From contig CM097885.1 in assembly GCA_044892525.1 (NCBI GenBank), positions 204,414,001 to 204,478,000 of the forward strand: DNA of 64,000 nt. The letters run 5' to 3'. The notes beneath the pieces were generated by a model. It saw only the letters and a program-made list of their open reading frames with translations, was not told the DNA's origin and searched no databases. Numbering within the stretch: position 1 is the first letter of the stretch; every line of letters starts with the position of its first letter. Shown here one piece after another: positions 1 through 64,000 of this stretch. Both the position numbers and the translations under genes were made by a program. The stretch is from Schmidtea polychroa (taxonomy: Eukaryota).

Positions 1-365
1 CTTTATTCGACCAACTGCCAATTCGCTTTTCAACCGCCCTGAAACAATAAATTTGCTATTCAACAATTATTCACTAAATTCGTGTCTAATTGTCTCAGCA
101 ACAAGTAAATTGCTCGGCCCGTCTTTGATTTTTTATTTAAACTTATTCTGATCATTTAATAATCTCTCGGGATTCCCTTATTTCTTGGCTGTGTGCATCG
201 AGTTTCCCGCAGTTCTCGGGTTTCCCATTATCTGGGGCTTTCCTCACACTGATTAATTAATTTGAATTAATTAGTTTTTATGTTATAATTTTTCCTGGGG
301 AACCCTCACTAAGTCTTTATTATTATTTCTGGACTCGTATTTCGATTTAACCTTCTACCAAACCT

Positions 366-1176
366 GTAGTGTGTTGTTATTTTTGTTATTTTGTTTTTAC
401 ATAAAATTGTAACTACGATTTGTAGTGTATTATTATTTTTGTGATTATTATGTTCATTATATTAAAAAATGTTTTAAAAGAACTATATAGTGTAATTTAC
501 TAGTGTGAATTATCACTATAGAAAATATTACAAAAAAATAAATAAGAAAATTAAAGTACCGACAGACTGAAGATTCTGGAAGTTTAACATTTGGAGAAGA
601 ATTAAATACAAAAGAAATCTCATAATTATTAAATCATACTACTCCGTTATTTTTGGTGCTATTATCCTATTGCCCATTTGCAAATTTACAAGGTGTGTTC
701 CTTTATTTTTATTTGTATATTAATAAAATCTGTTATTTATATTTTTCGTTTGTAATTTTATCATAAATTTACTTACATACAATCATCCCAGCAGTTCCAA
801 CAATTTTTTTAAAGGAGACTCTGCTGGGCTCTATTTAATTTAAATTAAATTATTAAATTTTTTTAATATAATGAACATAATATAAAATGATGATTTCTTG
901 GTAGCAGCATTTATTATTTAAAACAATAAAATGATAATTTAAGCCTTTTGCTGCAAATAATGTATTTAATGAAAAATTTTCGACTATAAGATAGAAAGTC
1001 CTTCTATCTATCTTATAGTCGAAAATTTTTTCATTAAATACATTATTTGCAGCAAAAGGCTTAAATTATCATTTTATTGTTTTAATGAACATAATAATAA
1101 CAAAAATAATAATACACTACAAATCATAGTTACAATTTCATGTAAAAACAAAATAGTAAAAATAACAACACACTCC
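366..1176. repeat. Foldback-like repeat with ~93-bp imperfect terminal inverted arms
   Basis: 366-458 (gtagtgtgttgttatttttg...tgttcatt) is the imperfect reverse complement of 1084-1176 (aatgaacataat...aacaacacactcc). Confidence 0.7.
918..1085. repeat. Near-perfect palindrome with ~77-bp arms and a 13-nt spacer
   Basis: 918-994 ttaaaacaataaaatg...cgactataagatag mirrors 1008-1085 ctatcttatagtcg...ttttattgttttaa, with one indel in an A/T run. Confidence 0.9.
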
Positions 1177-2847
1177 AATACCCATTTTCCCAATCAATAT
1201 TATTTTTCAAATTTTATAAATTTTTAATTAATATTTGCACTTTTGCCATTTTGATATTTTTATTGATTTTATATCNNNNNNNNNNNNNNNNNNNNNNNNN
1301 NNNNNNNNNNNNNNNNNNNNNNNNNNNNNNNNNNNNNNNNNNNNNNNNNNNNNNNNNNNNNNNNNNNNNNNNNNNNNNNNNNNNNNNNNNNNNNNNNNNN
1401 NNNNNNNNNNNNNNNNNNNNNNNNNNNNNNNNNNNNNNNNNNNNNNNNNNNNNNNNNNNNNNNNNNNNNNNNNNNNNNNNNNNNNNNNNNNNNNAAATAG
1501 TAGACCATATTGGCTTATAACAAATACTATTTAAAGAAAATTTATTTTCCATCTTGAATTATTGAAAGTATGCACTAATATTTTCTGTTTTCTTAAACGC
1601 GTAAAATTAAGTAAAAATTTCCTATTTTTCAGTTTAAAAATAAAGTTTTGCTGCATACAAACAAAAGGAGAACTAATTATTATACTGTTACCCTCGAATG
1701 AATTGATTAGCATGCTTCGCTGCATTTCACCACTTTGGCATGTTTTTGTTTAAATCGTCTATTGTTAACGCAACAACAAATTGAATTTGCGATTTTCAGT
1801 GTTTCAAGCATAAATCTGTCAATATTTGATATTCTTTTTTTAGGAGAAATTTTTTGAGAAAATTTTTGTTGAAATAAATAATATAAATTCAATCGACGAT
1901 TTTAATTTGATATTTAAGAAAATTTTCGAATTAACTTGCGGTAGTTTAATGCCTTTCCATGTGATGCACATTCATGTTTTTATTTAATAATTAAAACAAA
2001 ATGCGCCATATATGTGAGAAAAGGATGTACATAAAATCTACTAAAGATTATACAGCGTAAATATTGCTTGATCGTCGCTGTCGTATATGTATATATTATT
2101 TTATAAATTTTATTCAGTATATATTTTTTGATTTATATATCTCTTGAACGAGACAGAATAGTAGTGGAATGATGAGAAATAGTATTAAATGATTAATGAT
2201 CTCTAATACGTTTTTCTTCATTTTTGTTTAAAATGTAATTTGTAAAAAAGCATTTCTGTGAGAGTTTGACATTTTTTAGCTTTGAAAATATTTTTATTAC
2301 ATATTAGCTATTTTTCTGTGCAGTGCAGGATTTACGTATAAGCTATAACAAGCTTAAGGCCAAACTTTCTTGAGGACCCCAAAAAAGATTTTTTGAATGA
2401 GCAATTTTTGCACGATTACATGACCTTCTCATCAAGGGTATAAAGTAAAAAGTGTAAATCTGGCTCTCCATCTGAGGCTCGTCGTTTGGGAACCTTGTTT
2501 TGAAATTAACTTTTTTATAAATTATAATGAGTGCAACTTTGGTGAGAAGTCCTTTTAATAATGAGTATGGTTACATAACATTTAAACGCCGGCCTTAAAT
2601 ACAACTTAGATATTTGCAGTGATAGATAGACAACTCGTTTTAAACACTCAACTTAATCATAAAATATAGGTAAATCATCTTTAAAAACGGTATAAGTTTT
2701 TAGCAATATGAATGTATTAAATAGCATTTGAAAAAACCAGTACTGAAATATTGTGTTAATTAGTAAAAAACATTGATTTATAGTCGAAATCTAAGAAGTG
2801 ACAAATGTCATTCTATAAGATATTGAATTGAAATTGGTCATCTAGAT

Positions 2848-3057
2848 CAGTACTTTCCAAAATGGTGGTTCGGTGATCGGTTTTGGTCCATGAGACCTGC
2901 ATTTTCGATCTGTACCGTGGGTCAAGAAACTGATTTAAAACAGTTGGCCTAATATAAATTTGACCAAGCATGCAATTATATAATTTTTCATATAATAAGG
3001 AAAATAATTAATAAAATTGACACTGGTTTTCCAAACTGAAAAGTCTGGGAATCACTG
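2848..3057. mobile_element. hAT (Charlie-like) MITE
   Basis: Ends cagtactttccaaa...tgggaatcactg; 8-bp TSD atctagat / atctaaat (one mismatch), matching the Charlie-type NTCTAGAN target. Confidence 0.7.
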
Positions 3058-4719
3058 ATCTAAATTACTTCATTGGAATGGGGTGGTTATCGGTGATTTG
3101 TACTGTGAAACTAATTAAGAAAAGATTTTATTAATTTATTTGCAAAATCAACATTTACAGTTGTTATTTTATAACATAAAATTGGTTTCGTTACGGCGGA
3201 ATTCATGGGACATATAATTTGATTGTTCAATATTTAATTATTTTCTAAAATCCGTCAAATACAACCTGTTAGTAATTTGAAATTAGTAATTAGTTAGTAA
3301 TTTGAAATTTGATTTAATAAACGTCATGTAATGATTTGAATGTATGTATTGTAATAATGTAATAATTAGTTTTAATAAATTGTTTGACCTCATTGTTATT
3401 CAATTTTATCGATTAATAAAACATTTTCAAAAAAATTGTATTGTGTATCTTTTATAAAATTTAATAAGTTTAATGATTATGAAAGTAACTAATGTAATTA
3501 ACTAACGTAAATTATCAAATTAATTAATTATTAATAACCAATAGTTAACAAATTAATGATAAATGAAACAATTGGGATAATTAATAATAGAAGTTGAATA
3601 AAAGAAGACGGTATTACCGGTAAAAACCAGTAATACCGTCGATAGAAATATTTGTTTCGGTAATACCGGTATTGCAAAAGTTGGTATTTTTGGAATCCCT
3701 AATTTCCTTGTAAGTTATTCTTTTTAATTGATTCATTTATTGATGCAATAAATTGTTTTCTATTCTTTGATTTTACTCAACAATGTCCTGATAATTTGGA
3801 AGCCATTTTTTCAATGATAAAGTTTAAAAAGCAAATTTAAATTATAATTTAATTAATCATATCATTCAAACAAAAAGGCTTACTAGTAATAAAATTTCTT
3901 AACCAATTAAGTACAGAAAATGTATTTAGATTTTAAAATGATATGTGTACGATTTGAGGGACATATTTCTTTTACTTTAATTAAAAAATTATTTACTTGC
4001 AAAAGAATTTTGTCAACAATTTAACAATGTTCAATGTTTAACTATGTATCAGAAGGGAGTAAATGATACCCAATAAGTTTCGGATTATAAATTCGAAAAC
4101 AAATCTATCATGAAAATGATGAAATTTTTTTTAAAAATTATAATTGTAAATTTTTCAAAAATTTAAGTTAATCCTGATGCTTGAAAATACTGAATCCCAA
4201 CAAATAAGAAATTTAGATGGNNNNNNNNNNNNNNNNNNNNNNNNNNNNNNNNNNNNNNNNNNNNNNNNNNNNNNNNNNNNNNNNNNNNNNNNNNNNNNNN
4301 NNNNNNNNNNNNNNNNNNNNNNNNNNNNNNNNNNNNNNNNNNNNNNNNNNNNNNNNNNNNNNNNNNNNNNNNNNNNNNNNNNNNNNCAAATATTTATTTA
4401 TTTGTTGTTATTTTAATAAATGAAATTTCAAGCTAAAATTTCTCAGTTAATCGAATTTCAATGTTTGTAGTGATTTTCCCATTTTCAATTTTCGTTTAAT
4501 CTGAGAATAATAAAATTTATTTTACCACCAGACAAATGTTGAGGAGAATATTTGCTTTCCTTAATCTTGTATTTGCATTAGATTTTATTGTAAATAATTA
4601 TATTGTTTTGGAATCAACGAAAAAGTTTAACTGTTGTTTGACCTTTTAGTCTAGTTGCTACATTTCCTGCCAGCGCTGCCCTATTTGATATGGTTAAATT
4701 ATTCCAATCACTATACTGA

Positions 4720-5560
4720 CTTCATTGTATATTTTTAACTCAATTAGTTTACAAACACATACAGAAACGCGGCTGATACTGGTCTTTATACTACTTCTGA
4801 GAGCTTTTATGAATATAAATACAAGCGAAATATGGTGAGAGGATTAGTTTTTCGTACACGGTTTTTATCATCCACGTTTATCAATTCAGTGAAAAGTATT
4901 GATTCTTCGGTTATGTTGCTTCTTAAAAATGAATATTCTTAATCTTTTCTCGATGGCATGACAAAAGAGACCGTTGATTAATGGATGTTGAATACTCATA
5001 ATCCTTGCACGGGTTTTTCTGAAAGTAATGATCTTATCTTTGATGTTGAAGTTAATATGTTGTCAAGTTCGGAAGGTGAAAAAATCAGATTTAAGCACAC
5101 TGATCAAAAATATGTATTAACCTTATATTCTGAAGGTTTCAGAGAATTCAAGCATAAGATCCTTAAACATGTCGATAAGACTATATTTAGGATTGTTTCA
5201 ACGTCTTGCAAGGTTGGTACGATGTTCACTAATTCTCCAACTTCTCTTCACTAAGTCTCCAACTCTAGTTGGTCTGTGTTCAGAACCCGTGTATCAAATT
5301 TCATGTAATGGGTGTAATGCCACATCCGTTGGAGAGACTGCCCGTCATCTTCGATGGAATGGATTGACCCATATTATTGATCATTTTAGGAAGTTTACCA
5401 GTGAAAAATAAGTATTTCTAGATTTTAAGAACTTGTCGAAGAGTTTGAGTAATTACTGGGAACGGGTAACTGCGAGGCGTTGTTAATTAGATCTTTAAAT
5501 CCTATAATTAATATTCAAAGTTCCCAAAATACAAGGATTTTGAATGTATTTAAATAATTT
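4720..5560 (+). mobile_element. Penelope-like retroelement 3' fragment (RT thumb plus GIY-YIG endonuclease), degenerate
   Basis: RKAADTGLYTTSESFYEYKYKRNMVRGLVF (PLE RT thumb-like), VYQISCNGCNATSVGETARHL (GIY-YIG-like), EALLIRSLNPIINIQ; broken by frameshifts. Confidence 0.8.
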
Positions 5561-5831
5561 AACTTGTATGTTTAATATATGGGATGATGTTTTTGTTTGT
5601 TTAATTTTTTGTTTTTTAATTTTTAATTTTTAAATTTAATTTTTATATTAATTTTAAAAAATAATTTTGTATGAGAAAGTTAAAAATTTTGTGCGTTGTT
5701 TAAAATTAAAATAATTTTTATATGATTAAAAAGTGTTTTTTAAAAAATCTTTTTGATAGAGTTTAATTATGATTATTATTTGTTAATTTGTTTGAATATT
5801 CTTATTTTCATTTAGTTGTGAGTAATACGAT

Positions 5832-5878
5832 TCTTAGCCTGAACAAGACTGTTAAACGGTCGAAATATATAGCAATGT
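5832..5878 (+). ncRNA. Degenerate minimal type I hammerhead ribozyme in the PLE pseudo-LTR
   Basis: ctgaaca-a-gactg-ttaaa-cggtc-gaaa-tatata: stem II intact, GAAA core present, CUGANGA core mutated at G8, stem I weak; just downstream of the PLE ORF. Confidence 0.45.
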
Positions 5879-7592
5879 TATGTTTTAATGTTCTTTGATT
5901 AATTCTTATTATTATTTTCATATTAATATTATTATTCTTATTATTGTTGTTATTAAAATATTTTATTAAAATAAGATTAATAAAAATATTTTCGTCATTT
6001 AAAAATTCATCTTGGCATGAAACAGCTTCATTTAGCAAATATTTCAATTTCATTAAAATGAAATGATTTACAATTAGGATTTGTAAATTTCATTTCTTTA
6101 TATTTTGTCGAAATTCAGTGGGGCGCCATCTTCAATTGAAGCGATTGACAAAGAAATAATTGAAAAGAATCTTTTTAAGAACGAAAATTAATTTGGTTTT
6201 TGCTTTAACTTGCTCACAGTTTCCTTCCCTATCAGGGAATATGAGAATAAATTTTTCCAATCACTTTTGTTGAAGTTTTTCTTATAAAATAAAATAAAAT
6301 TAATCTACTTCCATAATAATTGAGTAACAGGAACAACAAGGGGGCTATTAGATTCATCAATCTTAATAAAGCAAGTTTTAAAGTCTCATAATGACAAGAA
6401 ACCTAAGTATAAAGGTTTTTTAGGTTGAACAATATTTTATCATGTTTTTTTACTATTTCATCTATTCACATTTTTATTTTGAAAAAATATTTATTTAGAT
6501 TCAATTTAGTAGAGAATTATTTGTTTTGATTTATTAGAAAATTGACTAAAAATCTGTAAAGATATCAATGTTTTTTTATATCTTTACTGATTCATGGTCA
6601 GTGTTTTCATGTCAATATCGGATAATTATTTATATAATAATATTTGCCTAAACTTATATAACGCTATTATAATTATTTATTTATTTATTTATTTATTTAG
6701 TTATTTATTTATTTATTTATCTAATAATTACCGTCATATGAATGTCCGTACGTTTGTACGTTGGTCACACCAAGGTCTAGTTTCAATTAGTACAAGGTAA
6801 TTTGATTATTACAGACTAAATTTATTTATTTCTGATGCATTTTCAGATGACTTTTGATGAAACAATTCTTTTCTTAATTTTTTAATTGGTAATGATTTGA
6901 TAGTACAAGAAAGATGAAGATCAGATGTCAGTTCATATTATCAATGGTGAATTAGACCTTTTGTTNNNNNNNNNNNNNNNNNNNNNNNNNNNNNNNNNNN
7001 NNNNNNNNNNNNNNNNNNNNNNNNNNNNNNNNNNNNNNNNNNNNNNNNNNNNNNNNNNNNNNNNNNNNNNNNNNNNNNNNNNNNNNNNNNNNNNNNNNNN
7101 NNNNNNNNNNNNNNNNNNGATATCTGATGCCAAAGTAGGTTCTTGGGAAAATACATTTTGTCATTAAATTCATGTCAATCAAATTTTCATATCAATTATC
7201 AACTGTTTCGGTTACAGCTTCGATAGATAGACTTAGTGAAATTGAATAAATTTTGCATCATTTGAGAGAGAAAAGTGGATTTCTCGATAAAATTGGAATA
7301 AAAATGTCATGCTGTTCTTAAAAAATAAAAGGTATGTTAATTTTTTAATTACATAACAAATAAGGGACAGGCGCATCTATGCTGTAAATTTTATGCTAAT
7401 ATTATCTTTTTTACGGCCTTTCTTATGTTTAAATTTCAGCTTTAGTTAATTAGTAATTATTATTTCCTAGCAGCGTATAAATCAAAACACATAATTTTCT
7501 ATATGAAATACTTAATAATTAATAAGTATTTATTTTAAGCTTTGAAATAGCGTTACAGCCATACATTGTTACATTGAAAGTTATGTATTTAG

Positions 7593-7653
<61 letters not shown>
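7593..7653. repeat. (ATT)n microsatellite
   Basis: About 20 perfect ATT units. Confidence 0.95.
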
Positions 7654-7654
<1 letters not shown>

Positions 7655-9484
7655 AACTAATTGTGATAATTAATTAATAATTAATGATAATAATTAATTA
7701 ATTAATCATTTTGTTTTAATATCATCACTTTCACAAAAAGCCAGTTTTTAGAAAACAATTTGTTTCAAGAGAATTTTGAAGTGAAAATAAATATTTATCT
7801 TTATTTCGCGTTTATTTCCTCAAATTATTTATATTATTATTAGTATAGCATATGTAAATATGACAAATTTATTAAATATTAATGGAAAAATAAGTTTAAT
7901 TAAATAAATTGCATGAATAATTTTTCGTTGATCAAATTCATTGTTAAAATTAAATGGGATTGAAATTAAAACGTCATCTCCAAAGATTGAAACTAGGACA
8001 ATCTAATTCATTGAGAAATGTCAGATATTTCTTGGAAATTGCCAGGAAAGACAACTGAGGATTAAAAAGGTGTTGAATAATAATGATCAGTTCATTTGAG
8101 ATATGAACAAAACCTAATCAAATAATTGAACGGCTACGTATTCGACATTCATTAGAATAGATGTTGCCCCGGTTTCCGTATCTGTTAATTGGGATCATTC
8201 TTTTAGCTTATTCTGTTATTAAGATTTTGTCTGTGATTTAGTCGAGAAAGAATAATTTATTTTCAAAGCCGAACAATCAGTTGAAAATTATTTTTTATTT
8301 TTTTTTACTCAATAAGATTTGAGATTGCCTTCCGTTAGACAGAGATTAAATCTGATTTTTCTGTGACAATTCTCCATTTCATTTCTCGTTTCAGATATAT
8401 ATTCAAGATTAAACTGTAATTCCTGTTTTGATCTGAGCAAAGAATACTCATGAAATTATTAATTATACGGATAATTAATTAAATTTATTAAAATCAACTG
8501 AAAACTATATTGAAAACCTTTTGGTTTATTTGCTTATTTTTATTACTAAAAAGATATTGAAGGTATTTAACAAAAAGCTTGTGAGGGTATTTGTGTCACC
8601 ATTCAGTTATTGGGGTACCGAGTATGGCATCTTTAACATTGATGAAATATATTGTAATATAGATGTCAAACTTGTTAACAGCATTTTATATGTAAAACAA
8701 TAGTCTATATGTTACTGTTAAAATAAATAATACTTTATTCTTTGAAATAAATATTATTCTATTTGTCTCTTATTATGCATCATAAGTAAAAACATTTATT
8801 TATTGGTCACTTTTGATCTGATTTTATTTTCTTTTAAAATTTTATTTATATTCGTTTTGATTATAAATCAGATCACAAATATTTAATATTTATCACTGCC
8901 TTGCTCAAATATTAGAACAACGCATGAAGAAAGCAATGCTGAAAATGTGTGTTAAATAGAAAAAAACATTGATCTGTTGTCAAACTGAAGATAAATGAAA
9001 TTTTAACAAAATATTTTATTTTTAAATTTATTTATATTTATTATTAAAATAATTATTTTTGTAAATTTTTTATATATGAGATTTCTACAGTAAAGCAATA
9101 TAAGTATTATATAACCTTAATATCGAGAACCGGTATTTCGTGAAATACCAAATCATTACATATAATATCGGCATTAAATACTTCGATAGTAACGTATAAT
9201 ATAAATGACAAATGAATAATTAACCAAATATTATGTAATAATGTAATAATTATCGCTTATTTAATGCTAATTATGTGTTTAATATACAGTGAAAAAAGAT
9301 TAAAAGATTGATACTGAACAGTGAGTCTTGGCCAGATATAACATGAGACTTTGATAATCAAGAAAGCAGGAAACTACGGGAATTTGTAGAAACAACAAAA
9401 GATCTGTTTTAAATCCTAACTGAGAATATATTGCCGCTTATAAATATGCCATTTGTACAAATTTAATAATAATTTACATCTTAC

Positions 9485-10175
9485 CTATTTGATGAGCAAG
9501 TTCCTGTAAGTGTCATTATATTTTGTCGTACGCGGCCCAGTCTGGCAAGTATAATGGCTAATGGAGTGACAATAGAAGATTCAGAAACCTTCGTACAAAC
9601 TGACATTGAATGCCGCCGAGGATATCCACGAGAATTGATAGGACTGATAGTCATATTGAAATTGATCATTTGATTATCTATTAAGCAGTTTTTATCAACA
9701 GACGCAAGAGTTTCCTTGATATGCTTGTCTTTTTCCTCTTCTATGATGTGATTGGCTTCGACTATTGAATTGTCATTTGTTAATGGGGTTGATTCATTGC
9801 ATAAATTGGGCTCAGTTAAAGTGATATCTTTGTCTAAATTAGTTCTGCCCGGTGTCAAATTAAACACGACTTGTCGTTTACGATGGGGAAAACAAGATTT
9901 GAAACGTCGCCGATGAGTTTTCATTGGAATTGTCGAAACGGTTTGTGTTCGGCTCTCATCCGATGAATGGTGGAGATCTTGATGAAGAAGTTGAACATAT
10001 CCAGCTGACGAGCGACGACGTCCTTCGAATAATTCGCAAACATTTGCATGAAGATCTGCAGCCGAAGAATCAGTTTTACTTTTTGATAACGATATATTCT
10101 CATTTGGTTTTTGTGGACATCCACAGAGACACCACATAGTCCTTTTATACTCACGTTTTCCACTGTTATATTCCA
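9485..10175 (-). CDS. PDE4: Exon of a PDE4/dunce-like cAMP phosphodiesterase (N-terminus plus UCR1)
   Basis: RRHS...IVTPLAIILARLGRVRQNI resembles PDE4 UCR1 (RRES...IVTPFAQVLASLRTVRNNF); acceptor tttag before 10175, donor ag/gtaag after 9485; in-frame ATG at 10137. Downstream exons not identified. Confidence 0.65.
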
Positions 10176-10566
10176 CTAAAAATCATTTTTATCTACAGAA
10201 AATGTGAAATAAAAGAAAATTAGGTGAAATTGTAATGAATGAATTATTTTTCAGGTCTACTTTTGAAGCTGTCTTTAACGAGAGAGAGTTAGTTTTTCAT
10301 CCAATGAGATTTGCTAAATTTTGTAAATTCAGTTTTTTCTTTGATTTTTTATCATCTCTGACAATGATAGATTTTAGAGAGAATTTCCAAGCAGAATTTT
10401 ACATACACAGATATATAACAAGTGTAGAAATGTATTTTAGAAACTTTGAAAATGAATTCTCACTTGAAAATAATCGTAAGTCTTTAAATTCGGTTTTTGT
10501 ATGTCTTTTTAAGTTAAAATTTCAAATTTTGTTTTAATCGGGTATTATTAATTGCAAGATATGTAT

Positions 10567-12995
10567 ATAGGTAACCCCCGTTCAATGCGGGGGATATGTT
10601 CTGGACATGATCGCGTTAAGCGAAATATCGCGACCAATGGTAGATTTTTGAAATAAAACATTTTAAGACTCGAAAAACTTTATATTTATTAAACTTTAAC
10701 CGGACATAATTTTTTTGTAACATAAACGGATAGAAGAGCTCAAAGGACTCTTAAGCTGAAAGTTTAATGAATACATAAGAAATTCCCTAAAATTATAATT
10801 ATAAAATCTTTTTTTAAACAAAAATAACATAATTCAAGCCATACATATTTCATGGAAATAAAAAAAAAATAATACATATGAAACAAAACCAAACATTAAT
10901 TCATAAAAAACAAGAACATTGAACTTATCAAATACAAACAATACATACAACACAAATTATTATTTTTCAAGCAATTTTGGCAAAGAACTGTATTTTGTGA
11001 ATGTTCTTTGCATACATTCCTGTTACAAGTGACGCAATACTGCTTGGATCTATGGCCAACTGCATTCGGGCATATATAAAAAAATTTCTAATAAATTAAA
11101 AGTACTTTACATTTTTTTCGCATTATCGGGGAATCCCTTTTTAAATTTTTCTTGTGAAATTTAAGTTTTTCTATATAATTTTATTTGATGAGCTTTCGGA
11201 ATCATCTGTCCGTTTATGTTATTTTTTTTATTTTTCGAAAATACTTTTTTTTAAAAAATTCGAAAAAATTCGAATATTCTTTTAAGAAAATTCATGATTC
11301 GTTAAAAAATGTGCAAAAAATTAAATTTGAATTAGTATTTCAATTTTGGTTTACGTATGGTTAAAAAAAGAGTCCAAAAAACTCTTTTGTCCGGTTAAAG
11401 GTTAAATAAACATTAGAATAACATTAAGAATAAAAAATTAAATAAACATTGAAAATAACATTAAGAATTTAAAAAAAAATACAATGGATAACTTAATAAT
11501 TTATTCATTTTTCTCGGCGTTGTATAAAGGAATCTAGATTCCCTTGTTTGGCTTCTCTACGTTTATTGCGCAAAATTTGCCGATAACCATTAAGCAATAC
11601 ATTACAGCCACGTTTAACAGCATTTACTCGCTCGTAATCTTTATCATTATCTTCTAAAAACTCCATGCATTGATTGTGAAGAAAAAGGGCCTTTTCGATA
11701 GTTTTTACAGTCAAATTTCTGAGTGGAATAGGTTCATTTTCTAGGGGTGTATGACAATCCATTTCATGTAGCTCTTCATTGATCAAGGGTTCACCCTGTC
11801 ATTTTAACAAAGTATGGATATAATCTTCATCAACACTTTCGATGCCTCCGGAAATGGCTAGACGACTAATCTCTTCGATAACATTATTTTCATAATTGCA
11901 GTGAATTTCAGTAATTTCACTGAACAATCGTTTCCAAGCACCCTTCATACACGACTTGGTGACTTCATTCCACGCTTTGTCGATATTTCTGATGGCTTTT
12001 CTGCATGGCATCTTTACCACCTCCATCAGTTTCATTAATGAGTTGACGCATAGTTTCTCTTAAATAATAAGCTTTGAAGGCTGATATTGTGTCTTGATTC
12101 ATAGGCTGTAAGATGGAAGTGGTATTCAGAGGTAAAAATACCACTTCAATGGGAAAATCATTGCAGAGCGTCTCAACTTCCAAAGAATGTCCTGGCGCAT
12201 TTTCCAGCATTAGAAGAGCTCGAGGCTGAACTCCAATATCCTCGCAATATTTTTTTATTGCTGGGCAAAAACAAGTTCTGAACCAGTCCATAAATAAAAT
12301 TTGTGTCATCCAAGCCTTACGGTTGCTTCGCCAAAAAACTGGTAAAAACTGTTTAGAATAACCGTTTATGGCACGAGGATTTTCTGGTTGGTAAATCAGC
12401 AAAGGTTTTAATTTTAAATTTCCGGATGCATTTTCACCGAGAAGAAGAGTTTAACGGTCCTTGGATGTTTAAACCCAGAAGCAGTCTTCTCCTGTATTGA
12501 AATAAATATACGCGACGACATTTGTTTCCAATAAAGTCCAGTTTCATCCACATTAAAAATTAAATTTGTTGGATAATTTCCCCTTTCAACAATTTTCCGG
12601 AACTCCATTGGATATTTTTCAGCAGATTTCATGTCAGCACTAGCCGATTCACCAATCATTTTAATATAATGCAAGTTTGATCGTTTTCTAAACCGATCAA
12701 ACCAAAATTTGTTTGCTTTAAATATTTTATCTCCTACATGTTGAGATTTTAAATGATCCCAAAGACTAAGTGATTTAGTCATTATGATTTGAGTATTAAT
12801 AGTCATGTGGTTTTGATTCAGATCCTCTATCTATTTGCTTAATAAATTCCGCATTTCCGTCATCAAAAATCTTCTGGTTCGTGAAACTTTCGTCGCTGTT
12901 ATTGGAGTAACACTCTCACCAGCCTTTTTAATTTTATCTTTTTGTCCCACAATTGTTCGCACTGTAGACTGGGCTTGAATACAGTGACATTTAGA
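10567..12995 (-). mobile_element. Tigger/pogo DNA transposon with pseudogenised transposase
   Basis: CENP-B-like HTH (FKANKFWFDRFRKR), IFNVDETGLYWK, WRSNRKAWMT, LLMLENAPGH, FLPLNTTSILQPMNQ; frameshifts; Tigger-like terminus ta-taggtaacccccg...gcgggggatatgttc at 10567; 5' end lost. Confidence 0.9.
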
Positions 12996-13934
12996 TTCAG
13001 TAAGATTGTTAAGTCTACCACATTTAGAACTTAGCATTGTAAAATCTAGAGATACCGAAGACAAAATGATATTCACATTTATTTGCGATATTTTAATAGA
13101 ATTATCAATAGTCTCCTTTAACATACAATCAACAAATATTTTCCAATTATTTCTAAAGTTTATGATTTTTTTTTTATTTTCAACTATCGCCAAATTTCTC
13201 TATCTTATAAAGTATTACCGATTAATAGTTATGTAAAAGATGAATATTATGAAAGCTATTAAGTTTTAAAGGAATGAAATACAGTAACTTTGCATGTAAT
13301 GTGACAAGTTAGAGCCTCTAATAATTGAAAGGTGCAGGCCACCTCGCTATTTCAAGAATGTCAAAGATTGAAAAGTAAACTATAATTATAGAAATTCTAA
13401 GAAACCATGGATGAATACATCAATTTTTATTGAATGGTGGATTTAATCAAAAAAATGTTTGTAAGAGAGGAAGCCACATTCTTTCAGTTGTTCATAATGC
13501 ATCATTGTACTAGGAAACTATCTCATATATGTATAAATGTGGATACTAGTAAGAAGGCAGAAATTTGATCTTCAGAATAAGCAAATTGGCCTGATGTGCT
13601 TAATGAGATTTTGCAAGTAAAATAAGAATTTGGTAAAGAAATTATGGAGCTTTTAAGGAACTGTTTAATTGAAGAAATGATAAGTAATGAGACAAAATGA
13701 GATAAAGACCATTCAATCAACATTGTTGTTTATAGGATTAAATGATATTTCCAAAAATATTTTAATAATAAAATAATATTTATTTATCAGCGTAATTTTT
13801 TTCATTTTATATACAGAAAAAGCTTTTTTAGCGAAACAGAAATTACTTGAACATTTTCCTCCTTTATTCAAAGTCGACTATACAACGAAAACATAAACAG
13901 TATAGATTAAAAATATACAGAAAATCAACTTATA

Positions 13935-14078
13935 CCGTTAATCCTCGTATATAAATCGCACTTGTATAGCTGATTTTAAAACCAAAAAAGGGGAGGTGCG
14001 ACTTTTACATGGTGTATAAAAATATCACAACTTTCCCGGTCTAAAGTAGGACTACAACTTATTCATGAGGATTTACCG
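13935..14078. mobile_element. Degenerate Tc1/mariner-type MITE
   Basis: ta-ccgttaatcctcgtatataa ... cttattcatgaggatttaccg-ta: imperfect TIR with TA TSD. Confidence 0.5.
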
Positions 14079-14436
14079 TACTTCTATTGATAGCATTCGT
14101 GAATTTATATTAATGTGCTTGATTTTAAAATTCTATCTAAAAGCTTAAACAACCATTGGAAAAAGATGTTTGTGATGCATTGATTATAATATCTTTTGAT
14201 CCTAAAATCAATGATTACCGTTTTCAATAAATTGATTTTGTTTGTTTTGATTTTTTATTGATTTTTTATTTGTTTTTATTTGATTGGCTTTTATTCTGAT
14301 TGGTTTAATTTAACACACGCGATTGCAGAGCGATTGTTTATTGTGTAAATACAAATATCTTTTATATAGACTGACAATATTTGGAAGGCGACAGTTTATA
14401 CTTCAAAGATTTATGTTTGTAGGATAACTGTAAATA

Positions 14437-14643
14437 CTGTATTAGCCCGAATATAACGCGACCCCCAAAAGAGAGACTGAGGTTTTTTTTTATTTTTCCT
14501 GAAGGTGTCAATGGTTGATTTCCCGATAATAGCCAATTGTTGTATTCTTTTCAAAGGTTGTCTTTAAATGGTTTATTAACCCCTACATTATTTAATAAAA
14601 ATAAAATGTTAAAAAATGTCGCGTTATATTCGGGCTAATACGG
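14437..14643. mobile_element. Tc1/mariner (pogo-like) MITE, 207 bp
   Basis: 26-bp TIR ctgtattagcccgaatataacgcgac / gtcgcgttatattcgggctaatacgg (one mismatch), TA TSD on both sides. Confidence 0.9.
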
Positions 14644-17600
14644 TAATACCTATATGAAATAAAATTATTGCATGTTGAATTTAAAGGACTGAATATTACG
14701 TAATTTATGTCTGAATGTCAAAGGTACGATACTTTATTATGTATGCATGCGTGTATCTTGCTCTAGATACTTACAATATAATAATTTCCTCCGGAGGTAT
14801 AAGTACTTTCTGGTATTAATAAATCTTATGTCTCCAAATGTCTTCTAACAATGTTAAAAGAAATATTAATAAGTGATGTACATTTTTATTTCAATCGTTG
14901 ATTTATTTATTTATTAAAATAAAAAATTTCAATTTTTCAATATTTTTGAAATTGGTTTGTTAAAACACTTTATTTTTGCAAACTGTTTGTTCTGATTTTT
15001 AATATGCCTTGAAATTTTATTTGAATACATCACATTTTTTAAATAACCAAAACCTAGAAAACTAAATACAAATCTTTTTTAAATAAAATAATTTATTACA
15101 TGACTGGCGGATACTTCTAAAGTATTTTATTTAATTCGCATTTTTGATAAAGATTCTTTTTTTATTCTCTCTTTGTATAATTATAACTATTATAATTAGA
15201 CTAGACAGTGTTAAGCATTAAAACAAATTTAGGATTTTCAAGTTATTTAAAATTTTTTTAATCTTCATTCGATTTTTTATCATTTTAAACTCATTTCAAT
15301 TTCATTTTTAATATAAATTATAAGATTTTCTTAAAAGAATTTGAGGGAGAAATTTGTTTTTGATTTGTTCCTACATGTTTTCAAGGTTCTGACCAAACAA
15401 GATTTGGAAGCTAGCAGGCAATTTGCAGTAAAATGCAATTGTTGTTTGAGTACTTAAATAAAACAAGTAATGATATTTTCTATTTTGTTAAATCATTTAC
15501 TGAGTGATGGCTCATTTTCACCTTTATGATCCCATTNNNNNNNNNNNNNNNNNNNNNNNNNNNNNNNNNNNNNNNNNNNNNNNNNNNNNNNNNNNNNNNN
15601 NNNNNNNNNNNNNNNNNNNNNNNNNNNNNNNNNNNNNNNNNNNNNNNNNNNNNNNNNNNNNNNNNNNNNNNNNNNNNNNNNNNNNNNNNNNNNNNNGTAA
15701 ATAACTGAAGTCGTGTAGGAGGTGATGAAAGGATCTGCAAGAAATTAATAAACTTAAATTATTGTTGGATATTGATAAAAAAATGATAAAAACCAGATAT
15801 AATTGAATTAGCATTAATTGTGTTGATAAAATTTAGTTAAGGAAGAAAAATAATAAATAATAAATAAATATAATAATTAGAAATTACGATTTAAACAGAA
15901 AGTCTTAGCAATTATCAAACTTTTTTAATTGAATTTTTACTTAATTNNNNNNNNNNNNNNNNNNNNNNNNNNNNNNNNNNNNNNNNNNNNNNNNNNNNNN
16001 NNNNNNNNNNNNNNNNNNNNNNNNNNNNNNNNNNNNNNNNNNNNNNNNNNNNNNNNNNNNNNNNNNNNNNNNNNNNNNNNNNNNNNNNNNNNNNNNNNNN
16101 NNNNNNNNNNNNNNNNNNNNNNNNNNNNNNNTTGTGATACCCAGTGCAAATCCCAATAGTAGACTAGTTTCGAGCTTTTCTCTCTCATCAGTACTATGCA
16201 GGAGACGGAAAGATTTCTCTTCGCGCCAGGTAAGTATACAATATTGCTGATTCAACTCTATTGCATACTTTACCTGCTACACTGGAAATCACATTAATAT
16301 TATTGTATTTAATAAAGTACATTTTCAAATCTTTCATTTTAAGCATGGATTCCGTAAACCTAAACGTTACTTGAGACATAATGCATAGATTTAAGATGTG
16401 GAAGACTTTGTTTTATATTGATAACAATTTTTTGATATAACAAAAGATACCAGTGAGAATATTTTAAAGTATGAATTAAGCGAATAATAATTTAGAAAAT
16501 TTCTTAAAACAATCGTGATATTCGATATAGCTTGGTGGTGAAGTGGTCTGGTTTTCAGCACTAATTGCAAGATTTTATACCTGTTATTTATGGCAGCCAG
16601 ATTAGCTCAAAATTAATCTGTCATTAGAAATTGCATAAAATTTCACGACACATTTTATTTCGGAAATGATTTTTGTTTTAATTCTGCTTCAAAATATAAT
16701 TAAAGAAATACCTTCAATTTATCATTTTTCGTTAATTTACCAATGTTTATCAATCAAATTTTGAAATTGAAATTAAATGAAATTTTGAAATTCATCATAA
16801 AATTTGATGTCAAAAATACCTCGAGGCGTTATATAGAGATATAATATAATAAATTTATTATCTACAAAAAAATCTAAATGAATTCATGGGTAAAATCAAT
16901 GATAATTCACTGTAAAATTAATTTTTCTAATTTTATTGAAATATTTTTATCAAAAATATTAATCCAGATTAAAAATGAATCGTTTGTCGTTTCAATAGAA
17001 CTGCAAATATTATTCAACAACTCTTTCGGTTGTAACTTCTTCACTAGCGATAGCAGATCGTTTGACATTAAGAGGATGAATGTGGTTGCGTTTAAATTTA
17101 ATTTCACGCTTGATTAATTTTTTGATCTTAGGATTTCAGTGTTAACTAATTCAGTCTTTACTGAGGACTCGGAGAATTTAGATAGCAACTAAATAATTAT
17201 TAAATACTTTTTAGCTTAAATTATTTATATTTCATTACATAAATTACTCATTTTTTTAAAAAATTGAAAAATAAATTTTTTCTTTTACAAAAGACAAAAA
17301 AATATGAGAAAATGTTCAGCTGGAAGTATCAAATATCAGAATTTTCAAATTAAACAATTTTTTTAATAATGAATAAATTATATTACCGATTTTAAAAGTA
17401 TTTTAGCAATTATTTTAATGACAAAATAAATTGACTTTTGTTAATTTAAGTTGATGAAAAAAATATTAATAATCATTTGAATTTTTCTAAAATTTCTATT
17501 CTAGAAATAATTTAATTAATTACATGTCTAGAGATTCAAGAAAAAAATAGAGAAATAAAATTTCTTAATTGTAAAACTTAAATTTAAAATAGAATTATTC

Positions 17601-18929
17601 TTAATAAATTTTCTGCATTTTTGGTTTCGGAAATTTCACGGTTTACAAATAAACAACATTACTCAAATCTGATTGGTTGTTCATTTCTAAGAATAATAGA
17701 CATCAATCGATATGGCATTACAGATAAATCAATCCAGGCATCATTGATTCTATTTTATTCGATTTCTAGATATTCCGATAACGTTTTATAAAGTGCATTT
17801 GTGAGAATTATGATCCATTTATCTTGCAATAAAAAGTTTTTCCATTACTCAAAGTAAAATCTCCATTAAAAATCTTTAATTGTTTATATATGTAACAATA
17901 AAAACAGAACTGTTTTCAATGAATTAAACAAAATATTTTTCATTTTAATTTAAACAAAAATTTATTTTAATTTTATATGTAATGGCTTTTAGAACTGTCA
18001 GCGGATAAAATGGCGCCATAATAACTGATAAGGCGGTTTATTTAAATTTACTTTGGGATTTTATTCGAAATAATATATTTAAATTAAGTTCTGTCAATAA
18101 TATATAAATAACTTGGCTAGTGCAAATATAATAGACTGAATATTGGTTATTGAAACGAAGAGGAAAATGTCTTTGAGGATAATGATTAACAGAATAATAC
18201 AGATCAAAATAAAAACAATCTGATCTGATTCAACCATAGGAAATGCTAATGGTATTATGGGATTACAGTTTGAATTAAATAAAATTTTCTTTTCGTTTCT
18301 TCAAGAATTGTAGTAGCAAAAACCTAAAACTGCATCCTGCGTTAAGAAATTTAAATCTAAATTGGCACTCATGATCCGAGTCATTATTCGAAGACAGAAA
18401 CCCTTTAGACCATAACTTCTTCTATCTACTTACCCTTAGCTTTTTCAAAAAACAACTATATTCAAATAAATATCTAAAAATAGACCGGTATACTTAAACA
18501 AATTATGTACCGAATAATAAATATTTAGGCCTTAAATTTCCTTTTGCTACAAAAAATATAAGGCTCCTGGTCAGCATAAAACAATATATTTTTACATTTT
18601 ATTCAATTTAATTTAATTGAACTAAATTCGCAAAAAGATTTTTGTTTTAATTGACAGATTGTAACAAATAATAATTTTTAATAACTTCAATTATGACGGT
18701 GAAAAGTTCTTCAATTGATGAAAACAATTTCCTGCAGATAAGAATTCCAAACTATCAAATACAAAAGAATTGTAAGCGCAAGTGTAGGCATCTTTCGAAC
18801 TATCCAATATCAGAAGTAAAAAAACAAAATACATTTGTCTGTTGTACTGTCTGTACTCAACTTAAAGATAAATATTTTTCTATCACAAAAGATTCGGAAA
18901 AATTCACCACCATGCAGTTAGAATAGATC

Positions 18930-21600
18930 GACGGGAGCCGGACAAGGACCTCAAAAAAAAACCAGAGCTAGAAGCATCTAAATATAACTCGTCGGTTAAT
19001 GCGATGGTTAAACGATATGAAGAAATGGATACAAAATAATTTATTGCTGGTTGACGAAGCAGATATCATTTAGAAAGAAATGAAATTTACAGAGAGAACT
19101 GGCTGACAGCGAAGCAAGAAAATGGTTCCTAAAAGCATTCACGGTGAAAAGATCAATACTGAACAAGATCCAAGAACTGGGTTCAATAGAACAAGGTATT
19201 AATGAAAGATTTTCAACATTTGAGATTAAGGTATGCAAATTGATTAATGAAGTTTATGATTCAGGTATGCTGAAAAATGATTATTTCCAGACGAATTACT
19301 GGCTACAAAACTAAGTATGAAAATAAAAGATTGTGCAATGAAAGTCATGGTCTACCTCCACCAAGGACAGAAAAAATTTCACCCGGACAATGTTTTTGTT
19401 GTGGAGAAAAAGAATAAAAATTTCGAATGCCCCCTTAGAAATAAATTTCTGATTTGTGGGAAAGAAGGTCATGCATTTTGTGATTGCTATTTGTTAAAAA
19501 CAAGAAATAATACTATCCCTCGGAGAATAGTCAGTGTTCATGAAGAAACAGAAACCAATCGAGAAAAAGAATCAAAAGTAAGTGAAACTGAATATGAAGA
19601 CTACGAAAAGAATACAAAAAATGTGAAGGATTTAGTTGGATTCATTTCGTTAATGAATTTGAAGAATTAAATATAAGAAATCGAAATACTGTAGAAAAAA
19701 GAAGAAATATATATGAGACGAAATACGGAAGAAAATTTAATAAGATAGAAATAAAGAAAGTTGAAATAGAAATGTTATGGACTTCAGGAGCTTCAGTAAT
19801 GGTAATGAGTGAACATATTTGGAGGAAAGTTGGAAGTCCGAGTTTTGCAAGAAATAGAATTCTCTTATGCTGAATATTATCTGCAAACGACGAACAGCCT
19901 CTAGGAAGCACATTTATCAATTTAAGATGGTTCAAAAAGAAACGACAGATCAAAGAACTAGTGGTGAAATCTATAAAGGCAGAATTTATAGGTGGTATAG
20001 ACACTATGAACAGATTTGTGATACAACTGATGGAAGTGCAAAACATTGATGCGATGTGGATACCACAAAAACATTCATTGAAAAACAGGATTGAAAGAGC
20101 ATTGCTTTTCTGGGCAAACAAACTAACAAAAACATTGCAATCTTAGTAATGAAATTTGGAAATATTTTCATGGCTTCCTAATTTGATCTTGGGTGCACAA
20201 AACTATTAAACATGAAATAAAAAAGACGGGAAATCCAGTAATGCAACAACACATAAGAAGAGAACCAACGAATTTAGAACAAAAAGTAGAAGTTCTAATA
20301 AAAGATTTATAAAAAATTAACGTGGTAAAAATATGCAAGAACGCATGGAATGCCCCAGTAGTAATAGTAAAGAAAGCAGATGAATCGATAAGAATTTACA
20401 TGGACTACAAAGGATTAAATTTCAATACAGGAAAAAAATCATTCCCAATGCCAGATGCAAGAACATTTATAAAATTTTCGTCCATAGACTTAAGACAATA
20501 TTAAAGAAATGATCATGCGAAGCACCAATACTCGATTTCCCTAGATGAAATAGATTGTTTAATTTGGATACAGACGCCTGTTTCGGTGAAATTAGGGTGT
20601 TAAAGAATATTAGTTTTTATTTTAATTAATTTACTTTGATTTGAAAAATTGGATTTTTCGGAAATTACTATTCTATGATTCTTGTTGTTTAAATTTGTGA
20701 TTTCTGGAAATTGGAATTTGTGAAAATTTTGAAATTTCTTTGGATTTATGTTAATTTATGCCAATAAAGTTTCGTGAGATTTTAATTTATTATTTGAAGA
20801 CTGTATATTTCAATTAATTTTGAATGGATACAATTAATATAAGCAATGTCGAAGTTATGGAAAATTCAGCCAAGTTTTCTTCAAAATTTAAATTTAAAGT
20901 TAAATTCGAATGTCTTGAAAGCTTAGAAGACGATTTGGAATGGAAATTAATTTATGTCAGCAACACCTCTAATTCAGATTTAGATCAATTCCTTGATTCA
21001 GCAATAGTTAGACCAATTCCTGTTGGTCTTCATGATTTTGTTCTTGATATTAATGCTCTAGATCCCGCAAAATTCCTTCTTGATGATAATGTCGATGCAA
21101 CTGTGATTTTACTGGAAACAATTCATAAAGATCAACAATTAGTTCGAATCAATTATTTTGTCAGCAATGAATATGAAAAAGAAGATATGAATTTTGTTCA
21201 TTTTATAGAAACTTTTAATTTTACTGAAACCGGGCATTGATGAGCCAAGTAAAAGAAGATGCCAAAAACACAGTGATATTCTATATGTGGTGACTGTATT
21301 ATTATTACCACTATGAATTCCATTTATCAAGGAAAGAATTTGTTGTAATAAGAACAGAATCCATGAATATTTCATTTTGAACAAAGAAATGCATTGCTCG
21401 AACAGACCATAATAAAGCATTGGTCTTTTAAGGATTGCAAAAAGATAATAAGCCCCCAGTTCCATACAATGATAGGAAATCAATCTCCATAAGACTTTGA
21501 ACTGAACCATAGGAAAGGATAAGAACATGTTAATGCCGATGTATTGTCAAGATTTAAAGGAAATGTGTGTACACAATGTCATGAGACATGAGGATGCCAA
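18930..21600 (+). mobile_element. Degenerate Ty3/gypsy internal region (gag knuckle, protease, truncated RT, RNase H split by an Asf1 insert)
   Basis: ICGKEGHAFCDC knuckle; decayed protease (EMLWTSGASVMVM); NAWNAPVVIVKKADESIRIYMDYKGLN; EAPILDFP...FNLDTDAC; ALMSQVKEDAKNTVIFY; EHVNADVLSR. Confidence 0.85.
20824..21240 (+). pseudogene. ASF1: Asf1 histone H3/H4 chaperone copy, C-terminally truncated
   Basis: FECLESLEDDLEWKLIYV...DQFLDSAIVRPIPVGLHDFVL...LVRINYFVSNEY parallels Asf1 FECIEDLSEDLEWKIIYV...DQVLDSVLVGPVPAGRHMFVF...FIRVGYYVNNEY; similarity stops after EKEDM. Confidence 0.9.
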
Positions 21601-22799
21601 ACAAGTAAATTATTATGAAAATCACTAAAGAGATAGCAAAATAAATTTAATTGTTTTAAACGACCAATGCACAGAATGATAAATCACGGAAGTTGTGTTA
21701 TTGAACAGAAAAATGTTTCAAGAAAAAATAAATTTAATTTATTTTAAAATAAAATGAATAATTCATGAGTTATCTGCGTATGTGTGTGATGGCAGTCTAA
21801 GATTCTTAGAATTAAATGCACTCCAATTTTATAGTGGCAGTTAGCGCGGACGGACACTAAAATTTAGAAAAAAGTGACGCCAAAAATTCAATCATAAGTA
21901 TTCACTTTTCCAGTTTTAGCAATCATCTACAATTGTGTGAATATTGTTAAATCGTTGTATGCAAACTAGTATATGTTTTGTGTAAATTTTCGTGCTTTTA
22001 TCGTTGTTTTTTTAATGTTTTATTAGTCTCTCTTGCTCATATGGCTCAGGTCGGTAATAATTACCAATTCATGGGCAATTCCAAAATAATTGATTGGTGT
22101 TCGAAGCTTCAGTCAGCTCTGACTCGAGACTAAACTTGCTCCGGGATAGAGGTGGCTAGTCTACTGATTCATTTAAGTTTTACCTAAATGTACAGGGCTC
22201 TGGTTTGACTTACACTAGTCACCACGCAAATTTTGAATATATATCACCGCCTATTACCTTAGCTGGCCTTTTAAAGGATAGAGTAGGACTTCAGAGTAAT
22301 TATATAGGTTACAATCTGTGAGGATAATTTAATTTTTGCTTATAATAATTTTAAATAGATGTCCTGATAATCAAATAACTAGGTAATTTTCATAAAATAT
22401 GAATAGATTTATGCTCAAAAGTTTGAAAAATGACCATATCAATAAATACCTAGTGGTGCGGACCCTAACTAAATGAACAAGAAAAGATCAATAATTCTAC
22501 TAATGAACAATGGTATAAGACCTTCTATTACGACTTATGAACTTGAAAGCGAAAATACAATGAGTAGTTAATGGAGATCATCTGCTCATTGATTTTCAAT
22601 CACTGTGTACATTATCAATATGGTTGTCGTCAAGAGTGACCGATAGTTATGAAGGTGTTTAGAGAAGAGTTGAAATTCGCCAGTGACCATAAAGAATTTA
22701 AACAACGGACCCTTTTAACAAAAACACGATAATTACAACAAATTCTTCTGATTCTATGGAAATTTTCATTTGCTTTGTTTCACTTTCTTCATAGGATCT

Positions 22800-23200
22800 T
22801 CCAACATTTTCGACATTGCAAATTCTATAATACTTGCTGTATGTCTAATTAAAAAAAACGTCAACTATTAATGCTTCATGATCATTTCCCCGGTTTATGC
22901 AGTGCACTCTAATTCTTCTTTCAAAATTGGCAAAACATTCGTCCTGATTCTGAACTGTTTCTCTGAAAATCGCAGCAATTAATGTAACTTTGGTTTACCT
23001 TCAATAATTTTGCCATCTTCGAGTAAAATTAAATGTTGCATTTACCGTCCCTTCCCTCTTTTCGCAGAACCGAATAGATATTTCTATTTTATTTTTTTCT
23101 GAAACTTCATTGCATTGATTAAATATGTTGACATATTTTTTAACACTGGTAATGTGATTTTTTGCAGATTCTCTTTTTTAATGAATAATTACTTGACAAT
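22800..23200 (-). mobile_element. Possible retrotransposon gag relic
   Basis: AIFRETVQNQDECFANFERRIRVHC resembles the gag Q-x-x-E-S-x-x-x-F-x-x-R-L-R motif; stop-ridden. Confidence 0.35.
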
Positions 23201-24168
23201 AAGCTTAAATAATTGCTCTTGACACCCTTCTAAGTTTTGTACAATAAATCCAATTATAATAACAATTTAACTATTTATTCAATCAAATTAAATATACTAC
23301 CAATTGAAAACAATATTTAAACAACCTGGTAACTATATTTGATACATATTGACTTTATTATTTTCCATATTTAATTGGAATTATAAATTCGATATTAATA
23401 AAAAATATTTGTTTTATCTTATCATTAATTATATTGTCCTATATTTAATTTTTTTATTTTGCATTATTTTTTCAAATTTAGCGAAATTGTAATTTAAAAA
23501 TAATTTTAAGTATTATAATTTAAAAGATGTTAACTAAGATAACTAACTGGTCTAGTATTTCATTTTAACATTAATTTATTTCAATGTTTTGGATCTTACT
23601 CATTAATAGAGAAATTGCTAAAACGAATTGTAACTAATATAATAATAAATAAAACTTATGATATGAACAAAATTGATATTGCCATGGTAAAAAATTAAAA
23701 TGATATATAAATTCCGGAAATAATGATTCAATAATACATATAATTATTAGTAAAACTAAGAATCATATAAAAATAGCCGATATTTCAATAGTATGGCATT
23801 ATATAATAAATCCGAAATAGTAATTATAAATATTTATCTTCACAATAGTATTAAAAGCTAAAATGAACAACAAAACATGACTTTGTGCGCTCATACAGAT
23901 CTCCTAGCAAACCAGGTAGCAGTGCGCACAGTTGACATAGCAAATTGAGAAAATCTGTTAAGGCAAACATGAGTAATCCATGTAAAACAAGATAATTCAA
24001 GGAGACAAAAGCGCATATATTTCTTACATTTATATTAAACAGTTATCAAAGATTTTCAGTTTACTTTTGCGTGAATCAATAAATATATGCGGGACAGCAA
24101 GCCAGCAAATCTAGTAGCACCTATTTACAATAATCGATAATGAAAATGATGCCCTCCAATTGACACAA

Positions 24169-26403
24169 TTACGATCTTCCGAGAACTGGTCGAGAAGTGC
24201 TCAGTGGTGCTGTTGGAGTATTAACGGAAGGCGCAACCGTCGATATGGTTGGGAAAACAGCTGCTTGCGAGGTTTGCGCGACAAATGACGGTTGAAATGG
24301 TTGAGAAAATTGATTGAGTCGGCTTGGAGTAGTTGGAAGATAAACTGGTTGTATATAGAATTGTTGTGGAGTACTGTTGTCATAGCGACCACTGGTGTTG
24401 GTGGATGCACTTGGTTGTATTATTTGATGGTAAGGCTGGTGAATGGAAGAAAATGTATTCGCCGACTGTTGGGGTGAATTAGCGGATGCTGCGTGCGATG
24501 CTTGGGGCATATTTAAGAGTAGCGGTTGGTAATACTCTAAATTTGGTATCATATGATGATAATTGATAATTTGCGGTTGATTCGATGGTTCTGTAAGAGG
24601 CTGGGTTGAAACCGGTTGAGATTGAGGAATTTGAAGCGGTTCTGTTTGGTTACGCAGTTCTGAATATCGTTTTGGCACAAATGATTGAGTCGGTCGGTTC
24701 TGATGGGATTTACTATCGAATTGTGGAACAGATTTCTCACGAGCGAATCTCGGAGCTGGAGGATTGTAAGAATTCATTGGACGTTTCTGTAATTGATTGA
24801 TTTCTCTGTCAGTCAACGGTGGCATTTCTTCAATAACATCTTTAAAATCGCAATTAGCATCCCATTCAAATTTTGAGTTGGCCCAGTCGGGGATATTTTG
24901 TCTGTTTCGATTTATCGATTGAGATATTCCGGGAGATTTTTCTCGTTCGTAATTGCTGTCCGAGAATCTCTGTTGAGATTTAGAATAGTTTTGTTGAGAT
25001 GAATTGCTCCCTTCACGTTGTTTAGGCAGATAATTATTTTTGCGTTGGAAATAATTTCCGGATTTTCGGTGTGCCACGTAACTTTTTTGAAGAGACATGT
25101 CGGTAAATTTTTGGTTAATGTTTCGTTTAGGCGTTTCTTGTGCAAGTTTCCGGTTTTGATTGGTTTGTTCGGATTCTTGAACTTTCTTAGCCAGATAATT
25201 GTCCAATTCACTCGATTCGATTTGTTTATCGTTATTTGCATCGTTACGGCGATAATTCTGATTTTCAAAGGTCCGAGATTGATAAACTCTTTTGTTTGAA
25301 TTATTGCTAATACTCTCGATTTGCCTAGTGCCAAAATTGTCAAGATTTACCGTAATCTTTATGTCAGTATATTCCGCTATTTGGCTATATTTACTTGGAG
25401 GCTTTGGAGCTTTTTTTGGTTTAACTTCCGGAGAATAACTTGACCTGTAATTTCTATTTTGATTATAATTACGATTGTAGTCTGTACTCGATCGATTCCA
25501 AGAATTATACTGAGGCTCATAATAACTATAATCATAATATCCACTGTTTCCATAATAATAAGAATTATAGTTATCGTAGTCATCATAATATTCATAATCA
25601 TAATAAGATCTTTGTTTATAATTTTGATGCTTATAATTAATTGCTTTATTATTTTTCTTTCGATTTTCTTTGAATTCCACATTATCGTTCTTATGTCGAA
25701 TATCGGCGCCATATTTATTGATTAATTCTATTTTAGAAATAGGTTTTTGCTTCCTTTCATCATAAAGATCATGTGACCAAACTTCGTTTGTTTTACTATG
25801 TACATTTTTTGCATTCTCGCTTGTTTTTTTGGGTTCGCCAATTTCAGAATCTTCTAATCTTAGATCATGCATATAAAATTTTCCATTTGTTGGTATAAAT
25901 GTTGGGTTATTAATATCTTTTGATTCAGGGTCACGCTTGTTATCTTTAGATACATGATTTTCTATAATGTATTCTAGATCTTCTTCACACTGTTTTAAGC
26001 CTTCTTCAGTTACTTCTGCTTTGGGTAATTCTTGTACACTTTCCGCTTGCTGAATATATTCGGCATCATATATCCAATTATCTTTACTTTCATCCCATGA
26101 ACTGGTTTCTTCGTCAGAACTTGGATTTTCACGACATGAACCTGGCCGAATATCATCGTCATCATCATCATCATCAGGGCAAATTTCCACGGGATCTAAA
26201 ATTTCTTTTTTATCATATTCATCGATTTTATCTTGATTTGTACACGATAAAAAAGATTTCTCGGAATCATCATCTTTCATTGGTACATTAGTTATTCCGT
26301 CAATTACAGAATTTACACAGGACTCAAAAGATTTATCAGAATCAATATTATCAGTTTCTTTTAAATTAGCACTTTCAATTTTATTTTCTTTGTTATCAGT
26401 CAT
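24169..26403 (-). CDS. CASC3: CASC3/Barentsz (MLN51) exon-junction-complex protein, 744 aa, uninterrupted ORF
   Basis: Btz/SELOR motifs NPTFIPTNGKFYMHDLR and WSHDLYDERKQKPISKIELINKYGADIR; acidic N-terminus, low-complexity Q/P/S C-terminus. Confidence 0.85.
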   Translation of the reverse strand: MTDNKENKIESANLKETDNIDSDKSFESCVNSVIDGITNVPMKDDDSEKSFLSCTNQDKIDEYDKKEILDPVEICPDDDDDDDDIRPGSCRENPSSDEETSSWDESKDNWIYDAEYIQQAESVQELPKAEVTEEGLKQCEEDLEYIIENHVSKDNKRDPESKDINNPTFIPTNGKFYMHDLRLEDSEIGEPKKTSENAKNVHSKTNEVWSHDLYDERKQKPISKIELINKYGADIRHKNDNVEFKENRKKNNKAINYKHQNYKQRSYYDYEYYDDYDNYNSYYYGNSGYYDYSYYEPQYNSWNRSSTDYNRNYNQNRNYRSSYSPEVKPKKAPKPPSKYSQIAEYTDIKITVNLDNFGTRQIESISNNSNKRVYQSRTFENQNYRRNDANNDKQIESSELDNYLAKKVQESEQTNQNRKLAQETPKRNINQKFTDMSLQKSYVAHRKSGNYFQRKNNYLPKQREGSNSSQQNYSKSQQRFSDSNYEREKSPGISQSINRNRQNIPDWANSKFEWDANCDFKDVIEEMPPLTDREINQLQKRPMNSYNPPAPRFAREKSVPQFDSKSHQNRPTQSFVPKRYSELRNQTEPLQIPQSQPVSTQPLTEPSNQPQIINYHHMIPNLEYYQPLLLNMPQASHAASANSPQQSANTFSSIHQPYHQIIQPSASTNTSGRYDNSTPQQFYIQPVYLPTTPSRLNQFSQPFQPSFVAQTSQAAVFPTISTVAPSVNTPTAPLSTSRPVLGRS

Positions 26404-26833
26404 TAACTAAAATTAAATACATTTCAAATAATTTAAAGTGCTTTTTAAAATTAAGAATTTTTAAATGAAATTATAGAAATTTAAAAAAAATACTTGTTTA
26501 CTAAATAAAAACAATTTTATATAAATAAATATATTTTAATTAGAAAGATAAAAATTAAATTAAAATATAGATACTAATATATTTCATCACAATCCACATC
26601 TTGATTTTATTTTAAATTATTATTTTCAAATAAATTAATGATAATTAAATTATTTAATTTTTAATGGAGTTAAAAACAAGTTTATATAAATTTATGGTTT
26701 GCACATATTTATAATAAAAAAAAATTTGAAATTTTTTATTTTTAAAGTTATACAATGCTTCACTGCTTAATTGGCATACTTTAATTATTTTCATTTTCTA
26801 CAAAATTTTAAAATTTATCTATATTATAGTGGG

Positions 26834-27259
26834 TTACATGTAGGAAAGATCGTTCACTTCTGATCCCTTATCGCTTACGTCTATCTTGGCGGCGATATCT
26901 GCCTCCAGGTATGGATCGTGAATGAGTACGGATGTGGTAATAGGGATCATCCTATATGAATCAGTAGTTGATGCGACTAGGCTAGGCTGTGGTTGATTTT
27001 TCCTGGCCTCAGTGACGGCAAATAGAGACGCTTCCAATGTGGCGATCGCGTCTCGACGTTTCTTTGATCGTTCCTCTCGGGTTAAACGATTTCGCTTTCG
27101 GGGATTTGGTTGAACTGGAATGATATTCGGATTCGCTGGGGCGGCTAGTTGTATCGTAGTATCCATGTGCGTAAGCTGCTCTCGACTAGTTCCCGTGATG
27201 TTACGAAGGTTACGATGTTTTAAAACTAGTCTACTATTGGGATTTGCACTAGGTATCAC
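26834..27259 (-). CDS. Unknown 141-aa ORF in a GC-richer repeat-like segment
   Basis: Open frame with a basic NLS-like stretch PRKRNRLTREERSKKRR; its first 39 nt recur at 16132-16170; no ATG start (GTG). Confidence 0.3.
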   Translation of the reverse strand: MIPSANPNSRLVLKHRNLRNITGTSREQLTHMDTTIQLAAPANPNIIPVQPNPRKRNRLTREERSKKRRDAIATLEASLFAVTEARKNQPQPSLVASTTDSYRMIPITTSVLIHDPYLEADIAAKIDVSDKGSEVNDLSYM

Positions 27260-27519
27260 AAAGCTTGTATTGTTTATCTTATTTTTTTGTTAGACATCCG
27301 TAAAAAAATATTTTAATCCATTACAAGTTAAAAATGCTAAAGGTTTACGGATGCACTTGTAAACAGTTTCTGCGTATGACAACATAAGCTATATAAACGT
27401 ACGAATGTATAATTGAGTACATACACATAACACTGGGCTTAGCTGTTACCAGTAGAGCACGAAGCTCCCCAAGCGCATCCCATGTGGACAACGCTAGTTA
27501 CTAGTCGTAGTCCAAACGG

Positions 27520-28320
27520 GTCACATGAGGTATACCGATAAGCTACCAGATGAAAGGAGTAGTACAACTGCCACTTCCTGTTGTATTAGTGTTGAAAGAG
27601 AGAAAATAGCTTGACAGCCGTCAGAGATAAAAATGGAACAGTCGGGGAAGGCAGGAAAAATAAAGTGGAAAAACACTTGATTATATTGAGTGCCACAATA
27701 TAAGCAAGCTATATAAAGAGAAACTATCAGAGACAAAATTTGACAAAATTAGACAAAGAGTGACGCGAAATTGAGACGAAACGTGAGAGACAAAAGCGAG
27801 ACAAAACTCACGCGAAATTGAGACAATTTGGAAGACAATTTGAGACAATTTGAGAGATAAAATTATTGGAGAAAAATTTGACAACGTTGGACGAAACGTT
27901 GTTGGAGAAATAATTGTGAAAAATAATTCTAGAGAAAATGATTGTGGAGAATAATTATTGGAGAAGAGTTGAAGAAAAGAATTAGTGAAAAATAAAACGA
28001 AAAGAAGTTACTTGAGTACTTGAATAAATTTGTGAAGAAGTTCAGAGAAAGCAACCAGCTCAAAATCCCAGTTGATAAACCAATCAGTAATTTGTGATCT
28101 TTTAATCCAGTGTTCTACGCAAGTGCTATTACTCACTGAGTGTTGTAATAAGCATTGTATAGTCACCAAGTAGAGTGTTGAATTGATTGTCAATGTAAAG
28201 TGAAAGTTTATTTGTGATAATCAATAAAGATTTCTGTTGTCAAGTGTTATTTGTGGATCGTATAAAGACACGCTTGGAGTCAGAGTAACATTTAAATTTA
28301 TCACCAACCCAATAACCCAA
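27520..28320 (+). repeat. Diverged solo-LTR-like relative of the 981-bp LTRs at 44877 and 52710
   Basis: Shares gacagc(c/t)gtcagagataaaaatgg(a/g)acagtcgggga...aaagtggaaaaacac and acacgc(t)ttggag(t/c)caga...tcaccaac; boundaries approximate. Confidence 0.65.
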
Positions 28321-28329
28321 AATAATGTT

Positions 28330-29617
28330 CAAAATATTCTGCAACAAATACAACATCAAAAGGAACCAAACAACACCTTACAACCCACAATCAAACGGAA
28401 AGATTTAACGGTTTCACAGAACATTAAAAGAAGAATCAGAACAAAAACCAATGACCAAAACTGGTTAAACCAACTACCCACAATTCTAATCGGACTGAGA
28501 AATATCCTAAACTCAACAGATAATGAAAGTCCAGCATACAAGGTTTTTGGAAAAGCAACAAATTTACTATCACTTAAAACAGATACAACTAAAAACACCA
28601 AAAACATCAAACAAATAACAAACAAAAACAGCGAAACCACCGAAGAGAAACCAAAAGGAATCCTAAAAAGGAGACTCGAATCCGAAATGGACTGAAAAGT
28701 AGTTCTGACAACGGACTACATCTTAATAAAAAAACCCTTCACAAAAGGTTTCGAATCCAAATACGAAGGTCCATTCAAACTCTTAGAAATCAACAAAAAC
28801 GTTGTCACAATAATTAAAAATAACAACAAAATGAAAATAAACATAAAGCGAATAAAACCCTACCACCAGAACCAAAACCCACAAAACAACCCACCAAAAG
28901 ACAAAACACAGACTCAAACACAAACAAAAGGACAACCAACCCACAAAAACATAATATTCAACTACAAAAACTCAATAAAACTATTCAACAAAGACACAAT
29001 AATCACTGTGAGAGCTTTAAATAAAAAGTCAAACAAACAGAGCACTCGCACGAAAAAAGTTAATTGTACAACATTTTATTTATTTGTAAATATATACAGA
29101 TTTTAAATGTTTTTATCCAGGTTGTATATAAAAAAATAAAAATAAAAGATTATAGTAAAAATGTTATTACATTTTATCAATTCATGTTAACCTCCGGTTT
29201 TCAAGGGGGAAGTTATGTAATGTAATGTTAATGTTTTATACATAATTTTTGTATTTTAAATACAAATTATACTAACTAACCCAATTCGAATAACGGCCCT
29301 TGATCCAACAAAGGATCTATATAGCAATTCTCTATAGTAATAATTTACAATAGAGAATTGAAAATTTAAAAAATAACGACAAAACAATAAAAAATCAAAT
29401 AAAAGAAGAATAGAGAAAGCTTAACAAGATTAAAGAAACCTTTTCAAAATTAAAGAAATCTTTTCAAGATTAAAATAACTACAATCCAAAGAGCAAAGAG
29501 CAAAGAGCAATCAACAACAAAGTTCGTGACATTCTTTTATTATTTTTAAATAAAATTGTAATTTTAAATAACCGTTATTGTTACTTGTTTGTTATTTATA
29601 TTGTAGCACACATTACA
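28330..29617 (+). mobile_element. Gypsy 3' fragment: integrase tail, PPT and ~400-bp LTR
   Basis: NWLNQLPTILIGLRN, FESKYEGPFKLL (GPY/F), INIKRIKPY; PPT aagggggaag at ~29203; LTR 29216-29617 bounded by TGTAATG...CATTACA. Confidence 0.75.
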
Positions 29618-29809
29618 TACATTCACACCAGCTGTCCCGAGACAGTATTTTTAAGGAGACTCGGCTGGGATCTACAAACCTTCTTATTATGCACACATAA
29701 ACATAATATACATATTTAATATACATATACATAGTAGGGTAACATGTGGACCCGGGAACAAAGACATATGACATCATCGATGGCGTAACAAAGACATATT
29801 ACGCCATAC

Positions 29810-30060
29810 CCGGTGGAGGAGGGTTTTTAGGCCAAATTTTAAGGTCAACTCAAGGTAAAATTTTAAGGTTAACTTAAGTTCATAGTAAGGTCACAGTAAG
29901 GTCAACCTGAGGTCAAATATTTAAAAGATTTTAAATTTGAATTCCCAAATTATTGTACCATCGATATAAACCATATAACTACTATTACGCGCACAGTGAT
30001 ACTCTGAGTTTATTCGACAAGATATTCTGTCCCCTTAAGGGTACTGCTCACAAATTATCA
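29810..30060 (+). repeat. Copy 1 of a dispersed modular repeat (AAGGTCA cluster plus CGACAAGATATT-GTCCCC-GGGTACTGCTCAC module)
   Basis: AGGTCA-like motifs 29841-29915; tactctgagtttattcgacaagatattctgtcccc...gggtactgctcac at ~30000-30050, also seen at ~34430 (+) and ~60650-60715 (-). Confidence 0.7.
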
Positions 30061-30166
30061 ATAGAAATATTGTAGCAAAACTCATATAGTCTATCAACTA
30101 ATCATAATCATATGGCACACAATTCTGTAGTATAAATAAAACATTATATTTTAAATTGCTGTAAAA

Positions 30167-30665
30167 ATGTCAAAACCTAATTTCATTGACAACTTGCTAA
30201 AAGTGGTCGTCAACAAAAACATTACGGAAAGCCTCAGTTTCCCAATCAATCGGACTGAACAAATTAATAAAGGCAATCATATCGACTACCAGAACACGAT
30301 GGATATGGAATGCCTTGAAACAAAGAAGTTTTATTTTAATCGAATCTTCAATTGCCTATTCGACGAAGAAATGAAGTGGACCCGAATAATTGTATTATAT
30401 GAAAATTATCATCGAAAAAAGTTTATGGGACTCAGAACATTACTACCAGTGGTCTCAAGAAGTAATTTATTTTATAATCTATATTTTAATAATATTAATT
30501 TTTTAGATAATCAAATCCAAATTTATTTCATGGATAGAAGCCAATGGCGGATGGGGTGTATTAAATCAACTCGCCCGAAATGCAAAGGAAATCAACGAGC
30601 ACAAAATAAAGTTTAAAAACTATATTCAACTTGCAACAGGTGTTGCTATCTAGTATATTATTTGA
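30167..30665 (+). pseudogene. Bcl-2 family gene (frameshifted, with a probable 45-bp intron)
   Basis: BH1-like CLFDEEMKWTRIIVLYE; after a +1 shift near 30403 and removal of a GT..AG intron at 30462-30506: EHYYQWSQEIIKSKFISWIEANGGWGVL (BH2); hydrophobic tail IQLATGVAI*YII broken by a stop. Confidence 0.8.
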
Positions 30666-30715
30666 CGTTTTTGAATAAAAATTAATGTAGTTATCATTCA
30701 CATTGATTTCTTCTT

Positions 30716-30784
<69 letters not shown>

Positions 30785-31479
30785 TAAAAACTTCAAAAAC
30801 TTATAACAATAAATAAATACTTACATTTTCGTCCTTTCGAAAGAAAGTTTCCAGCAGAAGTATTTATTACGTTTCCATCTAAAAGCATAATAAAAATAAT
30901 AATAATAATAATAGTAAACGATTACCGTTTATTCTATTCAAATTTACAGCTTGTCCGGCGATATTCATATTAATTTGTTGATTAAAACCTAATAATCATA
31001 TTAAAATAATAAATTTACCATTAATTCCTCCAACGATTTTTCCGTTATTTCTTTGAATTTTGTTAATGTTGTTCATGTTCATGTTGTATATAATAGTTTT
31101 GTAAAAGTGTTGAAAATATGAAAGTGTAGACTATGTAAGAGAGATATTGCAAGTTTTATTAATCGACCAAAAAAATAGAGATAGGATAGCAAAACATTCG
31201 CACACAATACATGTTTGTTTATACAAAGCAGTTAGTGATGACCTATATATTCATGTCTTTATTACTCACTGCTTTCTTACTTTGCACTGTGTATGCACTG
31301 AACGTGTAATTTATGACATAATAATATTTTGTTAAACATAAAATTAAAATAATGATATTAATAATAATAATATTAATAATAATAATAAAATATTATTTTT
31401 AAATTATAAAATATATATATATATCTTTGTCAACATCTTTCCTATTAAATAAAAAACAAAGCATACAGTATACATTTAT

Positions 31480-31860
31480 TAACCATCAAATTTTTTATAC
31501 AACAACTATGCCAAACAATGTTAACCACATGTTTGAGTCAATGGATTTTGAAACATAGTTTTATTATATACAATAGGTTTCCCAATTGTTTGCAGTTTTG
31601 ATATCAACAAATCAGGATAATAGAAACCCATAGGATCGAATACGAATATATTACTAGGTTTCACATATATAACTATCCAATGTTCTACACCAAGATGAGA
31701 CGAATGAGTATTTACGATTATGGCTTTATTATTGCTCAAATAAGGAATTTTATCGAGAGGAAAAACTCCTAAAAATTCATTTCCTAATATTAGTTTTCCA
31801 ATTCGATTAACCTGATAATAAAATTAAACAGTATCAAAAAACTTACTCCGTGACAACTTT
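31480..31860 (-). pseudogene. Polinton set A adenain-like cysteine protease
   Basis: FLGVFPLDKIP...AIIVNTHSSHLGVEHWIVIY...VFDPMG...FQNPLTQTCG*HC; contains stops. Confidence 0.85.
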
Positions 31861-31875
31861 CTATATTTCTGTATA

Positions 31876-32836
31876 CATTTATACTAGCGCGGTTCTATTT
31901 GCAGTAATTTGAACTTCATTTTCAAATACTCCATATATAATAACATTTACCGGTTCTGTAATGGCCTTTGCAAACTTTATATCCAGTCGTAAATTCCCGT
32001 TTTGTGGTAGTTGACTCTGATTTAAATCAAAATCGGGGGCTAAAACAAATGTGAAAAATTGGTATTTGGTTTTAAATTCTTAAAGAGTTATTCCACAATT
32101 CAAGTTTTTATCTAAATAACCCAGATTTTTAACAATAATCTGCATATATGTCGCACAGTAATTATCGCTTTCAAAATCTCGAGTATATGTTTCTCTATAA
32201 TCAGTATTTTTAGACAAAGTCAATGAAGAACACCAAAGTTTTTGAAAATTGAGCTGGAAGCAGTATAAGACCCATTATATTGTGTTTCACTTTGAAATGT
32301 TATCAGAATAAAATTAGGCATTCTTCTGTCACCAAATATTTGTTCTTTATAGAATGATGAAGCACCTTTAGCAATATCAAATTGTACAATTTCTTTTGTT
32401 TTTAACGGATAAATTGCATGTTTTGAATTAAGACCCAATTGATGACCAGCTAATACTGATGGGTCTACTCGAACTCTTCTCAACAATAATTTTGCATCAA
32501 CTAATTGGCATATTGGTGCACCTGCATTAGTCAGAGATAATGCAGAATCGGACTTTTTCAGTTTAATGTGTACATTTCTATCAAGGCTTTGTGAATGAAT
32601 GTATTATTTCCGCCCTCAATCTTGATATTATTAAATCCCAACACTGCATCTTTAAACAGAGTATGAAACAGGAAATTGTTCGGTATTACATCTGCATCGG
32701 CATCCAAAACCTTTCTATCTTTATCTACAACCTTGATCTGAACAGTCAATAAAGTATCGTTCAAATCTAAATATTCAGTTTGCGAACCATTAATATAAAA
32801 CTCGATATCATTTCTACTATCGGTAATTGAATTCAT
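31876..32836 (-). pseudogene. Polinton set A major capsid protein (PY/hexon-like), internally deleted and frameshifted
   Basis: IEFYINGSQTEYLDLNDTLL; NNFLFHTLFKD; LRRVRVDPSVLAGHQLGL; RMPNFILITFQSETQYNGSY; GNLRLDIKFAKAITEPVNVIIYGVFENEVQIT. Confidence 0.85.
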
Positions 32837-32868
32837 AGGAAAAACTTCCTCAAAGGTCCCAAATTCGA

Positions 32869-33290
32869 TTACCGCTTGAGACGATGGTCTATCAAATATA
32901 CATAATTCGGATTTACCACAAATAATTTTGCAAATATAGTTCCATGTCCTTTCATTCGTTTGTTTATACGTGATATTCCATGTCCTTTACGTTTTGGAGC
33001 TGGGGCTGGAGGTGTATCTTTTTGAAACATACCAGCAACTCCAGGTAGAACCTTCCCTAACTCAGCTAAAGCATTTGTTTTTAGGGATGGTAATATTTTC
33101 TGTTCATTCATAATCACGTCTTTAGCAGTTTTCATACCAAAACTGCTATACGTTTAAGAATAGGTAATAAGAATAGGTAATGAAAATCTCCCTATTGTTT
33201 TTAACCAACCTAATCCGTACTGTTTACCAACGAAATATGGTAATTCACCGCAAGATTGGCTATCACTATAGTAGTATGATTGGGGCCATC
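32869..33290 (-). pseudogene. Polinton set A basic core-like protein (PW-like)
   Basis: YYYSDSQSCGELPYFVGKQYGLGWLKTIGRFSLPIL...GMKTAKDVI...SLKTNALAELG...KRKGHG; stop and frameshift. Confidence 0.65.
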
Positions 33291-33294
33291 TAGA

Positions 33295-34620
33295 CCAGGG
33301 GCCCTCTGGACCACATACCCCTCCCCCACACCCCCCGGGAAATTTTTTTTTAAATAAAAGGTCAAGGTCAAGGTCATTTTTTTTTGTTTTATTAATTGGC
33401 CCAGCGGGCTCACACTTTTTTTCATCCCAAAAACTAATCTTCCCGCCAACGGATTTTTCTGAGCGATAGCTCATCTTAAAGACCAGTGCAAGACCTTTAA
33501 GATGTGCTATAGGTATTTTATATATCTATAATAGTTTTAATGTTATTAACATTTGATGACCACCATCTTTTCAAAGTTAAATTATTATTATTTTTCAAAA
33601 TATTATTAAGTGGCCTGGCGGAGTCATACTTTTTTTCATCCCAAAAATTAATGTTCCCGCCAACAGATTTTATTGGACGATACCTCATCTTAAAACCCAG
33701 TGCAAGACCTTTCTAATGAGATATAGATTTCTATCATACTATGCCTCATATTTTTAGAACGATGCCTCAATCGATGCCACATATTTTTAGAACGATGCCA
33801 CATATTTTTAGAACTATTACGTAATCGATGCCACATATTTTTAGAACGATGCCTAATATTTTTAGAACGATGCCACATATTTTTAGAACGATGCCTCATA
33901 TTTTTAGAACGATGCCTAATATTTTTAGAATGATTACGTCATATTTTTAGAACGATGCCTAATATTTTTAGAACGATGCCTAATATTTTTAGAACGACGC
34001 CTCTTATTTTTAGAATGATTACGTCATATTTTTAGAACGATGCATCTTATTTTTAGAATGATTACGTCATATTTTTAGAACTATTATGTAATCGATGCCT
34101 AATACTTTTTAGAACGATACCTAATATTTTTAGAATGATTACGTCATTATTTTAGAACGATGCCTCATATTTTTAGAACGATGCCTCTTATTTTTAGAAC
34201 GATGACTCACCCTATGACTCATAATTTTCCAAAATATTATTAATTGGTCCAGAGGGCTCACACTTTCTTTCATCACAAAATATAATGTTCCCGCCAACCG
34301 ATTTTATTGGACGATAGCTTATTTTAAAGCTCTGTGTAAGAACTTTCTAATGAGATATAGAGATAATTATAATCATTATTAATTTAAAAGATATTAACGC
34401 CCGCGTGGAAGATGTTATTATTATTATATACTCCGAGTTTATCCGACAAGATATTCTGTCCCCCTATGGGTACTACACACATGGGTACTGCTCACAAGGG
34501 TACTGCTCACGCTCAACAAGTCACATGGGTACTGTTCACAAAGTTACTACTAAAAATAGTCAAGACAAAACTTTAACAAAGAAATTCTTAATATTATACT
34601 TTAAATATACACTAAAACTA
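33295..34620 (+). repeat. Copy 2 of the dispersed modular repeat, expanded with three ~120-bp direct repeats and a minisatellite
   Basis: ggtcaaggtcaaggtca at ~33360; ~120-bp units at ~33395, ~33600 and ~34235 (ttcccgccaac core); terminal module at 34425-34545 with repeated gggtactgctcac. Confidence 0.75.
33741..34207. repeat. 21-bp minisatellite (catatttttagaacgatgcct), about 20 units with variants
   Basis: Head-to-tail units, variant atgattacgtcatatttttaga, no unique spacers. Confidence 0.9.
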
Positions 34621-34954
34621 AAATTTGTTTCCTATTACAAGTTTAAATACTGGTATTTATAGTTCGTATTTTTTTTTAAATATTGTCAACTCATATATAT
34701 ATATATATATATATATATAGTGGTGTGCTCACTACAACATACATTTCAAATAAAAATTTCTACCAAATTCTTTCAATAGTTAAACATGATTTATAAAAAC
34801 TTTATCAATATTAATAAATATATTTATACAAGTGTTTAACAATTGTAAGAATTGTGAAAACTATAACGAGTTTTCAAAAAAAAATTTTAGATAATAAAAC
34901 AATGTAGAAGAAATGATTTTCAAAATAAAAAGATATATTAACATTTATCACAGT

Positions 34955-35735
34955 TTAGTCTGACAATAAAATATCATCTATATCTATTTCATCATCATCA
35001 TCATTAGGATCATCACCAGAATCGAAATCTGGACTTAAACCATCGTAAAGTGGACCCACTTCCCCATCACCAGAATCGAAATCTGGACTTAATCCTCCGA
35101 ATAGTGGCCCAACTTCTTCAAATATTTGATCATAATTTATGTCATCTAGTGCTAAATATGACCATATGCGAGACTGGAATTTTTCCCGACCCAAAACCGC
35201 TTGTCATCGTTGTTTGACAACGCGATTTTATTGTTTTTAAATGTGTACAATTGATGGTTCCGCGTCCCTATCTTACTTTGTGGCACAGAAAATACTACGT
35301 TGTTATTGTAGCATTTTAAATATGAATCGTGCCTAATTTCTGTACCTATTAACCTGACTCCCTTTGCTTTTAAATGATCTTTAGTCCCTAACAAACTATA
35401 GCACTTGGGTCTTAAGAAAACCCATTCCTTATACCCTAGACCTTTACTTTCATCTTTAAATTTACCTATCACAGAATCAAGGTTTCTAGAGTATAAGGGA
35501 TGTGCAGGGTCATAGTTGGAAGTGTCTAAAAGATTGTCACGAACCATTGCCGACAAAAGAGTGTCAAGCTTACAGTGCCTAACCTCAAGAAAAAAGGAGT
35601 CAGTATCGCCGGCAACGATATTTATTTCACATTTAAATTCATTTCTATATTTAGCCAATTCTATATACTGTAACTGGTACATCATCAGTTTAGACAGGTC
35701 TAGTACCGTTTGGCCAATGTAGCTAGGCCTGTCTA
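34955..35735 (-). pseudogene. Polinton set A protein-primed PolB, C-terminal fragment only, followed by an acidic repeat segment
   Basis: RPSYIGQTVLDLSKLMMY, AGDTDSFF, LDTSNY, IGKFKDE, LRPKCYS, KAKGV, DDKRF...LAYGH; 5' truncated at ~35735. Confidence 0.9.
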
Positions 35736-38700
35736 AACTGAGGAAGAACCCTATGAAAAAGAAAACTATAATTGGGATAACTTTAACCATGTAGATAAAT
35801 TTGAACAACCATTTATATCCTCTTCATCTTTAGAGTATATAAAAAGAAATAAACAAAAAATAAAAAACTCAATGGATGATGCTATAAAAAAATTTGGTAA
35901 ATCAAGATTTAATGTTATCATATATAAAATTAGAATCCACTCAAAATATTGGAGGGGTGAAGATGTAAACACAGCAGTCCTAGACCGTATTATTGAAACA
36001 CCTTATAATTATTTATTCTCAACCCAGGGATTTAAAAAAAATTAAAGATATTATTCATAAAGTTGAAGAAGAGCATAGAGTGGTTGAACAAGAATTAGGA
36101 GAGTCAAACCTAAAATTCCATTCATTTCAATCACTTGAAATCGAATATTGGAGAGGAGCACCTCCAAACCCTAAATCATATATCCCTACCCCCTTTACTT
36201 CACATTATAAATATTCGAAATAATGATAATAAATGTTTCCAATGGTCAATACTAGCACATTTACGTCCTCAAGAAAATCATAAAGAAAGACCTGCAAAAT
36301 ATAAGCAATATGAAAATGAATTAATATATCCAAAAGGATTTAAACACCCAATGAAGATTGAATACATTCCAAAATTTGAAAAATTAAATAATATTAAACT
36401 TAACATTTATGAATATATTGGTCAGGTGGGTGATAGGAAACACATTATCCCAATTCACATTTCAAATATGGAATTATTAGAACAAGATAAAAATAGAGAA
36501 ATATATCTTTTAATATTACAAGAAAAACAAACTTATAGGGAATATGATGATCTAGATGAGGAAGAACAATATTTAAATATTCAAGAGTTAAATCTTGAAG
36601 AAGAGCAAGAAGAAGACATTGAGATGAAACAATATTATATCCTCATAAAAAACTTTCAAAGTTTTATGCGATCAAAAAGTCACCACAGTGGTGGAACAAC
36701 ATGTAAACGTTGTCTATATTATTCAGCCTCAAACATTGCAGCATTTAAACATGAAAGATTATGTTTTAAGAACCTACCAGCATTAATTAAAATGCCAAGC
36801 AAAGAAAAGTCTAACATGCACTTTAAAAACTTTTCAAACTTACTAGAATCAGTGGGAGTAATATATGGAGACTTTGAAGCTATAAATATAAAACAAGATT
36901 TAGAGCAAGAATATTTAAAAATAATAGAAAAAAATAATCTATTAGAATCTTGGAGGAACGACCCTCGGGATAATCAACGAGGATGGGAAAGTATGAAAAA
37001 CTTTCTAGACTTAAATAATAAATCTTATACAGTAAAACTAACAAAACAAGTAGCATCAGCTTATAAACTATTTTTTAAAAGTAACTACCCCGAACTTATA
37101 GAATCTAAAGAATATTCATATAGAGGAATCACAGAAGAAGAAACTCTAAATCATTTTCTTAAAGATATAAATGATTTAGAACATCAAGTATTTAAAATAT
37201 TAAAAACAAACTTTCTAATAAACTTTTCAGAACAACAATGGGAAGAATATGAAAACGCAACAACTTGTTGGATGTGCAAACAACCATTTGAGAATTCTGA
37301 AAGAGGTCATTCTGAAGGTCATTCTGAAGGTCATTCTGAAAGTCTTGAAGAGGAAGAACAAAGACTATTTCACGAAGGACAAGAAAGACATGAAAACATA
37401 AAAGTCCCAGATCATGACCACTTTAAAAAACTAAACAACTTTACGGGTGCAGCACATAAAAACTGCAATATTAATTGTAAAAGACCAAATTTTGTACCAG
37501 TTATATTCCATAATCTTTTTGGATATGACATCCACTTATTCATAAAACATTTAGCTGTAAATGCTAAAAACTCTTTCAAGGTTATAGGACTTACAAAAGA
37601 AAAATATAAATGTGTTCAATATGGACGATTGAAGTTTATAGATTCCCTAAACTTTCTATCAATGTCCTTGGATGGAATAGCTAAAACAATGAAACCAGAA
37701 GACTTCACCTACACAATAGAAAAAGTATTAGTAAAAAATAATATTCCCAGGAGGAATATAAAACCTGTTTAGCAAAGGGAATCTATCCTTATGATTATAT
37801 AGATTCTTTTGATCGTTATAATGAAACAGAACTACCAGGTCTAGAGGAATTCTTTTCAACATTAAATCAAACAGATATAAGTGACCAGGAATATACCCGA
37901 GCAAATAAAATGTATCAATTATTCATATGTAAAAACATTGGGGATTATACTGACATGTATTTATCATTAGATGTTTATATCCTTGCAGACTGTTTTGAAG
38001 GATTTTGCAAGGCATTTGAATTAAAACCCTACAACTATATAACATCTCCATCTCTAGCTTGGGATATATTATTATATACTATGTGGACCTCCAGCTCTGA
38101 GTCCATAGAACTATTAACTGAACTCGACATGTTTAATGTACTTAAAGAAAATATTCGAGGGGGTGTTAGCTCCGTGATGGGAGACCGAGAAATCACTGCA
38201 AATAACTTCCTATCTCTCTATAAGAAATTCTTTAGTGAAGATCCAAATGCAGACTATATACAAATAAAAACAGAAGAAGATTCAAAATTAATAAAGGAAG
38301 GATTATCAAATCCATCAGAAATAATGTATATAGATGCAACTGCTCTATATTCAGGAGTAATGACTCAATACCTTCCAATTGATAACTTCATTCAGGTTGC
38401 TGTCCCAGAAGGTGCTGTCCCAGAGGAAAAGGATCTACTCATGAATCAAATATTATCAACAGAAAAAGATTCAGAAGTGGGATATATAATAGAATGTGAT
38501 TTAGAATACCCCAATGATATAAAATATATTACTAGATACTTTCCATTTGCACCAGTGAAAAGGAAAGTAGATTCCAATGAATTATCATCCCAACAAGATA
38601 GACCTACAACCACAAAACTTTTATGTGATCAAACTGATAAAACTTATTATCTTTGTCACTATAGGTTGTTACAATTTTATCTTTCTCATGGGATGAAAAT

Positions 38701-39793
38701 AAAAAATATTCATTCTATAATAAAGTTTTCCCAAAGACCATTTATGAAAAAGTTTATAGAGGGAAATATCAAATCTAGGAATGAAGCAAAAAGAAATGGA
38801 AATGCTTTCCTAGACATGATTTATAAGCTTTTAAACAATTCAGTCTTTGGGAAAAAATGGAAAATGTTGATAAATATACTCGAGTAGAATTACTAACAAA
38901 TAGTCCAAAGGATTTTGCAAGATACAATCGAATGCTTTCAAAACCTACATTTAAAAATGCAGAAGTCTTTTCAGATAACCTAGTAGCTGTTGAACTAAAA
39001 AATAGTGAAAAGACTTACAATAAACCAATCTTTATAGGATATTCAATTTTAGAATTATCAAAACTACAAATGTATGAAACCTATTATGATATTCTACTAC
39101 CACATTTTAAAAATAGAATATCAATGCATGCTATGGATACAGACAGCATGTTTTTAAAAATATATACTAAAGACCTAAAAGAGGAAATATCTGAAAATGA
39201 AATCCTAAGCAATTTAATAAATTCATCTGGAGAATTATTCACCTTTAAAGATGAAAAACCAAATACTCCAATAATTGATGCTGTCTTTATTAGGGCTAAA
39301 CAATATTCATTAGAAATGATTGATGCTCCAAAGATGATAACCCAAACAATTAAAATCAGGACAGCAACAGGGGAAATAGACTATACATTTGATATACCAG
39401 TATTAAAACTTAAAACATATAAAGATAATAAAAATAAAGGTATAAAGAAATCAGTTTCTAGGAATATACCACATCAAGACTATAAGGATATTCTAAATAA
39501 AAATCAATCAGATAAAATAGTGCAAGTTCATCAATTTAAATCTGAGAAGCATAACATGTATTTAGAGGAATCGAATAAAATATCATTATCTAATTATGAT
39601 GATAAGAGGTATATTTTATCAGATTTAAAAAAGACACTCCCAATTGGTAATGACATGATTCCACATATAAAAAATTTAAAAGTCTTGAATGATTTATATA
39701 ATACAAACATAACAGACCTTCAACTATATCAAGTTCAAATACTCTACACAGAAACTCAATCTTTCGATGGTATAAATATATATATATATATAT
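35736..39793 (+). pseudogene. Polinton set B protein-primed PolB with an endonuclease VII-like insertion; several frameshifts
   Basis: IINIRNNDNKCFQWSILAHL; IYGDFEAI; CWMCK...DHDHF...GAAHKNCN; IFHNLFGYDIHLF; FIDSLNFL; YIDATALYS; KLLNNSVFGK; MDTDS; YDDKRY; frameshifts near 36020, 36195, 37750 and 38870. Confidence 0.92.
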
Positions 39794-40060
39794 ATATAGA
39801 GTTAAGTATTTAAATACTAATCCTGATTATATCCAAAGCCTATTAGAAGAAGAATTTGAATCTCATAGATTAGAGATTCAAAGATTATTAATCATCAATG
39901 ACTGAAAGTGACTGAATGTTAAAAAAGTAATTTAAAAAATCAATACTTGAAAACTTAAAGTCTTTAACTGATGACAAGATATTATTAATTGATATTATTA
40001 AAGTTTTGCATAAATTAAAAAATAAACCATCTATTTCAATAATAAAAATTTTTTATTTTA

Positions 40061-40345
40061 CTATTTTAACATCTTTTTTATTTGCTCTTTTATTTTCTCT
40101 CGCTCTACCTTGTTTGAAGTCTTTCTGGCTTTAATCTCATTAGATATTTTTATCAATTGTTGTTTTAGATGATCTCTTTCAGTCTCAACATTATTTATAA
40201 TCCAAAGTAACACAGGCTCTCTAATAGCAAGTTGCGCAGCATGCAAGGCTTTATCCTTTGAAGATTTATATTCTTCTAATGCAAGACTTGATTGCTTTTT
40301 AATAATAGGATTACTTCTTATCAGGTTTAAAACACGATCATTCAT
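40061..40345 (-). CDS. Polinton set B small basic/coiled-coil ORF of unknown function
   Basis: 94-aa ORF with ATG, lying between the pPolB and the HTH ORF. Confidence 0.5.
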   Translation of the reverse strand: MNDRVLNLIRSNPIIKKQSSLALEEYKSSKDKALHAAQLAIREPVLLWIINNVETERDHLKQQLIKISNEIKARKTSNKVEREKIKEQIKKMLK

Positions 40346-40348
40346 TTA

Positions 40349-40819
40349 TTAAGGTTTATTTTCTCTCCAGCTACTAAATATTCTAGTAGTACAAGGTTGT
40401 TGATCTAAAAATTTTTCTACATCTATAGTCCCAGAGTCTGGAGGCCCAGAGTACGAAGTCCCGGAGGCCATAGGATCTTTTCTTTGATATTTCATAGACT
40501 TGATGCATTTATGATTTTGATTAGATACATTAGTTAAACAATCTGTACAATAAAAAACCTTCTTCTCTAAGGACCTCTTCTTTTTGACCTTCGGACTTTT
40601 AGCTGCATGTCTATAAGGAGAATCAATTCCTAAATCTTTTCTTATTCTTCTCATCGTCGAGTCTGAAGTACCAATCATTTTACAAATTTGAGATTGAGAA
40701 AAAGTAGGATTTTCACTCTTAATTTTAGCAAACTCAAAAGCTTTCTCTTTTTGTTGAATCTTATTTAATATTGAAGGATCAATTAATGAAAGTTGTTCAA
40801 CTTTTTTTATAAAGACATC
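40349..40819 (-). CDS. Polinton set B HTH plus Zn-ribbon protein, N-terminus cut by the gypsy LTR
   Basis: Frame open up to the LTR edge: DVFIKKVEQL...FSQSQICKMIGTSDSTMRRIRKDLGI (HTH-like), FYCTDC...NHKC. Confidence 0.55.
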   Translation of the reverse strand, partial: DVFIKKVEQLSLIDPSILNKIQQKEKAFEFAKIKSENPTFSQSQICKMIGTSDSTMRRIRKDLGIDSPYRHAAKSPKVKKKRSLEKKVFYCTDCLTNVSNQNHKCIKSMKYQRKDPMASGTSYSGPPDSGTIDVEKFLDQQPCTTRIFSSWRENKP

Positions 40820-40945
40820 TGTTGGGACATTAATTAATTATTCAACACAATAATTTTAAAACAATATTTAAAAACAATTTAATTTGTTTAAATATTGTGT
40901 TTGTATTAAAAAATAAATTTTTTGAACACCACAACACGTGTAACT

Positions 40946-41863
40946 ATGAGTCTTACAAATGGTGTCAGAAACTCCGAAGTTGACCATGTCTCGGTCAAAA
41001 TTCCGGCCATTTTTCAAAATCAGAGTCTATGGTTCAAGCAAGTAGAGGCCAGCTTCAAGATATCCAGGATTACAGAAGAGACCACAAAGTATTTTTATTT
41101 AATTTCAAATCTCCCAACAACGTTGCTAACAAAGTACGAACACTTACTGGACTCAGAAACCGAACTTCCATACACTACTCTGAAGGAAGCAATCCTAGCT
41201 GGTTTTGAACTATCAAGGACAATATCACTAACTGACCTGATGAGAGACGACTGCCTGGGAGATCGATCTCCATCGGAAGCGCTTCAGCACATTACAGGAC
41301 AAATACAGAGAATAGACACATCCATGGACCCATTTAACAGTCCTATATCTCGGGAATTATTCATGCGACTACTACCAAGATCTGTTCAAGACATCCTATT
41401 ATCGATGCCATCGACGGACCTTCGAAAATTAGCGATCACAGCAGACAGAATAATGATATCAAAGCGTCAATCAGTGAAGGCAATTGAACACGAAGATTGC
41501 AACAATCAAGAAATAGGAGACAAGACGAGAACAATCATGGAACTGCAGGAAGAGATAAATGCAATACGACAACAATTAAACAATAAAAGCACCGGTAAGT
41601 TATGTTTTTATCATAGTAAATTTAGGCATAGGGCGATGAAATGTCAACCGCCATGTGAATGGAATGCAAATCAGAACGACAACTATCAATCGGGGAAGTA
41701 CAACAGAGAGAAATATCAAAATTTCGAACCGTCAAACATATCCTCAAGGAACAACAACAACAATTTCAACAAAAACAGCAACTTCAACAAAAACGGTAAC
41801 GTCAACAGCAACAATTTCAACAACCACAGAGAGAACCAGGGAAACGAGAGAAGGTTTCATTGA
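40946..41863 (+). CDS. gag: CsRn1-type Gag
   Basis: KIPAIFQNQSLWFKQVEASF...TKYFYLI; CHCC motif CFYHSKFRHRAMKCQPPC. Confidence 0.9.
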   Translation: MSLTNGVRNSEVDHVSVKIPAIFQNQSLWFKQVEASFKISRITEETTKYFYLISNLPTTLLTKYEHLLDSETELPYTTLKEAILAGFELSRTISLTDLMRDDCLGDRSPSEALQHITGQIQRIDTSMDPFNSPISRELFMRLLPRSVQDILLSMPSTDLRKLAITADRIMISKRQSVKAIEHEDCNNQEIGDKTRTIMELQEEINAIRQQLNNKSTGKLCFYHSKFRHRAMKCQPPCEWNANQNDNYQSGKYNREKYQNFEPSNISSRNNNNNFNKNSNFNKNGNVNSNNFNNHRENQGNERRFH

Positions 41864-44818
41864 ACCCGAACAGTGAAACCTACAAAATCATATCCTCTTT
41901 CTCGGGACAAAACAACTCACAAATATTCGAAATACCAGCAATCATAAATGGAAAACAAGTTGACTTTCTCATAGATACAGGCGCTGATCTCAGCATCCTT
42001 CCCGCAAACCGCTTCAAGCCTGATAGAAATGGAGAACATCGATCTTTAGTATCCGCCAACAATTCATCAATCACACCACGGGCAGAAAACAATTGAATTT
42101 ACTATTGAAGGATTCAGAACTAAATTTATATGGTCTTTTGCTATAGCCGGCATATCTCGTCCAATTTTAGGTGCAGACTTCCTGGCCCATCACAAAATCG
42201 ATGTTAGTTGTCATTCCAGATCAATATGTTGCCCTAGCAGTAACGAAAGAACAGAAGCGCGGAGAAGCCAATGTGCCAAGATCTGTGCTACAATCAACAA
42301 AGAAACCACATTAACCACGAAACTACAAATTATCACCAATGGTTCCCCTGTAGCTCAAAGACAAAGACCACTTTTTGGAGAAAAATTAGTTGCAACAAAG
42401 AAAGAGTTTGACAGACTCTTAAATGAAGGTGTGATTCGGCCAAGCAAGAGTGACTGGGCATCTCCATTAGTAGTGGTTAAGAAGCCGTATGGGTCATGGC
42501 GGCCTTGTGGAGACTACAGAATGTTAAATGAAATAACCCAGCCTGACAGATATCCACTTCCAAGAATTCAAGATTTACTGAACAAGATAAACAACCCTCA
42601 TGTATTCACTAAATTAGATTTGGAAAAGGCATATCATCAAATTCCGATTTGTGACGGAGACATTTCAAAGACAGCAGTCATAACACCCTTTGGATTGTTC
42701 GAATATACGAAGATGCCTTTTGGACTTCGAAACGCATCTCAAACGTTTCAGAGACACATGGACAACGTACTCCGAGAACATCAGGAGCATTCCTTATCCT
42801 ATATTGATGATGTTCTGATATTCTCCAAGACTGAAGCAGAGCATAAAGAACACGTGGCAAGGGTGATGGCCAGTCTTCAAGCCGCTGGTCTCACAATCAA
42901 CCAGAGCAAATGCGAATTCCAAACCGAAAAAGTAAATTTTTTGGGTTTTGAGTTAACAAAACAAGGAATAAAACCCTCTGAAGAACGCACGTTGGCAATT
43001 AGCAATTTATAGAAGCCAACTAACAGTCAAGATTTACGACGTTTTATTGGTGGCATCGGCTATTATCACTGGCTAATTCCAAGGCTGTCAGATACACTGA
43101 GTCCACTGCATGACTTGTTACAAGAGTCGGTCAATAAAAAGGAAGATCTCTTATGGCAAGACTGCCATACACACGCTTTCATGAGTGCCAAAAATTCGGT
43201 ACGTGAAATCAGCAACGTTTCATATCCTAACCCGTCCAAGCCATTCCTATTATGCACTGACGCATCTTCTAAAGCAATTGGAGCAAGTCTAAGTCAAATC
43301 AACGAAGAAAATAAATCATTTCCAATTGCTTTCTTTTCGAGGAAATTAAATCTAACCGAACAGAAGTATTCTACCTTTGACAGGGAGTTGCTGGCAATAT
43401 TCTTATCTATAAAACATTTTAAGCATTTCTTAGACGGTTCTCATTTCACAGTCATGACGGACCACAAACCTTTACTACGAGCTAGACATATGAAAGATCC
43501 ATCGCCAAGGCAATGGCGAATAATCGAATACCTTGATCAATTTGATTTCACCATCGAATTCATCAAAGGGGAAGATAATGTAGTCGCCGATCTCTTGTCC
43601 AGACCATGCAGTAATCAAAACCTACAAGTATCAACGGTGGAAATTAATTTCGTCGAATTCACGAAAGAAAGGTTAAAAGAAGAACAAAGGAAAGATCAGA
43701 CCTTATCTACACTGAAAAATGCAAGTCTCCAGTTATGTAGTACTACGGATGACATTCTCATTGACAACTCTACAGGGGAAACCAGAGTAGTACTGCCAAA
43801 AATATTCCGACATCAAGAATTTCTAAGAATTCATAACATATCGCATCCAGCATCCAAACCAACGATAGAACTGATCAAGGCGAGATATGTGTGGCCTCAG
43901 ATGAAAAGCGACATCAGAGAGTGGTGTAGACAATGTCAAAGATGTCAAAGTGCAAAAATAACAAGACACACACATGCTCCTTTAGGTACTATAGAAACCA
44001 AAGGAAGGTTCATTACAGTCCATCTAGATATAGTGGGTCCTCTTCCGAGCGTCGATAACAAGAGATATATCATGACAATGATAGACCGAGGAACGTCATG
44101 GGTTGAAGCAATTCCTATATATGATATCACAGCAGATATGATCATAAGAACATTTGAAAGAGAGTGGATCAGTCGCTTTGGTGTTCCAGAAATTGTCATA
44201 ACAGATCAAGGAACACAATTTGAATCAGAAAAATTCTCCAATTTCTGCAAGATAATGGGAATCGAAAGGAGGCGAACAACAGCCTATCACCCTCAATCCA
44301 ATGGGAAGATAGAAAGATGGCACAGAGCCATGAAAAACTCAATAAGAGCCGCATCAGAAGACTCCTCCAAGATGTGGGCTCATGATCTCCCCAAGATTCT
44401 ACTCAGTCTAAGAAACTGCACGAAGTCCAATGGGTCTCCATCAGCAGCGCAACTCACATTCGGGTGTCGAGCCAGATTACCCGGAGATTTTGTCATTAGT
44501 GAACCAACATTAACCGATATCGAAGAGAAGTTGACGTCGATTCAAGAGGAAATCGACTCACAACTAAGTAACAAACGAACAAGCCAACCAAAAGAACATA
44601 GTTTTGTAAGCAAACTATTAGTTCACTGCAAAAGAGTGTGGCTTCGATCTGAATTTAGGAAATCGTTAGAAGATCCGTACACGGGACCATACGACGTCAT
44701 AGAAAGATCCGATGACAATAAAACGGTAAAAATCAAAATCGGAGACCAAGTAAAGAATGTTAGCATCGACCGTCTCAAGCCATGGATTGGAACGGACGAA
44801 TTGGCTCCGCAATCTTAA
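41860..44818 (+). pseudogene. pol: Pol (protease, RT, RNase H, integrase) with a frameshift near 42090 and a TAG at 43010
   Basis: FLIDTGADLS; WASPLVVVKK; MPFGLRNASQTFQ; YIDD; CTDASSKAIG; TDHKPL; HNISHP...CQRC; HLDIVGPL; TDQGTQFES; YTGPY. Confidence 0.95.
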
Positions 44819-46035
44819 GGGGGAGTTGTGTTGGGACATTAATTAATTATTCAACACAATAATTTTAAAACAATATTGTTGAGGATACCTAAATAATAAT
44901 TCATAAAGAAATAAATAAAATTACCTGGGGGAAGATCGCCATGACAAACGGGACGATCTATAGAGACTCAGAAAAGAAAACGGAAGTGAAAAGAAATCAA
45001 AAATGAGAAAGAGAAAGGAAATAAAAGTTATCAAACAGGAAAATAAAAATCAAGGTCCGTACTAATTAATTAGTACAAAAAGGAAAAAGGAATTTTGAAA
45101 TCAGGGAAAAAGGAAAACAACAATATCCTTATCTCGACAGCTTGCCGGTGATAATAGAATTGATGGGAGAAGGCGGTCGAACAAGAAAGGAAAAAGGGAA
45201 AAACAACTTGACAGCTGTCAGAGATAAAAATGGGACAGTCGGGGAAAGCAGGAGATGGAAAGTGGAAAAACACTCAATTATCTGGAGTGCCACAAGCAAA
45301 AACAACTATATAAAGAAAACGGGTGGACGAGAAATCAGAACAAATTGTGAACAGATTGGGAATAGATTGGGAACAGATTGAAAATAGATTGGGAACAGAT
45401 TGAGAATAGATTGGGAACAGATTGAGAACAGATTTAGAGGCAAAAGTGGAGTAAAATTAGAGACGACAGCGTAAAAAGAGGAATCAAAGCAGAGTGAAAA
45501 GAGAAGTGACAAGAATCTTTTATAAAATTGAATATAAAGTAAAAGTGGAGTAAATAAGTTGTGTGGTCAAAGCAAATAGAACAATCGATCAATATATCCT
45601 GTAATTGAGTAGTTGACGGCTAGTGATTATTGTTGTGGTTACAGAAAGGGCTATTCTTCACGTAGTGTCGAAATAAGCTCTGTGTGGTAAATTGGTTTAT
45701 AGTCAATTGGTTGTAATTGAAATTTGTACTATTACGTGTGGATATTAATAAAGCTTATTGTGTTCGAGAGTGTTGAATTGTGATTTAATAAACACGCTTT
45801 GGAGCCAGATTAAAGGTTTAAATTTAAAAATATTGTCACCAACTATATAACACAACATATTTTGGTGAGCCCGACGTGATCAAAAGTTGGTGAAGAGATT
45901 GTGAAAAAGAAAATTGGAAAAATAAAGTGTGTTAAATTGAAATTATTAGAGTGATTATGGAAAGGTAAATTGTTTATTGTAATAATAATTTGAGATTTAG
46001 ATTTTGTGAAATTTGAAAAGAAATAATTTATTAAA

Positions 46036-49000
46036 GTGAACCGATATTATTTACGAAGCCAGAGTAAAAAGGAAGCTACAATGAGCAGTGAAGATTTACC
46101 AGTTTCAGTTATTAAAGAAAATAATGATTTTGCCAGTTGTCAAAGATTGCCAGTAGAGCAATATGGAGGAGATCCAATTATTTTTGTTGATTTTATGAGC
46201 GATTACTATATGTATGCAACGGCTTATGGATGGTCTCAAGCAATAATGATTCAAAGATTACCCTTATATCTTAAAGGAGCTGCTAGAGAGGTTTGACAAC
46301 AAATCGACAGGAAAACAATCGGCAATGATTGGGCCAAATTAAAAGATGCATTGGCTGCTAAACTTATTGGAGGAGATATAAAGAGATTAATGCGTCAGAA
46401 ATTTTATAATAGAGTTCAAAATCCAAATGAAACAGTGAGCGAATTTGCATATCATTTATCGACCCTTTCCAGCAAATCCTTTGAAGAAGATTCGAAACAA
46501 CCAGGATTAGCCCAACAGATGCAGGAACTGATTCAAGATCAATTTTTGTCCGGAGTAAATAAAGAAATAAAAACGGCATTATGTTTTGTAGAGTATGACA
46601 ATTTCGATGAACTAGTTAAAAAGGCAATGAAAATCGAATTGAATCTAAAGAGCTCTAAAAGTAAATCTGAGGTATTTGCAATAATTCCAGTACAAAGAGA
46701 GAGATCAGTAACCCCAACCCACGACAATTGGGAATCAGGAAATAGATTTCAACGATCAAAGAGCCCATCACCCAAATGGAGAAACGATAATAATAATATG
46801 AACAGAGCAAGCCAAAATTCACCCGGCACCGAGAGAGCTAAAGTTATTCAGTGTGATATTTGTAAGAAAATTGGCCATTATACAAATCAGTGTTGGTTTA
46901 AAAATAATTCTGAAAGAGTACCCAGGAGATTGAGTCCCGATTGGCAGAGAGATAATAAAGGAACGAATTTGCGGAGAGCAATTCCTAATGTGAAGTCAAA
47001 CTTTAATGAAGTACAATGTTATCGCTGTGGTAGAAAAGGACATGTTTCTAGAAATTGTTTTTCAAGATCGAGATCACCATCAATGTCACCATCACCACAA
47101 AGAGATAATGTGAATTTAAATGGACAAATTCAATGTCATTTATGCAGAAATTATGGGCATATTGCAAGATCTTGTCCCAGGAATTCCGATAAATTTCAAA
47201 GACCAATTTTGAAACGAACGATTAGATTTCAGGATGAAAACCAATCAAAGAATAATGTTGCTTATGTTCAGAAAGATAAATTTGGAGAAAAAATTGAGAA
47301 CGATGTCAAACAATTGAATCAAAAATTGAATAAATTGATGGCGAAATTTGAATCAGATGAAGAAACAGATTCTCATATGATAACAAAACGAAAAGTGAAG
47401 ACAGATGAATCCAAACTTGATGATGTTACAAGAAACAGAATTAAAACGGATATGCAAAGTGAAAAGAGTACAATACTTATTGCTAATGTCAGAAAATTAG
47501 TAACAGAACCTGATGCAAATTTTCAGAAATTGACAGAAGTGTTGATGATGCTAACGGAAATACCGTTGAGTTTAACCAAAATTAAAACTGTTATTAAACT
47601 TTGTACTGAATGTTATGCAGGAAGTGTGGAAAAGCGAGATGTATTTGAAAAGTATATGAAAGAATTTGGCCAAACTCTACGAAAAATCAAATGGTTAGAC
47701 CCGATATTTATTAAAACAAATACATTAGACGGCACCAAATCCGAGTATCAAGTTGAAGCATACGGAAAAATACGCGAGTTGAAAAGAGAAATAATGCACA
47801 AATGTGAAGTTTGGGCAGTAGAACTTAAATTTATGGGCCGAGTGTTGGAAGACGACGAATTTTTGATAGATTGTGGATTGATCCCCGGTGTTGAAAATGA
47901 GATACAAATAATAAGCATGATTGCCAATGAAAAACCAGTCAAATATGATGTCGATAAAATTAAATTTGAATTAAATGAAGCATTGATCAAGGAAGACACA
48001 GGTGATATTATTGATAAATTAAATAATATTTTGAATTTAGAATATGAAGTGCAAGATAAATTAAAAATTTTAGATTGTGTCAGACCCTATGTAAATTATG
48101 ATAATAAATATAGTGAAATGATAAAAAAGCTTATTCGTAAATTTGGACAAGAATTTAGAGAAAAAGGAGTTTATATTGAGCCATTCGTAATAATGTTAAA
48201 AATAAATGATCAAGAAGTGGAATGTACCAACGAGCATTGGTGTACGAAAGTGAGTAAACTACGACGAAGAGCAGCAGATATTATGGGCAATGATGGAATA
48301 ATTGTATTGGTATACAAAGGTTTTGAGTTAGATGATGATGAGTATTTATTTGATTGTGGCTGCGTACCACGAAAATTTGATAAAAATGGATCTTTGGCGA
48401 ATCAGGAAACGTTTATTAATGATTTAGTTGCGATGAAACAATTTGAATCAAACGAAGTAGAAGAAAGCTTTAAAATGGAATTACCAAACTGGAAAAATGA
48501 GATAATGAGTAATGATGATGAGATGCACGATGAACAAGAAATGAGAAGAGATGAAATAGAAAATGAAACTGGAGAAATTATTGTTAAAAATGAGATGAAG
48601 ACTGAAAAAGATGAAATAGAAAATGAAGCGGAGCAGATTATTGTTGAAAATGAAATGAGAACTGAAGTTAAAAATGAGGCATATATGACCAAGATGACGA
48701 TTGATAATGATATTAAAGAAAAACAATGCAGAAATTTGTATGAATTAAGATGTAAAATAATACAGAAATTTCAAGAGGAGAAAGATCAGAAAGACTCAAA
48801 GGAAACTGAGAAAATTGTACGTGCTCTAGTAAACGAATTATATGGTGAATCAATAGAAAGAATACAAGTTGAGAAATATGTGAGGAAAATTGCAAAGAAA
48901 ATTAAAAAGAGATTTTGTGTAGTGTTAAAACAAGCACAAGAAAGTATGGAATTTTGTGATGACAATGTGATAACTGAGATGATGACAAGAAAAATAGATA

Positions 49001-50247
49001 GAGATATGGTATTAACAATTATGAGTTATATTTTGTTAGAAATCGGAACCTATGATTGCTCAGATATGGAAAAACAAGAGGAAATAATTAAAACGGCAAG
49101 TAAAGTTTTACATAAACATGTTGGCAAATGGATAAAAGAGAATGGAGGTTGGAAGAAGCTGATTAAACAAAAATTTGAACCAGTTGTAAAAATAAGAGAA
49201 AATTATGATGGTGTATTAAAAAGAAAACCCGTAAAAGTTCCGTTTTTAATGTCTATGATCTTAATATTATGTGCAATTATAACTAAAACCTCTTCGTTAA
49301 TTGCATATGATTGCACTCAAATAAAGATTGGGAAAGTTTATTCTATGGTGGATTGGCAGTTCGCAACAAAATTAAAGACAATTCAAAAACTGTATAATTT
49401 CATACACATTCATCTTTGGACAAAAGTGTGGAGGAATCTTGTCGTAATAGAACCGATGATGAAGAAAGTTTATATGTATTGGACAGCCAAAGAACAACAG
49501 AAAATCAAAATAATTTTTCAATACCATGTAATTGAGATATTGAGTAAAGGAAAATCTTTTGTCAAAAATGGGAATCTACAGAAATCTTTTCATGGTTATG
49601 AAACCTGTACGAACAATCATTGGTCAAAATTAGAATCTAAAGCTGAAATAAAATACGTTAATAACAAAGGAAATCGTGTTCAAATGCAGATTTATAAAGA
49701 AATAATTGTATTTAACAAGACAAAAGTCGGAAAAGGGGTAAATGTTTTTATAAATGATAAAATTCAGGTAGTGTGGGACGAACATCGACAACAAGCAAAG
49801 AGTAGCCTTCAAAATTCAAAACCGAAAGCAACATTAAATGAATTAATGACAAGAATTATGCATTGCAAGCGAAAAACTAACGCTGACCGGTGGCATATTG
49901 TGTTAATCGAAAAAAGACATATTGATCTTCATAATAATAAATTCTTTGAGAACATAACTATTAATCAAAAGTTAAAGTTGTCATTGACATTCTCACGTGT
50001 AAAAAACAACAGTCTATCATTAAACAATGAAGAGAACTTATCTCGTAACAATTGTATTGAATTACTATTCATATGTATCATTGTGACAATAATAAGCAGC
50101 ATCCTACTCATCTATATCATCATCAAAGTTGAAAACAAAAGGAAAGAACAATCATGTTCATCAATCGCGATATTCAAAACCACAGACAATGATGTGGTTA
50201 GAAACATTTGTTTAGTAAGATATTATTATTGCATGTTATTGACCTAA
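46036..50247 (+). CDS. Gag-2xUBL-Bcl-2-like-TM-env-relic polyprotein with one in-frame TGA at 46294-46296
   Basis: Gag core (FYNRVQNPNETVSEFAYHL), three CCHC knuckles; UBL-like 47701-47890 and 48181-48370; BH2 WIKENGGW at 49129-49152; hydrophobic VPFLMSMILILCAIIT then LIAYDC; C-terminal TM ELLFICIIVTIISSILLIYIII. Confidence 0.8.
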
Positions 50248-51149
50248 AATTTCTTTCATACTCCTTCAGTGATCATTGCTTTATTTAAACAAATAATTGT
50301 ATAATATTTAATATTTCTAATGAATTTATGGATCATGTAATTTGATTGGGTAAATAATCACACACCGTCACGAAAAATATTTGGGTGTAAAAGTGAAAAT
50401 TGTTCAAATGCTTTTACGACAAAAGAAATTTAAAAAAAAAAAAAATTTTACAAAAGAAAATTCAAATTACCAAATTGAAGAAATTAAGAGAAACACGAAG
50501 CTGTATGAAAACTATGACAGAGAAAGAAGAAGTCGAACAGAGAAGAGCATAGTAGTAGAAGAAAATTTAAAAATACCGAATTGGACGAGAATAGGGAACG
50601 AAGGAATGAATGTATGGTTAATTGAGCTGAAGTGGAAGTCAATAAAAATAATACAGTATCCGAATAAAATTTAAGCATCCTCAATTACTTTATTTTGTTG
50701 TACCCTGAAAAATCTTTATAAAGCATTAAATTAATAATAAACGCAAGCTTAATGTGGTAATTAAAAAACTAAATAGTAAAGGCAACAAAAATCAATAATC
50801 AATTAAGTCATAAGCAATTAATATAGTGTAAAATTTAATTCAATAAAATATAATATTATATAGTATAATAAAAATTTCAATACTAATACGGTTGTAGTAA
50901 GAACCCTACGGGAGCTACTCAAATAAACAAAAATATGAAAAAATAAATATATATATAATTTTGAATTAATAAAAAAGGCCTTGAAGTTTCCAGATCACGA
51001 ACTTCGGGATCTGAAGACTTCATGGCAAAATTGCCTCGTCACCGGCAGCATGGCGTAACCAGCGTGAGAGGTAATTTAGAAAATAAATAATAAACCCTAT
51101 ATAGAAAGGAAGATGTAATAGTACGTAAGAATTATTTCATAGTATCATT

Positions 51150-51780
51150 ATTATTAATAAATTATTGTTGTTGTTGTCATCATCAGTATTATTATTAATG
51201 GTAAAATTATCGGTATTATCATTATGTTCATTACAATTATTATAGGTATTATTATTAATAATAATATTATTGTTATTATTACTATTATTATTATTATTAT
51301 TATTATTGTTATTATTGTTACTATTATTATAATTATTATTAATATTACTAGTATTATTATTATTATTATTTTATTATTATTATTATTGTTAATATAATTA
51401 TTATTTTTACTATTATTATTATTATTATTTTTTGTATTACCAATACTATTATTACTGAGATTATTATTATTNNNNNNNNNNNNNNNNNNNNNNNNNNNNN
51501 NNNNNNNNNNNNNNNNNNNNNNNNNNNNNNNNNNNNNNNNNNNNNNNNNNNNNNNNNNNNNNNNNNNNNNNNNNNNNNNNNNNNNNNNNNNNNNNNNNNN
51601 NNNNNNNNNNNNNNNNNNNNNNNNNNNNNNNNNNNNNNNNNNNNNNNNNNNNNNNNNNNNNNNNNNNNNNNNNNNNNNATTATAGGCATTATTATTAATA
51701 TTATTATTATTAGTAACATTATTATTAATATTATTCATCATTGTTGTTATAAAAAAAAATAAATAAATAAATAAAAAAAA
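51150..51780. repeat. (ATT)n/(TAA)n low-complexity tract with a gap
   Basis: Degenerate triplet repeats flanking an N run. Confidence 0.9.
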
Positions 51781-60945: not shown

Positions 60946-62182
60946 TCTTTCCACCATATAATTTCATTTCTATTTTCTTTTCTTCTAATATTAATGTATA
61001 TACTTTAGTTTTAAAATCAGAATCCTTTGTTATATGAAGTGTAACATCAACATTATTTATAGCTAGGCGATCATCTTGATCTGAAACATTTATACAAAAT
61101 ACAGAATATAAATTTTTGAAATCTTCTAAACTTAATTGTGGTTCAACTTTAAAATCATAACATGTTTCAATATAATTTAGATATGGGAATATGTTTTCAT
61201 TATTTTCAATATTAAATTCCATTCTATTTATTGGATAATAAGAACTATTTAATTGAATTTGTATTGATTTTAAATTATCATTTCCAATCTTTTGAATAAA
61301 CAAGTTGTTATTTTTATGGAATGATAAATCTACTTCTTTGAATCCAATAAAGATGAATCTCGGTCGGTATGCTAAATTTGCAACCTTTATAGAATATGTT
61401 GAACCCTCTGTCATACTAAATTCACTACAGACTCTATTTAAATAATTTACATTTATAGATTTGTTGGAATTTAATCTTTCAAGGAGTTTGATTTCAGATT
61501 GAGGATTTAAAGTCCATTCAGGTATATGTAATTGAAGTGTTGATAATTTTAATTTAGCTTTTGTATCTACACCTCCATAGAATAATACTTTATCAACTAT
61601 TACTCTATTACAAAGTAATTCTATAAAAACATTATGAAGTATACGGTTATAGTTTTGAAGGAATCCAAACAAGTGTTTTAATTCAAAATAACCTTCAAAT
61701 TTTTTAGATTTATAAAGTTCAACTCTTTTATGGTAACCATAATTTATATCTAAACCATCTTTATCTAAATCACCTTTATTAACATCAGGAATCCAACCTG
61801 TTAATTCTCCATATTCATTTTTATAATCACAACCAGTTAATATAAAATTTAACATTGTAGAATATATTCCTGGATGTAAAACAGTTTCAATTTCTGATGA
61901 TCCTAGTTTTAATCTCATGTTGGAGAATAAATTTGGAAAGAAATTATTTTCTTGGGTTATATCTTTGTTTGCTTCAATTTCTAATTCAATTTTCTAATAT
62001 AATTTTGCATTACAAATATCTATAGGATTTGATGTTTGAAGAGATTGAAAAACTATATCACCTGAACGATTTAAGTTTGCAATAGATCCCGAAGTTGGTG
62101 ATATTTTTAAAACATCAATTTTTTTAATTTCATGCATAAACTCTTTATTATAATCAAGATTTAATTTATTTTTATTAGCCAT
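60836..62182 (-). pseudogene. Polinton set B major capsid protein (hexon-like) with one in-frame TAG at 61994-61996
   Basis: LNRSGDIVF, PNLFSNMRLKLGSSEIETV, LKHLFGF, LQLHIPEW, PRFIFIGFK, IQIQLNSSYYP, FKNLYSVFCINVS; ORFs 61994-62182 and 60836-61918 are in the same frame. Confidence 0.88.
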
Positions 62183-62247
62183 TTTTAAATGCTATTAAAT
62201 TAGCAAACTGCGCAATTTGCTAGTATTTAAATTTTTTATGTTTTTAT

Positions 62248-62480
62248 AGTAGTGGGGGTATGGCCTTCACGGACGCTGACCCATTTCATGTTTCCCCCTT
62301 CACTCGCTTGGGCCTGGGTCCGTGAGGATTGGATCCGTGTATTTGAGGGTTTTATGACTGAAAGATGTAAATATAGGGGGTTAAAAGATGAAAAAGTTTA
62401 GTTTTTTAGGCTGAATTTGAAGGGGCTTGACACTGGAGGGGTGGGGTGGTTTGGTCCGTGAAGGCCATACCCCCACTACT
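62248..62480. repeat. 233-bp GC-rich segment with perfect 27-bp inverted ends starting AGTAGT
   Basis: agtagtgggggtatggccttcacggac (62248-62274) / gtccgtgaaggccatacccccactact (62454-62480); no 6-bp TSD. Confidence 0.9.
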
Positions 62481-63072
62481 TGTTTTCAACTTTGTTTTGA
62501 ACTCTGTTTATAAACCATGACACCTTTTGGGTTGAAAATATCTGTTTTTACCCGTATATCATCAGGACATTGTTGTGTGAAATCTAGAAATATATACCCA
62601 AGCGGTATTTTTGTAGCATCTTGAAATGCATTGATAAAAAAATTACGGTTATTAGGATATGGTTATCGTCCAAGAAAATCAATGACAGTTGCATCTCTAG
62701 GATTCTTGAAAATAACTAAATATTGTACATTTAAATTACGTGTTCGATGTGCACCACGTTGATGAAATAGATTTTGTGTTATGAAAATAACTGTTACACC
62801 AACATGTCTGCTGATTTTTGTTAATAAATTATTAAAATCCTTTTCTTTATTGGCTTCTTGGTACAAATCATCGATAATGATGACATCATCTTTTTCAACT
62901 GGCAGAAACTTGATTGCGTCTATCCATGTTCTTCGTCGGCGCCCCTATGCCAATAAATATTGTTGAATTTTGTTTTGAATAAATTTGATTTTAGTAATTT
63001 ACAAACAAATAATGTTTTTCCGCTACCACTTGGACCAACGATTTGGTATACTGCATCATTTCGTAATTCCAT
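62481..63072 (-). pseudogene. Polinton set A packaging ATPase
   Basis: MELRNDAVYQIVGPSGSGKT; VIIIDDL; SRHVGVTVIFITQNLF; NVQYLVIFKNPRD; FQDATKIPLGYIFLD; has a frameshift and a stop. Confidence 0.9.
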
Positions 63073-63137
63073 TTTTTAAATTTAAACTACGTAATTATTG
63101 TTTATATTGATAATTTAAATGAACTCCGTTTTAAAAC

Positions 63138-63184
<47 letters not shown>

Positions 63185-63203
63185 TTATAATTATTTCATT
63201 AAA

Positions 63204-63665
63204 ATGCTTTCAAATATAAATTACAGGGCAAAAGCTGATGTATCAAAAAAGGTATTTCCAATGGGGAAACCACAACAACTTATCAATAGAAGTAAAAAAT
63301 ATCCCATAATATATTTCAAAACTGGTAAATGTAGAATTATGGGGTGTAAGGAAATAATCAAAGCTAGTGAATATAATGTTTATGATTTAGAAATACAATC
63401 GATAACCGTAACTTCCGATATGGGTTTTTCTTGTAATTTAAATAAATTGGCTAAATTAATACCATGTGTTTACGAACCAGAATTATTTCCAGCTTTGAGA
63501 TATATAAAATATAACCCTATGTGTATAAATATATTCACTAGTCGTAAGATAGTAATTCTTGGAATAAAAAATATTGATTACAAATGTATAGTTGATAAAA
63601 TCATATCTGAAATTAAATCAATAATTGAAGGAAAAGATTTTTTTAGATTTTTTATTATCACTTAA
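63204..63665 (+). CDS. Miniature TATA-binding-protein-like gene, 153 aa, intronless
   Basis: Repeat 2 DLEIQSITVTSDMGF...YEPELFPALRY...INIFTSRKIVILGIK parallels TBP DFKIQNMVGSCDVKF...YEPELFPGLIY...LLIFVSGKVVLTGAK; repeat 1 reduced to IIYFKTGKCRIMGCK. Confidence 0.85.
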   Translation: MLSNINYRAKADVSKKVFPMGKPQQLINRSKKYPIIYFKTGKCRIMGCKEIIKASEYNVYDLEIQSITVTSDMGFSCNLNKLAKLIPCVYEPELFPALRYIKYNPMCINIFTSRKIVILGIKNIDYKCIVDKIISEIKSIIEGKDFFRFFIIT

Positions 63666-64000
63666 TTAATTATTTTAAAAATCATGTGATTGCAAATTCG
63701 ATGCAACTGAAATGCGTGATTATGATTGGTCGAAATCTAATTGGCTGATGATTATTTATAACAAAATATTTTTGGTTTAGTTATCATTTTTAAACCATGT
63801 ACAATATTAAAAGTTCAACTATAGCAGCCATGAAAGAACATGAACATTATGGTAAATTTAAATTTTTTAATATTAATTGTATTTATCATATTATTATTTA
63901 CAGATGAATATCACGCAATAATACTGGAAAGATTGTATTTTTATTACATGCAAATGTATGATATTCTCAAAGATCGAGATGTTGCAATAATCCCAGATTT

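Follow-up and report, generated by a model that had tools for sequence, protein, structure and literature searches.

The window (the whole 64,000-nucleotide stretch of Schmidtea polychroa DNA analysed here) contains a gene that, by its sequence, belongs to the Bcl-2 family and has two exons. It lies at the terminus of a Polinton, as a dead copy of a gene that an abundant Polinton (Maverick/adintovirus) lineage carries as fixed cargo. The account that we consider probable as a whole is that of a decayed two-exon cargo gene which likely derives from the host gene bcl2-1, probably acquired its intron within the element, and likely inhibits apoptosis. The features of this element end and of its surroundings are collected in Table 1.

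Table 1. Features at and near the Bcl-2-bearing element end (positions in the window).
Feature	Position	Strand	Remarks
Polinton terminus, 5'-AG end of terminal inverted repeat	29733..29758	+	similarity to other copies stops there
Short repeat upstream of the gene, shared with other Polinton stretches	29999..30052	+	89% over 54 nt to 34428-34481; possible promoter element (candidate)
Bcl-2-family exon 1	30167..30461	+	N-terminal helices, BH1, helix 5, start of helix 6; frame broken after 30394
Phase-0 GT-AG intron, 45 nt, inside helix 6	30462..30506	+	GT at 30462, AG at 30505-6
Exon 2 of the Bcl-2-family gene	30507..30653	+	end of helix 6, BH2, start of tail; early stop
Adenain-like maturation protease	31521..31823	-	Pfam Peptidase_C5 E 5.9e-5
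Likely major capsid protein gene, in pieces	31882..32986	-	three pieces match a 421-aa ORF of a related element
Polymerase-related stretch	35152..35823	-	Pfam DNA_pol_B E 0.098 (weak)

Family membership becomes clear from the relatives of the window copy. The window ORF alone gives a marginal match to Pfam Bcl-2 (E 0.047), and the sister copy L004, translated across its intron with the in-frame stop written as X, reaches E 6.7e-7 and 30.2 bits, just below the 31.4-bit cut-off of the profile (PF00452). Several sister copies and an intronless relative exceed that cut-off. Among PDB sequences, the best match of L004 is BFL-1/A1 (E 0.0014), with Bcl-xL chains also matched; a profile built from eight relatives matches Bcl-xL at E 4e-8, and the top three Atlas clusters carry PF00452. 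The Bcl-2-family assignment proposed in an earlier note, made from the DNA letters alone, thus stands on the L004 profile score, on sister copies above the cut-off and on PDB matches within the family. Structurally, the intron-bearing Polinton genes retain the W-x-R of BH1, the W..GGW of BH2 and a hydrophobic tail, and are collinear with host bcl2-1 over their full length. The predicted folds are all-helical and of low confidence, both for the intronless relative (single-sequence model, mean pLDDT 56.6) and for L004 read through the intron with X (alignment-based model, mean pLDDT 49.5). Foldseek returned no match at E<=0.001 for either low-confidence model, and all matches listed for that of L004 were Bcl-2-family chains with TM values of 0.2-0.3, none of them significant.

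Within the window, the 149-aa ORF that opens at the ATG at 30167 carries the BH1-like stretch LFDEEMKWTRII in its own frame, and the BH2 motif SWIEANGGW follows in the next frame; ORF, BH1-like stretch, helix 6 and BH2 all lie where the earlier note had placed them. The break between the frames is another matter: instead of the +1 frameshift proposed near 30403, comparison with L004 reveals an 8-nt gap after 30394. Exon 2 stops at 30651-30653 after 48 codons, where L004 has 59, and little of the hydrophobic tail is left (peak 17-residue hydropathy of 0.45, against 1.86 in the open copy L004 and 1.53 in the host protein). The hydrophobic tail described previously is therefore whole in L004, which qualifies as having a C-terminal membrane tail, and incomplete in the shortened window copy, which does not. 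The 8-nt gap and the loss of most of the tail make the window gene a pseudogene, a dead copy with two breaks, the frameshift after 30394 and the early stop at 30651. Weak splice donors at 30449 or 30452 had been suggested as a way to restore the frame without a frameshift; they are rejected as unnecessary, because exon 1 of the sister copies stays open to the equivalent of the main donor at 30462.

The 45-nt intron keeps the bounds first drawn for it, and intact versions of the gene were found elsewhere in the genome. Among 61 exon-2 hits examined, 19 are open two-exon genes (two pairs being both ends of one element), and the other 42 failed as open genes. The introns of the open copies measure 44, 45, 46, 47, 48, 51 or 52 nt, all with GT-AG ends. 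These lengths cover all three classes modulo 3 (13 of the 19 are not a multiple of 3), and the flanking exons are of fixed length (99-101 codons for exon 1, 58-59 for exon 2). A splice junction of the kind to be sought in RNA-seq was also found: one contig of run X6, placed on L004, skips exactly 45 nt. Since this contig is only ∼82% alike to L004, it comes from a sister subfamily. Unspliced contigs are present in the RNA runs as well, and the runs contain mature RNA, as all four splice a host gene (4/4). With its GT-AG ends, its length free of the reading frame and one contig that skips it, the spliceosomal intron is well supported as real. Against the host protein it aligns as a 15-residue insertion. 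A point against the intron is its identity between subfamilies (67-91%), which is no lower than that of the exons (71-99%), though the introns are 85-96% A+T. A contig of run X5 terminates at L004:2123 with 21 consecutive A residues, 8 nt past the position of the stop codon, possibly the poly(A) site of a related transcript.

Linkage of the gene to the element rests on the terminus and on the neighboring genes. The gene starts 434 bp inside the element end at 29733, where similarity among the closest copies stops sharply, and these copies have in common a ∼960-bp unit (29733-30693). An AG-type terminus lies 300-450 bp upstream of the gene in 17 of the 20 closest copies (the window copy counts among them), against none of 10 more distant ones. 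When the genome was searched with the region, 40 of the 1820 candidates were scored, and these are 83-94% identical; a 21-nt terminus motif has 68 exact matches in the genome and a 27-nt BH2 motif 326, against 0 for the control in each case. Polinton core genes occur within the 10-kb stretch taken for 19 of 20 sampled BH2 copies, compared with 7 of 20 controls (Fisher p 1.4e-4), where the sample is one in five of the first 100 BH2 matches listed, all of them on contig C1 and mostly of other subfamilies than that of the window, and the controls are 20 evenly spaced 10-kb stretches of the same contig (L117-L136). The terminus and the core-gene counts establish the gene as Polinton cargo, as the earlier note had suggested, and not an ordinary host pseudogene, its homologs being regularly found beside Polinton genes. 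The presence of core genes in 7 of 20 evenly spaced control stretches also documents how very abundant these elements are in the genome.

The gene occupies a regular place in the element. A TBP gene is its neighbor in 14 of the 20 sampled copies, on the opposite strand in the usual order, and the whole order, end-Bcl2-TBP-ATPase-integrase-360-aa ORF-capsid-protease-polymerase-end, is seen in a 15.6-kb element flanked by a 6-bp target duplication. The defining marks of a Polinton, AG...CT inverted-repeat ends and the 6-bp duplication, are found in related elements, and the window copy displays one end only; the duplication is perfect in 3 of the 7 elements with both ends found, and in the element of the intronless family. 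One full-length element carries the gene once, just inside a ∼695-bp repeat, and the idea that the gene always lies inside the terminal repeat is accordingly rejected as a general rule. Nine further regions have the gene at both ends, within inverted stretches of ∼0.8-5.4 kb; they were chosen for looking like inverted pairs and so give no estimate of frequency, and one of them, which extends into flanking DNA, may be a genomic or assembly duplication. Near-perfect inverted end duplications of 2-5.4 kb (95-99.7%), which place the Bcl-2 gene and a portion of the polymerase at both ends, were seen at L031, L110+L137, L139+L112, L140 and L142. Such long inverted duplications suggest end-copying during linear replication, or later duplication.

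The window element itself is rearranged, its Bcl-2-bearing end abutting the protease-capsid block. No partner end turned up in the window, in the 10 kb upstream or in the 20 kb downstream. The distance from 30665 to the end of the protease ORF is 856 bp, in agreement with the ∼0.8 kb given before, and the Polinton-associated repeat reported upstream of the gene was recovered; sister copies also match 60648-60715. For the capsid gene, the 421-aa ORF of the related element scores 0.98 against Atlas clusters, one of which has PF21738 (double jelly roll) in 15% of its members. It has no match in Pfam or PDB sequence searches, and the capsid label is therefore likely rather than proven. The polymerase-related stretch has 63-72% identical pieces in elements that bear the Bcl-2 gene, and is related to the window's other polymerase (DNA_pol_B_2, E 5.5e-10). 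In the gene-bearing elements, the integrase has rve_3/chromo matches and aligns with the window's rve integrase at E 1e-33, and the polymerase, with no direct Pfam match, is assigned by similarity to the window's DNA_pol_B_2 ORF. A related element has a packaging ATPase (Pox_A32, E 1.8e-7) and a protease (Peptidase_C5, E 1.6e-6). The 360-aa ORF, which gave no hit, is a putative minor capsid gene, a guess from its position.

Other parts of the window also contain element or host genes. A small TATA-binding-protein (TBP) homologue lies at 63135-63665 (+; Pfam TBP E 1.6e-12), with another at L146:3525-4016 (E 5e-15). Positions 54217-61993 hold a second Polinton family with a double jelly-roll capsid, an A32 ATPase, an integrase with a PLA2-like domain and a protease, and this family is repeated just downstream of the window and also nested in L041. 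A host CASC3/Barentsz exon (24169-26406, -; Pfam Btz E 3.5e-15) lies 3.3 kb from the element end.

A search of the genome with Pfam Bcl-2, in which 150 of 909 candidates were scored, points to the source of the gene. The scored candidates include host-like genes, Burro-type polyprotein domains, intron-bearing Polinton genes and an intronless 144-aa Polinton gene, which lies between TBP and polymerase. The element that carries the latter (L082-L084; G000:C1:247538628-247555208) represents a second Polinton family; its terminal repeats are 1.5 kb long, and it has a 6-bp duplication. The host gene L058 scores 59-65 bits against the intron-bearing genes, with seven other host genes at 38 bits or less, and is closer still to the intronless Polinton gene (95 bits, 39% identity). 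No Polinton gene lies within 10 kb of it. L058 is 89% identical to Schmidtea mediterranea ACW83059.1, which a supplementary row of PMC4993586 identifies as bcl2-1; passages in PMC6970515 and PMC4993586 report systemic cell death and lysis upon bcl2-1 knock-down. Phylogeny against the host paralogs, which the earlier note had called for, gives a divided answer. The grouping with the bcl2-1 orthologue has support of 83/92, unstarred, in a tree of 17 rows, which leaves out the Burro rows, ENA fragments and most near-duplicate copies, and of 49/34 in a tree of 39 rows that includes Burro. In AU tests, placing the intron-bearing genes with L054 (p 0.087) or with L060 (p 0.18) was not rejected, L047 alone being rejected; one capture against two gave p 0.50. 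On similarity and on the smaller tree, L058, the host bcl2-1 orthologue, is the likely donor. L047 belongs to a cluster of seven near-identical host-like Bcl-2 copies (L047-L053; G000:C4:89.9-90.8 Mb) that either arose by recent tandem expansion or is an artefact of the assembly. Burro was considered as donor or recipient; similarity does not support this (<=29 bits between Burro and the intron-bearing Polinton proteins), and the 39-row tree does not settle it.

Substitution patterns indicate purifying selection on the gene during the spread of the element. Between subfamilies, dN/dS is 0.08-0.20 at dS 0.5-1.8 in 17 of 17 pairs; within subfamilies it ranges from 0.27 to 1.36 on few changes, the value of 1.36 coming from two copies of the window's own subfamily. 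These values fit selection during the active life of the element and neutral decay after insertion. In the proposed mechanism, open copies would make a ∼160-aa tail-anchored mitochondrial protein whose BH1-BH2 groove would bind BH3 helices of Bak/Bax-type or BH3-only proteins. The host cell, kept alive, would allow time for replication of the linear element, and single copies, that of the window among them, would decay neutrally once inserted. The BH1, BH2 and tail motifs, the phenotype of the donor and the purifying selection together argue for such an anti-apoptotic role.

The same cargo with the same origin might have another function, as a modulator of innate immunity or autophagy like some poxvirus Bcl-2-fold proteins, or as a pro-death or dominant-negative protein that aids particle release. 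The strong divergence of the intron-bearing proteins from the donor (only 24-29% identity to L058) is consistent with this, as are an Atlas neighbor cluster with Poxv_Bcl-2-like in 11% of its members and the loss of the BH1 arginine in the intronless family. However, the intron-bearing genes keep the BH1 and BH2 signatures, the tail and the collinearity with bcl2-1, and the NWGR glycine is missing from host bcl2-1 too, although that protein is reported to be anti-apoptotic. Another function is therefore unlikely, if still the strongest of the competing explanations. A bolder extension of the favored anti-apoptotic reading is improbable: bcl2-1 would have been taken by Polintons, acquired a new intron, come under selection and multiplied to hundreds of sites, in many cases at both ends of an element, and open spliced copies would now add to the death resistance of the host. 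If open copies do aid host survival, a DNA virus-like element would join Burro1 as a second case of transposon-host mutualism.

The history of the intron bears on the mode of capture. The earlier note took the retained intron to imply capture at the DNA level, a conclusion that the host gene does not support. The intron of L058 is 2972 nt long with GT-AG ends, is spliced in 4/4 runs and falls right after GGW, the usual BH2 intron of the family, and L058 has none in helix 6. The Polinton proteins read on past GGW into a tail that aligns collinearly with the second exon of the host, so that the host intron is absent from them, and the second Polinton family has no intron. Since the host intron differs and is absent from the Polinton copies, and a related family is intronless, the evidence argues for gain of the intron inside the element and not for DNA-level capture. 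The simplest history would be capture through a processed bcl2-1 mRNA, or loss of the long host intron after capture, followed by gain of the short helix-6 intron in one Polinton branch.

DNA-level capture could still be saved by a host paralog, now lost or undetected, that had the helix-6 intron. The trees do not fix the donor, and a six-frame search would give a low score to any host gene whose helix 6 is interrupted; with 150 of 909 candidates scored, such a paralog could have been missed. Against it stand, besides the mismatch of introns and the intronless Polinton family, the eight distinct host-like Bcl-2 exons examined, all of which (8/8) run unbroken through helix 6, and the search with the host exon, which found no second cellular copy of L058. 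Capture with the intron is accordingly improbable, and intron gain within the element remains the preferred reading. That the gene is a functionless passenger amplified by its proximity to the terminus, or an ordinary host pseudogene near a Polinton, is very improbable: most examined copies are broken and Polinton genes are common in the control stretches, but the fixed gene order and the linkage to terminus and core genes, the fixed exon lengths around a variable intron, and the low dN/dS between subfamilies already largely refute it.

The meaning of these results is best seen beside known systems. Adintoviruses carry Bcl2 and IAP homologs, according to passages of Starrett et al. 2021 (PMC8502044), and the elements described there are of the same class as the present one, with polymerase, integrase, ATPase, adenain, capsid and an accessory Bcl2 homolog. 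Planarian terms were not found in the main text or the supplement text searched of PMC8502044, and its passages offered no noticeable analysis of donor, intron or selection, whereas the planarian gene is spliced, terminal and moderately well traced to a host gene. Polinton, Maverick and Bcl have no mention in the main text of PMC11410931, and no published description of a planarian Polinton Bcl-2 gene was found in a literature search that had most subscription papers outside its reach. Introns inside Polinton-like elements are reported for dinoflagellates in a passage of PMC11957031. In sequence collections, relatives in the 90% collection and the 50% representatives are only planarian-like proteins on short contigs; viral contigs yielded none, and metagenome contigs one 1405-nt locus without context. 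Bcl-2 as Polinton cargo is thus already published, and what the present case adds is the likely donor, the apparent gain of an intron within the element, the selection and the copy number.

Planarians have another mobile element with an apoptosis regulator. Burro giant LTR retrotransposons carry BCL2-like and IAP domains (in passages of PMC6431247), and the function reported for Burro1 acts through its IAP region (as cited in PMC13465017). Burro resembles the present Polinton in that both are planarian mobile elements with an apoptosis regulator, a BCL2-like domain included. Unlike the Polinton, Burro is a retroelement in which the domain is fused into the gag polyprotein, and the similarity between the two is weak. 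The window itself contains a Burro-type retroelement at 46297-50247 (+): its gag-like ORF combines zinc knuckles with a ubiquitin domain and with a Bcl-2-like domain that scores E 0.005 (E 0.00015 over 48700-49300), a layout described in PMC6431247. Many long ORFs of this type occur in the genome, among the 150 of 909 candidates scored.

With respect to the host, bcl2-1 (ACW83059.1 / FJ807655.1) and L058 are the nearest cellular relatives of the Polinton gene, collinear with it including the tail and with BH1 and BH2 residues in common. They differ from it in being single-copy, in having the long intron after GGW and none in helix 6, and in a longer loop after helix 1. The case amounts to a traceable acquisition of a host cell-death gene by a Polinton, with a likely donor of known RNAi phenotype, intronless and intron-bearing branches and measured purifying selection. 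It supports the view that Polintons behave as viruses that need to manage the survival of host cells, and it offers a rare polarised candidate for intron gain within a mobile element. Its function is testable, since planarians allow RNAi and, according to passages of PMC8532177, their Polintons are piRNA-repressed and de-silenced during differentiation.

The closest viral parallel is adenovirus E1B-19K, to which the gene had been compared from the start. The comparison extends to position: E1B-19K, a short Bcl-2 homolog, is encoded close to the end of a protein-primed linear DNA genome that belongs to the same broad group of viruses, and it binds BH3 helices of Bak/Bax-type or BH3-only proteins. 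The E1B-19K profile (PF01691) gave no match in Pfam scans to E 1, and the gene does not count as a member of that family; PF01691 is present in one Atlas cluster at 0.85. By analogy, the two genes likely serve the same purpose, with no homology shown beyond the Bcl-2 family itself; the planarian Polinton gene looks to have been captured from its own host, independently of E1B-19K.

Follow-up and report, generated by a model that had tools for sequence, protein, structure and literature searches.

A young, probably Burro-like non-autonomous LTR element in Schmidtea polychroa and its single Gag–cargo polyprotein gene

Introduction

Burro/GYPSM1 elements (Jurka 2007; Grohme et al. 2018; reviewed by Arkhipova and Yushenova 2019, PMC6431247) are giant Ty3/gypsy-like LTR retroelements of planarians, which exceed 30 kb in length with an internal region of up to 25 kb. 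Their Gag has three CCHC knuckles and is followed by Ubi2/SUMO-like and BCL2 domains, with env in frame ahead of the protease (PR), and they furthermore carry MATH, BIR and ankyrin modules (PMC6431247). What the apoptosis- and ubiquitin-related cargo of Burro does is a question that was raised between 2007 and 2019. LARDs (Kalendar et al. 2004, as referenced in PMC6431247) are one example of non-autonomous LTR derivatives with LTRs, primer binding site (PBS) and polypurine tract (PPT) and without pol.

Gag-fused apoptosis and ubiquitin modules are unusual in retroelements, and the question they pose predates the locus analysed here. Genes of this type are also carried by viruses, i.e. Bcl-2 of large DNA viruses, v-ubi of baculoviruses, and ubiquitin inserts in pestivirus polyproteins. 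The window, meaning the whole stretch of DNA that was analysed, comprises 64,000 nucleotides of the Schmidtea polychroa assembly GCA_044892525.1 (contig CM097885.1, positions 204,414,001–204,478,000, forward strand); all coordinates below are window positions. A preliminary description, made from the sequence alone, had read one region of it as a retrotransposon polyprotein in which Gag is fused to tandem ubiquitin-like domains (UBLs), a Bcl-2-like domain and an env-like membrane module. In our analysis, the region is probably the only gene of a young, non-autonomous Burro-like LTR element, belonging to a planarian-type Ty3/gypsy lineage with the order Gag–cargo–Env–Pol.

Results

Element structure and genomic setting

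The open reading frame (ORF) is located in an LTR retroelement of 8,814 bp (44877–53690, + strand), of which 521 are masked N bases, and it is the only gene of this element. The two LTRs (5′ LTR 44877–45857, with TG…CA ends; 3′ LTR 52710–53690; both + strand) are equally long with 981 bp and differ by 2 mismatches (99.8% identity). An 11-bp tandem array (45338–45434) lies inside the 5′ LTR, together with a putative TATA-like string (45307–45315) and two putative AATAAA strings (45747–45752 and 45787–45792), each read from the sequence as a consensus match. Five bases past the 5′ LTR, a PBS-like sequence beginning with TGG was likewise read from the sequence (45863–45879, + strand), and a PPT (52696–52707) adjoins the 3′ LTR. 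The element is flanked by a 4-bp target site duplication, ATAT (44873–44876 and 53691–53694, no strand assigned), and the corresponding empty site can be seen as a single, uninterrupted ATAT where the host element has its paralogous 5′ LTR (about 40866–40869). The element is complete at both ends, young and recently inserted.

For protease, reverse transcriptase (RT), RNase H (RH) and integrase (IN), no Pfam match was obtained in any frame of 44877–53690, no ORF of more than 100 aa was found in the real sequence 3′ of 50247, and tblastn with the env–PR protein of a relative gave no match past 49353. The 3′ internal region (50248–52709, + strand) is AT-rich and non-coding and contains simple repeats as well as three runs of masked N bases (51472–51678, 52198–52377 and 52383–52516); since the masked bases total only 521, they are far too few to conceal pol. 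The env remainder and all of PR, RT, RH and IN are thus absent from the element, which by its LTR pair, target duplication, PBS, PPT and lack of polymerase genes is a non-autonomous LTR retrotransposon. The absent pol and the separate, nested, non-autonomous status of the element had been overlooked in the preliminary description.

The element sits nested in the LTR of another retrotransposon, within a Maverick/Polinton remnant. RT, RH and IN sequences at 42431–44818 were considered as pol of this element and rejected, as they belong to a neighbouring element with its own LTRs of ~140 bp, into one of which the 8,814-bp element was inserted. Within the window, no autonomous partner with matching LTRs was found, the sole fragment of such an LTR elsewhere being a stretch of 130 bp with 84% identity (27595–27724). 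A second copy of exactly this element was not found, the exact ORF look-up among public assemblies returned no record, and no relative was confirmed when metagenome and viral contigs were scanned for similar loci, whether with the ORF, with the UBL alignment or with a Bcl-2/env alignment.

Relatives of the polyprotein

An exhaustive HMMER search of 1.84 billion protein representatives gave 12 relatives of the ORF. Protein searches based on word indexing returned nothing, either for the whole ORF or for the Bcl-2/env-start alignment, which is explained by their length filter and their requirement for shared 5-mers. Two of the relatives belong to Burro-like metagenome contigs, namely L001 (ENA ERZ25039515 contig_89787) and L002 (JGI 3300027940 Ga0209893_1000438). 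P0003/L002 and P0009/L001 cover Gag, CCHC knuckles, helices and UBL, with P0003 continuing into the Bcl-2-like region. The stretch from the end of Bcl-2 over the hydrophobic segment into the beginning of env is found in P0007, P0010, P0011 and P0012.

Identity between the window element and L001/L002 is 20–36%, and the homology to L001 extends over Gag (E = 7e-29, 36% identity), the UBL unit (6e-14) and the Bcl-2/env junction (4e-8). The order of modules in both contigs is that of the window element, with homologous Gag, helix + UBL unit, Bcl-2-like region, hydrophobic segment and start of env. In contrast to the two helix + UBL units of the window element, they have one, and the env start is followed by a full fusion glycoprotein of family PF24664 (E = 2.2e-90 and 8e-36 in the relatives). 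In L001, the gene at 7961–12709 leads from the Bcl-2 end through PF24664 (the match with E = 2.2e-90) into two aspartyl proteases, and an ankyrin ORF follows.

The polyprotein frame, Gag and zinc knuckles

The Gag–cargo polyprotein gene (46081–50247 from first ATG to stop, + strand) holds, in one frame, Gag, three CCHC knuckles, two units of four helices plus UBL, an acidic repeat, the Bcl-2-like domain, a hydrophobic segment and a C-terminus with a transmembrane (TM) helix. The length of this ORF is far beyond chance, and the motifs quoted in the preliminary description all recur in the translated frame. The stop that was said to interrupt Gag in this copy is indeed present in frame, so that this copy would be unable to make a full protein from the Gag start codon; a frameshift was not seen in the ORF, and all tblastn matches to relatives share one frame. 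In agreement with the reported lack of a protease motif, no protease family matched the ORF, and a protease hidden in it was rejected, as the only D-T/S-G tripeptide, a single D-T-G, falls in a helical linker. The acidic 20-aa repeat was recovered by Tandem Repeats Finder (48549–48666, + strand; period 60 nt, 2.0 copies, 86% matches).

The capsid-like region of Gag (46081–46851, + strand) is homologous to the Gag of L001, and the family Gag profile matches the capsids of Drosophila Arc1 and Arc2 (E = 0.022 and 0.19) as well as SCAN domains, which gives weak but coherent sequence support for a Gag capsid. In the adjoining nucleocapsid region (46852–47175, + strand), three CCHC knuckles were found both by pattern match and by Pfam zf-CCHC (37.6 bits, 3 stretches). 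The reading as a retroelement Gag polyprotein with tandem UBLs is borne out by the L001 Gag homology, zf-CCHC, and the UBL profile and fold.

Tandem helix + UBL units

Unit 1 (47479–47925, + strand) consists of a four-helix segment (47479–47688) and UBL1 (47704–47925), and unit 2 (47950–48378, + strand) of a four-helix segment (47950–48165) and UBL2 (48184–48378). That a unit of ~160 aa is repeated twice, as had been noticed, is seen in the BLASTP comparison of the two (E = 1e-7, 28% identity over 100 aa). UBL1 scores 27.5–31.3 bits against the Pfam ubiquitin family PF00240, above the cut-off of 25.4, and phmmer against the PDB returned mostly ISG15, Rad23, ubiquilin and NEDD8. At the sequence level, UBL2 is backed only by its paralogy to unit 1 and a weak UHRF1 match. 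Against the PDB, the UBL family profile gave weak UBL matches only (UHRF1 E = 0.026), with a spurious top match.

AlphaFold2 (AF2) models of the UBL region (mean pLDDT 72) predict the strand-strand-helix-strand-strand topology of a beta-grasp fold in both units (pLDDT 70–85). With Foldseek, 60 matches at E ≤ 1e-3 were obtained for the UBL model, both UBLs aligning to ISG15 and linear di-ubiquitin at E of about 1e-5, which agrees with the proposed beta-grasp. Foldseek also matched the UBL model to v-ubi, giant-virus ubiquitins and pestivirus polyprotein inserts, with a target TM-score of 0.80 and an rmsd of 2.3 for a single-domain viral ubiquitin. A D-D-E-Y/F-L-x-x-x-G block of the unit is kept in all relatives. 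By sequence and model, the identification as UBLs is well supported. As previously noted, a diGly end is lacking: neither of the window UBLs ends in G-G, and the relatives P0001, P0002, P0005 and P0008 have no such end either. Because of this the UBLs would not be conjugatable, and their use as cleavage sites for host ubiquitin hydrolases was rejected for the same reason.

Bcl-2-like domain

The Bcl-2-like helical domain (48721–49185, + strand) scores 17.9 bits (whole ORF) and 23.0 bits (domain piece) against Pfam Bcl-2 PF00452, both below the cut-off of 31.4. A single-sequence phmmer search of the PDB matched Bfl-1/A1 (E = 0.001, ~42 residues), and a profile of seven family members matched Bcl-xL 124–212 (E = 1.9e-4, about 70–86 residues); in either search, 60/60 of the matches listed were Bcl-2 family proteins. 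From BH1 to BH2, the domain shows homology to Bcl-2 proteins of solved structure; BH1 aligns without its conserved motif residues. The BH2 called clear in the preliminary description proved strong, its tryptophan/glycine motif being the best kept block across the relatives, and the BH3-like motif proposed there falls in columns that are unconserved among them. AF2 predicts eight helices with pLDDT of only 50–79, and Foldseek with this low-confidence model returned mostly Bcl-xL, Bfl-1 and Bak as top matches (E 0.14–0.75, rmsd about 20). A Bcl-2-like domain is supported by the sequence comparisons; as confirmation of the fold, the model is too weak.

Hydrophobic segment, env start and C-terminal stretch

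By hydropathy, two hydrophobic segments were found, at residues 959–988 and 1230–1262 of the 1298-codon stretch. The segment after the Bcl-2-like domain (49231–49299, + strand; placed by hydropathy and alignment with relatives) takes the position of a Bcl-2 tail anchor and, by homology, corresponds to the signal-peptide end in env of the relatives; in L001, the Pfam env match begins inside it, at profile position 5 of 653. From these alignments, the segment is clearly the one that begins env in the relatives. The transition into an env start with A-Y-D-C, to which attention had been drawn, is likewise common to relatives. About 20 residues of this env N-terminus remain (49300–49359, + strand), shared with P0007, P0010, P0011, P0012 and L001, and homology to the relatives stops at 49353.

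Of the env-like relic that had been postulated, the signal-like segment and these about 20 residues stood, and the remaining 295 residues (49360–50247, + strand) match nothing. For this orphan stretch, no match was found in Pfam, the PDB or the 1.84 billion protein representatives, no similarity to the env of L001/L002 exists beyond the first ~20 residues, and the Monjiviricetes-type fusion glycoprotein PF24664 did not match the window even at E ≤ 10. AF2 predicts it as unstructured (pLDDT about 30). It contains 4 N-x-S/T sites and, as had been claimed, a C-terminal TM helix, which is strong in hydropathy (50056–50130) and followed by about 36 residues. The last 295 codons stay open much longer than chance would allow, with 0 stops in frame. 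The other two frames contain 29 and 28, and shuffling gave 25.6 expected stops with a minimum of 13 in 2000 shuffles.

Discussion

The element is a non-autonomous member of the known Burro-like kind and no new kind of system. Comparison with Burro showed that the architecture set out in the preliminary description had already been published for Burro/GYPSM1 (PMC6431247), and with the order Gag–CCHC–UBL–BCL2–env on record, the claim of novelty fails. Like Burro/GYPSM1, the window element encodes Gag and three CCHC knuckles, then a ubiquitin/SUMO-like domain that precedes a BCL2-like domain within one ORF; the env start comes next without a change of frame, and the genome context is AT-rich. It differs in its size of 8.8 kb instead of >30 kb, in the absence of PR, dUTPase, RT, RNase H and integrase as well as of MATH, BIR and ankyrin (no Pfam matches), in the duplication of the helix + UBL unit, and in an env consisting of the signal and about 20 residues, followed by the orphan stretch. 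With LARDs, it shares intact ends, a target duplication, near-identical LTRs and the lack of polymerase genes, whereas its long, almost intact Gag–cargo frame differs from non-coding filler. From the viral genes, with which it has in common that a mobile parasite carries host-type apoptosis and ubiquitin modules, it differs by the fusion of both modules to Gag in one frame, and from the pestivirus inserts in particular by UBLs without diGly, for which conjugation or cleavage by host ubiquitin hydrolases is not expected.

The tie to the named Burro families consists of matching architecture and metagenome relatives, with Burro1–4/GYPSM1 compared by description only. The lack of MATH, BIR and ankyrin and the small size would suit a family independent of Burro, in which separate gypsy lineages convergently captured host UBL and Bcl-2 genes. 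Such an origin is quite improbable given that Gag, three CCHC knuckles, UBL, Bcl-2, signal and env start are collinear with those of relatives in which the rest of env and PR come next, that homology spans Gag, UBL unit and Bcl-2/env junction of a single relative, L001, and that an ankyrin ORF is present in L001 as well; the shared module junctions favour common descent. Almost certainly wrong is a reading of the ORF as a host gene, i.e. a domesticated Gag–Bcl-2 fusion outside any mobile element. A long open frame and modules kept in relatives at 20–30% identity would fit it, but the ORF is surrounded by near-identical LTRs, target duplication, PBS and PPT, its element is nested in another transposon, Gag has an in-frame stop, and the relatives adjoin env, PR and pol genes. 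Very improbable, too, is that a lysine-rich helical region matches one short Bcl-2 motif by chance. The Pfam scores under the gathering cut-off, the ~42 residues of the single-sequence PDB match and the non-significant Foldseek result point in this direction; against it, the seven-member profile lengthens the match to about 70–86 residues with Bcl-2 family proteins exclusively among the 60 matches listed, the tryptophan/glycine motif is the best kept block, even the non-significant Foldseek list is led mostly by Bcl-xL, Bfl-1 and Bak, and BCL2 was independently described in Burro elements (PMC6431247).

Two further readings concern the C-terminus. The last 295 codons might encode a shortened, diverged and still-used envelope protein, which would make the element a Gag–cargo–miniEnv satellite. 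An open frame where about 26 stops are expected, the start with an env signal and N-terminus common to relatives, the terminal TM helix with its about 36 following residues, and the 4 N-x-S/T sites speak for this, yet past ~20 residues nothing resembles PF24664 or the env of L001/L002, no relative exists among the 1.84 billion representatives, the model is unstructured, and, because LTRs this similar leave an unselected frame little time to gain stops, its openness by itself speaks only weakly for use; overall, this is unlikely. Rather unlikely is also that, within the Burro lineage, the element is a compact 'cargo satellite' under selection, mobilised in trans and reduced to Gag, duplicated UBL unit and membrane-anchored Bcl-2-like domain, in which the fusion glycoprotein was replaced by a new small membrane protein without relatives; if true, selection would maintain the cargo and not the replication enzymes.

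For the young, non-autonomous Burro-like element preferred here, intact ends and near-identical LTRs without pol imply copying by enzymes supplied in trans, presumably from autonomous relatives. In intact family members, the LTR transcript would be translated into the polyprotein, whose internal hydrophobic segment would serve as env signal sequence and direct the downstream part to the ER; Gag–UBL–Bcl-2 would stay on the cytosolic side, with this segment as its anchor. In flavivirus polyproteins, the capsid protein is anchored by a signal sequence, and cellular Bcl-2 proteins have a tail anchor; the proposed topology may be likened to both. There, the Bcl-2-like domain would most likely hold back the death of element-expressing cells, as Bcl-2 homologues encoded by large DNA viruses do, and the UBLs would most likely provide docking for host machinery that binds ubiquitin, e.g. 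the proteasome, shuttle factors or ESCRT. The anti-apoptotic/ubiquitin-decoy function suggested in the preliminary description is hypothetical, as are the cargo role and the topology given here.

As a compact and recently inserted copy, the element displays which parts survive the loss of env and pol, namely Gag, UBL units, Bcl-2-like domain and signal/anchor segment; it can aid annotation, and its small size suits it to structural and expression work on the cargo. The duplicated helix + UBL unit is common to some relatives, and synonymous sites are saturated in relatives at 20–30% identity.

Structure and insertion site of the element

The element at 44877–53690 is a non-autonomous, recently inserted LTR retroelement of an already described kind. 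Self-comparison revealed a direct repeat of 981 bp (44877–45857 and 52710–53690) with 2 mismatches, which was assigned as the LTR pair of an 8,814 bp element, since it starts with TG and ends with CA, has ATAT at either flank, and is accompanied by a TGG-initiated primer-binding-like site after the 5′ copy and a purine run before the 3′ copy. The insertion target was the 3′ LTR of a compact LTR retrotransposon (40820–44876 and 53695–53789), whose LTRs of about 140 bp start at 40820 and 44829; its 5′ LTR, in which the insertion site is unbroken and carries a single ATAT, served as an 'empty site' control. LTR identity and the clean target duplication date the insertion as recent.

The compact retrotransposon encodes, at 40922–44818, a DUF7041 Gag, RT, RNase H and integrase, with the pol region split over several ORFs. 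These upstream enzymes were considered as the pol of the element under study and rejected, because the element sits within the 3′ LTR of the compact retrotransposon, to which they belong. Downstream of the stop at 50247 only AT-rich non-coding sequence was found, which includes simple repeats and three masked N runs (51472–51678, 52198–52377 and 52383–52516; 521 bases in total) that are too short for a hidden pol. When the env-protease protein of a relative served as tblastn query, none of the frames gave a match past 49353. Pol is absent from the element; being recently inserted, the element would therefore have been copied by enzymes from other elements, on which replication of this copy presumably relies.

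Each LTR contains an 11-bp tandem array (8.8 copies; 45338–45434 and 53171–53267) located 5′ of AATAAA strings. A stretch of 130 bp at 27595–27724, 84% identical to positions 317–444 of the 981-bp LTR, probably represents part of a related LTR.

Reading frame and domain assignment

The Gag-cargo polyprotein was translated from 46081–50247 (+ strand), and all motifs quoted in the preliminary description, whose domain calls were largely correct, were found in this frame; residues are numbered along its uninterrupted stretch of 1298 codons. Gag is interrupted by a single in-frame stop, as had been noted, so that a full protein from this copy is unlikely. No frameshift was found in the ORF, with matches to relatives all sharing one frame. 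At a window A+T content of about 70%, the remaining two frames contain roughly 20–45 stops per segment; the ORF is not a chance product.

The capsid-like region profile gave weak but coherent matches to Drosophila Arc1/Arc2 capsids and SCAN domains. It is followed by three CCHC knuckles (C-x2-C-x4-H-x4-C three times by pattern; three stretches with Pfam zf-CCHC), by the proposed twice-repeated unit of helices and a ubiquitin-like domain (UBL), whose copies match each other at E = 1e-7, and by an acidic repeat of 2 × 60 nt at 48549–48666. The Bcl-2-like domain comes next, and two hydrophobic segments were located near residues 961–983 and 1236–1260. Pfam searches of the ORF gave no protease family match, in line with the reported absence of a protease.

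UBL1 scored 27.5–31.3 bits against the Pfam ubiquitin model (cut-off 25.4), and nearly all of its PDB sequence matches were UBLs (ISG15, Rad23, ubiquilin, NEDD8, BAG6). An AlphaFold2 model of residues 376–700, computed with six relatives included (mean pLDDT 72), showed four helices followed by strand-strand-helix-strand-strand, a pattern present twice. In Foldseek, 60 matches with E ≤ 1e-3 were obtained, led by ISG15 and linear di-ubiquitin (E from 8e-6, probability 1.0); the model has a beta-grasp topology in both units, as anticipated. Among viral models it matched giant-virus ubiquitins, baculovirus v-ubi and pestivirus polyprotein ubiquitin inserts, one single-domain match having a target TM-score of 0.80 and an rmsd of 2.3. 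Neither UBL carries a diGly end, as stated before, and lacking it the UBLs are unlikely to be sites at which host ubiquitin hydrolases cut the polyprotein.

The Bcl-2-like assignment holds at the level of sequence homology, but the fold was left unconfirmed by the model. Pfam Bcl-2 scored 17.9 bits with the whole ORF and 23.0 bits with the domain piece, both below the cut-off of 31.4. In phmmer against the PDB, all 60 matches listed belonged to the Bcl-2 family (top Bfl-1/A1, E = 0.001), and a seven-member family profile matched Bcl-xL residues 124–212 at E = 1.9e-4, again with 60 out of 60 listed matches from the Bcl-2 family. The structural model of this part was weak (pLDDT 50–79), and its top Foldseek matches, Bcl-xL, Bfl-1 and Bak, were not significant (E of at least 0.14). 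The stretch proposed as a BH3-like motif lacks conservation across the relatives.

Relatives and the env junction

An exhaustive HMMER search with residues 290–1298 against 1.84 billion representatives retrieved 12 relatives, all from metagenome assemblies or UniParc only. P0003 (JGI 3300027940 Ga0209893_1000438) and P0009 (ENA ERZ25039515 contig_89787) share the order Gag, CCHC, helices and UBL, with P0003 continuing into the Bcl-2-like region, and the duplicated unit is also present in P0001 and P0005. P0007, P0010, P0011 and P0012 cover the Bcl-2-like end, the hydrophobic segment and the env start, which aligns to A-Y-D-C ... G-K-x-Y-S of the window. On contig_89787, the next gene combines the Bcl-2 end with a PF24664 match (Monjiviricetes fusion glycoprotein, 616 residues, E = 2.2e-90) and two aspartyl proteases, and is followed by an ankyrin ORF. 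The env match there starts at position 5 of the 653-position profile and lies at this point within the hydrophobic segment, which identifies this segment as the env signal sequence, as had been suggested.

Of the env relic proposed to follow, about 20 residues from the predicted start are homologous to env, but the remaining 295 codons are not accounted for: this terminal stretch had no match in Pfam, the PDB or the 1.84 billion-protein library, and its predicted fold had a pLDDT of about 30. It contains 0 stops, with about 26 expected. The orphan stretch and the duplicated UBL unit are minor curiosities.

P0004 (UniParc UPI00060EF8E5, 601 aa) joins related CCHC and post-knuckle helices to a phosphomevalonate kinase domain and is probably a chimeric gene model that merges a host gene with part of a retroelement. 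On the P0007 contig (ENA ERZ27313623, 7233 bp), the ORF with the Bcl-2 end and env start terminates about 60 residues into env and is directly followed by a zf-CCHC ORF and then a PR-RT-RH-IN ORF, representing either a further insertion nested in env or a family variant of shorter length.

Comparison with Burro/GYPSM1 and proposed function

The arrangement taken for new in the preliminary description is that published for Burro/GYPSM1 of Schmidtea mediterranea, in a review covering Jurka 2007 and Grohme et al. 2018 along with its own HHpred analysis (PMC6431247). There, three CCHC knuckles come after a typical Gag, and MATH, BIR and ankyrin modules occur; a Ubi2/SUMO-like domain precedes BCL2, and env, a homologue of mononegavirus-type fusion glycoproteins, lies in frame between BCL2 and PR. 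Meddling of these domains with host apoptosis and ubiquitination was also already proposed (PMC6431247). The order Gag-Env-Pol in Platyhelminthes is also documented in a survey from 2026 on gypsy elements that carry env (PMC13524379). Compared with Burro through the published description, the element would belong to a named Burro family, as suggested by the collinear architecture and by the homologous anonymous contigs that are themselves Burro-like.

The signal segment of intact relatives would direct env into the ER, and Gag-UBL-Bcl-2 would thereby stay cytosolic and membrane-held. The Bcl-2-like domain would then most likely shield expressing cells from death, with the UBLs most likely acting as docking modules.

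Genomic surroundings

Maverick/Polinton-like genes flank the two nested retroelements at about 36135–39813 (+ strand) and 55746–61918 (mostly − strand), and the nest seems to lie inside a large DNA transposon. These genes include a protein-primed DNA polymerase B (37910–38887, +), an A32-like ATPase (58340–58876), an integrase with an N-terminal phospholipase A2-like domain (59126–60544, −) and a double jelly-roll capsid (60836–61918, −). Further upstream, a single ORF of 744 codons with a CASC3/Barentsz (Btz) eIF4AIII-binding domain (24169–26403, −; Pfam E = 3.5e-15) is presumably a host gene, and a 21-bp tandem repeat array of about 12–20 copies occupies 33741–34209, with flanking 141-bp repeats at 33373–34361.

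Follow-up and report, generated by a model that had tools for sequence, protein, structure and literature searches.

The window analyzed here is a 64,000-nt stretch of the Schmidtea polychroa genome (assembly GCA_044892525.1, contig CM097885.1, positions 204,414,001 to 204,478,000), and near its end a short gene resembling the TATA-binding protein (TBP) lies head-to-head with the packaging ATPase of a Polinton. The question is what a TBP-like gene is doing in a mobile element. The initial annotation suggested that the Polinton brings its own basal transcription factor or a TBP decoy, or else that the gene, open among broken neighbors, has been domesticated. The following features of the window are relevant.

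63204–63665, plus strand: mini-TBP gene, an open ORF of 153 aa.
63141–63176, plus strand: (TA)18 tract before the mini-TBP gene, apparently a microsatellite expansion of the 8-bp TATATATA box.
63099–63106, minus strand: TATAAACA box, 34 nt upstream of the ATPase ATG, a candidate mini-TBP target present in 28 of 29 copies from the own genome.
62486–63072, minus strand: A32-like packaging ATPase of the mini-TBP family, broken by two in-frame stops and one deletion with a frameshift.
62505–62512, minus strand: second TATAAACA box, within the last ATPase codons (Y-K-Q).
62248–62480, no strand assigned: 233-bp unit with 27-nt perfect inverted arms starting with AGTAGT.
63797–64000, plus strand: start of the next gene (approximately 124–131 aa, Cys-rich C-terminus, no Pfam match); outside the window, an OB-fold, SSB-like gene follows in the same element.

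The ATPase ATG is at 63072 on the minus strand, and the spacer (63073–63203) is exactly 131 nt, as described initially, with the reported (TA)n tract occupying 36 nt of it and an Inr-like TCAT between the tract and the mini-TBP ATG. The 153-aa ORF is real, and its product is predicted to form a two-repeat TBP saddle. It matches the Pfam TBP domain (PF00352, E 5.3e-13, 49.1 bits with the cut-off of 22.9) over residues 62–125, in agreement with the convincing second repeat noted from the sequence, and in a PDB sequence search its best matches are archaeal TBPs, then eukaryotic TBPs. An AlphaFold model with 47 input sequences (pLDDT 93.9, pTM 0.82) matches TBP across both halves, residues 1–143 being superposed on yeast TBP 66–240 and human TBP 164–338 (Z 12.6, rmsd 2.9, 143 aligned residues), with 25–30% identity to cellular TBP. 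The first non-TBP structure scores Z 6.3, compared to 12.6 for TBP, and Foldseek against PDB yields 44 matches at E<=0.001, all of which, among the matches listed, are TBP entries. In the model, the N-terminal repeat (approximately residues 1–59) retains four strands, with no H1 and with H2 reduced to a four-residue helix, consistent with the shrunken first repeat described earlier, while the C-terminal repeat (approximately residues 60–152) is complete and carries the YEPELFP stirrup.

DNA-face and stirrup residues were compared among 50 close members of the family (the query and 49 of 52 matches, three fragments being dropped), 97 distant members (of 146; 140–215 aa) and 23 cellular-type TBPs, with yeast numbering derived from the 176-residue TBP stretch corresponding to yeast 64–239 and Arabidopsis 22–197. 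As the distant set was retrieved with a profile of the close set, residues common to both are partly selected. Instead of the four intercalating phenylalanines proposed initially we find three: F38, F95, and F111, corresponding to yeast F116, F190, and F207, each present in 50/50 close members. The column of yeast F99 contains Phe in 0/50 close and 0/97 distant members, compared to 23/23 cellular-type TBPs; at this position MAFFT gives a gap and hhalign gives Q24, and F18 of the VFP motif aligns with Tyr of the first stirrup. The TFIIB-stirrup glutamates E186 and E188 (yeast numbering) are each present in 50/50 close members, and so by sequence the stirrup is that of a canonical TBP; Arabidopsis E144 and E146 are TFIIB contacts of TBP (passages in PMC10005294).

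The DNA face is, on the contrary, not the canonical one (N69/N159, V71/V161, V122/V213, T124/T215, L114/L205). Eight DNA-face positions are fixed to residues unlike those of TBP, and N159S, V71N, V161T, V122R, T124M, L205N, and T215L are fixed or nearly fixed in the family. V122R is present in 50/50 close and 94/97 distant members, T124M in 50/50 and 96/97, L205N in 50/50 and 96/97, and N159S in 50/50 close members (N159S/T in 50/50 and 97/97); among close members, I194R and V203C are found in 50/50 each, V71N in 49/50, V161T in 47/50, and N69 is kept in 48/50. Positions 194, 203, and 205 are those changing the specificity in TBPm3 (passages in PMC1636458). In its N-terminal half, mini-TBP lacks F99 and has acquired R44, M46, and N6. 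According to passages in PMC1636458 and PMC10005294, the 3′ half of the TATA box is contacted by the N-terminal repeat of TBP and kinked between base pairs 7 and 8, and TBP disfavors a GC/CG pair, whose amino group protrudes into the minor groove. Distant members of 160–190 aa share the same DNA face and retain both H1 and H2, which suggests that respecification probably preceded shrinkage.

A search of the own genome (781 Mb) produced 4084 candidates, and all 150/150 scored ones are 90–100% identical. In 27 of the 30 copies fetched, mini-TBP and the ATPase are arranged head-to-head, and in longer neighborhoods the gene order is pPolB, MCP, pVII-like, penton, integrase, small core genes, ATPase, and mini-TBP, followed by a 124-aa ORF, a 140-aa ORF, and a Bcl-2-like ORF. 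Three of 13 neighborhoods contain complete copies of 15.4–15.5 kb, with terminal inverted repeats (TIRs) starting with AGTAGG and 6-bp target site duplications (TSDs; CCCCCT, ATTTAT, and AACTCG), the remaining ones being nested, rearranged, or cut by fetch boundaries. An additional subfamily with 58% identity has the identical layout. Mini-TBP belongs to the regular gene set of a Polinton family that is present in high copy number and has TIRs and 6-bp TSDs.

Pfam backs the pPolB, integrase, and ATPase of the family (DNA_pol_B_2, E 2.5e-28, and rve, E 7.9e-8, in another copy, neither lying within the truncated window copy; Pox_A32, E 2e-7, for an intact ATPase relative), and the 406-aa and 355-aa proteins have no relevant match. 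The labels MCP, penton, pVII, and core are presumptive, based on gene order and, for MCP and penton, also on mutual similarity across loci. An adenovirus-type protease was not seen among ORFs of at least 75 aa in one fully listed own-genome element; protease matches are present in the relatives L080, L094, and L150. The 140-aa neighbor has a predicted OB fold and is SSB-like, its top matches (ASFV CP312R, DUF2815, Enc34 SSB, and T7 gp2.5) being middling (Z 7.5–6.6, rmsd 2.9–4.2, 102–125 aligned residues), and the ESM Atlas contained no usable match for it. Bcl-2-like ORFs near the family end (window 30167–30616, plus strand; L050:2603–2905, minus strand) match Pfam Bcl-2 with E 0.047 and 0.0016, under the cut-off; Bcl2 homologs are mentioned for adintoviruses in passages of PMC8502044. 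The two main subfamilies have opposite pPolB orientations (L051/L033 vs. L052/L035), and between them pPolB is approximately 65% alike and the virion module approximately 90% alike, a contrast suggesting module exchange.

The mini-TBP element in the window is truncated at its left edge at 62481, abutting the 233-bp unit, which appears to be the right end of an adjoining TBP-less Polinton. This second family spans approximately 35836–62480, and the intact-looking genes at 54–62 kb, including capsid, integrase, and protease, belong to it; a link of mini-TBP to this capsid/integrase cluster was considered and rejected, and a complete copy of the second family beside the window contains no TBP gene. 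The second TATAAACA box elsewhere precedes a core-protein gene, which is missing in the window copy.

Several further observations concern the window. The gene following mini-TBP (63797–63903) has an apparent 52-nt GT-AG intron at 63852–63903 that keeps the frame, with no read joint listed. In the TBP-less family, a PLA2-like domain is fused to the N-terminus of the integrase (59126–60538, minus strand). On the far side of the TBP-less element, 30085–35738 holds another piece of the mini-TBP family, in rearranged form (parts of MCP and pVII-like genes, a TIR-like sequence, the pPolB end), possibly but not necessarily the remainder of the mini-TBP insertion. The TSDs AACTCG and TCGGAG both come from a short repeat also found near 60700 (60640–60720), hinting at a preferred insertion target. 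An intronless ORF for an ASF1-like histone chaperone (E 1.2e-37) is located at 20824–21240 on the plus strand.

Selection was assessed on 29 of 30 copies readable in frame; mean pairwise dN/dS over these 29 is 0.25, with intact copies over-represented, as the copies were picked by score. The dN/dS values are 0.006/0.072 between two subfamilies and 0.29/1.4–1.8 to the third. Among shared variants, 13 are synonymous and 11 non-synonymous, and among singletons 7 and 20, respectively, compared to 4.2 non-synonymous sites per synonymous site. For the window copy the average dN is 0.037 and dS 0.040, compared to one of its nearest copies dN (0.033) exceeds dS (0.014), and it carries private changes, one of them at Gly114 (Gly in 27/29 copies). 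The IFTS..K motif, used initially as a mark of the second repeat, is indeed present in the window copy, but is its own variant, Ala112 and Gly114 each being found in 27/29 copies. To judge by these substitutions, the family is under purifying selection, and the window copy is a truncated, neutrally decaying insertion. Of the earlier contrast between an intact ORF and broken neighbors, the broken ATPase stands, but the open ORF is no sign of selection on the window copy, and the domestication of this copy was rejected in favor of a drifting insertion.

Outside the own genome, a protein search identified 52 homologs among 73 candidates, mostly of 144–175 aa and 38–56% identical, except one 89% fragment, and a profile search gave 56 clusters at E<=1e-30. 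A Polinton hallmark gene is present in 39 of 80 metagenome loci and in 28 of 34 loci of at least 3 kb, one of the six unlinked loci of this length being an ordinary eukaryotic TBP. Linkage to Polintons, on which the initial interpretation depended, therefore survives. The special role given to the head-to-head layout and the long (TA)n tract does not: among metagenome loci with both genes the ATPase is downstream on the same strand in 22/27 and head-to-head in 2/27. The position of mini-TBP varies among relatives, which have it ahead of the ATPase in tandem, behind MCP and protease, or behind pPolB, and the TA tract varies from 8 to 36 nt among 29 copies, with 8–14 nt in 24 of them. Hence, both the layout as a conserved feature and the long tract as a functional one were rejected.

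The host has an intron-containing TBP and at least five TBP paralogs, divergent and in some cases intronless. In a quick maximum-likelihood tree of 82 of 181 rows (17 close and 30 distant members drawn at random, together with every row outside these two sets; long branches, no giant-virus TBP among the rows), a branch with SH-aLRT 96 separates 55 element rows from five host genes and the eukaryotic and archaeal-type TBPs. The family groups apart from host paralogs, without the nesting in them and the single locus expected of a host TBP/TRF retrocopy. IMG/VR scans with the family alignment, a TBP of unknown origin, a plant-type TBP, and the MCP alignment found no relative, and the IMG/VR ATPase scan found three distant contigs, which were left out of the analysis; BFVD yielded no close relative of mini-TBP, and the GTDB scan returned mostly Methanobrevibacter TBPs.

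Other Polintons also carry TBPs. A different element contains a near-canonical two-repeat TBP (L150:8624–9193; F99, N69, and N159 kept) without the ATAAAC box described below, and a third kind of TBP is found in the Polintons L146–L148; TBP may have been acquired or retuned by Polintons more than once. Accessory genes of related elements encode a ubiquitin-conjugating enzyme and a KilA-N protein (L076:225–719; L071:4008–4316) and, to judge by a motif, presumably a phosphatase-like protein (L120:7052–7909). We also observe an intronless, divergent TFIIB-like gene of 301 aa (L259:4575–5477, L260:4585–5487, L261:4536–5438), with approximately 13 further matches in genome G000 (C1, 23.8–24.2 Mb, and C3, 38–39 Mb); the copies are clustered and near-identical, and no Polinton genes are directly beside the three fetched. 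The likely host TFIIB gene is split by introns, and the best TFIIB-family matches are presumably Brf-like.

Candidate targets were sought in upstream windows compared by gene class after removal of near-identical genes. The most frequent 6-mer ahead of the ATPase, MCP, and core genes is ATAAAC, which is also recovered in the top 7-mer de novo. ATAAAC[AG] is present in the sense orientation in 33/36 ATPase/MCP/core windows (antisense, 1/36), compared to 6/57 early genes (mini-TBP 2/48, SSB-like 4/9; Fisher p 1e-15, which overstates the support, as related elements are not independent) and 240/6466 background windows (3.7%). Two of the three misses are from L150, and in the third a box precedes the ATG by 16 nt. 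Nearly all virion-side genes of mapped elements have a box at a distance of 100 nt or less. Before the ATPases, the distance from box to ATG is 31–37 nt in 21 of 29 rows; the flanks cannot be aligned, and the spacing is seen in any upstream context, including head-to-head. This distance is close to the shortest TATA-to-ATG spacing of mini-TBP genes, 35–36 nt. The pair I-N is encoded as ATAAAC in 8/8 pVII-like genes vs. 22/201 in ORF bodies, which indicates that boxes within coding sequence fix the codon choice and explains the I-N-K and Y-K-Q peptides as embedded DNA signals.

Three lineages serve as box-negative controls: the box precedes 0/12 ORFs of the TBP-less family, 0/11 listed ORFs of L150, whose TBP keeps F99/N159 and a near-canonical face, and 0/13 listed ORFs of the L146/L147 lineage, which has a different TBP face and shows few virion genes. 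Outside virion genes the box is found, apart from the SSB-like genes, before one polymerase and several accessory genes. Some boxes overlie a stop codon or precede the ATG by 7–20 nt, which leaves too little room for a TATA role. No Inr can be seen after the box, and over a whole 9-kb stretch the count itself is not above chance (11 boxes vs. 7.5 expected; 31/200 shuffles). The mini-TBP genes themselves are preceded by a canonical TATA in 25/48 cases, many having TATAWAWR with TCA(T/C) at +31 to +33 (a short-tract copy has the Inr at +31), and the TA tract of the own family looks like an expansion of this TATAWAWR-type box.

These patterns make it fairly probable that mini-TBP is a promoter-specific viral initiation factor, predicted to bind its own box (T/C/G)ATAAAC(A/G). 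Host TBP would first transcribe the mini-TBP gene from its host-type TATA/Inr promoter. The remodeled N-terminal half of mini-TBP would then read C at box position 7, disfavored by cellular TBP, and the protein would recruit host TFIIB via E91/E93, with packaging, core, capsid, and integrase genes then driven via host RNA polymerase II. The loss of H1/H2 may free mini-TBP from TFIIA/TAF/Mot1-type partners, and the genes behind the box would be “late” ones. Between the two roles offered initially, basal factor or decoy, the promoter-like box favors the former. The complete scheme, a two-step cascade run by one 150-residue protein in a widespread Polinton lineage, is more tentative, with a chance somewhat below even; here a natural altered-specificity TBP with its own 8-bp box would suffice to bring host TFIIB and Pol II to the virion genes, needing neither TFIID nor a viral polymerase.

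A Hoogsteen pair at TATAAAC is not used as support here, a literature search having found nothing on this point. We take C(–25) of the adenovirus major late box to be box position 7. Host TBP may also read the box, as wild-type TBP has been crystallized on the C(–25) variant of this box (title of PDB entry 1qn3). TRF2, which lost the intercalating phenylalanines, does not bind TATA boxes (passages in PMC10005294), and the loss of one Phe in mini-TBP, being parallel, counts against the proposed binding.

It is unlikely, in comparison, that host TBP or a forkhead protein reads ATAAAC[AG], with mini-TBP acting as a decoy that titrates TFIIB or TBP inhibitors. ATAAACA does fit the forkhead consensus RYAAAYA, the stirrup is invariant with one intercalating Phe lost, and the C(–25) structure is that of wild-type TBP. 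However, GTAAACA is present in only 1/36 windows, as opposed to 29 with ATAAACA and 8 with ATAAACG, orientation and spacing are strict, eight invariant novel DNA-face residues would be needless for a decoy, and the box is missing where TBP is absent or differently faced.

Quite improbable is the box being an initiator or a 3′-end (polyadenylation or termination) signal, and mini-TBP a non-selective TBP substitute. Variants of AATAAA serve in 3′-end signals, and TATAAA, CATAAA, and GATAAA resemble them; the box often overlaps the upstream stop codon, and in L076 lies near convergent gene ends. Against this, the base before the box (n = 54) is T in 34, C in 14, G in 5, and A in 1 case, A thus being found in 1/54 vs. 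544/1200 in the background, so that AATAAA is avoided, and the box precedes ATPases without a same-strand upstream gene. Four runs, comprising contigs of what we guess to be RNA from two studies, with start, strand, and level not readable, list no spliced joint. In two contigs of one of them, X4, a poly(A) loose end follows a canonical AATAAA behind the SSB-like gene, approximately 70 nt upstream of the nearest box, hinting that the family is transcribed using normal 3′ signals; one piece of another run, X1, covers a part of the mini-TBP gene and may be DNA.

No better a prospect is mini-TBP binding the box as a repressor, or in replication or packaging, rather than in activation: the lost H1/H2 surfaces could block a productive pre-initiation complex, and the KSHV TBP mimic also affects DNA replication (passages in PMC6541308), but the TFIIB-binding glutamates are invariant, and boxes are at a TATA-like distance before genes. 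A decayed host retrocopy, or a gene domesticated at the window locus, has a negligible probability: the gene is intronless and open beside a broken ATPase, and some host TBP paralogs are intronless too, but hundreds of near-identical copies reside inside Polintons, the quick tree separates the 55 family rows from the five host genes, and the window copy has the excess of dN over dS and the private Gly114 change.

The favored reading, an initiation factor with its own box, can be compared with known systems. With cellular TBP (yeast Spt15, human, archaeal) mini-TBP shares the saddle, the E-P-E-L-F stirrup, three intercalating phenylalanines, and N69, but is approximately 25–30 residues shorter and encoded by a mobile element. 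TRF2/TLF (TBPL1) is a TBP paralog without the intercalating Phe that acts at other promoters (passages in PMC10005294), but it is a host gene of full two-repeat length, and the mini-TBP family groups with no host paralog. Nucleocytoviricota TBPs (Heterosigma akashiwo virus 01, ASFV B263R-like) are virus-encoded with the same fold (best E 6.5e-7), but are longer proteins with at most 22% identity to mini-TBP among the matches listed. Nucleocytoviricota usually bring their own polymerase.

The working analogy is provided by the herpesvirus TBP mimics ORF24, BcRF1, and UL87, which act at TATT late promoters (passages in PMC6541308): in both cases a DNA virus of the nucleus that encodes no RNA polymerase would combine a TBP-like factor with a variant box before structural genes. 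Here the variant box, a candidate target, is likewise before structural genes, in the 33/36 windows with ATAAAC[AG], but is a different one, the TATT box differing at position 4 and the box of the mini-TBP family at position 7 (C). The herpesvirus factors are large proteins that contact Pol II directly and depend on five further viral proteins (passages in PMC6541308), whereas mini-TBP has 153 aa and consists of the TBP core only; no herpes-like partner set was found in the mini-TBP Polinton family, and BcRF1 is a weak structural match to the mini-TBP model (E 0.019).

With Polintons, Mavericks, and adintoviruses (Starrett et al., 2021, passages in PMC8502044) the family has in common pPolB, integrase, ATPase, TIRs, the 6-bp TSD, and presumably MCP and penton. 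The only Polinton-related mention of TBP that we found is a figure-legend label in Starrett et al. (PMC8502044; preprint 10.1101/697771), and beyond this label we found no family, residue, or promoter analysis of a Polinton TBP in the text of PMC8502044 with one supplement. The texts of PMC11161782, PMC10748475, PMC11131425, 10.64898/2026.06.19.733378, and PMC8097293 mention neither TATA nor TBP; supplements or Repbase could hold annotations.

The finding bears on how virion genes are timed and driven in Polintons, which encode capsids without an RNA polymerase, and the box helps to annotate genes in mini-TBP Polintons. If the proposed mechanism is true, this would be the smallest viral late-transcription switch, and an independent instance of the strategy used by herpesviruses, in a much smaller genome. 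Mini-TBP and its box would then form an orthogonal TBP–promoter pair, a natural counterpart of the engineered TBPm3, and the elements would keep a regulated virion program of their own.
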